Assembly: GCA_036172245.1 (NCBI GenBank)
Contig: JAYWIR010000046.1
Coordinates: 1,116,001 to 1,180,000 of the forward strand
Source: Raillietiella orientalis
Lineage: Eukaryota
Reading direction: 5' to 3'
Length of the DNA: 64,000 nt
Under the pieces are notes generated by a model, which did no database searches, had not been told where the DNA came from, and saw only the letters and a program-made list of their open reading frames with translations. This document shows positions 1 through 64,000 of the stretch, piece after piece. Positions within the stretch are counted from its first letter, which is position 1. Every line of letters starts with the position of its first letter. Both the position numbers and the translations under genes were made by a program.

Positions 1-395
1 ATGTATGTACAAATAAACTGCTATTATATATAATAAGCTTGCATATTTATTTTCCATTATGTTTATAATATTTATTAGTCTACATACATTTATTAATGTA
101 TAATAAGTATGTGTATGTGTAAATGTATAATATTTATTGATTATAATCTTTGTAATACATATTGATCCGTATATTAATCTTTATATAAATATATACATAT
201 ATGAGTGCATATAATAAGCACATGTATTTATTTTTTTATAATATTCCGTATACATGCCGATAATATGATCAACAACTTATGAATTATATTAATAAAATAT
301 ATGTCAATAAATATATACGTTCAAGTAATAATACTGTCAATAATGTGCATGTTAATAAATATGAAGAACTATACACATTGAAAAAATTGCATATT
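1..395. repeat. AT-rich low-complexity, degenerate (TA)n/(TATG)n purine-pyrimidine tract
   Basis: Seen directly: very low GC with repeated atatat/atgtat/tacata words. The start of ORF 279..602 is a low-complexity translation of this tract. Confidence 0.85.
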
Positions 396-880
396 AATCT
401 ATGTAGAATAATATCCACATACTACATCTTATGGTCTTTCGGGATTTCGATCGTTCGCAGTTGTGAACCAAACCCTCTGGAGAAAGGAGGTCTAGCCGTA
501 CCAGATGAGTCGTATCTTGATTATTTCTTTGGATTCCCCTGCTTCTCAGGACAACGGTCTCTCCGTGCATTCTTATCACAACACGCTTCAAGCGTTACCT
601 GATCCAATGATAACGCAGGTGTCGTACTCGAACGGCTTCCTACCAAGTTAGACTTTCTGTCTTTGAGGATTTCTCAAAGTCCATGAGCCCTACCGCGACT
701 TTCTCTCTTCGCAGCTTCAGTAAGGCATCTGAGAAGTAGTTGCATGCCTAAGGATGGGAAAGTTTGCTCAAAGGAAGCCGTTTGGCTGATTGACAGATTC
801 AGAGGAAGTTTTTTGGGGCAGATGATACATATGCTCTCAATGCATTCGGGATTAAGATCTTCAAATGATCTACTCTGACA
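395..880 (+). mobile_element. Decayed L1/Tx1-like LINE ORF2 fragment (post-RT region)
   Basis: Translation YILWSFGISIVR...PLEKGGLAVPD (474-506) matches the L1/Tx1 F(I/L)W...P.EKGGLG.PD motif. In-frame stops follow. Confidence 0.6.
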
Positions 881-2139
881 CAACTTTTGATCCTAACAAG
901 GATCGCATTCATATGTCCAAGGACAGCGTCTTTTAATTCATCACAGAAGCTTTTGAAACCAGAGTTTTAGGAAGTACGAAACAAAATTCGAATAAAATTC
1001 GTGTCAGCGGACATTCCATTCACTAGTCTACTTTAAAGTATCATACTGCTTCTGTGCCCTCTATCAGCACTCTCAATTTATACTGCATACATCGTAATTA
1101 ACAACGGTAGATCCATTTAGCATTTCAATGGTTTCTTGTCCACGTATAAACGCAGTTTAGGTCAATCAGTCGAGCACGTATTGCACGAAATATTCCCATA
1201 CTTACTGACACATTTCAAGGTAGCTGCACTGATTGGCAAGTCTACTATCAGGTTAAGTAGGAAGAATTTAACTCATTTTGGGTACTGAATACGAAGATAC
1301 TCCAAACTCTTGAAGCTCATCGATGAAATGGAGCCACTGACCTAAGATCGAGAGGCAAAGACGTATCTAGACTGAATGTCTGTTCTCTCATCAGATCACA
1401 TTCAACTAATCTTTTGAAGCTATCAGAAAAAATCGGTTTTCCAGCAACAGTGTGAGACATACATCCTCATCAAGTGCCGCTAACAGCAACGGTCCCTTTC
1501 CAACCAAAATTATGTGTTCAGAGTCTGGATTCTTCTGGTTCAGAAGTCTGGTTCAGAGAGTTCTGAATTCGTCTTCACTTGAATCTTTGAGTTCAAGATT
1601 GCAAGCACTCGCGTGACCATGTCCTCAAAGAAAAATTCGCAAGTACCTCTCATCAACCTCCAGAAAAAAGGGCGACATGCACTACTCTTAGGGTGGGCTC
1701 AATGATCTTACAATTGTGGTTGCGTTTAATTTGGATCCCGAGTTGACCATTGTGTGAATGGTCCACGTTTGTCCTCCAAGTGATACCTGAGTATTGAGTT
1801 TACTTTTTTGATGTTCATAAACATAAAGACAAAATTATCTTTAATGTATTGGTATGCAACCTTAAGGTAAGTGGGCTTCAAGGTGATGCTCTGAAGTGTC
1901 CATTTAGCATTTCGGTGACAAAGACGTCATGGAAACCAAGCATCTCGGTCGAGCAACAGTTTCACCTACTTAGTCTTGAAAAGCTCGTCGAGGATTTATT
2001 ACCCAGTTGTACCGGGGTTTTCATTCGAAAGAACGAACAAGTTAAGAACGCAGCTCCCAACGGAAAACAGAAAGTCCAAGGGGAGGGTCCGTCGACATTC
2101 AGGGTGGCCTCAAAGTCCGGAACGGGTGAGAGGAGACAA

Positions 2140-3480
2140 TAAATCAATAAATAAAGGGAGGCTGGCTTTGTCCGCCCCTTGGTCCTAGAACCGGTGCAGG
2201 ATGCCGGTGATCTCCATTCTGACTTCTCGTTGGGAGCTCGCTAGCAGCCGTCCTCATGCGGGTGATCTTCCTTCGCTGTGCTTGCGTCTCCGAGACATGG
2301 TGGGCCATGACGATGGCACGGATGCAACATTTCGTTGCTGTCGGAGCGCTTATTGAGTCTGCCGCGCATAAGGGAACGCCACAGCAGGTCACGGGCGCTG
2401 TCCTCCTGGTGCAGGAGCTCTGAAGACAATCTCCACCACGGTTCGTGGAAAGCGTCGCAGTCCGAAAGCAGATGTGGAAACGATTCGATCATCCCGCACC
2501 TAAACAGTTTGAGGATGCAGTTCACTCAGAAAAGTGGTGCCAGAGCTGACTGCTCTGGATTCCCCAATGCAAAAACAGCAGCACCTCGTTCTTACATAGT
2601 ATTACATTGTTTATAGGGAACGTCGACGTCTTCCAGAACCAAGGAAGAACCACAAGTTTTTCGGAGGCAACACTAAGCGATGGTACTCTACACTACGTAG
2701 TCCCTTTGCCTGAGAGTGAAGAACGGCGGAGTTCACCAGCTTGCTCGTCTTCCAGCCGCTCAGGAGTTTGGTCACTTCAGCAATGGTTCAGGAGAACTCC
2801 CGTCCTGCAGATTGGCAACTGTCTCTGCTTGCCATCAGAGCAGACAGAGCTGCAACAAAGGGTGTGGCGACCAGACGGTATTGCTCCGTCTTGCCTTGCA
2901 GTGCATTTTCCATTGGATAGCTCAGGAGACGTCTGCAAGGGACGAGTCTCCTTTCGCTCGTTTGCAGGTTCGCAATCCAGGACACAACCGCGTCCTGCAG
3001 ACAGGCATTCAAGTTCCTTGGGCGTCAGGAGACCATCTGGCTTCCAACAGCAAGGTCAGTTGCTTCAGTGGCAAGTCAAATCATTGAGAACCGCAGCTGT
3101 TGTCGACGTGGAGTGGTTGAGCGAGAAAGAGTTCTTCATCAGAGAAGAAATGAAGTTTTTGAGAAAAGCTATAGGGAGGATGCAGTAGCTCAACAAACCT
3201 GCTGATTTTCTCAAAGGGTATGATCTTTCGAGACAGGTTTGAAAGTTTCGCCGTCTTCGCTGAAAACATTAACGTTGAGTTAGAGCAAAATTTCTCTCCG
3301 TGCCTCACGCACCATTAGCTGCAGAGAGTATCTAATTACCGAGGCGCATTCTGTTTCGCGTTGTCGGCCTTCATCAAGGTGAGAAATTTCTTGGTTTCCT
3401 GCATCATATTAGGAAACACCAGAAGCGTGTGTTTCTCCGCCTTTCCAAAGCATTCAAACAGCTGGAATGTTCCGATTCCT
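2140..3480 (-). mobile_element. Decayed L1/Tx1-like LINE, 3' part of ORF2 including the C-terminal Cys/His motif (copy A)
   Basis: RCGMIESFPHLLSDCDAFHEPWW (about 2435-2502) resembles the C-terminal zinc-knuckle/zf-RVT pattern CxxC..E(S/T)xxHLLxxCxxxxxxW. HWGI lies upstream and CCIRAIV downstream, and a TTTA-rich tail follows the ORF end (about 2140-2155). Collinear with copy B at 15.8-17 kb. Confidence 0.7.
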
Positions 3481-3799
3481 TACCAAAAAGATCCACTTCA
3501 TAGAAAATTTAAAAATACGTGGATGCATTCGGATAGAAAGGGCCCTTTAAGGGGCAGAAAAGACTTCGATCTATAAAAGCACTTTCCAAATAATTGTGAA
3601 TTCCCATGTGATTCAAGATGAAAACAAAAGCTTAGTGTATGGATTTCCATTTCGATTTCAAAATTTTATCCGTAACTACATGCTGACCAAGTCTTTTGAC
3701 GATGTGTGGTTTTAACAAATTAGATATTGTTTAAGTTATAGTTCGAAATTCCAATTAATTTCATCGTCATTTGTGAGAAATGCGGAAAAAGCGCAGCAC

Positions 3800-4800
3800 T
3801 GTAAACTGCTGCTTTATTCGCAGAAGATGGTTATTAAGATCGGCCATGGCAGCAGCAAGAAAAAAAATCACTGGATCAACAATCTGATGCGCTTCAGTTC
3901 GAACAGATTTCTGAGCATCCTGCTTGCATTATGTTCAGTTTTTTGTATGCACTGCTTCAGATCACCATTACATTTTGTTCATTCATGATTCGAAATGTAA
4001 ACCACCAAAATGATGCTGAAAGGTGCAATCGGGTGATAGATAAAAAAGAAAAAAGACAAATTAATCCGTGGATCTCTTCCGTCAACTGCTGCAAATACAA
4101 ATTAAGCGACAAAGGAAAAACATTTGCGAAAGTTGAATGCAGTATTTCCTCTTTCATGTTGGGTAGGTCCATCGTGTTGCTACATGCCCATATTTAGCAC
4201 CACAGAAACGAGAGTATTTGATGCCTTACAACAACAAACTGAAGAAAGTAAACTATTTACTCTTCCTACAGGTCATACAATGGATGGCAGCCACATTGGT
4301 ATTCAGATGTGATCTGCTGATGTATTCTGTTTAGGTGACGGGTCGCACTTTTTCCGTTTTATTCCTGAAGCGCATAAATTATTGATTTACTATTAGAGAG
4401 ATGTGAAGTATTTGGAGTGGGAAGCCCAAGCACATTTTCTAATTCTTTTTGAAAACTTGTCAAGCTTTGGCTGTTTCCTTTAACTGTGCCAAGCTTTCCA
4501 TACGAAAAAGCACTGATCCAGAGAGAAGGAATCACAAGGTGATTCAGCTAGCGAGCGTTGGCTCTCTTTATGGAAAGGAAAATAAGCAACAATTCTTCAA
4601 ACGAGAGCAAAAGAGATCCAGACTGTCTTTGAAACTGCTCCTCTGGAAACTCACTTTACATTTTGAGCTGCCTGTTATCAATCAGCTGGCACCAGAATTC
4701 AGAAAAGGGGAGAAAAAGGCTGAGGGTTTCATTTAATTTGCGAGGTCGTCCTTGAATACATGAAAAAACTTGGGTGCTAATAGGAAAGAGTTGAAAATGG
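3800..4800 (+). mobile_element. Decayed CR1/L2-like LINE ORF2 fragment (linker to RT start)
   Basis: KKNHWINNLM and INPWISS resemble the PWI linker. RKSTDPERRNHKVIQLASVGSL resembles K..D..NYRPISLLS..SK. Highly degenerate. Confidence 0.35.
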
Positions 4801-6249
4801 AAATGATAACTCACCATCGAAGTTTTTTTGGGAGGCAAAGAAGACACAATACAAGCGTGCAATCGAGTGATAACAAACTGACGTGCAGTAAATATAACTT
4901 ATGAAGATTAATCTCGAGTTTTCCACATTTGGTGGTATTAGGCCACATCTGTGACTACGCTGCTGCTTATGTATTTTTTCAAAAATGAAATTCCACAATA
5001 ATCTCTTTTTCTTGTTCATGTTTTTCTCGTTGCAGATTGTAATTTAGATTTCAGCATTCATCTTAATTTGAGGTTTGCTGAAACTGAATTTAGAGTCATC
5101 TCGATGAGGATTCTGTTGCTTCTGTAAAATTCTTAATGTTGATATTCCGTTCACAATATCTGTTTTGGCTGGGGAATGACATTTCACTGATTTTATTATA
5201 ACATCTATGCATGATCCATCACATGAAATAATTTTAATGCTTATCTGACTACAGGTCTCCATTTTCCATTGCAATGCATATCGGATAGATGGATAAAGAC
5301 GATTTCTTATCATATTCAGACAAATGTAAACCTCACAACCATTTCCATGCTTTTAGTTGGCGAGAGAAAAGATACAGTTGTTTTTTTGATCTCTAGAATT
5401 CAAGGCGCGTGACTGCTTAAGTATCTATTTTATTCATAACTGATGCACGTAGATATGTCGAGGATATTTTCAAGATTATGAAAGCATTTTTCACCATAAG
5501 GTGTCATATTAACAAAATGATTTCAATCAGATACTAAACAACTGACAAAAAATTAAAAGAAAATTGAACAGAGACTACAGTCAAGGATCGTAATCGCATA
5601 GCCATTCGTTAGTGAAGTCGTCCAAGCACGAAACCTGAAAAAATGAAAACTAAAGGTTTTTTCCATTTGAGTACAATCACTTCAGAATATCCATAACACA
5701 CAAAATAAGAATAAACTACGAACATGATCGGTGATGGAAATATTTCTTACGAAATCAAAAATAATGATCTTTGAATACGTTTCTTTTCCCCAAACAAAGT
5801 AATTGAGGATATGAGTAATAATTTGATGAGAAATCAATCATGTAGATGTAAAGAAAACAGAAAGAATAACATGCTCGTTAGTTTGGGTGATTATAAGTGA
5901 ATAGTTAGGGCGATAAACGGTTGAACATGAAATCAAAATTCAGAACTATGAGATATCGCATCTGTAATCACATCACCTACAATAACATTGCATTGTTCTT
6001 ACTAGTTGACGATGGATGAAGCTATACTTTGATTGCTTACGAACCTAGGATTTTGTTTATGAAATGGTAATTTAAGTTTGCTACTCCTAGGTCTCTGGAA
6101 CCTGTAAAAACCATTTATTTAGGAGACGCAATATTGGCTAAAGCAGACAATATGTCGAGAATACTTTGACACCGAAAGCCGTTTTTTTCAACTTGTGCGG
6201 CATCAATGAACCCAAGTACTATAAAGAATTCATGTGCAGCGAGCGGCCT

Positions 6250-7480
6250 TTCGCAGTGTGGTCATGGCACCGACATCACGGGTTCCTGGATCAGATGGCT
6301 GGGGATTTGCAACTTTAGGTTTCAGACAACTCGGAGAAGGGTCAAATTGCTCTAGACGTGTATGCAGATTCATGTTTTTCAAGTGAGAGGACTTGGTGAG
6401 TGGTTGTATATCAAACGCCTAGCATATTATTTTCTGGTTTCCATTTCTGGCTTTTAATGTGCACAGCAGCGGAAAGAGTTCGTTTAAAATGCTTTTATGA
6501 AAGAGTATTGGCATCGAGTCATCAGGAGTGTGTTCTTTGGAGGGGCAACCTGCAACCGTTTCCCAGAGGGAGCACGATTTTCGGAGAATCGGCAAGCGAT
6601 AGAAAGGAAAGAATTAATAATTGGGAGTTGCAGAAATTAAATCGAGATGTCAAAAGAATCATTTATGACTCTGTTCCGATTATCGAATGAAAGACCGGCA
6701 CATAAATTGTGTGCTACTAAAAATTTAGAAGCACACAATTTATTGGAGCAATGCAATGAAAATCATTTGCCAATTTCGGGTATATTTTGCGAAATATGGA
6801 AAATTTGAGATCAAGGAGTATTTTGCTTTATTCTATAGGAAGTGAGATCTGGAAGCTGGATTGTTGATAAAACACGTCATGCATATGCAGAAACGAGAAG
6901 AAATCCCTAGAAGTTCTACAAAATAATGGTACTTACGAAAAGTTGAGGAATCGAAAGCAAACGAACTCTTTAGAGTTCTTGGCTACACACTCTCTTACAT
7001 GATAAATTCGTCAAGAAATTCGGTTGTTCTCGCAGCAGGGATCGAATGAGTTTCGTTCACCATATTTTAATCCATGTAATATTAGGTCAGCATCTTTATC
7101 ATCCAGCTACAAGTGCTCGAGAGTACTGAAGTTAGTAACCTTGTAATGGAAGTGTTTTGTACAGAAACTCGCATTTAGTGCAGACTGTTCAATTAAGTAC
7201 CATGCTATCCTAGGGTTTGTATTTGAATCTGGTTCTGGACTCCCAACACATGCTTCGCCTGAGAACCTGATCATCCTGAACACTGTTTTGGTAGGGCTGT
7301 GTGAGACCCCACAAGCCACGAAGAGTCAGTTTTTTGCTGTAGTTGGTTTCGCTTCGAGAGGGTTGTTGCTATGCAGTTCGAAGCAGTAGTGAAATCAGAT
7401 GAAAGCCATGCAATTATGAAAGTGTAGCAAGAAAAAATAATCCAGGATTTTGAAGTCAGGATTCTCACTCCGTCAATTCA
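6250..7480 (+). mobile_element. Decayed LINE reverse transcriptase fragment (L1/Tx1-like)
   Basis: RVPGSDG (6279-6299) ~ KSPGPDG; DVKRIIYDSV (6646-6675) ~ D..KA(Y/F)DSV; KYHAILG near 7200 ~ KYLG. Correct order, frameshifted. Confidence 0.5.
6702..6743. repeat. Near-perfect inverted repeat (20-bp arms, 1 mismatch, 2-nt spacer)
   Basis: ataaattgtgtgctactaaa (6702-6721) / tttagaagcacacaatttat (6724-6743), seen directly. Confidence 0.9.
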
Positions 7481-9099
7481 ACAGGATTCAATTCAGATCA
7501 TTATTTACATAAAAAGCTTCCTTCTCCATTATCATCGGATCACCCACGAAGACCTTAAAGTTGAAAAGGAAAGAATTTTGCATTTTAACTTCTCTATATG
7601 AGCATGCGATTCCGAATTATCGGAAACAATCGCTGCTCGATTCTTGTTTGAAGTCTTAGCCTTAAATTCTCTGGATTAAATCAAACACTGATTCAATTCA
7701 GTGCTTATTAACCTAAAATTATTTCACTTATCGAATTGCGTTTCTCGTAACGTCTGTTCTTAAGAACTGATGAATTCGTTTTGCAATTGTATTTTGACTT
7801 TTGTCTAGAGTAAAAAGAGACACTGCATAGAAATGAAACGTTTTGATTATTTCGTTCCATGATTCCCTTGAGGCTTTTTTCCCCATTGGTTAATGCCTTT
7901 AATGGAATTCTTTTAACACGGATTCAAAGAAGCATCGTAAGCGTGCACACGGGCAACGAGAAATTCAAAACTCTTAGAACAAGGACTTAAATCAGAAAAT
8001 GGAAAATCTGTTCATCTGCAGTCTCGATAACTTTCATAATCTCGTGACACAGAGGAACGTTTCCTTTCGTTCGTGATTTTACGTTGGCTAGCCTCCAAAT
8101 ACCTGGTACGTATTTCTTCCACTGCGAACTCAGCTAAGCGTTCTTATAGAAAAAACAGCCGAAATGGCTCTACGACCTCATCGGATTCCAGTCTTCTGAG
8201 CGCTCATTTGGTATGGAATGAATTCGGTAGCTTCTAAAAAGTACAGCTGGCATTTTTCTGTGAAGACCCGAAAAACTGTACTATTATTACCGAATCATTG
8301 GGATGTCATATGGAAGGATGTTCAAAAGATACAAGAACCGAGTTTGATAAGAAACTGAAAGAAAATTGGCAATAGCGAAAATGTGACATGAATGATAATG
8401 AATCGTAAAATATTCTCCTTAAGCCATAAATGCAGAATGTAGTTCTTTTCAACCTTTCTTCCTTCTTTCCTTTTTTGACAGAATGTCTTCATTCCAATCT
8501 CAAAACTGTGTACCTCATTCAAAGCTCAGCACATTTTCTTCTAAACCAGTCCCAGCATTTCACAAGTACCATGAACACAAGCGTCATACCTTTAGATTTT
8601 CCATTTCTCGCTGTTCTTTTCATGAATCCCAAAATGCACTTTTTTCTCACGAGGAATAGTCTGATTTTTCCAAAAAAAAACTTTATCGACTGTTGCAATC
8701 TGATCCACGGCTTAGAGTCTGTTTGGTGATTCATCTGGCGCCAATTGCAATCAGTGAAGCAGACTAGGAGGCAAAATGCTTCTTATAATACAGAAAGCTC
8801 AAGGCGCCATCATGATCTGTGGTCTACAAATTAGCATTCTGTCGCTGCTACGTAATGTAGATGTTTGCATTGAGCGAAAGTGAATCCAATTCCTCATTGG
8901 GTGAGCATTTCGCTTTCATTAACGAAGCTTTGAATATCTGTGCATTTTTAATGATTTGTGCAGTTTTCAAAAATCAGCTGCAGACAAAATTCGTCTATCA
9001 AGGTGCTGATGCATTAAATCACCTGCTTTTTATTCAGATGCTATTTTTTATTGCTGTATTCATCAAACTTGCGGGATGTTGCTTCCCACTTAAAAAAAA

Positions 9100-10000
9100 T
9101 AAGATTGTATAGAAATTTTTTTGAAATGCAATCTCCAGATCAAAGCCACCTTTGCTCAATAACTGATTGTTTTGAAAAAAACCAATTTGAAACAGCTTTT
9201 AATTTCATTCATGTAAGGAAGGGAAATCGATCAAATTTCATTTCCGAACCAAGGAACTTGGACAACATGCACAAAGCTGGCTACTTTAAAGATGCGGAGT
9301 GAGCCCTTTAAAACCGGCTTGAAAGTGAGTATTTAACTGCAGTGGTACCTCGGTACTCGACGGTGTCGGAACTCGTCAAACTCAGTATTCGTCTCATTTT
9401 GACAAGAAATAATGCTTCGACACTAGGCGCATGCTCCAAACTCAGCATCCCACTCATGATGAAACAAGTGAACGCTTTCGTCTCATGGTGGCTAGCAAAC
9501 AGTGTCAAACACTTCCATAGAGGGCTTCCTGAATCATTCCTTTTTTTGCTATCTGTGTATTTTAAGCGTTAACCTTGGGTCCTAAAATGATACCAAGAAG
9601 CCTAGAAAGGAACTCGTTTGGTACTTGTCGTTTTCGGCACTCGTCACGAGTTCCGGAACGAATTACGAGTAACGAAGTACCACTGTAATTTAATGTTTTT
9701 CTTCTTTCACCATATGCGTTGAATCGGACTTTTAGTCTCAAGGTCAGGAGTGAGACAGTCCAGTTTAAAGCAGCGTATCCAACAGATTTTGAGTAGTCAC
9801 TGATATGCGCAAGAGGCCTTCGTTTCACGACTGATTGTGCAATTCATTATACAGGACATTGTGATTCGGAAGGAAATTTAGTAACTCTCCTTGACTCTTA
9901 GAGTCTGAGTGGTCACTCACTCATAACCGCAAAATTCTTCTTTCCGAAGACCAGGGAACTCAGGTTATAAGAGAAATTGGTCCAATGTTCTACTCCATAC
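9100..10000 (+). mobile_element. Decayed CR1/L2-like LINE reverse transcriptase fragment
   Basis: IHVRKGNRSN ~ PI.KKG.R..N; VPRYSTVSEL ~ GF..RST..L; KGTRLVLVVF (about 9606-9635) ~ QGT.LGPLLF; SPYAL near 9710 at the YADD position. Confidence 0.45.
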
Positions 10001-10149
10001 TTCCAACCTGCACCTTTACCAAGTCTTTGGAAGCCCCGTACCAGTTTAAGGACACATGTGCAGCTGTATAGTCATGCTGTTCCCTAAGTTTCAGGATCAA
10101 CGGTATGAGTCGTTAACGAACGGCAAGAGGAACCAACCAACGTTCTTAC

Positions 10150-11250
10150 TGTCTTGCGTTAATGCGCAAGCACGAGACGTACACTGTTATTTCAGATATA
10201 TGTACATTCACGTACAATCAAGATAACAATTCGACCATGAGGATATCAGGTGAAAAACCTTTCTCATATAAAGGGAGCGAAACCTCCATGCATATGTACA
10301 AAAGATTTGAAGAACAAGAGACTATTTCTTATGTGTAGTTGGAATCTCGTGCCCACAACTGAATTCGCGAGAAAGAAAGTGACCCCGAATCTGGGCTGTT
10401 TCTTTGGAGTCATATCGATTAGATTGCTTTCTATTACTTTTCGTCACTATTTTCAGGGATGCAAACCAGCAGCACAATTGCAGTAATCATGAATGGAAAT
10501 CCAGAAGCACGAAGTCAGCACTCATTGCACACTTGACGGGGTCACTATTCCAACTACCGCATCCTGTTTTCCAGCCATCTTCGGAAGGAAACTACGCTGG
10601 GAGCGAAACTTATACAGCTAGACTCCATACAGCAGCATGCTCTCATTTCAACTGGACGTTGTATTACAGCAGCAATAATCCTGCAGCAATCGGAAAACTC
10701 TCATATGCATGCGCTGAGATGAGCTCCCGGCACATCCTCCTGCTCAATTTGAAGGAGGATGCAAATAAATTAAACAAAATTCCCTCTGCTTTGGTAACAA
10801 AATCGCGAGGCATCTTACTTGGCAGAGATGTCTGAATGCTTCTTCAGTCACAAAATTCGCCAGATGAGGCCCCCACCCTGGGTGAAGGCATCACACAATT
10901 CGGGAACGCATAGGGCCTGGAACAAGAGTCCAGGAAAACGCAAACGCATGCCAGTGCACGCCGTGTTCGACCGCAGCAGGGACGGTGCTACGGAAACGCA
11001 CCCTACCGCGGTGGCAACATTCGAGTGCGCCCTTCCAGCAACGCACGCAAGCACACCAAAGCCACCGGTCCACCGTCCCAACATAGGCGAAAGAGCACAG
11101 GCAGAAAAGCTCGCAGATTGAGATAAAGTGTTGCAGGTGTTGACAAGAAAGCATCGGACCATCATCGCACCTTGCAACCGTCCTTCGTTTCCTGTCTCCT
11201 TCGCGCATCACAACCCAATTTAAATCCGTCGCTGACACGAGGACGCGCAT
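10150..11250 (+). mobile_element. Decayed LINE endonuclease end plus linker (CR1/L2-like), spanning the left GC ramp
   Basis: SYRLDCFLL ~ endonuclease (R/L)LD motif; GNY...SHFNW ~ NY.K....L...DW; PPWVK...RAWNK ~ PW.....AW linker. GC rises from 22/60 (line 10261) to 38/60 (line 10981) along the element. Confidence 0.45.
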
Positions 11251-11429
11251 GGTCCACACGCGTCACACATACACACAAGCAAATATAGCTCGCGTACAAA
11301 TACGCAGCATGAGTGAATGTGCAAATGCATATACATGCGTATGTGTACTGACGTATATCGATAATGACACGAATTCCAGCTAAACGCATCCGAGAATGGG
11401 TGGAGCAGATTTGATAGGTACTCTCGTTC

Positions 11430-13100
11430 ATCCGCTCATGTCCCCGCGCCGGCAGCAGCAGTTGCTGCGCAGGGACAAACGACCCGACCTTTTTCACGTC
11501 CCTCGCCCGCACGAGTTCCCACCGTTCCGCGATTCTCGTCACAGTTGCTCACCCATCGTTTCATCAACCCCGAGACAGAACCGCCCACTTAGCGCTCTCA
11601 TGGAGACAGCATCTTCTTCGCACTTCGCCACCTGTTGCCATCGTAACCATCACCTCGACTTGCAGGACACGAAAGCCGGCTCCGCCGATGGAAGGAGGTC
11701 TCAGTCAGTGAAATCTGCGACGTTGTATTCTACGACCTGCCTGTCGAGGGCCTCCCCCATTCGCTCCCACTTCCGATTCCCCGCAGATTTCTCGCCGCGC
11801 GCGAGATCGGTGCTTCGGTGATCTTCGCTCCCTCAAGGGATACTGCCATCACCTCGGAGGGAGGTCGCTGCTCCGGAGTGACACGCGCGCGCACCGTCTC
11901 TCTCCGGAGTGCGCCCAATACCCTCCCGTCAACATTCTCCGAAGCGTCAGCATGGTCAGCTCCATCCAAAAATTCTACATGGGGTGGTACCCCCCTTTGC
12001 TATTTTCTACCTTCCCTGTACTCAGGAAGCAGGATCACAAGGACGCCAAAGCGTGCTGCTTCCACTTGTCCCTGCGATTGACTGCTGGGAGTGATGACCG
12101 TGAGGGCGGACGAATTGACTGCGGATCGAGGCCAAAGGCGCGCCCAACCTGACCGTAGATCAAGCCGCGACGAACCCAGGAATGAGGAAGCGTGGACGGC
12201 GTCTTGGAGCTCATCCACGTCTCTCTCCGTGCTTCCTCCATGAGGCGACTCGGGTGCCGTCCACGCTACTTGGTGCTGTTACCCAGCCGCCTTCGTCGGG
12301 ATCCCGAGCATGCTCTTGAAGAGTTGGTGCAGCAGCGCCGTGCATCGCCATCCAGCTTCCTATCGAACTCTTTGTTTTTCAGAAAAAAACTTCATGGTTC
12401 TTGCCACAGGGACCGGTCGTAGAGGTGAGCACCGTCCGGACCGAATGCTTCCTCCGAGCAAAAACACGGATACTCTTTCTTTCGTAACCGGCCCACATCC
12501 AGAGGCTGGGAACGTTCGCCGGGGTCCCACCTTTACGAACCGCAGCACCAGACGGTGGTTGCACAAACGGCGCGACATCCTACCCGAATGGCAAGCCAGA
12601 ATTTTTGCACCTCGGTGTCGCCAGCGCACCCCACGGAACCGACCACCACGCGCCCAGCGATAGCTTCCAGCTTTATGCCAGGCGCGGCACGGCCGTTCCG
12701 GACTTTTCCCGGAGGCCCCACTCCCGAACACGAGCTGCAAAATTCGTCGCTCCACGCGAGAGGCACTCCGACAGGCGACACCGGCAGCGTGTCGGCAGGC
12801 GCACCGAAGCTCTGAGCGACAAGAAAATGTGGGAGGCTGCGTCTCGTGCGCGGCCCAACATGTCGCGGCTACTTCGCACCAGGAAACAACCGGGCCAGGA
12901 GAGCACCCTGCCTGGCGTTGCACAGCATCCGGCGCGCGCGAGATTCCAGCATGCGGCACCATCCGCGCGCTCGGGGAGGGAGGGGAAAGGGGTGTTCGCC
13001 ATGAGCAGCGCGCGCTGCAGAGGATCCGCCAGAGTCGACCTGAAGGTTACCCATCGCGGAGGAAGCGACGCCGGCCGCAGCGCCACGAGTCACGAAGACC
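11430..13100 (+). mobile_element. Decayed L1/Tx1-like LINE reverse transcriptase region
   Basis: FPADFS ~ LPAEFY; LPSTFSEAS ~ LP.SF.EAS; QDHKDAKA ~ DYKI.AKA; MRRLGCRPRYL ~ L..LG.GP.F; RRASPSSFLSNSLF ~ RGVRQGCPLSPLLF; NTDTLSFVTGP ~ YADDTL.F..P. All in order across frameshifts. Confidence 0.65.
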
Positions 13101-14399
13101 ACGCGGGCCGTACGAAACGGCGACGGGGAGATCCTGTCTTCCAGCCAGCTGCCTGGCGCACAGGCGGAAGGTGCCGCACCAGCGTTTCTTCCCTTTCTCC
13201 AAGAAGAGGAAGGAACGGTAGTGGCGAATCTCTCGCCTGAGGGTGGGTGTGGCCGAGAGACGACCACCCGTCCAGCAGCGCGCCCCGGAACCTCGTTCCT
13301 GAGAGAGCCGCTCCCGCGTGCGAGACGGGGGCCAGAGTCGTGCGCAGCATCCTGCCGGTCGTCAACGCTCCCAAGGCAACCAGCAAAGGGCGGCTTCCTT
13401 CCAAGAGCACGCGGTAGCGCCTCGGCTAAGCGACCGGAAGCCGCTTCTGGTCGCGACCGGGAAGGCCGGCGCGTGCACCATTCGTTTTCCTCCGGAAACC
13501 CGTCTCACGGGATGCGAGCCCGCCGAGCTCCCGCCCTCCCCGCGGAGCGGAAGGGTCACCAGCTCGGGGAGTCTCTCGCCGTGCCCCATCTGGGTCTGCC
13601 GCATCCCCGATCGAAGCGTCCCTTCCGTCTCGTCTTCCCGCATCCTTCCCGTTCGCTCCTACGCTTTGCGGCCCGGCTCTCTTCTCCGGGTGATTCGAGC
13701 CCCTTTCCCGCCGCCACGCGTCGCTGCAGCATTTCCGCACAGCAGGATCGCCGGACGGGCAATTCGACGTTCCCGTCCCGGATTCCATCACAACGGCTGC
13801 TTGCGCGCCCTCGCGCTTGCGACCTTGAGAAGCGACCGCTCTTTCTTCCCGTCGGCATCCCCTTCCCACGCACATTTCCGGAGAATTCCCTGTTTCATCT
13901 TCCCGATCGGCCTCCGAAATCGTATGAAGGGGATCCGCACGAAGATGCGTGTGCGCTACGGCCGCAGATGTCGCGACTTCCCTTTGAGCTCTTCCCGGAT
14001 GCCGTCTCTCCTGCTGAAGGACCCGAGATCCTTGGCAAGACAGAGACTCCCTCGCCTTCGGTTCCCCCTTCCAGGTGAGTGCAGGACGGCGCAGATAGCC
14101 CTTCTTCATCCCAGGGGAACGCCTTCCACTGTCGCAGCGTGCGCCGTGCTTCCGACACCTTCGCCCCTTCCGACAAGAGCAGGTCACCCTCGTCGATCGG
14201 TGGCATCAGCACGAAAGGGCTCCGCTCTGACCCAGGGGAGGCGTAAGAAGTGCCGCTCACCTTCCGGCCCGCATGCAATCGAGACGATGCTGTGATTCCT
14301 CCTCCAACCTTCTTCCTTCGAGAGCGCCGTGCTCCGGAGCTCCCTCGACTCGACCCAGCGGAATGAGAAGGGGCCTCATCCCTGACAAATGGGAAGCGG

Positions 14400-15550
14400 T
14401 GGGCGCTCAGTGGATTTCCTTCACTGCGACGCACAGGTCGCAGTCAAGCAAGAAGCCGGGACGAAGCTCCACGCGCTTCCGCGTGGGAGCAGTTGGATTT
14501 GGATTTCGGCAGGACCGTTCAGCTGATCCGAGAAGACGGTGACGATGTCCGCCAAGAAGGTCATCGCTCAGACAGCCTGCTCGTCTTCGTTTTGAAGAAA
14601 TGCAGTTGCCACCGCAACCACTGGCATTTGCGTTGCACGCAGTGGCATCTCCAAGGGAACACCGAGCTCAGAGTGAGAAACTGCGTTTGGAGCTTCCTAC
14701 GTGGCCGACGGAATTCCTGCAGCAGCACTAATGCAGTACCTGGACGCCGGGAACGAGCTGGTGAAATGGGCTCCCTCGTCCACTGAGATGGTGACCGCCG
14801 ACATGCTTGCGCAATCCGTGCAGCCTTCCGCAAACGAGCCGCAGCTGGACGGACTCTCCCTTCAGCGAGGAAGTCTTCCCTCCCAACTTTGCCTTGTGCG
14901 GTGCTCACCAGGCAGGAATCCACTGACCTTCGCTTGCGTCTGGGGAGAAAAAAAAACATTTCCACGTGAGGAACAGGGGAGCGCAGCAGGAGCGCTTGAC
15001 AACGAGACAATGGGATCATTGATTCCCAGAGTATCGATCCTGCCTCCCGGGACAGACTCCTCGATGTCGTCTTCCTCCATTCAAATTCCAGCTGATGAAA
15101 AAACTTTCTGGGACACGTTGACTGAATGCTTCAATTACGGCAGGCGACATCTCCTGTTATGATGCTAATTGCTCGCTGCTTCTCTTCCGCAACCCCTCCG
15201 TGCACGAGGGAACCTTCCATGTCCGATAATCGGGTCGCTGATTCCCCGACGTTGAGGAATCCTGGAGCGCTGGCTCTGCACCATGGTGAGCGAGCAGCCA
15301 CCAGCTGCTTGCTGCTCGCTTAGCCAACGCCTCTGCTTGCTAGAGCGGGCGCTTCGACTCTGCAGCGTCTCCAGGGATTCGAAGCACCGTTGGTCGATGG
15401 AGTGCCCTTTTTCTCCTGCGCCGACCAGATTCCAACGAACCGAGCACGTCTTCATCGTCCCCGCGTACGCCTGGCGCAAGAGCGTTTCGCCAGGTCGCCC
15501 AAAGGAGTTCCAGGATTCGGGCGGCCCAGTAATTTTGTCCATTCCGATGA
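14400..15550 (-). mobile_element. Decayed LINE reverse transcriptase fragment
   Basis: Minus strand: NDPIVSLSS ~ NYRPISLLS; SGFLPGE ~ Q.GF.PGR; ISVDEGAHFTS...AGIP ~ ISLD..KAFDS...GIP; RRRAGCLS (about 14580) ~ RGVRQGCPLS. The D-to-QG spacing of about 67 codons is as expected. Confidence 0.55.
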
Positions 15551-15759
15551 GGGACGAGAGCGAACCAGGTCACCACGAGAATCCGAAGGGGACACCGTTA
15601 AGTGTCCATCCTTTGGGCGGTTAGTGAACTTGCAACCTGTGGTGAGACAGGAAGTTCCACCGTGCTCCAGTCAACAGGAACCCTGCCAGTTTGCCGGTAC
15701 GCAGACCGACGAGGCTCATCTCGGCAGCGCAGGGAAGGGGAAGCAACAAAAAAAAGGCA

Positions 15760-18700
15760 TAAAAGAAGAAATAAATAAATAAAAACACTCTGGAGGGCCG
15801 GGAAGAGATCACCGTCCGCTACAGGGAGTCTTCAGCATCCTCCCCAGGGTGCCCGCAAGTTCCATCTGCATGGTGCCCAGGTGAAGACATCTGGCTGCTA
15901 TCCTTAGCAAGCGAAATGCCAGCTGCATAGCCTCTTTTCGTCTGGTCCTCTGCCGGCTCCGCTCCAGGCCGCCACAATCTCGCGGATGCAGCAAAGAGGC
16001 TGTGGCCGGCGGTAAGACATCCCGCACAAAAGGGAGTCGAACGAAGTCCCTGGGGTTGCCAACCGGAGTCGGCAAGGTCGTTCCAACACGTTGCCACAGG
16101 GGACGGAGGGCAACAACGCTTACAAGCAGGTGCGGAAGGGTCTCTCGTTCCCCGTACCTGCAGCGGTCCAAGTTCACACTCCCCAGCTTTGCTCACGGGC
16201 AACATCAAAGCCTGGGAAGTCATCTGAGGCGTGATTACTGCTAGTTGGAATTCCCCAGTGTCCGGTGATGGGCGCGAGCGTGGCAGCGAAAACCAGAAGC
16301 ACCGACTTCCGCCACTTCAGGTGGAGGGTGCTGTCGTCCATGAACACTGCAGGCACTTCGGCTCTTCGTTAGGAACGTCGAGCAGCTCGTTCCAACGTTC
16401 AAGTCCTCGTGGAAGGGCATTAGGAATCGTAGCATTTGCCAACGGCTCCATGGTCCAACCACTTTATCTCCGTCCTTCTGCCTGAGATCTCGCAGGATAC
16501 TTTTCACCACTTTCCACCTTTCCACCCTACTTCCGACCACCACCAATTGCATTCCTCAGGGAGTGCCCTCCCTTGCAGCAAGGGTTGAGCTCCGCCCACT
16601 GGCTCATGCTGGAACTCTCCAGAATCTTCCGCAGAGAGCAGCGAGTGCGGCAGCCCAGACGCAGGCAGGCAGTTCTACTTCTCCGAGCTCATTCTTCGGC
16701 GTTGCGATACGCCGGGTGCAGCGTCCCCAGCAGTGCGCCCTTCGCATGGCCTTGTAGACGAGCGGATTGTGACTTCTCCTGAATGGGGCTACGCCTGCAC
16801 GGCATCCAGCACGGCTGCGGCTCTGACGGCGCTGACCTTTCCGTCTCCCGGTTTGGGTTTCCACAAGTGCGCTGGCGAAGCAGTGACCTGCCGGTATTTC
16901 GATGGTCAGGTGGTGCGGTTGTGAAAAATTCCGGAAAAGTGCAACCTGGACGCCGGTTCGCCGGCGTCAAACGGCGAACGGCAGTCTCTTTGCTTCACTC
17001 GATCACGGAAAGTCGCCCCTCCCATCCCCGTTTTCGCAGCTTGGAAGTGGCAGTCCTCGCCGCCTCCTTGGCTTTCTTGCTCCGAGGACAGATGGCGATT
17101 TCTGCGATTCGATGGCACAATGCATTCTGTGCCCAGCCTGGGGTCCTTCTTCGGCGTCCGCAGAGAGTGCTCAGGACTCGAAGATCGAAATCCGATCTCC
17201 TGGAAAGGACGTCAGGCGGTCGCCGCTTTGAAGTGCACCGGGAACGCTCAGCCATCCTCCTCGGTTGCGCGTTCCGCTCGCGGCTGGGATGTGCACGGCG
17301 CACCAGTCCCGAGGTGGTCGCTCACCAAAGACGCGTCTCGCCGCACAACACTGGATTCTGCTGCACCAGGGGAGCAAGAAACAGGCATTCCTTGCAGCTT
17401 GACGCGGTCGTTGCTCGTGGCAACGTGCTCGAGGTGACGAGCTGATGCCTGCACGAAAGATGCACCGATCCAGCTGGACGGAAAGCAGGAGACGGTTCTG
17501 GGACGCGTGTAAAGGAGCTTTGTCCTCATGGAAGGCATCGCACCGGGACCACCGAAACCATCGGGAGCGGAACCCCTTTCTCGAGCTGGAAGCATTTCCA
17601 GGAACGCGCGGAGAGAACCGATGAATCCCGCCCTTAGTCTGCTGGTACGCGACCTGCAGAAGCGATCTACGAACCGGAAGCCTGCGGTGACCCAGCACAG
17701 ACTCTTCTCGCTACTCGAAGCGAAGGCGGCTGCTGCTGATGCTCTGAACTCGTTGAATCCTCTCGACAGAGCGATCCAATCCTCACGAGCGCGCGCGCGC
17801 TGAGCACATGAGGAAACTTTCCCGTGAAGATCCACCAGGAACAAAGTCGGAGGTAGGGACCGCGATCTGCACCAGCGAGAACCGGGCGGCGGAACATCAG
17901 TTTACAGTGGTTCAAGAGGAAGGAGGGGTTCTTCCCACACAGGTCAGCCCTCGTTCGAACGCCGGGTTCAGCCCACCACGCGAGTCCTTTGCATCGGGAA
18001 AGGTGGACTGCAGAAGGGCTTCAGGAAAGCTGCACTGGACAAGTGAGCCGATGAGAGACTGCAGTCACCACTCCGTGCATCTGCTCCCGTCAAGGAGCTC
18101 CGATTCGGATGGCACTCGCCAGTCCGCTTCGACGCTGCAGCGGAACCTTGCTCGACGACGAACGCTTCCGCAACCTCGCAGACATTCGAGCAGCTATTGG
18201 CCGGCTGCTCCGGGCTTAAAAGACCGTTTTCAAGAGATATGCTTTCAAGAGACTGAAATTCCGAAGACCTCGCCTCCGCCGGGCGTGTAACCCGAGAGGA
18301 CTATTGATGTCTTAGCACTCTTCTGGGAAGCTGCATCCGTCAGAGACAGACACTTGAGTTTCCCCTGAGTTCGTGGATTCTTCCTGGTTTCAAACTGCTG
18401 CGTGCACGGTGCACGGAGCCCGAGGCAGCTCGTGCACGCAGAAAAAATGAAAGGTGGAACAGAAACAGGCGTTTTCGCATTCGTCATCAGGCGGTCCATG
18501 TCATCCTCGTCTCCGTCGGAGTGAGTCCGTTTCGGCGCCTTCGACGCCTTTTTTCATGCGTAAAATTGTCATTTTGTTCCGGTGAAGCTGACGTCATCTA
18601 CCAGCGGATTTCCTCCTCCTCTGCTTGCGTGGCTTTGCACTGCGTGAACCGACCTTGGCGCTGCCTGCTCGAAGAGGGAAAACGCCCGTTCTTTCGATGC

Positions 18701-19750
18701 AACGATGGACGTGCTTCGTCCATCGTTGCAGCGTATGATTCCGCTTCGAGTGCAGCCAAAAGTGCTAATGCAGGAAAGAAAACCCCAAGCGGCGTCAGCA
18801 GCAACCACAGCAAAAAAACAAAAAACAAATGTGGTACTTTCCAAGGTGCTTTTTCGACGAGATGCAATCGAAGAGTCCTTCTCGCCAACATCGCCTCGAG
18901 CTGCCAGTTTTCGTCTTCCATTTGAGGATCGGTCAAATTCCTTCCTCCCTTCTCTTTGAAGCCGGGAGCTGCTCGGGTGAATCCGAGAAGTCCGTGCGCG
19001 CGCTCCTCTCCGGAAGGAAACTCCGTCCTGCCAACAACGACCGTCTCGTGTTCAAACATCCCGAAGAGATCCGAATCCCTCGTGATGGCACCTTGCGGTT
19101 GTTAGCAAACGGCTCGTCCGATCGCTCGCTGCGGGGAACCGATGGCTGCTTCCTTTCACTCGCTGCAGGATGCAGGGTAGGCTGGACCCGGAGCAGGAGA
19201 AAAGAGCACGGGTCCTGAATGAGTGTGACGGTATGATAAGTTGTTGGTTTCCTGATGAGGACTGGCCAAGGCACTCCGGCACTCTCGGTTTTCGGGGCAT
19301 GATCTCACGTTACCACCACTCTCGAGGATGCTGAGGTCCCTGATCCCAACGAAATCTTCGCTGGTCCACAGCAGAACACGGAAGAAGCCGCAGTTGGATC
19401 CGGATGGCCCCTGCACTGCTCCGACAGCATTCTTCGGCAGGGAGCACCCTGGGAGCAAAGTGACGAAAGGAACAAACGGCGAGGAAGCAAAGGAACTGCA
19501 TTGAAAGTGTCCATCAGCGTCCCGGACCGCACCCAATGGCTACCGATTTCACGCCTTCCAATGGAAACTTAGCTCCTTTGGAACGAATACGCTGCTCCAA
19601 GGGGAAACTTTAGACAACTTCATCCCAAAAGGAAGATGTAACTGGAGGAACAGCCACACGGATGAGCAGCATTGAGGCCGAAATCTGAGATGAAGAAGGC
19701 TGTCGAGACGTGACACATGTCCCTGGAAGGCGGTTCTTTGTGGGCGTAGA
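15760..19750 (-). mobile_element. Near full-length decayed L1/Tx1-like LINE ORF2 (EN-RT-Cys/His), copy B
   Basis: In order on the minus strand: AVQGPS...FF...FVGIRDLSIL (EN VYGP/GDFN-like); FTHEKRR; LLNHCKL; DFVPGGS (17831-17848, ~GFVPGRS); EKSLCWV (~EKAFDRV); GFRSRWF; LLYT..EP; WEGRLSVI; LWKPKPGDG; HWGIPT; CRYGERETLPHLLVSVVALRPLW (16100-16165). A TTTA-rich tail lies at about 15765-15785. Confidence 0.8.
18698..18730. repeat. Perfect inverted repeat (14-bp arms, 5-nt spacer)
   Basis: tgcaacgatggacg (18698-18711) tgctt cgtccatcgttgca (18717-18730). Confidence 0.92.
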
Positions 19751-19959
19751 GTCCGGCTGGCTCCTTGGAAGGTCGAGGCACAAGGGAAAGCCAGCCTCTC
19801 GAAACGCGCGGTCGGTCATATTCTGGCTGCATCTCACCGTGGTCCATCCTTCCCCAAATCCACAATCTGACCCCCCTCCCCCCCCCATGAACTCCCCCGA
19901 AGGACTGCTGCCCGAAGATTGCGGCTTCTTAGGAAACGGCCGAAGATACGGGCCCCAGA

Positions 19960-22860
19960 CCGAATGGCGAGGAACACATGCGGGCAGCTGACAAAAGCAC
20001 ACGGGAGGAAGTGGACGCTCTTCCTATCCCACGAAACTCTCCTCTCGCTGGTCGTTCTCTCTGATGACGCGTATAGACCGCAGAGGACTCGATTCCTCAG
20101 TTTTCGTTCAGTCTCAGGATGGATGCCTTCGCACGAGCGCTTTGCCCAAGGCATGGGAGCCGCATTGTTCCCGAGGGCGCTCGAAGGATTGAGGGCTTCT
20201 TTCGGACGGGAACTGTCTACCTGGAGACTGGGTCCTCAGCGTTCTCTTCCGAAGAAGTCTTCTCTTAGTCTTTCAGAATCGCGTCTCGGCACGTGCCCGA
20301 GAGAGGTCCCCAAACGCGACGCTACCTTGGGGAAGCCACGCGCGCGCCCGTACACTCCAGATCGTGTACCGGAGTGTCTCGCAGAGCCAAACGCTTCACG
20401 AAAAAGAATAAGCTCTCGTGAGCGTCAGGTCGTTCTTCCCTTCGCGAACCTTCCCCGCACCTTGTTTGGGTGCGGTGTCGGGAGCGCCTCCCGAAGCGCC
20501 GTTCCCTTGCCGTTCCAGCTGCGCCAAACGTGTGCCGAGCAGCGGAACTGGAAGCACCACCTGGAAAGGTTTGAAAGAATTTCGCTTGGATGGAGATGGA
20601 ACCGGAGGGGATAGTCTTCCCTGCAGACCTGAGACGAGGACGGCAGTTGCTGTGGAAACCGGGAAGACTTTCGAACTCCCGTTCTCTTTGCCTTCGGATC
20701 CTCGGTTGCTGCTCACGCGCGCTCCTCCTGCTTGAAGGAACGACGGCTGGAACCGCCATCTTCAGCTACAGCAAACTCGCGGGCACAGTCTCATCGGAAC
20801 TCGGATGGCTCACCGCCGCTCATCAACCATTCCGTGGGGACTGCCGCCAGTGGCAGCCTCAACTTGGACGGGTGGTCGCTTTTCCCCAATCTCAAGCATT
20901 GCTGCCGTGGAGATGACCACCGCGGTGGTCGTGAACCACCGTCCGACCCGAATCCATCCGGCGGAATCGTCACGTCCTCCGGGTCAGGTCGCCCGGGCGA
21001 CCTTGCGAATCGGAGAGTGGCGGATCGCAAAGCGGGAGGGAGTGACGGGAGCGTTACACTTGTGCGAGGTCCGGGAAGAAATATGGCAAAGACCCCTATT
21101 CAGGAAGGAACCGGGGACGTCCCCACGGGAAAGTTCACGGGTTTCGCCGTTCCGCGGATGCGTCCATGAGAGGCACGTCTGATCCGGGCACATCTTGGAA
21201 ACCGAAGCGTCTCTGCTGTCGCCAAGGACGACGCGCTGGTGCGTCAGCCGCCTTCCTCCCTCCTCATCGATGATGCCGGAGCTCCGTTCCCACTGTTGGC
21301 ACCGAGAGAAAAGCTGCGGCAGCAGCCGCTCCCGGAACCCTCAACGCATACGCAGGATACGCGGTTTTCAGCTTCCGCCCCGGAAGGATCGTTCCTTGCA
21401 TTCGAGGGAATCCAGAATACAGACGTCGGGGGAAGCCAGAAGGCCTTCTTGCCCCCGCTGGCGCAAGCGCCCCGCCTTCCAGCCTGTCGACTGTTCCCCT
21501 CGCCTACCACATGAGCGCTCCTGACCTCCCTCAAGCAAAAGCGATCGGGAACGCGGCTACACCTTCTACCCTTTCCGGGTGTCCGTCGTCATCGGGATCC
21601 GGACGACTCTCGGCGCACCCTCCTGCGCCTCGAGCGGGTACCCCACGGACGGCGCGCCAAGGTTCTCCAGTCAGCCACGCATCGGAGAGCGGCGCACCCG
21701 AAGGAGGGATCCTCGATCCTTGTTCCGTCTGCTAGGAGAGCGGGAAGCCGCGTCGCTCCCGGGGAGCTGTCCCTCATCTCTCTGCACCAAGTCGCCAGCC
21801 GCACGAAGGCTCGGCCAACATTGCGTCTTGCTTTCCGAGCGCATTCGGGCGCCTCCCCCGCGAGCGCCCTCTCCGGAAGCAGGAAGACCGAGGTGTGTCG
21901 GACATCATCGGCGGCCGCTCCTGGTTCCCGGAATCCACCTCACCGCGCCCGTTCGGGCGCGCCTCGCTGCATGCCCCGGGCGATTCGAGACGCCGATCTC
22001 GGCGCGCGCCTCCGCGTTACCGGGATCCCGCGTTCCCGAAAGGTGCTCCCGGCTCCCTGGGCAGCGGGAGGCCGGTGAATTGCAATCGGGTTATCCGATT
22101 TCTTCGCCAATCAAGAAAAGGGTTCCGGGCATTCCGGAGGCGCGTTCCCTGGACACCGTAACCGGGTTAGCTGCCGTGGACCAGCGTTCCTCTAATGCAA
22201 TCAAACCGCTCTTCAAGGCCGGGAAATCGGAGCAGGGCACGCCAGCCGGGAAGATCGCTGGCCACTGCCGCCTCTTCCTCCTTCCTCCTCCTTCCCTCAC
22301 CGATTCGCGTTCCCGGTGCGCGCTCGCGATCATCCGGCACTGGATCGCAGGGGAACGACTTGGGACGGCACTCCTGTCGGGGCAAGTGAAGGTTACGGGT
22401 GGTAGGCGCGATTGAGGCGACGCGCCTGCCACCTAACGCAGACGACAGCTTCTTCAAGTGGAATCAGGGATTTGCAAACGCTCTCTCATCTTTCCCGACC
22501 TCCAAGGCGATCTCGAAGACGGGAAAGACGATCGGCGTTGCATCGCGAGTAGACGTATGGGATGGAGGGCGGCAACCCTGGAATCACTGAGAATCTCTCG
22601 ACAGTGAGCACTCGCTGTCGCGCTCTCCTGTCGTTGGACCCTCCGCTAATCCGGGAATGGACGCCGCCTCCCCTTCTTTGCAGCTTTTCTGCGCGTTGGT
22701 CACAACAGTCGCTCCCGGCACCACTCGCTATCATCCCGACGGGACTCCCGCAGCCTGCTCGGTCCGAACGTAGACCGTGGACCCCTTGCAGTAGCCTCCG
22801 CATGCGGATATCGGCGCGCTCGAGGCAACACACGTTCGACGGCGTGGTGATCTTTCCCTA
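19960..22860 (+). mobile_element. Near full-length decayed CR1/L2-like LINE ORF2
   Basis: RNTCGQLTK...VVLSD...SGW...GMGAALF (EN N-terminus N..GL..K/LSE/GY/GGVAI); IVYRS; PSDPRL (~SDH); GIPEARSL (~GVPQGS.L); IAGHC at 22254-22268 (~FADDC); IIRHW; IRDL (~RDLG). Confidence 0.7.
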
Positions 22861-22906
22861 AATGGGGAAAGATTAGGACAGATCTTTCTTGGGACAGATC
22901 TTTCCT

Positions 22907-22939
22907 CAGCGAGGGCGGGTCGAGGACCCGCCCTCGCTG
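22907..22939. repeat. Perfect inverted repeat (15-bp arms, 3-nt spacer), next to a 13-bp direct duplication
   Basis: cagcgagggcgggtc (22907-22921) gag gacccgccctcgctg (22925-22939). ggacagatctttc occurs twice just upstream (22876 and 22892). Confidence 0.92.
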
Positions 22940-23449
22940 CCGGCGGCCAGGACCGTTTGCGCAGCCTCCTCCTCGTAGCAGCACAGGAACGTGATCGAAC
23001 GCTGAAACTCCCGCGTCCAATTCGGCGGCGCTCCGCGACGGTGGCGGAGGGCGACGCCGGAGAGTCCCCCTCGAGATGAAGCGGATCGCAGCTGGTGAGC
23101 CGCCGTCCACTCCAGGGGAAGGGCGCGCGCCGAAATGGCAGCCCAGTCCGCACCCGCGTGGACGAGGCTGCCATTGCGGCGCGTCCGCGCTGTCGATCTC
23201 CGATGGCGGCGCTCGCGGACAGCACCCGGGGCCCGTGGCGCTGCCGTTGCGCGCGCGTTCGGACGGATGAGAGAGACGTACGTCCGCAGGCAGATGATTC
23301 CTAAAGGATGTCGGAACGTTCCGGGGGAAGCCACAGCCCAATCACTTTCGCTGCAAGAGCGACCCGCGCACGACGAATGGGCAGTCGAGCCTCCCAGTTC
23401 CGGCGGACTCGTTACTCGCCTGGGATGCTGGGATGCGATCCTCGGAAGG

Positions 23450-24500
23450 AGGTAGTGGCTGGGCGGAGTGCTTCCGGCAGATTCATTACGAAAGTCCAAC
23501 TCCGTACGAGAAGCTGCAGAAACCACGTTCTGCAGCGACGATGGTCGGGATGCTTCCGTCTTCCGCACGCAGAGCGGGCGACGCGCGTGGCCCGTTCGCG
23601 TCCGGCTTCTTTCATTCCTGGTGACGGGAATGCGGAAGTTTCGGGAACTTCACAAGGAGCGTGCCCTCGCGAAGAGAGGCAGGCCACCGACGTCCAAGCA
23701 AGTGAAATCCAAGATCCGTTCCGGGCAGCGGAGCATCAGGGAACACGAGCTTTCGCGAAAAGATCCTTCACCCGGGCGTTCTGCGGAGCCCCTCGGGAAT
23801 CCCTGCTTCCCGTGGAGGACGCAAACGGCCGTCATTCCTTGAAGAAAGGAACAACTCGAGTGAAGTCCGAATGCCTGGATGCATCCTTCTCCGCGTGAAG
23901 GATTGCGCTTTTTATTTTTTGTTAGCGAGGAGAGTCCGGGCGAACTCGCTCGCTCGCTCGATCTCCCTTTGAAGATGGATGACAACTGCCTGGAGAGAAG
24001 GAGCCCTGAAGTGCAGTCAGGTCATCGCGACGTCCCTTAGAGCGCGAACGATGATAAACTTGCAGTGGGGCTCTCCATTCGGGGTTCCCAGAAGCACGCC
24101 AAACTTGCATGAGGCCAGGTCGCACGGTTTTCGGTTTGCGCCCACGTCCAGCGCGGTTGACTCCGCTTTTTCGCTGACCTTCGGCACTGCTGGCACGAAG
24201 CATGACGGAATCTTGTCAGGATCATCCCGTTCGTACGCGCCGCAATCTCTCCCACTCGGGCCACATTCATTCAGACTCCGGGACCGTCCCACGGACTGGT
24301 CTTGACCTGGAAGTGCACTTTACGAGCGAGGTCAGCAGCTTCTTATCTTTCGTTTCGTTCTCCTGCTGGATTCTCTCACCCCCTCCGGAGCCCAGCGCGT
24401 CCAGACTCGGGCCGCACCATGACGCGGTGAGGACGCAGACTCCGCGAAAATCGTCTCCATCCCGGCCATCGAGGCGACAGGAACATCTTTTCAGCACGAG
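23450..24500 (-). mobile_element. Decayed LINE reverse transcriptase fragment
   Basis: KIPSCFVPAV...NRKPCDLASCK ~ IP..W..A...NYRPI.L.SC.K; LQGSFSPG ~ Q.GF.PG. gatgcatccaggcattcgg (minus strand, 23865-23885) reads DASKAF if one deleted base is restored. Confidence 0.6.
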
Positions 24501-24959
24501 GCACGGAAATCGATTCGTGCGGAAGAAGCGGAAACCCTCGTCCGTTCCATTCCTTTGCCACGCTCGCTTCCAACGCTCTCGATTCGCTCCACGCACGCCG
24601 CCTACGCCGCTTCCGAGCACCGGAAACTGTCGAAGAAAACCAAGCGAGCGCGTTCCGTGCGTTTGCTCTCGAACTCGCGAAGGGTCATCTCCCGGTGCAA
24701 GCGTGCAAACCAGCCTAGGCCATCTCGTCGCGGCGCGCCTCATTCGTTCCCACACGCTTTTTCCTCGCGGTCGTCAGCCACTCCCGAATAGGAGCGCTGC
24801 ATTGGCATCTACCTTGGAGCTTTGGCAGAGCGGAGCGCCTACCCGGGGCCACACTGTGCGATGAAAGTGCACACCCCCGCAAACAAACATCCCCTTCCCA
24901 ACTGAGCGATCCCTTCTGCGTGAATGGGGAAAGGAAGGCACAAAGCGCAGAGAGCGCAG

Positions 24960-27330
24960 TTTGAAACGTCAGTTTCTTCAGAATGAATGGTTTGACCTCG
25001 TATCGCGCGGCAGCGGAGTCCACGCGACTGGCGCGAACACGGCGATCCGTCTCTGCAGGATCAAAAGCCAATGGGGACCTCGAGGATGGCACCTTGAGCT
25101 CTCCGCCCCACTGCTTGCCAAACTCGATAGGAAGACGTTCCGCAAGAACGCCTCTGCCTATCCAAACAACGGACTGGTCTCAACCTTGACGCAAGGAAGC
25201 CAACGATGTTTTCTGCACATCGCCCGATTTCTCGTAGGATTCAGGCACACCTCCTAGGATTCCTTTCAGCTTCCCGTGGCCACGAGTGACGGCAACGAGC
25301 GCTCCAAAGAAACCCAGTGTTGGTGGGCAAATGGACTGGCAAACGCAGAATCATCTCCGCCTCTGCGCCACCGTGAGAGACTCCTTCGCCGCCTTTCGAT
25401 GCGGAGCTCACAGAGCCGCCTGCTCAGAACGTTTTGGGAATTTCACGAGACGACGCTGTTCTGTTCTGATAATAAGGATGCGCAACAAAGAATGAGCGCG
25501 TCTCCTTATGGAAAGCGACCGGGAGACTGTTGACCGTTGCCAGTTCGACAAATGGAGCTTCGCAGTTCTGCAGCACGCTCTAGGGAGTTGCCTGGACAAG
25601 AAACACCCTGGATTTCATCTTCCAAGTAGTCCTTCAAGCGTGAGCCTCTACCGACGGATCCCCTTGGGAATGCCGCATCCGATTTTCTGTCAAGACAGTG
25701 ACTCTCTGATGCCATTTCCCAGAAGGCACTGATGTGGCGCGTCCACGCGACATCCCGGTGGCTGGCAATGTTCTTCGATTGAACATCGACTGGATGACCG
25801 GGATTAGTTTGAGAAGGGAGCATCTGTGAACGTAGCTGTTCGAAGGCTGAGCTGGAGTCGTAATCACACCGTTCTCATTTCCAGCTTTGTGGCCGAGTAC
25901 GAGGCATCAGTCGCTTGCTTCTCAGAGAAGCAAGCGACCATGAAGAGGTTGCAACCAAGCAGGAGGAGCTGAGAGCTGTCGAGTTGCGATGCGACTGCTT
26001 TGCGCCCGCAAAAGCGCAGCGAAACAAGCGAATGCCTCCAAGTGTCGGCAACGAAGCTTTGGGACGCATCCAGCGCGCACGAGAGGGAGGGTTCTCTTTG
26101 ACATCTGCGCCAAACGGTCGAAGCATGGCAGCTTCGCCGTAAGCCAAGCCTGAAACCTTCTACGACCAGCCCGCGGTGATGCTGATGGGATGTGTTGCCC
26201 ATGATGACCAGTTAGCAAGACCACGCTTTCTTCGGAGATTTCGTTTCATGAAAAAAACGGTGACCGGCGCTCGGACGCACGGAAAAAAGTAAAGACGGAC
26301 TTTATCTCGTGACGGATGCAGCCCCCGGACTGGGTGCTCTGCTTACCGACCATTGCGACGCGGCGTCCAGCATGCCATTTCCAGGCAACTCGAATGCGTA
26401 AATGCTTCAATGGCAAGATGCTTCGCAGCCAACACAGGAAAGCCCATTTCATATAAAAGAATCCAACTCAACCGGAGGCCATTTTCTGCGATGACCTCTG
26501 CCAGATGCATTTCCGTTATCGACTCCCGGACAAAGGTTCCTCGCTCGAGTCCCCCAAAGTTGCAGAGCGCTACCCACCGCTGGAGGTTCCCGGGGACACG
26601 GGACCCCTTCCTGAGTTCCTGCTGACAGACGGAGACTGCAAGTGCACTGGCCGCGTTCAGCAGCCAAAGAGTGCAAAACGCTTACGGAAGCGAGTTGTAT
26701 GAACGAGAGAGTTGGTGCCGATGGCGCAGTCGCCAACGAGACGGACGTACAGATTCTCTCCGCAATGGGATTCGGCGTCGTCATTCGCACGTGCTCTGCA
26801 CCAAATGGTTCAGCGCTTTCAAGCATTTCTTCCCTAGATCATCCGCTCGGAGGTGCAAAGGGTAGCCGACGGTGGACTCCGCAAACGCAAACTCACGCAT
26901 CGCCCCCGCACGCTGGACACGGGCGGATGCGGAGAATCGCATTGGTGGTGCACGAAGCATCCTCTGCATCGCCGCCTCTCGTTTTCACAGGGACAAGCCC
27001 CGGCTCATCACGGGGACCACAAAACCGCACAGGGGGCGTCTTCGTCACGTGTCCGGGGCGTCCCTGGACACAGGTGCGAGGAGCAAGCAACAGGTACAGC
27101 GACGGGCTTCCGACCGTGCTCCGGTTGGCAAGACACCCGGCACTCCATCCAGAACACGTAGGAAAACGGACTGGAGGCAGTTCCAGAGAACGGCAAGACG
27201 TGCTTATCCAGGAAGGGGGGAGGTTTTGAAGGGGTGAGCGCGGTAGTGAGAGGGCTCGAGGTGCGCTTCATCGGCTTTGCTTCGCACGGGAGGTCGACGG
27301 CGCTTCCTTCGGCACGACATTTTGGTCCTC
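24960..27330 (+). mobile_element. Decayed L2-like LINE ORF2 (EN to RT)
   Basis: NTLDFIF (25602-25622); NIDW; KLWD; AAPGLG; VNASM; RCISVIDSRTKV (26503, ~RPISVL..SKV); DPFLSSC*QTETA (26602-26640, ~L2 DPFQSGFR..HSTETA); KWFSAF; PLVFTGTSP (~PLLF.LYTSP). Confidence 0.7.
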
Positions 27331-27419
27331 TTCTGCTTCCTCACGTCGGATGGAGATGCAAAGGCGAAATGCAACAAAAATGAATGTAAACCAAAAGAGG
27401 GAGGGGCGCGTGCATGGAA

Positions 27420-28950
27420 ACACGGGGGAGATTGCTTTGTCGGAGACCTCGGAGCGGTGACCCGCATTAGCTAGGCGACGTTGGCTCAGCTGTCCCGGTC
27501 TTTGCCATCGGGACACCTGCGGCACTTCAGTGACGCCCTCCCTGCTGCCATGGGACCGCGTCCGGGGACGTCTCGAAAGTGCGCAGCTCGGGCAAGCAGA
27601 GTCGCCGTCCCCGAGAGAAGATTTCCGATCTCCAGGTCCAGGGAACTCAAACGAAGCACATCTCAAAGTTGAGGAAGCCGGTCCTCTGCCTACGGGAACC
27701 CCAAGGTCGTCCAGGTGCGACTTCCCACCAGGAAGGGATCGCAGGTGCCCTTCACTTTTAGGGAAACTCGCCGCAGGAGCGATTCTGCAGCTTCGCTCTC
27801 CAGCGCGTGCGTGTCAGGAACGGTCGGCAAAAAGAGTTGTGGACCGGGAGGCGGCGATCGAGCCGCTGCACATCGTTTGATCCGGGCTCCCAGCGCGCCG
27901 TAGTGTCCCTGAGGCACGCTTTCCCGCTGCCTGTGCCGCCCGACCAAACGCCGCCCGCATTCCAGGCGCGGATCCGTTCTCTCGCTGCGTGGAGACAAGT
28001 GGGGTCGTCGTCCCACGGGTGCCAGCCCGGATTGCATGACGGCAGCACCCCTTCACCCTTCGAAAAAATCTACCTTTCCCTTCCGAACTTTTCTCCCCGT
28101 CTTGCATTTTCCCCCAAAGAGGGCAGCATCTCGCGCACCGCAACCCTTGCCTCTTCCCAAACGGCGTCAGAGAGATGCATCCCGCGCCTGTTCGCAATTA
28201 GCACCGTGATCCGCGCAGTTGTGGGAAAGGCTCCTCCACAGGTCGTCGTCGCAGCCTACGGGCAGTGCGTCCCGTGTGTTCACCAAGTGCCAACGTTCGC
28301 CCCCTCTTTTGACAAGGTGCCACCCGACACCTGGATCCCTTATTCGATTCCCCTTTCGTTACAGAGCGGCTCCTGCGCAAGAACATTCCGATTCGTCTCC
28401 CTCGTTCCCCTTCCGGGTAACCCAGCGGAGGGCAGTCGACAACTCGTTGGCGCGATGACGACCCGCGACGTTCGCCTCGCCCCCGCGGATCCATGCAAAG
28501 CTGACCGTCGAGCCCGCTCCTCGGGGCCTTGTCTTCCCGGGGGTGGCCGCTCCACCTGGTCAGGAAGCCGCAGAGGTCCGCTCTCGAGTGGGAGACGCCG
28601 CATCCGGGGAGAAGTCATCGGAGCGTTCGTTTCGTGTTCTTCTACTCTCGGAGAGACGCGCGCTCTGAGATCGGCGCTGAGAAGAGAAGCCCCTCGTCGG
28701 CGCCTCCCCTGAGTCAGAGGGCGACTGCGATCTCCAGAACAACGGCCGTACCCGTCAGAGGAAACGCAGGGATCTGCAGCCACACTCTCCTTGAGTCGAA
28801 TTTCTTGGTGCGCGACGGATTCATCCACCCCTCTTCCCCAGAAACCCCACCTCGGGAGGAGCATGCGCGCGCGGTCCAGCTGATGGAAGATGCGCATTGC
28901 CAGCATCCATAGCCGAGCGGGTGCGACGTGTTGCCCAGAGCAACGGAGAG
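27420..28950 (-). mobile_element. Decayed L1/Tx1-like LINE ORF2, 5' half (EN to RT start)
   Basis: D...HQEIRL (28793-28810, ~D...LQETHL); RRRGASLL (~RGVAIL); WEEARVAVRE (28130-28159, ~WE..K..IR); SREGVTEVP and SEVSDKAI (~R.G.I.LIP, YKI.AKAL). Confidence 0.6.
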
Positions 28951-29349
28951 ACAGCAAAGATGCCGTTCCAGTCGCGAAAAGCAGCGCAGGATGTCTGCTC
29001 GCTGTCAGACGGAGGGGGCGGCCGCATCTTCTCTCCTCGGAAGCCCCTGATCCGGGAGGCTTTCAGCCTGGTCGTCCAGGGGCATCGCACGCATCTGAGA
29101 TGCGGAAGAAGGTACTCATCTCCAGCTTCCGGCAGTTCTGCCTCCTGTCGTTCGGACAGGGGAGATCGAGCGGACCGCACCGCTCCATCAGGAGCGGCGG
29201 CCCCCGAGCAGGGGTCAGGGTCGATAACCGTCACGCCGCCGGTGCTACTCCGCGAGTCCGCCTATCGTCCCGGATCCTGCCGTGGCGCTCCGCAACGGAC
29301 GGGGAAGACGGCCGCAGCCTCGGGACTCTTCTGACGCGGCGCTGCTCAC

Positions 29350-31750
29350 CTCTTTGACGGCACCTTTCAGGGTTCGTTCCAGGAAGGGGAGCAGCAGCCT
29401 CTTCCGGCACCCGCTTTCCAGATAAGCAGGCATCGAATCTCTCTGGAAACATCGAAGCGGGAGCCGATCTCCCGGGAGCTTGCTGTGGCTTCCGACTCCC
29501 ACGTCGAGAAGCGCTTCCTGGAACTCCCTCCACCCCCATCGCGTCCAGCAGGAGAGCCCCACGCTCCCACTTCCAACAACTAAACGCTCCGGTGCTGCTC
29601 TCCAGCCCGGAAAACACACTTCCTGGAATCGCGTCCCCTGCCCCTGCCGACATCGACCCGGGATTCCGTTCCGCATCGGCAGAGTCCCCGCCCTTCGCAG
29701 GTCGGCAGACCGAACCCGCCCGCGCTCTCCGCTCGGTCGCCCTTACTCCGCTTCGAAACACGCCAGCGGAAGATTCGGGGCCGACTGCCGTTGCCGGGGT
29801 CTCCATGGATAAGCATAGTCACCGCATCCCTCTGCTGGTCCAGAGATTACCTTCTCTGGAATCCCATCCGCTATGCCGGCTCTTTTGCGAGCGACTCGGG
29901 CATATGCCGCACTGTCCAAGGTGCGCTCCGGCCTCTCCGACGAGACCGCACGACCCGTCCTCTTCCTCGCTCGTCTGCGTCGCCGGATGCCGCGAGAGCA
30001 GTCCGGAGCGGTGGCACCGCCTCCTCACAGAGAGCAGCGCATCCTTGCCATGCCAGTTTCTCGAGTCTTCACGCGCCCACGCTGCCATCGGGACAGAGCT
30101 GCACGACGACTGGGTCCTACCCGCGCCTGAGCTGCTCCCTGCCGGCAACCGACGCAACCAGGCAGCTTCCCACAATGAGCACCCGGAGAGCAGCGCTGTT
30201 TGCTCCCTGAGCCGACGGCGATGCACCCGGTTTGGCCTGGGACGCGTCCCAAGCTATCCTTGGCGCCCTGGTTGCTCTACAGCCAACACCCGACGCGCTG
30301 CGGACGTCCCCCGGGATACCTGGGCAGCTGCTGATCCCTTCCATGAAAGCGAACTGCATCTTCCCCTCGGGAGCGCCCCTCGTACTCATCTACTCCCTTT
30401 TTTCTCCCGGTGGCTCTTCGCTCGCACGCCCCGAAAAGATGCGCTACTTCCTTCCTCACGCAACGCTCTTGCTGTGACAACAACTGTCGCCGTCCCTGTC
30501 CCGATCGCACGCCACGCTGTCCATCAGCGTCGCAGAAGAACGCGGCCCTTCGCCGGAATCCCATCACGACGCCGACACCGTTCCCCTTCCCCCCCCGCTA
30601 TCCTCACCTCCACGGAGGGTGGACACCCCTCGCCTGGTGGCCCACTTTTCATCTGCTGCAGTGGTGACTAGCGGACCGGTCGCCAGAGCGAACGGGGCCC
30701 AGCGAAGAAAGGCCATGCAGGGAGACCGAGCTGTATCGGAAGGGTGAGGGACTCCAGTTGCGTCGCCATCCCACTCCGGGAAGCTCTGCCGGTCCGCTGT
30801 CCCGCGTCAGCAGGAGAGCAGCCACGTGCGGGGGCTGCGGAACAGGTGGGAGCAGATGCCACCCAGCGAGCCGATCGCGGACCGACGAACTGTTCGGGAC
30901 ACCCCGTTCGACCACTCCCCCTCACCCCAAACGGGGCGACCTGTGGTCGTCCCCCACGTGCGGCGCGAGTGGCAGGCGCACTGCAAGGAACCATCTTGGA
31001 AGGGGGAAGACCGGCGAACGTCGGAAGTGGAGAGTGACCAGCCGCCTCGCTGCGGCCGTTCGGAAGGCATTTAGGTGAGGTCGCAGCTGGAACCGCGGAC
31101 CTTCCTCTTATCGCCAGCGAAGGCGTCCTCACGGCACACACGTTCTTCTGCGATCGAACGGCGTCCGAGAGAAATGCGGACTCCCAGAACACCTCGCCCG
31201 GTCACGTGTTGACCGCAGCCGTTGAGACAGAGCGCTTTGTCTGTCCACGATGCCCAAAGCGAGCGATCCGCTCCCTCGGGCCCCGAGGGCTTCGATCGCG
31301 CGAAACCCTCCGCGGACCGACACTGAGGGATTCCCCGCTGCCGATGGTCACGCGAGGTTCGTCACGCAAGCCTGCAGGTGTGACGGAAGGAGGCGAGATG
31401 AAAAGATCTTTGTGGATTCTTGCGGCGCGAATCCATCGCTCGCTACTTGGAACTCTCCTTCGCAGAGTTCTTCTTTGCAGCCCTCGTTTCCCAGACAGCA
31501 TAGGAAGAAGGCTGCGCCCGATCTCCAAGTTCCGACTTTCGCGAGTGTGCCCGTGTCACGAATGAGCTCGGATAGTCGACGGGAAGTCCGCCCAAGTCCC
31601 AAATTCGTTCGGGAAAGCTGGTGGGCACGAGGGATCACATGGGGCCGCTGGCGCATCTCGCCGGGATAGCGCTCTCGGCACGCCCTCCGGTCGACGAGAA
31701 ACGAGAGGAAGCGGTGCGCACTGTGTTCGGACGCGCTCTCGAGATGCTCA
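29350..31750 (+). mobile_element. Decayed CR1/L2-like LINE ORF2
   Basis: SPWISIVTASL..SRD (PWI linker); PGIPGQLL...APLVLIYSL (~DGIP..LL...A.PL..IFN.S); NNCRR (~NYRP); GALQGTIL (QGTIL at 30984-30998, ~GVPQGT.L); FVCPRC (~FN..KC); AGVT (~LGV). Confidence 0.7.
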
Positions 31751-32449
31751 AGAGATCGGCAGTCGTCGGGGTCACTGCGAGCCTGTCGCTCGCATCGGGG
31801 AAGCGGGAGAGCGGAAGGGACGATGCCTGATCGTGGAACGAACGACGCCCCTACGCACGCCCCTTGCAGAAAGACCGTCTTCCCTGGAGATGGGAAAAGT
31901 CTACTCCCCGCTGCGACAACCGGGCAAGCACCAAGCAGCCGAATAGCACACGACCCCTCCGGCCTTTTCGAACGAAACGCGGGAGGCAGCGAGTCCGCGG
32001 CAACAGCCTGCCGGTCGCCGCCACCTCCGTGAAAGAAACGACCTTCGTGCGCGCTGCGCGCTCCAGAGAAGCAGCGCGTCACCCGTTCGGGTGACGCACC
32101 TCTTCAGGCGCCCTGCGGGGACGGAGCAAGCGAGGCGCGCCCGCAGAGTGAGAGCTCGCCGAGCACGCGGGAGAGGTCAGCTGCTTTCCTGCTGACTTTT
32201 GCCTGCAGCCATCGGCACCTGCTGAGACGGCGCGTGCTGCATATGACTGCAGGACGAAAGAAACCGTCAGGGGTGAATCGCGCAGTGAGCAGGGAACACC
32301 CACTCCCACATGCTCATTGTACGCACAGGAAGTGGGGATGCAGGCGAGAGCGGAGACGGATGCGGTGGCGCTAAACTCCGGCTCAGAGAAGCACTCGGGT
32401 GGAGGGGAGGGAAGACTGCGGCCGGCTTGCTGTCGCGGAATCCCATCGT

Positions 32450-33570
32450 AAAGCGTCAGAGCCACACGCAGAGTGCCCCTCCGTACGATAGCCGATGTCG
32501 TGAGCGGACTCGTCCGCGTTTCGCCGCACCGACGTCATGGATGAAGCACGTCCAGCGCGAGCGACTTCCTAGCCAGAGTGCAGTTTCAGGAGCCCGTGCG
32601 GAGCGCTGCGAACGCGATCGCCTTCCCGGGTGCGTCGCACTTGCAGCACCCTTTCGACTACGGTGGCATGAGCTCTCCTCGCACGCAGAACATCGTGGGA
32701 CTTCGTCTGAAGACTGCGCAAATCTGGGACAGAGCCCGTGAGGGGCCACGGCAAGTCCTCTCTGCGCTCACGCTTCCCATCGAACCGCAGCATCTGGCAA
32801 CTCCCGGACGACCAGTCTCCCCCCCTGAGTGGCGGGAGAACGCACCCTTCCCTTCGGACGCACGGGACTTTCCGAAACTACCGCAAGCACGCGGAAGAAG
32901 GAATGCGCCGGCAGAAGCAGGCAACAAGCTCATTCAGTTGCGAGGTGCCTTCCCAGCGTCTAGGAAAGCAAGGCGAAGCGCTGCTTGTCCGCAAGTTTGA
33001 GAAGGAGGAAGCGATGAGGCATCACGGATTCGGACCCAGTGCTCCTGCGCAGAGTGCACCCTGGAAATCTGAGAGGGCCACAGATGCGTTCCCTCTCACT
33101 CTCTCGACTCTCCTGAAACGGGCACAGGAAGCGGGATGCCACAGACAGAGGCCCGTAGGGCGGAACCTACGCGGAGGCCATCGCAAAGTCTCAGAACGAG
33201 CTGGTGGTGCTCCCCAGCGAGGAATCGTCTTCGGGAGCGAACCGCGGCGTGAGCAGCAATGTCGGGTGCGGTTCGCGCACGCGTGGAGAGGGCGCGGTGC
33301 GGTGGTGCCGGCAGCCGTACCTGGGCGCAACCGTCGAATATGGCAGCCTTTTCCGCGATTGGAACAGAACGAGGGAGACAAGGATGCGTTCCTTCGTCCC
33401 CTTCCAAGATTTCGTTCAAGGGCATCCGGCGTCCATCGACGTGTGGGCAAAAGGGGGGGTACGGAGTCACATCTGGAAGCTCTGCTGGGCGCTAAGAGAA
33501 CTCGCGTTTCCACGCAGTGCTGCAGCTTCTTCGCACCCCCACCCATCAACGAGTGGCACCTCCAACGATT
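32450..33570 (+). mobile_element. Decayed, internally deleted CR1/L2-like RT fragment
   Basis: LKTAQI (~WKTA.I); HGTFRNYR (~HGFR..R); GAPQRG (~GVPQG); FAHA (~FADD); SFFAPPPINEW (~SFF.R.IN.W, the ORF2 end). Confidence 0.5.
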
Positions 33571-33599
33571 CTCGGTTTCCTGGATGACCCCTATCGGAT

Positions 33600-34300
33600 A
33601 GGGAAAGCAAAACTGCTCTTCGGGCACTTCGTCATGCGTGTCAACTTTGGTGCAGGCCATCTCGCGCAGCGATGAAGAGGCATCTCTTTTTTAGTTCTTC
33701 CTCAAGGGACTCCAGAAAGGGCTGACAGGAATCCCTCAGGTTTCCCTCCATGCTAAAGTCAATGCGCCTCCTGTCGATTTCGCTTCAGTGCCTCCCTGTC
33801 GGCAGCAGTCGCGAACTCACCCACCATCTCGTACGTAGGGGCGCCGCAACCCGACCATCGACGCGACGAACAGCGCATCTGCTCCAACAAGAGATGGTCG
33901 TCTCTGTGCTTCTCCCATCTCGCCAAACTCGGGAGACGCCTGAGCGATCCAACAAGCCTTGCAAACACTGTTGTTGCCTTTGCTGCAAGCTCCACAACAG
34001 AACGCTTTGGAGGACGTCGGCTCCGTGGACGGGACTCTTCCGGATCAGCTGACAACGAAGAGGAGAGTCGCACGCACCGAGATCGCCTGATCGACGCTTC
34101 TTTTTCCCGCTGGTCACTTTGGCATTTCAGGGTTCCCATGGCGCATAGCCGCGGGCAAAGGCGCCGCATGACTTTCCCAACGAATCCGTCGGCGTGCAAA
34201 TGCGAAGGCAGAGCTGCGCCCACGTCGCAGGGATGCTCTCAAGGATCTCCCGAAGAAGCACGTTGTTTTCCTTCCGTTGCCACGAGCGGTGGCACCTGTT
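33600..34300 (-). mobile_element. Possible decayed LINE RT fragment
   Basis: WRDGRSTETTI ~ GFR.GRSTET; GNLRDSCQPFL ~ G.L..WI.SFL. Few motifs. Confidence 0.35.
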
Positions 34301-35299
34301 AGGAAGCGCTCGTGCGCTTTCCGCACACGCGCCAGACCACGCTTTCCGAGCCACTGCTCCCTTCGCTTCGCTCACCTGAGCTTGCTCGCGTCTCTTCGCA
34401 TGCTGCTGTCCTGAGGAACGGTGGCGGCAACGTGCATCGCGGCACGCATGCGCGCGCATTGTCGTCGCGGCCCGTGGACTTCCGAGTCGAACCCCTTCGC
34501 GAGCGCGTTCCCAGAGGAACACAACACATGCACGGTGAATCGGCAGGGGGAGAACGCAACCTGCTGAGCTGAGCAGTACGGGGATGCACTGAATCGTATG
34601 CTGCGGACGTTTCGCGACTGCATTCGCCAGTGGCGGATTGATGACTGCAGAAGACCGACGTGTCGAGGAACGTCGAAGGATCTCACGCACGGAAAGACAT
34701 CGGAGCAGCTTCTCGCCACAACCATCCACATGGAGAGACCCCGTTTCGCGGCAGCGTGACTTCGGATGCGCATCGCAACTTGCGATACACGTCTGCATCT
34801 TTTGCAGCATCACCGCGAATCCTCTGCGGGCTTTGACCACGTTCACGTAAGCGCTCGACCTTTTCTGGATCGCTCCTTTTGGCCGGAGTGACGCACTTCC
34901 TCCACGAAACCTCATCCCAAATCGAGAACTTGTGACGACACGAGAGCATCCAGCGCGCCTCCCCTCCCTCTCACGCACTTTCCTCTCCGCTACGGAAGAC
35001 TGACCAGTTGTCGCGCCCCGGTGGCGATCGACCGGCAGTCTCCATCAGCGACTCGGGCAACGGGCAAGCGCAGAACGACGGCAGGGGCGTGAGGGAGCAC
35101 CTGTTACCGAAGCGCTGGCAGCACTCTGCAAGAGGAGCATGAAGGTTCCCGGCGTCGCCTGCGCAAGCAGACTGCGACGTTCGGCACGGATGGAAGGCCT
35201 CCGCGTGCAGGCCAGCAGGCCAATCGTGCAGAGAGAGGATCAGCGGGTCTGGAGCGGAAAATGGCGATCCGGATGCTTTGCCATTACCGCAATCATTTG

Positions 35300-37130
35300 A
35301 TTAAGAGGGACCATCAACGAGGAAGCGATCAGCTAGGCAGGAAAGTTCGAAGCAGAGCGCAACAACAGCGACCGGAGGGTCCTCGCAGGCTCCGCCGGAT
35401 ACCAAGCATCCGAGCGGAGATTTCGGTGAAAGTGCATCCGACTCGCGTCTCCGGCGCGCACGTGCTCTTTAGCAGCTGCTCGGAACTCAGAAACAGTTCC
35501 GTGGGCGCGCCTAAAGACAGGAACTCAGCCGTGCTCGGAAGACGCGGCGCACCAGGTGCCATTGCGGGAGCGCGCTCGCCGCAAGCGAAGACGTTCGCAC
35601 GGAAAAGGATCCGCGCGGTGGAAGCGGAAGCAGTGCGGATGACGAAGGCGTCTCCGAGCAGAACGCGGTCATGGATACGCAAGCACCGCGCGCTGCTCTG
35701 GGAGCGACGGGCGACTCTGGCAGAAAGAGCGGCCGCCACTACGGGATGCGAGTGGTCCCGCTTACGCTTTCTTGCAAGTGACTCCCCCGCCGACGCGCCT
35801 TGCGTAAAAGCTGCTTTCCCGGTGACCACCTTCACCTTCACCCTGCAGCTGCTCGGCGAGACCACCTATGAATGTTCCACGAGAGATGCAAAGACGCATC
35901 GCTCGCGGACCACGGGCTCTGAACTCCGAAGGGACCCCAACCCCTTCCTCACCTTATTGCCATCCCTCTCGCGTGCTCGCAAAGAGTCACAGCTTCTGGA
36001 AGCGGACGGGGGACGCAGGTGCACTGACGCAAAGATGACTCGCCTCCGTGGTGCAAGTGGGCGCTTCCGAAGCGGAAGAAAATCCGGCCTAGACCGGGTC
36101 AACCCTTCCCACCGAAGAAGGAAGCAGTTCCAGGGAGAAGCGGCGTTCCACCGACAGAAATGGGAGATGTCGCCGTCTCCAGCTTGCACCCTCGTCATGT
36201 GCGTCGATCGGGATGCGTCGATCAGCAACGATCGCAGGAAAGTCGTCGCTCGTTCCCGTGGGAAGTGTGTTCCTAGCGGCAGTCTCTGCCCCACGTTCCG
36301 CGTCCAGAGCCGCCTGGAGCTTCAGCGGAGCGAAGGCAACTCATCCATCCGTCTTTTCAGCTCCGGCTTGGGTCTCCTCCGTCGGGCACCAAACGACCAC
36401 ACGCGAATCGAGAGCAGATGGACGGAGCTTCGGACTTCCCCTTTTGCAAAGAAGAGCAGTCGCCGCGCGAATCTTTCGAGGTCACACGAGAGCTATTGAG
36501 CACCGCACACACCTCCGAGGATATTGGCGATGCCGCGATGCATCTTTCGGAGCCAGCGTGAGTGAGGTCGCAAGCGGATCAGCTTGGTCGCGCCGCCCGC
36601 CCGTTTCCCCAGGCACGCGCCTTTCCCGCAAGCAATGCGATGGGATCGAAGCGAGAAAGAAACGATAGAGTGGGACGCCCTCCTGCGAGCGTTGTCGCAA
36701 GGGGAGGCGGCCGAGAGAGCTGCATGTTGACAAGGCGCTAGAGAAGGGTGCCATGGGAACGGGAGCGAGAAACCGGCAAGTGCACTCCAAACAAAAACAA
36801 AAGAGATGAATGGAAGGATGGGAGGCAAGATCTTCAGTGCGGCGACACAGTCCCTTCTCACGAAAGAACCGCCTTCCGAGGAACAGGCTGCACGCATCAA
36901 CATTCCGTCTCGCTGGCACCATTCGCTTCAGTCCGATCCAACGGACGGGCGGAACAGAACTCCCATCTATCCGCAGCCATCCAAGTTGCGGGCAGCAACA
37001 GGCATCGCGTCCCTCTTCGAAGATGGGTACGCCGCCCGCGCTCTTCCCGTTCGTTCCCGTAGAGTCCCAACCTGTGCTTGCGCCTCCCGCATTTCTTCGT
37101 TGCGGTGGGATTTGCCCTGCCAGCATTCGC
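35300..37130 (+). mobile_element. Decayed CR1-like LINE, RT to 3' end of ORF2
   Basis: PEGPRRL (~GPD.I); GAPKDRNSAV (~G..P.DWK.A.V); VPSGSLCP (~GVPQGS.L.P); SSIRLFSSG (36341-36367, ~SSIRLFADD); SEEQAARINIPS (~YEERL..LNLPS); RISSLRWDLP (~RVV..WN.LP). Confidence 0.7.
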
Positions 37131-37209
37131 GGACGCGTCCCCGTTCCGCACGGCGAGTCATGGACGGATGGAGAAGCATCCGCCGATAGGGGCGGCGGGG
37201 TGCGCTCAT

Positions 37210-40200
37210 GTTGGCGGAAACGAAGCTGCCGACGGGGGTCGAAACGCATCCTCGGAGCCTCCGTTCCGGAAAACGGACTTCCGAAAGTAGGAATCAAAAT
37301 CGCGAACTTCCCTCCCACCTGCGAACATCAAGGGCGCCTCCCCTTCGCACCCACCAGCCGGAGCTTCACCTTCTTTCTCTCTATCCGGCAACACACCATT
37401 GTCCTGACCGATCCGAGCCGAGAAGCACCTGCATCCGGACCAAGACAAGCGGAAAACGGGCAGCTGCAATTCAGCCTGCGCCTTGAGCACGCAGTGTGCG
37501 CAAAGGCGCAGGACGCGTCCACTGCTTCCTGTACGCGGTGCGAGCCAATTCTCCTGGAGACGGAGCTTCGTCATCCTCTCCGACAATTGCGAAAGGACGC
37601 CCTTGCTGAAGCTAATGTCCGGCGTAGGCGTTCAAGGATTTTTTTTTTTGCTCGACAATTCGGAAACCACGGAACCATCGTGGCCGTCGACGTGCTGCCG
37701 AAAGGAAGCTGAAGGCATGCGGAAAGCTTCGTGTAAGCCGCGAGGGAGCGGGGAAAGCGAGCGCTGGGGGATGCTGCGTCGCAACCCGAGGGAACGGGCA
37801 AATGGGTCTCGGACAGGCGGATGAACACGACGTGGAAAAACGAGAAAAGCCGCTGCTGGCCAACAATCGCGAAACAGCCGATCCAATTGCTGCTGACCTT
37901 TTCCGTTCCCTGAAAGAGAAAAAAAGGTCCCTACGATAAACCAGACAGATTTGGGCTGAAATCAAATGACCAGCGGCGAGGGATGAGGAATGACGAGGAG
38001 CTGCCGCATGCGAATGAAGCCTTTGCATCCGTTTCTCTGCAAGATCTCCAAAGCAACGGGCGGCCATTTCTTAATGTGGGAAAGGTGATCGGCGCGTTTC
38101 GCAAGATCGCAGTGCACGCCCGAAACGGGCAACAGGGAACCGGAAGCAACCCATCGACGCTCTCTTCTTCGAAAAGGACCACCTCCAGTTCTCAACGAGA
38201 TCGCATCGCCCCACCGTGCATGTGGGGCGATGCGATCTCGTTGAGTAACCTCGGAGCGCCGTTCCCCCCTGCGGGCCGCTCGCACGAGTGCTGCTTTCGA
38301 CAGCAGATGGCCCCCCACCCTTGAGGAAATCAGGAAGCGGCATGCGTTGCTAACGGAACACGCGTGTCCCTTGTATCCGGCGTTGATCCGTCCGGACGTT
38401 CACTCAGCCCGTCTCGCCTGCTTGCGGGATGGACGGAGGGCATACGAGCAGGATCACGAGATCCTTCCTTCTGCAGCGACTGCGCTCCCCTAGACCCGTC
38501 CGGACACAGAACGGACTCGCGCGCTTCGCTCACACGGAGGAAGAGGGCGGACGCAACGGTTCTCACCGCGTGCGGCCTCTTCTGTTCGCGCAACCAGCGC
38601 TCTTCCACCCGCTCCGGAAGGCAACCTGCTCGCGTTAACCGCAGCGCCCGCCGCACCAACCGTTCTCCTCCGACTCTCTTCGAGAGGGGACACTTCTTCC
38701 AAGGATAGTTGGCAAGGGAGGAGGAAGCGACGTGCTTTCCACTGCCGCCTCTGCCCGCTCCCCTCGCACGTTTCCTCCCAGCATCGCGCGCCTCTCGCGT
38801 AGGCCACAGCCAGACGGATGGTGCCCGTTCGGCAAGTTCCGTTGCTCTCGCAGGTAGAAGGAAGAAGCGGCCACGGTCGGCGCGCGGGCAAGCCTGCGTG
38901 TGCATCCGCAACGTGAGACGGCGCTGCCAAAGAAAACAAAGAGCTCAGATGCCCGCCGTGCTGGCCTCGTGCTTCAGCGCAGGCGAGGCCATACGAATCT
39001 CCCGCGGAATGTCCGTGCATTCTCCTTGGATGCGTCACGGGCTGCGCGCAGCGTGGAAACCTCCGCTACGGATCGGGACGGATGCGATGGTGAGATGGGG
39101 CGGCCAGTCTCCTCGTGGGCACTCTTGTTCGCTGCCTCGGGTGGGAGTCGCACGCATCCCCGGAGGCGGGGCACGAGCGCTTCCTGTCCTCGCCGAGAGC
39201 GAGAAAGCAACGGGCGCACAGTGGGCAGCCGGTAGCCCATCCTCGAGTACCAGCTGCCCGTTTCTCCTGCAAAATAGGTATCCGCGAAGGGAATGCCCGT
39301 TTCCCGGATATCTCGAGGGCGACGAGCGTTGCGAGGAAGATACTCTGCATGCCACTTCTTTCCAGCGGTCCGAGCGAATCGGCCGATGCGTCGATAATCG
39401 GCAGGCGCGACCGTGCGAGCGCGCAGCGCATGCGCGCGGCTTGCAAGGAGCCAGGACCGAAACGGACGCGCAAGAGTCTGCGGGAGGGATTCCCCCGTGC
39501 TTCCACGCTCGCTGCATACCTGTAGGCACGCACTCATCCCGAGCCCATCTCGCTGTAAGGGCCTCCTCCACACGCTGCCTCCCAGGCAACCGCGGAGGAT
39601 TTCAATGCGGCCTACGATTTTGCGCAGAAACCCACCTAGGGAGGCGGACTCTCAACGTGCAAGGCGAGCACAGGCCTCGCAAAGCACAAGGTTCCTCCGT
39701 GCGTAGGTGGCAGGATGACCCTCCATCGCACTCAGCAGCTCCCGGGAGATGAACTTTTCGTGGACCCCACTGCATGGTCCGACGCAAGCTCAGGAGCAGT
39801 CGGGAGCAGAGGAGAGTCCCCGACTGGAGGGACCGGTCCTCTACCAACGTTCGCCCGTGTCCCTCGAAACCCTCCTTCCTTGATTCCGCGCAGCGCGCTT
39901 GCGGTCCCAGGCTGCCGACATCCTTGCACGACCGGGACCACCATCGCCTGCAGCCGAGCGGAATGCTCCAGGCGGAGGCAGTCGCATCGACTCTTTGCAG
40001 CCGCGAGGGCTCTCCTGCTTCGCGCACACCCGACCTGTTCACCCCGCTCCGCAACGCGCGACCTGCTGCTTGCATTCCGCTGCCACGCGGCACCGCACGG
40101 ACGCCAGCGTACCCACGAATGGCGTGCGCCTATTCAAAGGCGGAGGCACGCCACACCGTGGTCCACGCTCCTCAACCGCCATCGCGCAGACTTCCTCCGC

Positions 40201-40600
40201 CTCGGCAGCAGCCTCTCGCGTAGGCGCGTACCCATTGACCGGGCGTGGAGACGCTCCGGGCACTTCCGTCCTGCAATCCCTCTTCCGGAATCCTCTGGCC
40301 TTTGCGTGCCGAGATGGCTGAGGCGGCATCACTGGATCTTCCGCCTGCATCCCAAACTTCTCTCCATGCAGAGATGGCCGCAGCACCAGGACGAGGACGT
40401 CTTCCGCGCAAGCGGAAGCGGGAAGACGTTGGCAGCGTCAAGAAAGGCAGCGGACGAGACGGCCGGCAGCCTCATGCAGACCGCGGCGGCAGTCCGAACG
40501 CCGCGAACGACGTTCCTCTTGCGGCAGCGGCGGGAAGAGGAAGAGGGTGCCGTGGGAGCTTTCGCATCCAGGTTGCCGTTGCGCATGAAGCCCCAGCAAC
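37210..40600 (+). mobile_element. Near full-length decayed CR1/L2-like LINE ORF2
   Basis: ANIKG and TIVLTD (EN N-terminus); PIDALFF (~ID.IF); LASCFS (~LN.YF.S); ARGLQGAR (~HGF..GR); GGTGPL; QAADI at the YADD position; HPKLLSMQRWPQH (~RP.LEY...W.PH). May be more than one nested fragment. Confidence 0.5.
38191..38245. repeat. Perfect inverted repeat (24-bp arms, 7-nt loop)
   Basis: ctcaacgagatcgcatcgccccac (38191-38214) cgtgcat gtggggcgatgcgatctcgttgag (38222-38245), an exact reverse complement. Confidence 0.95.
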
Positions 40601-40949
40601 CACCCTCGTGCGCCCGCAGAGCGATCTGGCGCCGCACGCCGGATTCCCGAGCTCGCAGTCAGTCCACATTGCGGTCTTCCTCCCATTCTTGTGCGGGATC
40701 CGCGTGCGCGTCCTCTTCTCCAGGGGAGTCCCAATCGCGCTTCCTCGAGCACCATCTCCGTGTCTTTCGCTTTGCTCGCTCGCAGGTGCCACGCTTTCCA
40801 AGCGCGTCGCCAGGCACCCTGAGAAGGCAGCGGGGACTGGGCGTAGGTTTTTCGCTGCGGCCGTGCAGGCATTCCTCCCATCCGGGCATGGGGACACAGC
40901 CAAGCGCATCCAGGATTCGGAAGATTCCGCGAAGCGAGGGTCCCGGCGC

Positions 40950-41650
40950 TGTGAGGGAGCAGCTCCACGTCGCACCCCGCAGCCCAGAGATGCGCGCCAC
41001 GGACGCACCGGGCCGACTCGGTCTTGTCCTTCTGGAGCATCGTCCCCTCATCAGCTTCTGGTTCTTCTCCCAGCGCCCACCCTCACCCTCTTCCGAGAGA
41101 ATTTCTTCCTGCAGACCGAGAAAAGTGGAGAGGGGGTGGAGGGTGGGGGGTGGAGCCCGGAAATAATGCCAATTGGGGTGGGGGGTGGAGCCCGTTTCGT
41201 CGTCCGCGCAGCGAGGATCGGCGCATGTCCGCGCCCCTCCGCGCGAGGCAGATGCGGATGGGAGATCAAGGAGCAGAGATTGAATTTCGCTCCTCACCCG
41301 CTGCAGTTGGAAGCGAGCAAACAAAGGATTTCGGGGGCGGAATTCCCGCCTCGCAGCACCCAGCATCGCTACCTTATTGCACAAAGTGCATCCCTGACTT
41401 CCCGGAAGGAAAAAAAAGTCGCCCTTTGAGGATTTGCACGATTCATTTCCCCCTTTTTCGCAACCCACTTCGCCGGTTTTCTTGCTGCATATCAGCAGAC
41501 CGGGAGGCGCTGTTAATCCCGGAGGTATCCGGGCAGGCTGCGATCCCGTGCAGTGGGCTCCAGCTTTGGACCGTGTTTTCATGCGTCTCCCGCGCCGTCC
41601 GCTCAGGGGTTCACGCTCGCCGCCGGTCCTGAAGCCACCGCGCCCGTAGC
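40950..41650 (+). mobile_element. Decayed CR1/L2-like LINE fragment (RT C-terminal part)
   Basis: CPSGAS (~VPQGS); LPADREK (~FADDTK); W....RLNFAP (~W...L.FN); TKDFGG (~KDLGV). Confidence 0.45.
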
Positions 41651-41719
41651 AGGGTAGAGTCCCCCTTCCGCAGTGGAGTGGGTCCCTTGGAAAGGGCACA
41701 ACCCCGGTTGCTGGCATAC

Positions 41720-44700
41720 CGACCGTCGGGATGGACTGCACCTGCACCTGCCACAAGAGAGACAAATTGAGAAGCAGCGCCTCGCCCTCCCCCCTTCCCC
41801 GCCCTTCCCTTGCAGCTCCCCGGGTACGCTTTCTCCCGCATTCCTCGCATGATGCAGCTGACACTTTCGCGACGCGTTCCTGGCATTTCAGCAGCCGCCG
41901 GCGAGCGGGAGCGGCGCGCAGCATCCTGAGTGCGAGCCACGCGAGGCGCTTCCGCTGGCGAAGGGGGAGCGCACCTCGCCCGGGAGCGGGGAGGAGGCGA
42001 CCTCCGGCAAACGGACAGGGACGCAAACGCACGGAGGAGGAGCGGGAGAGGAAGGCGGCGCGCGCTCGCATCTCGGCGCTGGACCGATTCGCCAGGGAAA
42101 ACAGGCGCGTCGCCGGCGCAGCGCCCCTTCTCGCGTGCATCTCGGCGATCGTGCGGAGCGAGGCTCACAGCGACGGCGAGCAGCGAGAAGGGATGGCCGC
42201 AAGGACGAGGAGGCTCCGACCTCCGCCTGCAAACCCGCGCGGTACTAGGGAAACGGCGAGGCGCGCTGCGAAGACGCCGCGCCCTTCCAGCGCGCGGCAG
42301 TCCTTCTGCCCGGACGCGCGTGCGACCCGCGTCATCTGAGTCGTTCCCCGACGGTGGGTTCGTCCTTTCTGGAAGGTCACCTCGTCTCCGTACCCTCCGG
42401 AAGAGATCGCCACGTCCAAGCGGGCAGCCGCGCGTCGCGACGGCAACGCATGTCTCCCGCGCCTTGCGACCACTCCCTGCCTCTCGCCGCACGCGAGCGA
42501 CTCCGTCGACGGAAGCGCCGCACACAGTGCCCCACGGACGAGGCGACAGCGCCTCGAGTGAGACCCAGGAACGACCCGCGGGAAGAAGAAGCGGGGGTTC
42601 GCACGCTGGCGCCGCCGCTTGCGACTCGCCTGAGAGCGGGGATGCGTGCGCGCCCTCCCGGCGCGACGTGCTTCCGGGTCCCCTGCTCGTCCCTTGCGGG
42701 AGCGGGAACGAAGGAGCGCCCTCGCCGCCGCGGGCGCTTCCCTTCGCAGAGGGGGACTGCTGCCGCGGTTGCGGTTTTCGTCTTGTACGTCCGGCGCCAC
42801 CCCAAATTTCTCCTCCTTCCTGCGGCGGTGCAAGTCTCGGAAAAGTCCCAATCCCCACGGGAGCAGCCTTGGGGAACATGGATCCTTCTTATCCCCACGG
42901 CGCTGTCCTCAGAGGAGCCCTCCAGAGAGGTCTCCTGATCGCCCAGCCGTTCTTCCCGGGCGTTCCTTCGCGCGACCGCCCGCGAGCAGGGAAGACACCC
43001 AGCCACGCAAGGGGGACAGTTGGACCCACAACCAATCGAGCGGCCACGCAAGGTCCACTCCTCGGAGGGACTTCCCGCGATGATGGGTCGGGTGCTCCCC
43101 GTCCGGAGCAGCAGCGCATCCTGGGCGGACGCGGCGCTTCGCTCCCTCCCCCAGAGCTGCTGCTCGACAGCTCCCGGCGGAGAGAGCGACGCCCATCGGG
43201 GAATTCCAATTCGCGGGCACCCGCTTGCTCATCGCGTTTCGCTCGCCGCATTCCCCCTTTCGCTGCGTTCCCTGCGATCCTGGCGCTCTTCGCCGACGCA
43301 GCTCCCGCCCGCGCGGCGGTCGCCTCTCCCCCCGCGCCAATTCCTGCTGCGGATGCGCCCCTCGAGCATCCCGGAGGCGGGAAAAAGTCGTGTTCGCTTG
43401 GCGTGCGTGATCTCCAGGCTGACGCAGAGAGGCAAGCGAGGGGTGCTGTGATCGCGGCGGCGCTGACAGGCGCTCCTGGTGCGCGGCAACTCCAGCGCGC
43501 CTCCCCGTCCCTACGCAAATCTGGCGCTCTTTCATGTCTGGTGACTTGGCGGCGCAGCGAGGGCTCCTGGCGCACCAGAAGTGTCATCGCTCACCGCCGT
43601 GACGCCGATGGTGCTCGTGGGTTTCGGTCCCGCTTCTTGTGCAGCCACGCGTTCCTGACTTGGAACCGCAGGCTGGTCCGGGAAACTCCGGTGAAGACTC
43701 CGACGTGCTAATGGACCGTAGAGCGATGAGTGTATGAGGGGGTCCCAGTGCGGTCCGAAGCGCGCCGCGGCGACTGTTTTCATCTGGACAGGGGCCGCTC
43801 CTCGGAAAGAAAGGAGGCACGTCCGAAAAAGTGGGAGACCGGAGCGACGTCGACCTGTCCTCTCGAATTCCCCGCAAGGCGCTATCGGGTTTCTCTAGGG
43901 AGCGCCGACATCGATGCAGGTGGCGCTGAAAGTGGAGCCTGCAATCAGTCACCCAGAGGGGCGGAGCCGTTCACGCCCAGGGAGCGCTCGCCGGGGACGG
44001 CGAGTCCCGTGCGAGCAGGCAGAGCTGCATCCGACCTCCCCCTGGAGGAATCGAGGCTCCGTAGGACCGCGCGACACCTTCGGCCGCCCGCCACGCCCTT
44101 CCTGCCGCTTCCTTTTCTTCGGCCTCCATTCGTCTCCGCTTCCCGAGAGCCGCCCCGCCCCGTCCCGGACTCCAAGGGCATGGGGGAGGCTCGATAGGGC
44201 TGTGGCTTTCCAATAAGTCCCCCCTTTGACAAGCATGCGAGATGCGCAGGGGGCGCGCGGCCCGAAACCGGCTTTCCCAGTTTTCGGTCTCGCAGGCGTG
44301 GCCCCGATGACCGTGCGAAGCCCCTCAGCGTCATCTGGTGGGCCAACTGGGCACCCGCAGCGCGTCGATCCTTTAGCCGGCACCCGCGGCGCCCGGTGTC
44401 GCGCGCGCGCTGCGGTCGCGGCGCCCACCCACGCAAGTAGTCACCCGGATCGCTTTGCTCGGGTGCCTCCGGTAAGCGAAGGACCCTGTGAGCGCATCCC
44501 GTCTACGAGGCACCACCGGGTGGCCCTCTCCGTCCTCTGCTCCGGCTGGGAAGAGGGAACCAACCGCACGTCCCCGCTCATCCTAAAGATGGACGTGTGT
44601 CCAGGAACCAGGAGCCTCCCGAGCCACCATTCTCGTCGCCTTATCGAGCCCCCCTCGGACTTGCGCCCAGCCCGACCGGTGGTGCCGGCTCTCTGGATGA

Positions 44701-44900
44701 AAGTGGGCTGCAGCGTCGAAGGGAGTGTCCCGGCGTCCTTTCTGGCACGGTTTGTTTTCGATGCCGTTCCGCAGTGCTTTTCGCGGTTGCCGCCCGTTGT
44801 CGGCTACCGCGGCGCTTGGGTGGAGGCCAAGAGACGAGGCGGTGCAGGCTGATGGCAATGGGCTGACCTTCCTCCTCCGACCTTTCTCTTGACCTCCGAT
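41720..44900 (+). mobile_element. Decayed L1/Tx1-like LINE ORF2 (EN end, RT, C-terminal Cys/His region)
   Basis: SWHFSS (~WKFN.S); KSPNPHG (42841-42861, ~KSPGPDG); RKVHSSEGLPAMMGRVLP (~YKI.SK.L..RL..VLP); HRVSLAAF (~DRVSW.F); RVRLACVISRL (43389-43421, ~GVRQGCPLSPL); KSGALSCL (~FG..SGL); EPPSDL...PVVPALWMKV (about 44645-44705, ~ET..HL..CP.V..LW..V). Confidence 0.7.
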
Positions 44901-45749
44901 TCCACCGCGACCTGGTGCAGAGTGCGTTTGCGGGCTCGTCGTTGCGGATTTTCCCTGGGGAGCTGGATTGCTCGGCGACCCAGGGTCATCCCTGTGACGA
45001 GCGTGCCGGGAGTGCCCGCGGCCCGGACGCGAGTCTGAGGCCCCAGGTGCATGCGGTCCGTGCGTGACCGCTGCTGTCGGTGGGTGCCGGGCGCCCACCT
45101 TTCTCCTGGATAATCAGCGTCCTCGCCCGGTGGCGCCGGAACGTTTTTTCTTTTTATTCACGCGAAAGGGAAGCAGACTGGGAAATGGGTGGGAGGAAGT
45201 GCGCGTCCCACCCAGTCCGAACATCCACTGGGGGGCGTCGATGAGGTCCCACGACATCACGCAGAGGTCGAGGGACTGGAAGAAAAAAGAAAACATGAAA
45301 GGGAAATTTTTCGGAAAAACTGAACCGGGGGAGGAGGGGGGGAGAAAGGTCGCATCCCGCTGTCTGCGATCCTGTGCACCCTTTGCGGTATGCCGGCGAG
45401 CTCCTCTCGGTAGCCGCTCAGAAAAGCGGATGGAGAAGAGGATGGCTCCTCTATCGTGTCGTCGACTCTCGGAGCCGTTTTTGGACAGACTGCGCGCAGA
45501 CAGCACGGCGCCGCAAAGGCGGCAGCTGCGGACTTGCGGGGACTCCGCGCGCGCAAAGAGGTTCCTCGCGCAGCTTTCCGGGTCGTTCGCGGGGGAAGGG
45601 GGCGACTCAGGGGAACGTTCCCGTTGTGCCTGCAGGGGAGCACGTGCCACTAGCAGGTCGGGGAAAGCGTCCTTCTCTCCGCAGCTGGAGCAGGCGGGAC
45701 CGGTGCTCCCTCTCGTCCGGTGTTGGCCGGCCGCGCTGCACGCGAGTTC

Positions 45750-47130
45750 AAGACGTCAGCAGCGCCGGCCGCTGCCATCGGAGGGAGAGGCGAGAGCTGC
45801 TCGACGTCGCCGATGGGGTGCCGAAGCGTTGATCCCAGAGAAGAAGTCCTCTGGGAAGGGTCAAGGTTGTTGCGGCGTGAGGTCGCCGACTCGCAGTCCG
45901 GCTACTTGGGGGTTTCCTGCTACCCGATATCTCGCAGGGAAACTCCCGCTTAGCCGGTAGGAGGTGCCGTGAATCTCGAAGGCGGAGGGCGCGTCTACGT
46001 CTCTGGTGGCTGACGGACTTCACAGCCCACCGCCTCCGCGGTTCTTCCGACATTCCGGATGTGTTACCGGCAGTTCGTGGCTTCTCTTGCGGGACTCGTC
46101 CTCCCGGCCCACGTTGGAACGGTCTCCTGGCTCCAGGCATTTGTTTTTGCGGGGCAACAGAAGATCCATGAATGTGCTTTTTGCAGGGTGGCCACTTGCC
46201 GGAGAGGGAGCCGTAGACGTTCAGGAGGTTGCGTTAGAAAGCTGGGTTGCTGGTTTTCCGCAGGCGGCCGCGGCCCGGGCGATCAGACGTGTCGGGACGC
46301 ACCCGGTGGAGTGGATGGTCTAGTACTAGGCTGGCAGGGTCAGTCTCTTGAAATCAAGCTGAAGGTCTGTTCTCTCCAGCGTGGAAACCTCCGTCCCGCC
46401 GCGGAGGCTGGCGCTGCGGAGGCTGGGAGCCGGCTGGTGGCCGAGGAAAAGCTCTCGCTCTGTGCCATTCTTTTCCGCGAGTCGAAAAGAGGGATGCGCC
46501 GAAAAGAACGCGATGGCATCCCAGAAGTGCTGCCTACGATCTGCTTCCGTGGTCGCGCGTGGACATGCATTTCCTTCTCGGAACTTTGCTGGCTGCCACA
46601 CTCTTCCAAGATTCCGTGTATCATCCGCCACGTACTGTGAAGTGGAGGAGGGCAGTGGTCTGATGTAGTTATGAGATGTCTCCACGAAAGCATTGGGGCC
46701 CGTATGCTGAAGAATGGTTTTCATAATCTGACAGCTGCTTTGTCTGAGGTAATTCGTTGCTGCTACCCAGTGCGTGTTTTGAATATCAGCGTTGTCGGTT
46801 GATGTGGTTTCGCTGTCGTCTGGATATGCACTCTGAACGGTGATGGCGCATCATTATTGCTCGTGAATGAGTTGAGAATTTATTTCTGAAACATTCTGAA
46901 TACCAGATATTCCATTTTTCCATATTTGATTTTTTGAAAATTTGATTATTGCTGTTGTCGACGCAACCGATTGTTCTCTTGCATTTCCCGCTCTTCTTTC
47001 CTTTAAGGGACCTACAATCTTTTCTGGAACCACTGCTCAACGACCTAGTTGCTCTTCGCACTAACTTTATGTGCAGACGAACTTTATGTTGCACATAGGA
47101 AGGGAACAGTACATAAGTTGAGTACATCTT
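45750..47130 (-). mobile_element. Decayed CR1-like LINE (RT to ORF2 end) straddling the right edge of the GC domain
   Basis: SLSSG; ECFRNKFST (~GFR...ST); NYLRQ; TGPNAF...QYVADDTRNL (ADD at 46628-46620, the clearest catalytic motif in the window); ERTDL (~EKDL); LLNVYGSL; GMSEEPRRR...HQRRRR (~L.YEERL...RR.R). Confidence 0.8.
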
Positions 47131-48349
47131 TTTCGTTTTGAGAAAGGCAGATTATAAACGAATGTTTCGAGGATGCAATTTGTTCTGATTCTCTTCGTGA
47201 CAACAAATAACGAGAGTCTCCGTCGAGTCGTTTCTTTTTTGTTTTTTTCTACATGAATTGAGAGCTGCCACTCTTAAACCCTATAAAATTAGTTTTTTCT
47301 TCCGAATGATAAAAATGAGCGTTTGAACGGATGCGCTTCTAATCACAATTAAAAAACCAGGGTGAGATTTGCGGGGTAATTTGTGGTGATCTTCATTAAT
47401 CAATATTTGTTAGCAAAATGGTTCCTTTTTGTGATTTTTCAGGTTTCGAACGGATCCTTCGAGGGTTTCCTTTAGGATGCTGTTCGATCTGCGTTAGGTG
47501 TACTTTGGACAGCTGTTCCGAACTGTATCGCTTGCGATGCGAGCTATGTGGTCCACTTTGTTTTAAGACAAAAAAATCTTCGTTTTCTCACAAAAAGCTG
47601 GTTTCTTGAAAAATAAACCAGCTCTCAAGATTTTGAACTTTTCTTATTTTTCTTGAATTTGGAGGGTTAAATTCTGGAAGATGCTTTCGTACTTTGATGA
47701 CCGGTTGGATTGCAGCTTGATCCTCCAAAGCAAGTTATTTTCCAAAACTGAGAAGCTATTTCAGTCATTAAACATCAGGATCAAGCTTCTGAGTGATATA
47801 AGGGAGAATCAATTATCTCGAGTGAAGGATCAGGAATTGAGGATCGGAGGAAAAATTTTCTCATTCTGTTGTTCCACTGTGATTATTTGATTTGTTGACC
47901 ATTTCAGGTTCAGCTTAACTTCACTAATAATGATTTTTATGATTTAAGAGGAACCATATCTCCAACATTCTTAAAGACAATCTGCACTATCCGTTATTTC
48001 TTTTCGGTGCTTAGGTATATGAGAATATTTTTGCTCTAGCTCAGTTTTCCGAACACATGGGAAATCCAATTTCTTGAAGAACGGTGGTCAAAGCAAAAGT
48101 TTACAACTTTGGTAAGTCCATGTCAAAGTGGGATTCAGTTCCAAGAACGAGAAGACAAATCATGACAAGGGGACAGTTTTCATAGTGCTCAAGGTGTAAA
48201 GGAGAGTGCAGGTTTTTCAAGAAAGATGACTTGAGACGTTTTCTCATTTTGTTTATTCATTTTGTTCCCTTTGTTTGTGGAGCTGTGCAGTAATACGTCT
48301 TCTTAACCGGTTCAAGTTTTCAATAAACCTAGGAAGGCTTCTCAAGAGA

Positions 48350-48718
48350 TTTCATAGAACACTGCACATTCCAAATGATTCGGAAATTCAAATGGGAGCT
48401 TTTTGATCACCCACCTTACAGTCCTGCCTAGTGACTACCACGTCTTCCTGCACCTTAAGAAGTGGCTCAACGATTCGAGGAAAGTGAGTGGAAAACTGCA
48501 GTGCTGCTGAACTGGCTGAACTCCCAGGTGTCGCAATTTTATGCAGAGTGCTTTAAAAAACTTATTCCACGGTATCAAGGGCGTTTGGAAAAAAATGGTG
48601 ACTACGTAGAAAAAAGACACGAGTGTGTATGTGTTTAGAACCACTGATACATTTTTGTTTCTCTTATTTGTTCTTGCTTTGTATCGGATCTACCCTTACT
48701 TTTGAGAGGAGCCTCGTA
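48350..48718 (+). mobile_element. 5'-truncated Tc1/mariner (mariner-type) transposon: transposase C-terminus, 3' terminal inverted repeat and TA
   Basis: From 48375: MIRKFKWELFDHPPYSP / PSDYHVFLHLKKWL / QRFE...FYAECFKKLIPRYQGRLEKNGDYVEK (to about 48614). These are the mariner YSPDLAPSDY and GDY hallmarks, broken by small deletions. Ends in ccttacttttgagaggagcctcg-TA (to 48718), resembling a mariner terminal repeat plus TA target site. Confidence 0.92.
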
Positions 48719-51699
48719 ATTCTCACTTGGATACACGACAGGTATATGTGATGGGTTTTAAGATTTCATGCGCCCACACTAGCACAAGTAAGAGTACATA
48801 CACATGTGCACACATGTGTATGCTTGCAAAGCGGTTCTTTGTGTAATGAAAGCATTCGCCAACCGAAGAATTGCTGAAATTGCGATTGCACTCTGTTGTC
48901 AACAGCGTAATCATGTCTGTCTTCACCATATTTCACATTTTAGTGTATGCTTTCGTATCTCATCTTACTGAAATGCAACGCAGAATACTCTTCACTTTTC
49001 TACGTTGCCGTTTCGCGGCAAAGTAGAAAAGTGGAGCGTATTGTTTATTCAGCAGAAAACCGTGACGAAGAACGAGATGGAGAAATGATGCATACAAACA
49101 CTGAAAACCAGCAACCAAACAGCAACAAAAAGACACAAAACAAGTAAAGCACATGAAGGAACGACGAGCTCTGGGATTATACGAAAAGTATTTTATCAGT
49201 GGCAGTGTCCATGCTGCCCGAAAAATAAGGAAATGATTATTTAGGAATGCAATCAGACAGCTCCACTGAAGCTGTGAGTAGCTCAACTCTGTCAAGGATA
49301 CCACAATATAATTCAACCCATTTTAATGCGATCCATTAATTGTTCTAACTCCAAATCTTGGTGTCAGAGAAGGATTTTGGGGTAGTGCTGGGATGCTATT
49401 CGAAAGATTGTCTTTTGCAATCTCTATTTGTGATGTATTTACTTGATGATAGATTTGCCTTATAGTCTTTAATCTTTATGTTTCCCTACTTCGATTCAAA
49501 TTCTGCTATTAGGGATGCAAACTGTATCATATCGTGCACTGACACGTTTCATTTTGAAAGATGCATTTTATGAAATACACGAACTTTTAGTTATCGTTAT
49601 AAGATTCCAGAGAAATATTATTTCGACTGGATCAGATAAAAAGAATGCAGTTCTACTGCCCAAATCCAAAACTTTCAAGACAAAAAGCTTCCATCAGTTT
49701 CCGGACAGCATTGTTATAATTATTTGTGTTCTGAATCCATCCTAAACATCAATAAATGTCAAAGAGAGATACATCAAAACAGTCTACACGACCTGGATTT
49801 AATCATGAGAGTGTTTATTTAGCACCTTCTCATGTTCATGCTCGTGTTCATAACAAAGGGAAATTTTGAAAAGTGATCACTGCGAGGAAGACTTGAAACG
49901 TTTGTTGAGGCAAATAAGATTTTTTTTCCTTTGGTTTTGTTGCATACTTTTGTAATGGTTCTCTTCAAACTCTAATGACAGACATCATTGTAAATACATG
50001 TTGGTATACACGTAAGGGAATGTATATTCACATAAATTGTCATATGTATACATAAGCAAACGCAAATATTATGGTTACAAGATCATTGTTATTACAAAAA
50101 TAACTGCAAATTTCTATAACCTGCATATTATGAGATTCGATTTGTAAATTTAGTGGGGAAATTTTGGGGTATCCTCAACATGCTTCTGGAACCGTGTGGC
50201 ATGTGCACACATATGACAACTGTGCAATTCAAATGCTTCAAATCGAATTGATGCTTTGTTTAGTGTTCCAAATGAAGAAAATGCAATTTTTCTTGTAAAC
50301 TACGCAATAAAACCATATTTCCCTCCTCTGAGTTCTTCGATCCTTCAGAATGACATAGTAATATTATTTATGTAATATATATGCAATATGGTATGCAATG
50401 ATCATCGACATTATGAGTTTACGATTCCAAACCAAATCATTTCAGTAAAAAATCCTTTCCCTCAAAATCCTTTATTTCGTATCTTAAAATTGCAATTATT
50501 CCACTGATTTTATTTAATGGTGATGTATATCGTTTCCAAATGCTCCTTCGAAAACAATTTGAGATCGCAAAACAGCGATAAAGAGGTGACTTCGTGAATC
50601 AGGTTTTGGAGTTTGATTGTTTCCTACTAAAAGGATTGAGAAGATTCATGTGCTTCATGCCCTCTGTACTAAGACCCTTGAAAGATAAGAATAAATACTA
50701 GAATGTATTAGGGAAAAATATCAAAATTAACCCAGAGGGAGGGAAACACTCACCGAGATTCTAGAAATGTTGGGAAGAGAGCACATTGTCCTTGGTGTTT
50801 TACAAAGTAGATTGATTCCATGAAGGATATTCCCAAAGTGTAGGTCAAAGACACACAAAAGGATTGTTTTTTTGCCAATGAGAAAATTTATTGCCTCAAA
50901 ATCCATCTTTCCATATACATCGGGAAACTCAGATTAGATTGATTTCAACGATCACCCAAGATAACAATCTACTTGATTTGTGGCTGCTAAACGGAAATGA
51001 AAATTCACAGAGCCAGGACTCAACGATTTTGCATTTTTGATACAATCTTTCCGAGAATATTGAATGATGCATTGTCTCCGTATAGTTTTGTCCATTCGTT
51101 TTTTTTTTTTTTTTCATTTGTAGCTTGAGCAGTGCTTCCCAAGCGTTTCACAATCTCTCAATTCTGATGTTCGATCTTCTCATATTGAATAACGATTTCC
51201 ATACTTGTTGGCATGCTTTACTGGGTTCTCAAAATTCCAAGTAATGATGGAATTGCTCGGATTGCGATGACTATCATAACAAAAGCTAATGAACGAGACA
51301 GACATTTACTTCGAAGTGACTTTATAACGCCGTTGTTGTCCTAGGGTCACTGTGGATGCCATCAGAATAATACTCATAATAAGAATCTGTGAATGGAATC
51401 AGAGGTTTTCGTCATTTACATGCAAATGTCAGAAAGTGATCTTCAGAGTGATCACTTTCAGTTTTCCTCACTCTTATTATGTGCATTTTCTCTAGTTATC
51501 AACGTCTCAGAATGATAGAACTATGCAGTAAACAAAGTCTCTATCACAAACAGGTGATAGATGTCAATACATGATGTTTTGCATCACCATTATTACTGTT
51601 CCTTCTTGACACTTAAGAAGGAATGTTTGCTGCCTCCAGAAATGATTGCGAAATTCTGTCTGTAAATACTGGAAAAGAATGTTTTCACCGTTCGATAGT

Positions 51700-53300
51700 G
51701 CTTCACTCACAATACTGGCAAGCCTGCAGTTCCAGAATTCATGCAGCCCACAAGTTCCTTTCCTCTACAGATCGGATACTGGAATAAATCTCTTTATCAC
51801 ATGATCGAAATGAAAAAGTTGAAACGAACTTAAAAAAGGCCAGGCTCACCTCCGAAGTTAGGGAAATCTATCTCGTTGAAAAAATAAGAATACCAATTTA
51901 TTCTGTCCTTTTTCAATGAGAAATCATAGTAGAAGACATCGGTCACACAGAATTTAGTCCGATTGCGTTTTCAGTTGCATTATTTCTGCAAAAAGCTGCA
52001 TCAAAATTAGTAGAAAAGTCCAGTCCATCGTTAAGTGGATAGGAACAGCTACCCGCTATCATGAGCAATCGTCGATGCAGCATGAGTTTCCCCATGCAGT
52101 TTGCAACATATTTCACCAGACAATCCGGAAATCTTACTGTGTTAGGCAAATCCTTAAAAAGAGAAAAATGCTTCGCTTTCAGGTTCAGATGATCACAGTG
52201 AGTGAAATATAGATCCCACAAATCTTTCCAATCAATGGGTCCAATTACTTAATCCAATATGATCGCAGTTATTATTGACAAGGCTGTATTGAGAAAAAAA
52301 TTCCGCTTCCCCATGGTCTGAAGAAAAGGCAAGCAGAAAAAGTTAATCCTGTGTCCAGAATAGCAGTAAGAAGGAAACGTCAGTGCTGTTGTATTGTGAG
52401 ACTGAAAACTTGTAGGAAGTGCAAAAAGATGGCGGAAATAATATAACAAAACCAATTTCCGGATTGTCTATTTTACAAGACGGTCTTATTTGTCCAAGCA
52501 TTCCTTCAACTCAAAATCCAAGGAGTCGCAGTTGCTTTTTCTTCAGACGTTTTTATCCCTTTGAAGGAAAGAAACTGTAGTTTTTGGCTTTTCACCTTTG
52601 GGGCTAGAATCATTATATGTTTACATGTTGTCATTTGCATTTAGTTGCAGTTCTTCAACAGTTTTTTCAGCAGTTTCAAGCATTTGCCAGAGGCTGTTAC
52701 GAACGATCTTTGAAGATTTTCTTGTATCTTTATTACATCTAAAGGAAACACACTCATAAAACCACCGGCAGAAGTCAGGATTGTGGCAGGAGGTGTAGAT
52801 TGTAGAGGACGCAGATGGAGGTTTTCCTAGTAGTCGCAATCATCTGAAGGCAACACACACGGTTATGGGAAAAACGGATTACCGTGCTTAACTTACTTTA
52901 AAGGAGTCTCTGACTTCGAAGTTCTTGAGCAAAAACGGATGTTGCTCTCCTTTCCCTTGTAAATGTGGCTGAATGTATTCTGTTAGTAATATCATTGACG
53001 ATTGCCGACAGAAGAAATTCTAATTTCCATTCGATTAACATTAGTCTTTTTTGTATCATATCCACTTAATTAGAAACTGGACATGCAAGCCCGTGTAACT
53101 TCAGTTTATTTATGTGACGTCCTTGCCTTTCTATATCCGTGCATCCTAGAGAAACCATGCGGCATCTATCTCTCTTCTGGAGCTTCCAGATTTCTGGAAA
53201 GTAGCTATGAAGGTACATCGACCTCAGTTTAATACTACTTTGATAAGCCTGACTCAGTCTTTCGCAACTTACTAGAGATTTCCGAAAACAGTAACGGTTG
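51700..53300 (-). mobile_element. Decayed CR1-like LINE ORF2 fragment
   Basis: HNPDFCRWFY (~NPK.FW.Y); LNTALSII (~NYRPISI); LDFSTNFD (about 52003-52026, ~LDFSKAFD). Confidence 0.5.
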
Positions 53301-53399
53301 GTCACCTGCTTTTCACATCAGAATCAACACGCCAGCATTGATTAAAGGAAATCCAGAATACTTAGAATAAGAATTATCTGCTGGATTGTAGATGAGACT

Positions 53400-54530
53400 C
53401 CAGGCAACAGAATTCCCAATTACCCCGCAGCTGCGTCGAGCAGTACTACTGGAGTCTAGAGAAGCTTTTTTAAAGATGCCACAGATGGAGTAATTGTTCG
53501 AAAAAGGAGGGTTCTGGAGAGGTAGGCAAAAAGATTTAGGTTTCGAATTTTGCTTCCGGCTTGGCGTTCTTCGGAACCCATATCAAACCAGCTTTCTGGA
53601 ATTCAAAACGCATTGTGAAAAAATGAAGGAGACGTTCCAAGAAAGGATTGCAGATAAAACCAAAATAGAGCCAAACAGAGCAGTTGAATACTAGAGAAAG
53701 GATTCGGTTTCGGAAAAATATCTGAGTAAACTAGGTGAAGCACTCTTTCGGACGATTACTCATTCTTTGGCGGAAGATGGCGGGATATGGAAACGAGAGT
53801 TTTGAGATTGCCAGCAGAAATTAGATGAACTATGGTAGATGAGAGAAAACCACAGCGAAGAGTGAATGGAAATCTCAGAATCTCAAGATTTTATGAACTT
53901 TCAATGTCGCACATTGACTATATAGCTTGTAATGTATAAGCAAATGATAGTAATTAAGGCTTGTTAACTTTGATGGAGAAAGGCTCGAAGAAAAGATCCA
54001 TTTCCGACCTGAAGGTACGGGGGAAAAAAGCATAAGAAATTAATAAAATTCCTACCTAAAGAGATTCAACAGATGGCGGTTTTCTCTCCAGAGACAAAGT
54101 CTGAATAGAGGGAAAAAGCTACTTTTGATGCTAATGTAAGAAGGAAGCTCTGTGAGGATAGAATGATGCTAATCATTTCTAAAATGGCCTCAACAGTCAC
54201 GCATTTTACAAGTTTAGCAGATGCCGAAGACACAAAATGAAGGGTGTGGAAAGGAGGGAGGCATGGAGAAAACAAAATGACAACGAAAGGGCGAAGCTGA
54301 GTGAAGTATCCATCAGAGATCCTTGCACCTGGCTCTAAAAACAGGAGAACAGGAAAATCTTTTAAATTCATTTTCATTCATTTCAAGTTTCTTTGGAATT
54401 GAATTTTCAAAGAAAATTCATTTTCCAGCATCTGTTCTGAAACAGATGACAAGGAATCTGAGATTTCGAGCTTGAACAACAAAGATATGACCAGATATTG
54501 GAGGGGAAATCATGTTGACAAGTAGTCAAA
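53400..54530 (+). mobile_element. Possible decayed CR1-like LINE linker fragment
   Basis: FEKGGF..GR..L (~Y.KGD...R..L); FLEFKTHCEKMKETF (~W..FK......F). In-frame stops. Confidence 0.35.
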
Positions 54531-55149
54531 CGTCTAGGAGCAAAAGGAACGACAGCGACTAAATGTTGTTTGTTGTATGAAGTTGTGAAGAAAAAAAAAA
54601 AGGAAAAAACTTGAACGACTTTTGGTTAGTTGTTCTTGAGGTTTGGTTATAGAAAACTTCCTTTGGATTAAGAAACGGAATACGCAAACGCATAAAAAAT
54701 CACGTGGAAAGTTTTAAAAGAATTGCCAATTCTCACGAAATTGTTGATGAAGAAAAGTGAAATCCGCAGAACATTTGCCCAAGAAGCGCACTCACTTCCT
54801 CGCCTTAAGTGATGATGGCACGAACATTTTCGAAGTTGCAAAGATTATTTTAAACCTTCATCAAATTAGCTGCATAGTAGCAAATTCGGGTGCCCATACA
54901 ATTGCTCTTTATTTTCATTATGAATTTATCCACGGGAAGAAAGATGTTTCCTGCTGATCTGATAAAGAAATAGATCATCGCTTAGAGAAAGAAAAAGCAT
55001 GGAACTCATAGATATATTAACTCGAAAACTTATAGATATATTCATGAGGAACCAATAAATTGCTCTAGAGCGTGGATGCAAGTTGTAATAATAGTAGAAG
55101 TGCATTCTAATGAAGACATGTTGAGAAAGCAGAGGAATGAGGTATCGGA

Positions 55150-55991
55150 TTTCGAAAGGAAGGCAGACGTGACAACATTTTCATTTCCTGAATCAATTCC
55201 AGGAAGTATTTACTTGAGTATTCATTAATGTGAAACAAGTTGGTGGCATGATACATGGCACATTATCCGATCTCCTTAAAGGTGACTGGAAACAGCTCTC
55301 CTTCCATTGAGTAGCGTAAACGACAGCGGACACAGAAACTAATGAAGTCATCTAGAGAATGGCCATCGTTTGGTGATTCAGAAAAATGTGCATTAGATCA
55401 TGTGGGTTTAGTAAGTGCTTTTATCTTTTTTTTCTGCAACGCCGTTGGCAGAAGAAAGTTAATGGTGTTTCACTAAAGAACTGCACACGTAAGTGCCCAC
55501 AGTCTATCATTCGATCATCTTCGGATGCCTTCTAAATAATCCATGCATAATCGCTTAATGGAAAACAATGCATATCTTCTATCTTGCATGCTGCGTCCTG
55601 CTCTCCGGGTGTCTGAAACATCGAAGATAAACAAAAGATTGCTGGATACAGCTGGAAAAATTGAGTAGAAATCCTTTATTTTGAACGAAGCATCTCGAAA
55701 AAAGTCAGAATCCGAAAAGAATGGCTTCCACGGATCCCCTTTTAAACTTAGGAAGAAAGATTCATATGATTCGATAGGCAATTCTTTACATTGCCCTGGA
55801 AGCAAAGGGAACCTCAAGTGGAACACCACTTGAATAAACGGCTCGAAAACGAGAAGCCTCAGATAAGGATTTGGATCTGGAATTGTATAAAATTCGATTT
55901 CACAATATGGGATTCCGCACTGAAGTTCTAAATGGCATGCCTGTCCAACCTTTGGCATCTCCGCAATCATTACGTGTAGCATTGCTGTCAT
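55150..55991 (-). mobile_element. Decayed CR1-like LINE RT fragment (contains ORF 55515..55991)
   Basis: PDPNPYLRLL (~GPD.I.PR.L); LPGQCKE (~LP..WK.); LKGDP (~KKGD); YALFSIKRLCMDYL (~QHGF...RSC.TNL). Confidence 0.55.
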
Positions 55992-56999
55992 AACTTTATA
56001 AACTCATTGGAGTCATTAATTCTAAATGAAAAAATGTTGAAGAGGTCTGGTCTCGGTTGAAAAATTCTGGATTGAAGGCATTGTAGCAAGGTTCACCTTG
56101 GAAATTAAGACTGAACGAAACTAAGATCCGAATTTCTCCATGTGAGACAACATGCTTGCGTATCAAAGATCTCGATTATATAAAGCGCTTGATCTTCGGA
56201 AAAACTACTCCCATATTGTCCGGTCCAACTTCGAATGCATTTGTTATATCACTGCATGCAATTTCATGAACATCTGATTCCCTTTGGAGATCTGGTTCCG
56301 AGCGAATGTCTCCAGAGCAGTGGGTTGAATGGTTTTTGTGCACTGATGATATCAAAGAACGCAGTGATTGCGCGGTTTACTGCCAAATTTATATCTTACA
56401 AAGAAGAATGTTGGTGAAAAATAACCTAATGTTCCTCAAGCTTGAGTAATTTTAAAACTTCTACCATTCCAAGATGAATTATTGTACTTAATGATAATAA
56501 AGAATAGGAATGAGCATGAAAGGTATTCAGCACTCTGGTCTACGATACTCAATTTACGATTTTCCACAAGATCGACAACCTCGTATAAATAAACAGGAGA
56601 ATTCTTGTCAACTCCTGCTAACTTTTTAAATTTATATTTTAAATGGAATCCTCAATCATCATTGAAAGTACCTTCTCCCGAAAACTATGAACATGAGTAT
56701 GTGGCAGTCCAAGGAAAGTTTTGGGATATCTGTTTGGCAATACTTGTTGTCTAAGATGACACCACAGTACCACAATTTATAGTTGCAGCTGTGAAAGCCT
56801 AGCTCTTTTGAGAAACTTCGAAAGTAACTTTTCTGAAGCTCCTATACAATTACAGAGCACGATTGGGAAGCTTAGTAGCAGTTTTTGTGGTCTCATTCCA
56901 GTTTCGAATGATTAATATCTTTGTGATCTGGTAGAATTGAGGGCACAAAACAGAGGATCTTTCCGCTTCGTCTCAAAGATGAATTCGCCTCAAGGCAGA

Positions 57000-57600
57000 A
57001 AATTGCTTTCGCTGTTGATATATGATGATTTTTCACAAGCACTTTTATTATTTAAATTTACGTATTTCCTCCACTAACCTGTTTCTCGTTTTCTTTGGTT
57101 ATCATTTATTCCAACAAATTTATTCCTTGCGGGCTGGAGAAACTAAATTTCTCCAACCCGCAAGGGGTTGCATTCTTTATTCCACGCCACATTAAAGACT
57201 CTAGGGTTCGACACAAATTTCGTCATCATACTCTTCATCTAATGGCATTTTCAACTTTATCGTGTCTAGTCGAATAGAGTCCATGTCATCTACCGCAGCT
57301 CTCTACATGTCAAGAATTATCCATCTATGCTGATCCGGTTTGCTGATCACTCGTGTAGTGTGTTCCTTTCATTTGCAGTAATGCTCCACAAAAAAAGTGC
57401 TAAGAGACTTTCTACTTCTACTCCTCGAGCACTTTCGGATATACTAATTGCTGTGCGTTTGTAAATACTAACGGAGTCTTCTTTGGAAAGAGCATATTTG
57501 CATGGTCTTGTCACCTGCCAACATCACACAACGTTAAGGTGTATGCTGGTCGTCCTCGTCCTGGTCTACTTTGGTCACTTTACTTACAAACTGCCGAAAT
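57000..57600 (+). mobile_element. Possible decayed LINE endonuclease fragment
   Basis: SNPQGVAFFIPRHI (~S.GVAI.I) followed by SIYADP (~NIYAP). Confidence 0.4.
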
Positions 57601-57904
57601 TTATTATTTTTGGAATAATAAGTTTCCTATTATAGTTTTTGTTCCCAAACAAAAACTTTGTATTACTGATTTTTAGAACTTGAATATTGGAATGATAGGA
57701 TACGTTGTGCAATAATTGTTAACCACTTACATATTTATCTTTTCTTGCTGTTTGTGAAAATATATGTTTCTGGAAAACTTCGATACCGGACTCCAAAAGG
57801 AGAAAAGACCACTCCCCTGCTCCTTGTGATTCAAAGTTTCCGCAAATTCTGCATCTTTGTGTTTAATTATTGAACTCCTGTAAGAACTATAGGTAATTAA
57901 ACAA

Positions 57905-57953
57905 TTTTAATGGATCATTTAATGGATCATTTTAATGGATTCTGGATCATTTT
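57905..57953. repeat. Short tandem duplication (aatggatcattt, about 3.5 copies)
   Basis: ttttaatggatcatttaatggatcattttaatggattctggatcatttt seen directly. Confidence 0.85.
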
Positions 57954-58299
57954 GGTAAGGTCTGCTCTATGATCTTGCCTTATGTGTTGTGAAATTTCCT
58001 TTGCTATGAATGTCTCAAGAAAGGAAACCTTGCTGAAGTCAAAGACAGGTCATCATTTGCTGCAAACTACAGTTTTCTCGGTTGGATTCTGGATATCAAA
58101 CCATCTGGATGTTCTTAGATATTACAAGGTATGGTGACAAACATGTATGATGAAATCGCTTGCATGCAAATATTCCCTTATGTGTTTTGTATTTGCCATC
58201 TTTTCATCTCTTGCCTACCGCATGATTCCGCGTTCACAGGAAGGCGAAAGAAGTTGTGGCTGAAAGTGAAGCCTGCGCAACTCATGTTCCACTGGGGAT

Positions 58300-59100
58300 T
58301 TCGTGCCATAATGCACTGCATCTGGTATTACTGTTTCATGTTACTCTAAATGGAAGGAGATGCCGAAATTTTTTTTGTAGATCGGGAAGACATGGCAAGA
58401 TTTTCGGATTTGCGAAGCGATACAGGATTGTAATGACAGAAGAGATAGAGTAAAAGCAAGTTTACTGTTTCCGATTATTAATGCTCTGAGCAGTAATAAT
58501 CGGAAACACATCACATTCTTTGACAAGCGTTTGTGATGAATAAAAAGGAGCTTTTGTGAAGCCTCTTTAAAATTTCGTGCCTAGCAAGCAAAGGTGGGGA
58601 GTCGGTAAGAGTGGAAATTCCGGAAATTCATGCTGAAAAAAAAAAAAATTCCTGATAAGAAATTCCTTTGCCCTCTGATTTGAACTGTTCCTGAATTGTT
58701 TCATCTTGAAAAATATCGAGAAATCAACTTGTGAAAGATAAATCCATCAAGTACGAAAAACGCTGAGGTGATCCATCATGTTTCCACCTAAGCTTAGACG
58801 CTTCAAAGAAGCCTAGTACATAATGAAATCAAGAAACCCTACGTGCATCCAGAGGACACAGGGTGTGAATCTTGTACAGGGCGTGGTCGTCTCAGGAGGT
58901 GGCTATTCTTCTCTTGTAAGAGTCTAGAGCCAAACCAGAATTCCAAAATCCTTCAGACGAGAGCACGAAATGGCTAGACGCAAGCCTTCGAAAGGATGAC
59001 AAGGTCGTTCTTTTGACATTTTTGATTGCTCGCATCAAGTTTTTACTCCTCACAACCTCAAACATTCTTCTAGTAGATGTGAGCGGCACATCCTTAGGCA
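58300..59100 (-). mobile_element. Possible decayed L1/Tx1-like RT start
   Basis: NLMRAIKNVKRTTLSSFRRLASSHF...GFW ~ EL..AIK.M...KSPG.DGL..EFY..FW. Confidence 0.35.
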
Positions 59101-61899
59101 TAGTTAGGACCTCCTAGTGAGTGTGTCTCTTCAAGAATCTGTTCTGTATTGCTTTCAATACTTCTCAGCTTCATTTTAGTGAGTAGAAACTTATCTCAAA
59201 AAAAAAAAAAGGTTAGCAACGACAAAAGCAGGAATTTTCTTAACGCTGTTAAAAAAAATGAAAATCAAAAAAAGATGAATGCGAAAGAGTTTCTACGCCT
59301 TCACTGAGGAAACTAAACATGGACTATGGTTTTTTTTTTCTTCCTCTCTTGCTAAACATGATTTCAGAGAAAGCTATTCATAAATCTGACGTTTATACTA
59401 GGAAGTATCTACTTGATACTGTTATATTTCATGACCTGTCTCATATATGCATTTTATTGCTCAGTGGGAGTTCATTGCTATTTTCTTTCTATTCTCAATT
59501 GGAAGTCAACCCGTTTATTTTTTAAAACCACATCCTCATTCCTCATCTAATGACTGATAGCACTTTATGCTAAAATCTATGATGTGCCGCCATGCCATCC
59601 TTGGAACACGTGTTTCAGCACTGCCAAATCAGCGTCAACAATTTTCTTTTTTATGCTCCTATCAAATGCTAACTGCTGATTCATGTTAAAACCTGCACGT
59701 GTACAGCATTCAAATTGTCGGTGCCTGACTGCATGAGATTCGAAGTTCTTTCGTCGTGAACTCGGTTTCCCAATCGATTTGGCTGCAATTTAGTCTAAAG
59801 TGCACGCGCACACGGTTTTCACCTCGATTCAAGAACAGTTTCATCTTGAGTCCTTCGCTTTCCAGTAACCCCAGGGTGCTTTAAAATGTATCACTATGGA
59901 CGAAATGTTTTGCTTCATCTGCACAGTTTGCATGTCTACAATAATAATAGCAACATGAATATTCTTATAATGGCAACAGTAGCAACACACAACAATCAAA
60001 TGCAAACAGTTGTATGCTGTGAAGCATTTACGCTGCTTCTGTTTTTCTCGTGGTACAAAAATCAAGGCATTATCTCCATTTATCCTGAAGAGTTCATTAA
60101 GGTGTGTCGATGGCAAAATAAGTAGGCAGGTCCTGTATTCCGCTACTTCTTGTACTGCTCTATTGGAATGAAAGTTTGGCTCAATTCCTTTCTTTCTTGC
60201 ATCCCACCAAAACAAAGAGAACTTAAGAATAAAATCGACGCAGATGGAGCAGTTGGCTCCCAAAGTAAAGCAATTCAAGGGAAAAACTGAGTCACAGCTT
60301 GGTTCATCTGCCATGGCTTTCCAGTAGGGTTACTTGCTTCATCCAGCAAACATTTTTGGTTCATCGATAGCTCCATAGGAAATTCCACTTTTTTGTTAAA
60401 CCTAGTTAAAAGGGATCGAAAAATAGGCCATGATCCTTTCGTCATACTTAGATTTCGAAGACATATTATTAAACTGATTGAACTCTGAATTCAAGATTTG
60501 AACACCGCCTGTAATCTGACATGGTTATAAATAATCATACTCAATCAATTTTGCGATCATCTATGATGTGAAGTATAAGCGAAGTTGAAAAGAATACTTG
60601 AAAAGAACACTTAACCGGTTCCCAATTATTTTTCATAGAGTATTACACGCTGGCACCAGGAAGTCAAGGTACATTCATTTACCTTCTCTTGCAATCATGG
60701 CTCATCTCACGGTTATAAGCAGTTCATAGTCCTGAAATGTCTTGCTACTGCTGTGGAGTTTTCTTCGTCAATTCTGGACCGCAGAGTTGTAAACTTTGTT
60801 GGCATTAAGATATCTGCGAGCTCCTCGATTTTGTCTTCGAGAAAGCTGCGGCGAAACAGCAATCGGCGAATCTGCGTTTAGTAATGATTGCGCGGACCAC
60901 TCAGAGCCAGTCATAACTCATAACTCAAAGTCGGCAATCGAGACAGAAAAGTGAGAGATATTGTTCTTCTTCAGACAAACGTATCTCATCAGGGCGGGAT
61001 GACTTTCCTGTAGAAAGACTCGCCCTCCTGTGACCTACTAGATACTGTACGAGGAGGCAGCATGTCGCCCAATTCCCGAAACATTACTCCGCACCGGCTG
61101 GTCGTGATCACGCATGCGAGGACATTGGGAATTTCCCCTAGAATTCTTTTTTTTTTGCATTCGATGTGAAAAAGATCTCCTGTGGTCTCTCGAATTACTT
61201 CTCAATTGATTTATTGATTTATATCCTCGTTTTCATATTAGTTGCCATAACAATCTCATCTGTAACAAAGATTGGAGCAGTATACATGAAGGCAACGTAT
61301 TTTATGTGATGCTCGCTGGGCCTCAATGACCAATGCAAGGAGTGAGTTCCTGAGAAAGAATAGAAAAATGTGCTTTGTGGACAAACGTCATTACTATGGA
61401 AAGAATTTGATTTGCAACGTTTTACTTTTATTTTTTGGGAAATCGAATGAGAAAATCACATTTTAGTTCACTTTCAGGACTGCTGGGAAACGGATTTGTA
61501 CGCGAATTCTCTCTGGGACGGACTTCATTTTTCTCATATCCTTTCGAGGAACTCCACTCCGGTAGGAAATTGTTTTTCACTGCATTTCAAGAAGTAGTTG
61601 AATTTTGTTTTGTGTCTCTACTTTCCGAAAACGTCCTTGGATACACTGGAATGATAAGGATGCACTGCCCCAGTACGTGTCAAGGAAGATAAACTCCAAA
61701 ATCTCTTCCTTCAAGCGCTGGCAATGCTATTTACTAGGAAAAATCATGCCTCCTATAATCCTGCTTACAGTTTCTATTAGCGATGCACATACATTGCTCC
61801 GCAACACAAGTAATTTTAATGGACAGTATTCATAGTACAGCTTCTTTCAAGCTGGAAAGCATGTGAACTACTCTATCAATGGCAAAGCAATGTATTGGG

Positions 61900-62600
61900 G
61901 CTGCACTACTGCTAGAAGGATAAACAGTATCCTATCGAGATCTCATGAACCTCTGTGCAAGTTTTGAACGACAATGCCCAACTTAGACAGCCATCTTCTC
62001 CACTTCCAGCTGATTGCAATGATTAGCTGGAGTATCTAGCCAGAAAAGTTGAATCCTTAAATATGGCGAACCTCGTAGTGCTTCCTAAATGGAACAACGA
62101 GAATGGCACTCACGTCGTAGCTGATACTCCAAAAGATGAACTGCTTGTGATGGATTCCAAGTAAAGGTAGCAGTTCTCGTTGAAGTAGTGCTTATGTATT
62201 CGGATTCAAGTATTTTGATCCCTGCCGAAGCTTGGAAAGTGCTGATGCACTACATTTGCAAACAGGAAATCCACCTGATGTTTCTAACTTTAGTAAGCTT
62301 CTGCTATTTTTTAAGCAATTTTTGAAGCTGATATCAGTTTGCATCATTGCTCCGTTAGCTTTACAAGAAGCCAGCTCAGGAATCAAAAGACAATGCTGAT
62401 GTTCATGAGAAAGAGATGTTTACTATTTGGAGGGCAAAGGTTCGCTCTGATTTTTTTTGGCACGGCCATTCTTGGATCATGGCTAAACAAAGTCGATGAA
62501 ATGGATAAACTATATGTTTTTATCTTGTATGATAGCTTGTCGCCTTCTCTCAGTCCAGCATGATGACTTTTCATAATGAAACAGCCATATAAAAGAGATT
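61900..62600 (+). mobile_element. Possible decayed L1/Tx1-like RT fragment
   Basis: SLNMANLVVLPK (about 62054-62090) ~ S.N...I.LIPK; SLPKLG...TFANRK ~ LP.II...F..GR. Confidence 0.35.
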
Positions 62601-64000
62601 TATGTACTAAAAAATCGTGGTAAATCACTGATTAACTTAACCAGTAAAATTTTGGAATCTCTTACAACTAATTGCATTCTGATGAGATTTCAAATGGGTA
62701 ATTCTTTTCAGAAAATGGTTCTTCGTATAAAGAAGAAAGAGGAGCTTGGGTTTTAGCAGGAATAAGAAAAACGTTTACGACTTCCTGCATAATGAAAACT
62801 CATGATTTAGTCTTACATCTACCAGAAAAAAGTAAATTTCTATAAATTTGCTAGAATGTACATCATTTGACTTCTACCTCAGCATGAACGACTGCCTTCA
62901 TTGATCTCCGGTAGCTAAGTAGCTTAACTTCGAGTTCTCAATGATCAAGAAAGAGTCTCCTTTTCACTTCCAGATAAGAGTGAAGAGTAATAAGTCTTTT
63001 TGTTTCCAACTGCTCTTTGAATAGAAAATAAAACTACGAACACAAAAAGAAATGAACATCAATTAACTAGGAGGAAATATCAAATGAAATTTTGCAGATT
63101 TTAATAGGAAGATCAGATAATTTGCCTGGTTTCATGTGATGTTTCATTTCAGTCTTTTAGGAATGTTCGTTCAAATGTTCTTTCAACTATTTTCTCAGTG
63201 AACATGAATAACTGAAAATCCACTGAGATTCATGTTTTTGAACAAGCTTGAATTATTCCTACTTAGGCAAGAGCAGGCTGGCTTGTCTTTCTTTAAATGC
63301 TTTGATTTTCATTCGACTGTGAGTTAAAGATAACTTACAGTTAAAGATCGTTGCTTGTTGGGATGAAAAGAAATGGAATCTATGGAAAAAAAATTCAGGG
63401 AGCACATTTCTTTATATCTAATTAGGAAAAACACACTATCCGTAATTATAGAAGATACATGTATCGACATGAACAACATGGATGAATGAGGAAATTTGCA
63501 TTCATTGAAAGCTTCCGTTTGGGGAATTGTACCTCAATTAGCAATCGGAATCAGATGGATTGACTGAGAATGAGAGCATATTAACAAATAATGAACAAAC
63601 AATAGGAACTGTGACATCAGCGGAGAAGGGAACCTCCAAAGATAAAATGATTCGAAGAAACCGTATTCGAATAGAATCCATCAATGAAAAAGACTGCTTT
63701 TATTTGACTAATTTCCTCTAGAGATTGCAACTGTTATTGAGTATCAGCTGTCTCTTTGTGTGTCTAAGATCAGTGCTTCTGCCTTGTGCTTCAATTGCAT
63801 GGTCATTTATTAAAGAAAGGGAGTCTAAATGCTAGCATATCTTTGACATAAATTGCTTGTGTCCCTGAAAAGCTTTTACAAGCGTGTGAGTGTACTAAGA
63901 AACGTAATTTCTTGGTGGGACCATTTATAGATTTCTCTGATATGATCACCTCTTCAGTTGAGTTGTGTTCACATTCATGAGACCAACTGCTGACTGAGGA

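What the first reader, a model, noticed from the sequence alone, without database searches (positions are those of the whole stretch)
45750..47130. Right boundary of the GC domain bisects a single CR1-like ORF2
Seen: one minus-strand motif series runs in the correct order: SLSSG (~47030), ECFRNKFST (~46880), YVADDT (46634-46617), ERTDL (~46370), GMSEEPRRR (~46045). Along it GC goes from 18/60 (line 46861) to 46/60 (line 46381) within about 500 bp. Inference: the compositional edge is not an insertion junction or assembly break. The GC shift was imposed on pre-existing DNA and has a sharp positional limit.
Basis: partly seen in the sequence, partly recalled or inferred. Interest (0 to 1): 0.8.

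Follow-up and report, generated by a model that had tools for sequence, protein, structure and literature searches.

The report
GC block edge without a CR1
The sharp drop in GC content near 46.66 kb is real, but the DNA across it shows no trace of a CR1-type reverse transcriptase, so it is the step-like edge of a 36 kb non-coding GC-rich block of unsettled origin.

Summary
The five peptide strings and the GC counts (18/60, 46/60) are in the sequence as described. However, the strings lie in two different minus-strand frames with stops between them. No search found reverse transcriptase, endonuclease or any LINE protein: Pfam on ORFs and read-through frames, PDB phmmer on three frames, full HMMER against 1.84 billion proteins, and word searches. 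"YVADD" does not fit the YxDD box.

The GC change is one step at 46,661 (0.64 to 0.39), not a ramp. It mirrors a step at 10,861. Between them lie 35.8 kb of unique, non-coding DNA at 61% GC, with CpG o/e 1.06 and TpA o/e 0.29. The flanks are 38% GC and CpG-depleted, and the right flank holds a mariner transposase relic.

One thing does cross the right edge: a 3.6 kb strand-asymmetry zone (44,678-48,321, G+T-rich on +) with equal strength on both sides.

My best reading (about 0.45) is a junction between unrelated DNAs, with a possible 9-bp target duplication. In-situ GC enrichment with a sharp limit (about 0.3) is not excluded. The CR1 reading is about 0.03.

The parts
46562..46702 (.). Right edge of the GC block. 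The best single step lies between 46660 and 46661 (GC 0.64 to 0.39).
   Evidence: Markov likelihood change point at 46660, 2-nat interval 46562-46702. One-step GC fit at 46661, and a second step is not needed.
10861..46660 (.). GC-rich block of 35.8 kb: 61% GC, CpG o/e 1.06, TpA o/e about 0.29, unique sequence, non-coding.
   Evidence: for composition. No tandem or dispersed repeats. 0 of 206 ORFs of at least 110 aa in the whole window hit Pfam. No 3-base periodicity. GC3-GC2 over 265 block ORFs has mean 0.009 and sd 0.063, equal to the binomial expectation.
10853..10869 (.). Left edge of the GC block. The step lies at about 10857-10861 (GC 0.41 to 0.60).
46326..46850 (-). 174-aa open frame that straddles the step and holds YVADDT and ERTDL. 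No relatives, read as a chance ORF.
   Evidence: In one search the single hit out of 1,835,955,588 proteins was a 32-residue stretch matched six times in a six-fold tandem-repeat protein.
46786..47151 (-). 121-aa open frame in the AT-rich side, in a different frame, holding SLSSG and ECFRNKFST. No relatives found.
45748..46233 (-). 161-aa open frame in the GC side holding GMSEEPRRR. Its composition is Arg/Pro/Ser-rich, as expected of random GC-rich DNA.
   Evidence: (only PEHE at 14.1 bits against a cut-off of 34).
44678..48321 (+). Strand-asymmetry zone that crosses the right edge. The + strand is rich in G and T ((G+T-A-C)/length is +0.11 in the block part and +0.13 in the flank part). Cause unknown.
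   Evidence: The last 1 kb of the block is +0.11, against 33 other block windows with mean -0.037, sd 0.021 and max 0.002. The first 1 kb of the flank is +0.148, against 25 flank windows with mean 0.006, sd 0.030 and max 0.074. The largest 4.2 kb excursion elsewhere is 131, against 495 here.
10462..11310 (+). Weaker asymmetry zone of opposite sign across the left edge (-0.13 outside, -0.21 inside).
   Evidence: (likelihood gains of only 3.6 and 6.3 nats).
10825..10833 (+). Left copy of the 9-bp direct repeat GAGATGTCT, just outside the left step. Candidate target-site duplication.
   Evidence: The other copy is at 46673-46681. About 0.04 such pairs are expected within 50 bp of both steps (my estimate, made after seeing the pair).
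46673..46681 (+). Right copy of the 9-bp direct repeat, 12 bp outside the right step.
48336..48635 (+). Relic of the C-terminal end of a mariner-family transposase, with stops and at least one frameshift. It is cut off on its 5' side close to where the asymmetry zone ends.
   Evidence: SETMAR transposase domain at E 1.6e-4 and 3.1e-3, and four Mos1 entries at E 0.25-0.73, aligned to the last ~90 residues. Upstream + frames 47301-48403 give nothing. Pfam missed it.
16185..16252 (+). Fragment of the 5' half of a U4 snRNA inside the block. The K-turn is mutated and the 3' half is absent. It is flanked by the direct repeat CCCCAG. Read as a truncated retropseudogene.
   Evidence: (39.1 bits, below the gathering score of 46; E 2.4e-5 for the whole window) and for the flanking repeat.

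Best explanation
Shown. The stretch 45750-47130 carries no recognisable CR1/L2 ORF2. The motif series is a set of strings read from three unrelated open frames. Such frames are common in stop-poor GC-rich DNA. What is really there is the right-hand edge of a 35.8 kb block of unique, non-coding, CpG-undepleted, TpA-poor DNA at 61% GC. The edge is a single step at 46,661, and a matching step lies at 10,861.

Inferred. The edge is most likely a physical junction between two DNAs of different history. On one side is a long-resident, probably unmethylated, GC-rich stretch of eukaryotic nuclear DNA. It was already GC-rich when a U4 pseudogene landed in it. On the other side is AT-rich, partly CpG-depleted DNA that carries transposon debris. 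The junction could have arisen in two ways. The block could have been inserted or transposed into AT-rich DNA; the 9-bp repeat GAGATGTCT at both edges would then be the target duplication. Alternatively, AT-rich mobile DNA could have accreted against it.

The different CpG levels are read as different methylation states (inference). The strand asymmetry across the right edge would then be a later overprint, for example from transcription running out of the block (inference, untested).

My confidence that there is no demonstrable CR1 ORF2 is about 0.9. My confidence in the junction reading is about 0.45, which is the figure entered.
For: No LINE protein:
- 0 of 206 ORFs of at least 110 aa hit Pfam.
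- 2 of 150 and 2 of 141 ORFs of 45-109 aa in the flanks and boundary gave only sub-threshold, non-transposon hits.
- 3 read-through minus frames of 45501-47400 and 6 more covering 44200-45600 and 47300-49000 showed no RVT or endonuclease family at E up to 10.
- PDB phmmer gave nothing relevant on the 174-aa ORF and on the 3 frames.
- Full HMMER against 1.84e9 representatives gave one artefactual hit.
- Word searches near and longer found none.

Step edges.

Different signature beyond GC. The dinucleotide distance delta* is 0.100-0.123 between block and flanks. It is 0.021-0.037 within the block and 0.028-0.035 within the flanks. TpA o/e is 0.28-0.31 in the block against 0.59-0.64 in the flanks. 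A context-free AT-to-GC shift would leave TpA o/e unchanged (my argument).

No similarity between block and flanks by blastn or tblastx.

Candidate 9-bp duplication within about 12-28 bp of both steps.

The U4 fragment sits between identical GC-rich CCCCAG repeats.

The flank holds a mariner relic.

One low-coverage public run holds 100%-identical pieces of both block (39714-39880, 40891-41041, 45079-45229) and flank at similar depth, 2-7. This argues against a contaminant of very different abundance.
Against: - The 3.6 kb strand-asymmetry zone crosses the right edge without any change of level. Each half is the extreme of its own compartment. A weaker mirror-image zone crosses the left edge. 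A plain junction does not predict either.
- In a purine/pyrimidine alphabet, which transitions leave unchanged, k-mer spectra do not separate block from flanks. In the keto/amino alphabet they do. This is a weak test with no outside control.
- The 9-bp repeat is only marginally unlikely, and no terminal inverted repeats exist.
- No contig or read was seen to span either edge, and no relative or empty site could be examined.
- Pfam demonstrably missed a degraded mariner piece, so a very old, frameshifted LINE relic cannot be strictly excluded.
- The 352 ORFs of 45-109 aa inside the block were not scanned.
Confidence: 0.45

Rival explanations
1. In-situ compositional domain. The 35.8 kb were once ordinary AT-rich host DNA. 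A position-limited process with edges sharper than about 100 bp drove or kept them at 61% GC. The process could be GC-biased gene conversion in a bounded recombination-hot domain, or a domain-wide difference in repair or methylation.
For: - The strand-asymmetry zone 44678-48321 runs through the right edge at constant strength (+0.11 and +0.13). A weaker one crosses the left edge.
- A and T fractions in the GC half of the zone (0.168, 0.207) keep the T>A bias of the AT half (0.267, 0.344).
- Purine/pyrimidine k-mer spectra of block and flanks overlap.
- In the U4 fragment, the differences from upper-case Rfam consensus positions are 5 AT-to-GC, 1 GC-to-AT and 1 A-to-U (counted by hand; the species' own U4 is unknown).
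- Block and flank have similar depth in run X1.
Against: - TpA o/e of 0.29 against 0.6 is not produced by a context-free AT-to-GC shift (and my argument).
- Keeping G+T excess while converting T-rich DNA to GC-rich DNA would need T-to-G and A-to-C transversions rather than the usual transitions (arithmetic).
- The flanking repeat of the U4 fragment is GC-rich and identical on both sides, so the block was GC-rich at that insertion.
- No ancestral state is available.
- I know of no invertebrate-type genome with such blocks. That is recall, and two literature searches (listings only) showed none.
Confidence: 0.3
2. A single old CR1/L2-type LINE lies on the minus strand across the edge. Its GC-side half has been compositionally converted.
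For: - The minus strand of 44678-48321 is rich in A and C. From recall, this is usual for LINE sense strands. The zone's length (3.6 kb) is in the range of such elements.
- YVADD at 46634-46620 loosely resembles an RT box.
- Pfam can miss degraded transposon relics.
Against: - No RT, endonuclease or ORF1 signal by any of the searches. This includes the AT-rich half, where no conversion should have blurred it.
- The strings lie in two frames with 6-10 stops per frame.
- YVADD does not fit YxDD.
- ECFRNKFST lies only 87 codons upstream of YVADDT. From recall, the N-terminal RT motifs of LINEs lie much further from the YxDD box.
- No reference CR1 sequence could be aligned.
Confidence: 0.03
3. 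Assembly artefact. DNA of a GC-rich co-sequenced organism or a mis-joined contig was placed between two AT-rich host pieces.
For: - There are step-like edges at both ends and a foreign-looking dinucleotide signature.
- No spanning contig was seen. This is not evidence in itself.
Against: - It would need two independent mis-joins that enclose the block in host DNA.
- Run X1 holds identical pieces of block and flank at similar low depth.
- The asymmetry zone runs across the edge.
- The block is non-coding, and neither of the 2 block ORFs tested had a relative in the prokaryote genome or metagenome collections. A gene-dense microbial contaminant is therefore unlikely.
Confidence: 0.08

Closest known systems
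CR1/L2-clade LINE ORF2 (apurinic-type endonuclease plus reverse transcriptase)
   Same: The A+C-rich strand and the 3.6 kb extent of the asymmetry zone resemble a LINE. One string (YVADD) is reminiscent of the catalytic box.
   Different: No RVT or endonuclease domain was found by Pfam, PDB or full-library HMMER. There is no single frame. The box has the wrong spacing. No related copies were found.
Pseudoautosomal-boundary type GC jump (the mouse Fxy/Mid1 case; recalled, not read here)
   Same: A sharp positional limit of GC enrichment within otherwise continuous DNA, ascribed to GC-biased gene conversion.
   Different: In that case a gene with known orthologues gives the ancestral state. Here nothing alignable crosses the edge, the DNA is non-coding, and recombination is unknown.
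AT-rich isochores made by repeat-induced point mutation in fungi
   Same: Blocks of about 35-40% GC alternate with GC-rich blocks, with abrupt edges on a scale of tens of kb.
   Different: The RIP indices are not met in the AT-rich parts. TpA/ApT is 0.66-0.68 and (CpA+TpG)/(ApC+GpT) is 1.35-1.44. The recalled thresholds are at least 0.89 and at most 1.03. The GC block has no genes.
CpG island or unmethylated domain
   Same: GC above 55% and CpG o/e about 1, against CpG-depleted surroundings (0.72-0.84).
   Different: It is 35.8 kb long with no detectable gene. TpA depletion to 0.29 is not part of the definition.
Large insertion of foreign or translocated DNA with a target-site duplication
   Same: Step edges at both ends, its own oligonucleotide signature, and a 9-bp direct repeat just outside both steps.
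   Different: No terminal inverted repeats, no transposase or integrase, no donor identified, and the repeat is statistically marginal.

Membership tests
CR1/L2 LINE ORF2 | Reverse transcriptase domain (Pfam RVT_1 type) detectable in translation | tested here: not met
   No RVT family at E up to 10 in the 7 ORFs, in the 3 read-through frames of 45501-47400, or in the 6 further minus frames. PDB phmmer of the same 3 frames gave only unrelated hits at E 1.5 and 2.6. Caveat: Pfam missed a degraded mariner piece that PDB phmmer found.
CR1/L2 LINE ORF2 | Apurinic-type endonuclease domain upstream of the RT | tested here: not met
   No Exo_endo_phos-type family in minus frames of 45501-49000. The 121-aa AT-side ORF has no relatives.
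CR1/L2 LINE ORF2 | Catalytic box Y/F-x-D-D | tested here: not met
   The string is Y-V-A-D-D, with two residues between Y and DD. Genuine [YF]xDD strings occur 7 times by chance in the window's six frames.
CR1/L2 LINE ORF2 | Motifs colinear in one reading frame, or with few frameshifts | tested here: not met
   Two frames are used, and there are 6, 7 and 10 stops in the three frames between 47060 and 46020.
CR1/L2 LINE ORF2 | Alignment to adjacent coordinates of a family consensus; other copies in the genome | not testable with these tools
   No genome is held for the window and no repeat library is on hand. There are no copies within the window.
RIP-type AT isochore | TpA/ApT high and (CpA+TpG)/(ApC+GpT) low in the AT-rich part | tested here: not met
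   0.66-0.68 and 1.35-1.44 in the three flank segments. The thresholds are recalled.
gBGC-driven GC domain | Excess of AT-to-GC over GC-to-AT substitutions against a known ancestor, confined to the domain | tested here: inconclusive
   The only fossil with an external reference is the U4 fragment. It shows 5 AT-to-GC against 1 GC-to-AT at upper-case consensus positions. The sample is tiny and the species' own U4 is unknown.
gBGC-driven GC domain | Elevated recombination in the domain | not testable with these tools
   No population or genetic-map data.
CpG island / unmethylated domain | GC above about 50-55% and CpG o/e above about 0.6 | tested here: met
   GC is 0.614 and CpG o/e is 1.06 over 11001-46500.
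CpG island / unmethylated domain | Absence of cytosine methylation; promoter association | not testable with these tools
   No methylation or transcript data. No RNA run was listed.
Transposon-type insertion | Target-site duplication directly flanking the insert | tested here: inconclusive
   GAGATGTCT lies at 10825-10833 and 46673-46681. About 2.4 nine-base matches are expected in the 800 x 800 bp compared, and about 0.04 this close to both steps.
Transposon-type insertion | Terminal inverted or long terminal repeats, and element-encoded enzymes | tested here: not met
   There is no similarity between the two ends in either orientation. None of the block ORFs of at least 110 aa scanned hit a Pfam domain.

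The most novel reading that the evidence does not exclude
The 35.8 kb block is host DNA that a strictly position-limited process has driven to 61% GC, CpG o/e 1 and TpA o/e 0.3. Its edges are sharper than about 100 bp on both sides. A 3.6 kb strand-asymmetric (probably transcribed) unit runs straight through the right edge. This would be a PAR-boundary-like compositional cliff in non-coding DNA of an AT-rich, invertebrate-type genome.
Probability: 0.27. Interest if true: 0.7.

Novelty: new member of a known kind. Interest (0 to 1): 0.33.

Why it matters
As written, the finding would have been a rare natural experiment: one dated element half inside and half outside a GC-enriching domain. That would give direct counts of AT-to-GC change and prove in-situ conversion. 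This basis does not hold.

What remains is still worth a look at whole-genome scale. It is a large, gene-free, repeat-free GC-rich block with step edges inside AT-rich DNA. It has an unusually strong TpA deficit, and a strand asymmetry ignores the edge.
- If it is an insertion, it is an odd one: 36 kb of non-coding eukaryotic DNA with no mobility genes.
- If it arose in situ, it would show that base composition can be reset over tens of kb with near base-pair limits.

Either answer needs only a sister genome or spanning long reads.

Tried and rejected
- Whole-genome search of the window's own assembly: none is held.
- Earlier findings of the scan: three look-ups returned nothing.
- Public runs: one DNA run (X1) was listed, with 6% of sampled words and no RNA holder. 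When laid on 38000-57000, 24 contigs matched: 12 at 99% or more, 6 at 95-99%, 2 at 90-95% and 4 below. 14 of them lay on it only partly. Only 8 of 33 pieces were printed. No listed piece covers 45608-46875, so the run says nothing about the edge itself.
It was replaced by ORF lists and short read-through stretches.
- Rfam at gathering threshold found 0. Tandem Repeats Finder found 0.
- Telomere-type repeats: none.
- Terminal inverted repeats or any similarity between the two edge zones: none.
- Relatives of two long block ORFs were sought in 185,579 prokaryote genomes and in JGI metagenomes. 122 and 379 pattern matches were found and none was confirmed. This covers only two stretches of the block.
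- Coding potential of the block is rejected.
- A CpG-rich 'shore' at 46701-47600 (40 CpG against 24.6 expected at flank level, P 0.003) is not unique. Windows near 7.3-8.4 kb reach the same o/e.
- A mirror symmetry of about 1.9 kb at both block ends was considered. It was dropped after change-point fitting gave a left zone of only 0.85 kb.
- The UstYa hit in the left flank (20.1 bits, cut-off 25) is taken as chance.
- Two literature searches were seen as listings and abstract starts only. No paper was opened, and none pointed to a matching case.
Full report
SETTING. The window has three parts:
- 1 to about 10.86 kb, 38-40% GC;
- about 10.86-46.66 kb, 61% GC;
- 46.66-64 kb, 38% GC.
CpG o/e is 1.06 in the middle block and 0.84 and 0.73 in the flanks. 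No whole genome is held for the window. Earlier notes of the scan returned nothing.

THE OBSERVATION. The two quoted line counts, 18/60 at 46861 and 46/60 at 46381, are exact. The strings are not in one frame. SLSSG, ECFRNKFST and GMSEEPRRR are in one frame, and YVADDT and ERTDL are in another. Between 47060 and 46020 the three minus frames carry 6, 7 and 10 stops. The strings fall in three separate open frames of 121, 174 and 161 aa. Long open frames are commonplace here: 99 of at least 150 aa are in the window, almost all in the GC block. The reason is that stop codons are scarce at 61% GC with TpA at 0.29 of expectation.

IS IT A CR1-LIKE ORF2? I tested this in several independent ways.
- Pfam on the seven ORFs around the edge at E up to 10 gave only PEHE (14.1 bits, cut-off 34) and a zinc ribbon (11 bits).
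- Pfam on the three minus frames of 45501-47400, read through stops, gave only PEHE at 11.5 bits.
- Pfam on six more read-through minus frames covering 44200-45600 and 47300-49000 gave only SspN at 10.5 bits.
- phmmer against all PDB chains gave unrelated hits at E 0.5, 1.5 and 2.6, or none. From recall, PDB includes LINE and R2 reverse transcriptases. The queries were the 174-aa ORF and the three read-through frames.
- Full HMMER of the 174-aa ORF against 1,835,955,588 representatives returned one protein at E 6e-6. That protein is a six-fold tandem repeat, and the match is one 32-residue stretch counted six times. The score is therefore inflated and the hit is meaningless.
- The AT-side 121-aa ORF is where a relic should be least disturbed. 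It shares no word set with proteins of similar length. Of 15 longer candidates, none scored.

Across the window, 0 of 206 ORFs of at least 110 aa hit Pfam. Of the 291 flank and boundary ORFs of 45-109 aa, 4 gave sub-threshold, non-transposon hits. The 352 such ORFs inside the block were not scanned. YVADD has two residues between Y and DD and so is not a YxDD box. Proper [YF]xDD strings occur seven times by chance in the window.

One caveat is real. Pfam failed to report a degraded mariner piece that PDB phmmer found. A very old, heavily frameshifted LINE relic therefore cannot be strictly excluded. No CR1 reference sequence was available to align.

THE EDGE ITSELF. A second-order Markov model trained on block against flanks puts the right change point at 46660, with a 2-nat interval of 46562-46702. 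It puts the left one at 10857, with an interval of 10853-10869. A direct fit of G+C gives one step at 46661 (0.64 to 0.39). A second step does not produce an intermediate plateau at the edge. It gains 5.1 nats, against a null maximum of 5.6 in 30 simulations. The left step is at 10861. The 'ramp over 500 bp' is therefore a step seen through 60-base lines.

WHAT THE BLOCK IS.
- It is unique sequence. There are no tandem repeats, no internal or block-to-flank similarity by blastn and none of substance by tblastx.
- It is non-coding. There is no 3-base periodicity anywhere in the window (maximum 3.07, mean 1.0). GC1, GC2 and GC3 are flat in the long ORFs. GC3-GC2 over 265 block ORFs has mean 0.009 and sd 0.063, exactly the binomial expectation.
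- Its dinucleotide signature is homogeneous within (delta* 0.021-0.037) and far from the flanks (0.100-0.123). TpA drives much of this: 0.28-0.31 against 0.59-0.64, and 0.12-0.49 in every 1 kb of the block. CpG and CpA/TpG also contribute.
- RIP indices are not met in the flanks.
- Two long block ORFs have no relatives in the prokaryote genome collection or in JGI metagenomes.
- The block contains the 5' half of a U4 snRNA at 16185-16252 (39.1 bits, below the gathering score of 46; E 2.4e-5). The K-turn is mutated and the 3' half is missing. Identical CCCCAG repeats flank it. I read this as a truncated retropseudogene. It marks the block as eukaryotic nuclear DNA that was already GC-rich when the fragment landed.
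- The right flank holds the C-terminal roughly 90 residues of a mariner-family transposase at 48336-48635 on the + strand (SETMAR E 1.6e-4). Nothing recognisable lies upstream.
- One low-coverage public run holds 100%-identical 151-167-base contigs of both block and flank at depths of 2-7. No listed piece lies over the edge.

SOMETHING DOES CROSS THE EDGE. The excess of G+T over A+C on the + strand is highest in the whole window across the right edge. The last 1 kb of the block has +0.11. The other 33 block kilobases have mean -0.037, sd 0.021 and maximum 0.002. The first 1 kb of the flank has +0.148. The 25 other flank kilobases have mean 0.006, sd 0.030 and maximum 0.074. Change-point fits bound the zone at 44678 (44626-44740) and 48321 (47700-49050). 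The levels are +0.11 and +0.13, with no change at 46661. The cumulative excursion is 495, against at most 131 anywhere outside the two edge zones. A weaker zone of opposite sign crosses the left edge (10462-11310; gains of only 3.6 and 6.3 nats). The two zones share no sequence in either orientation. No telomere-type repeats are present.

The flank part of the right zone is not uniform, with +0.21, +0.03, +0.17 and +0.10 in four sub-stretches. Its right end roughly coincides with the truncated start of the mariner relic.

The GC half keeps both T>A and G>C. Deriving it from the AT half by the usual transitions would predict a G-C difference near zero. Only T-to-G and A-to-C changes reproduce the observed values (arithmetic). 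An ongoing strand-biased process such as transcription therefore fits better than an inherited skew. This is inference.

WEIGHING THE READINGS. These points favour a junction between unrelated DNAs:
- the two clean steps;
- the separate signature;
- the lack of any shared sequence;
- the GC-rich duplication around the U4 fragment;
- the 9-bp direct repeat GAGATGTCT at 10825-10833 and 46673-46681, each just outside its step. I expect about 0.04 such pairs this close, an estimate made after seeing the pair.

These points favour in-situ enrichment:
- the asymmetry zone that ignores the edge;
- the overlap of purine/pyrimidine k-mer spectra, while keto/amino spectra separate (weak, no outside control);
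- the 5:1 AT-to-GC excess at conserved U4 positions (tiny sample).

An assembly join would need two mis-joins. It fits poorly with the shared depth in run X1 and with the asymmetry zone. I put the junction reading at about 0.45, in-situ conversion at about 0.3, an assembly artefact at about 0.08 and the literal CR1 reading at about 0.03. The rest is unassigned.

COMPARISON WITH KNOWN CASES. The closest models are:
- a LINE relic (membership features tested and not met);
- the pseudoautosomal-boundary GC jump (recalled; not testable here);
- fungal RIP isochores (indices not met);
- a CpG island (composition met, size and gene association not);
- a large insertion with a target duplication (duplication inconclusive, terminal repeats and enzymes absent).
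Two literature searches, seen as listings and abstract starts only, showed no matching report. No paper was opened.

VERDICT. The interpretation's basis fails. The edge is a true, very sharp compositional step of unresolved origin. Interest is modest unless the in-situ reading is confirmed.

Noticed in passing
window 16185-16252 (+): The 5' half of a U4 snRNA (39.1 bits, below the gathering score of 46) with a mutated K-turn and no 3' half. It is flanked by identical CCCCAG repeats and looks like a truncated retropseudogene inside the GC block.
   Followed up: partly
window 48336-48635 (+): C-terminal relic of a mariner-family transposase (SETMAR E 1.6e-4, Mos1 weaker), with two in-frame stops and a frameshift. 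The element is cut off on its 5' side. Pfam did not report it.
   Followed up: yes
window 2049-3045: A small, moderately GC-rich patch (54% GC, CpG o/e 0.78, TpA o/e 0.40) in the left flank. It scores block-like but at a third of the block's per-base likelihood. It has no Pfam hit.
   Followed up: partly
window 11265-11431: A 167-bp flank-like, AT-rich and CA/TG-rich patch just inside the left edge of the block. The first 1.75 kb of the block is also less GC-rich (0.57) than the rest (0.67 beyond 12611).
   Followed up: no
window 39600-43700: A cluster of overlapping open frames of 425-593 aa on both strands where GC reaches 0.66-0.70. They have flat GC1/2/3 and no Pfam hit. They are explained by the scarcity of TA-containing stops rather than by genes.
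   Followed up: yes
window 46701-47600: CpG is not depleted (o/e 1.15, 40 observed against 24.6 expected at flank level) in the first 900 bp of AT-rich DNA beyond the GC step, then drops to 0.50. Similar values occur at 7.3-8.4 kb, so this may be chance.
   Followed up: partly
window 37639 and 14948: Runs of 11 T and 9 A inside the 61% GC block, far above random expectation for that composition. They could be remains of poly(A) tails or slippage tracts.
   Followed up: no
P0001 (library protein, not in the window): A 3972-aa predicted protein made of six near-identical units of about 650 aa, each with an aspartic-protease-like DTGAG motif. It looks like a concatenated retroelement or pararetrovirus reading frame. 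It inflates HMMER scores by repeat counting.
   Followed up: no
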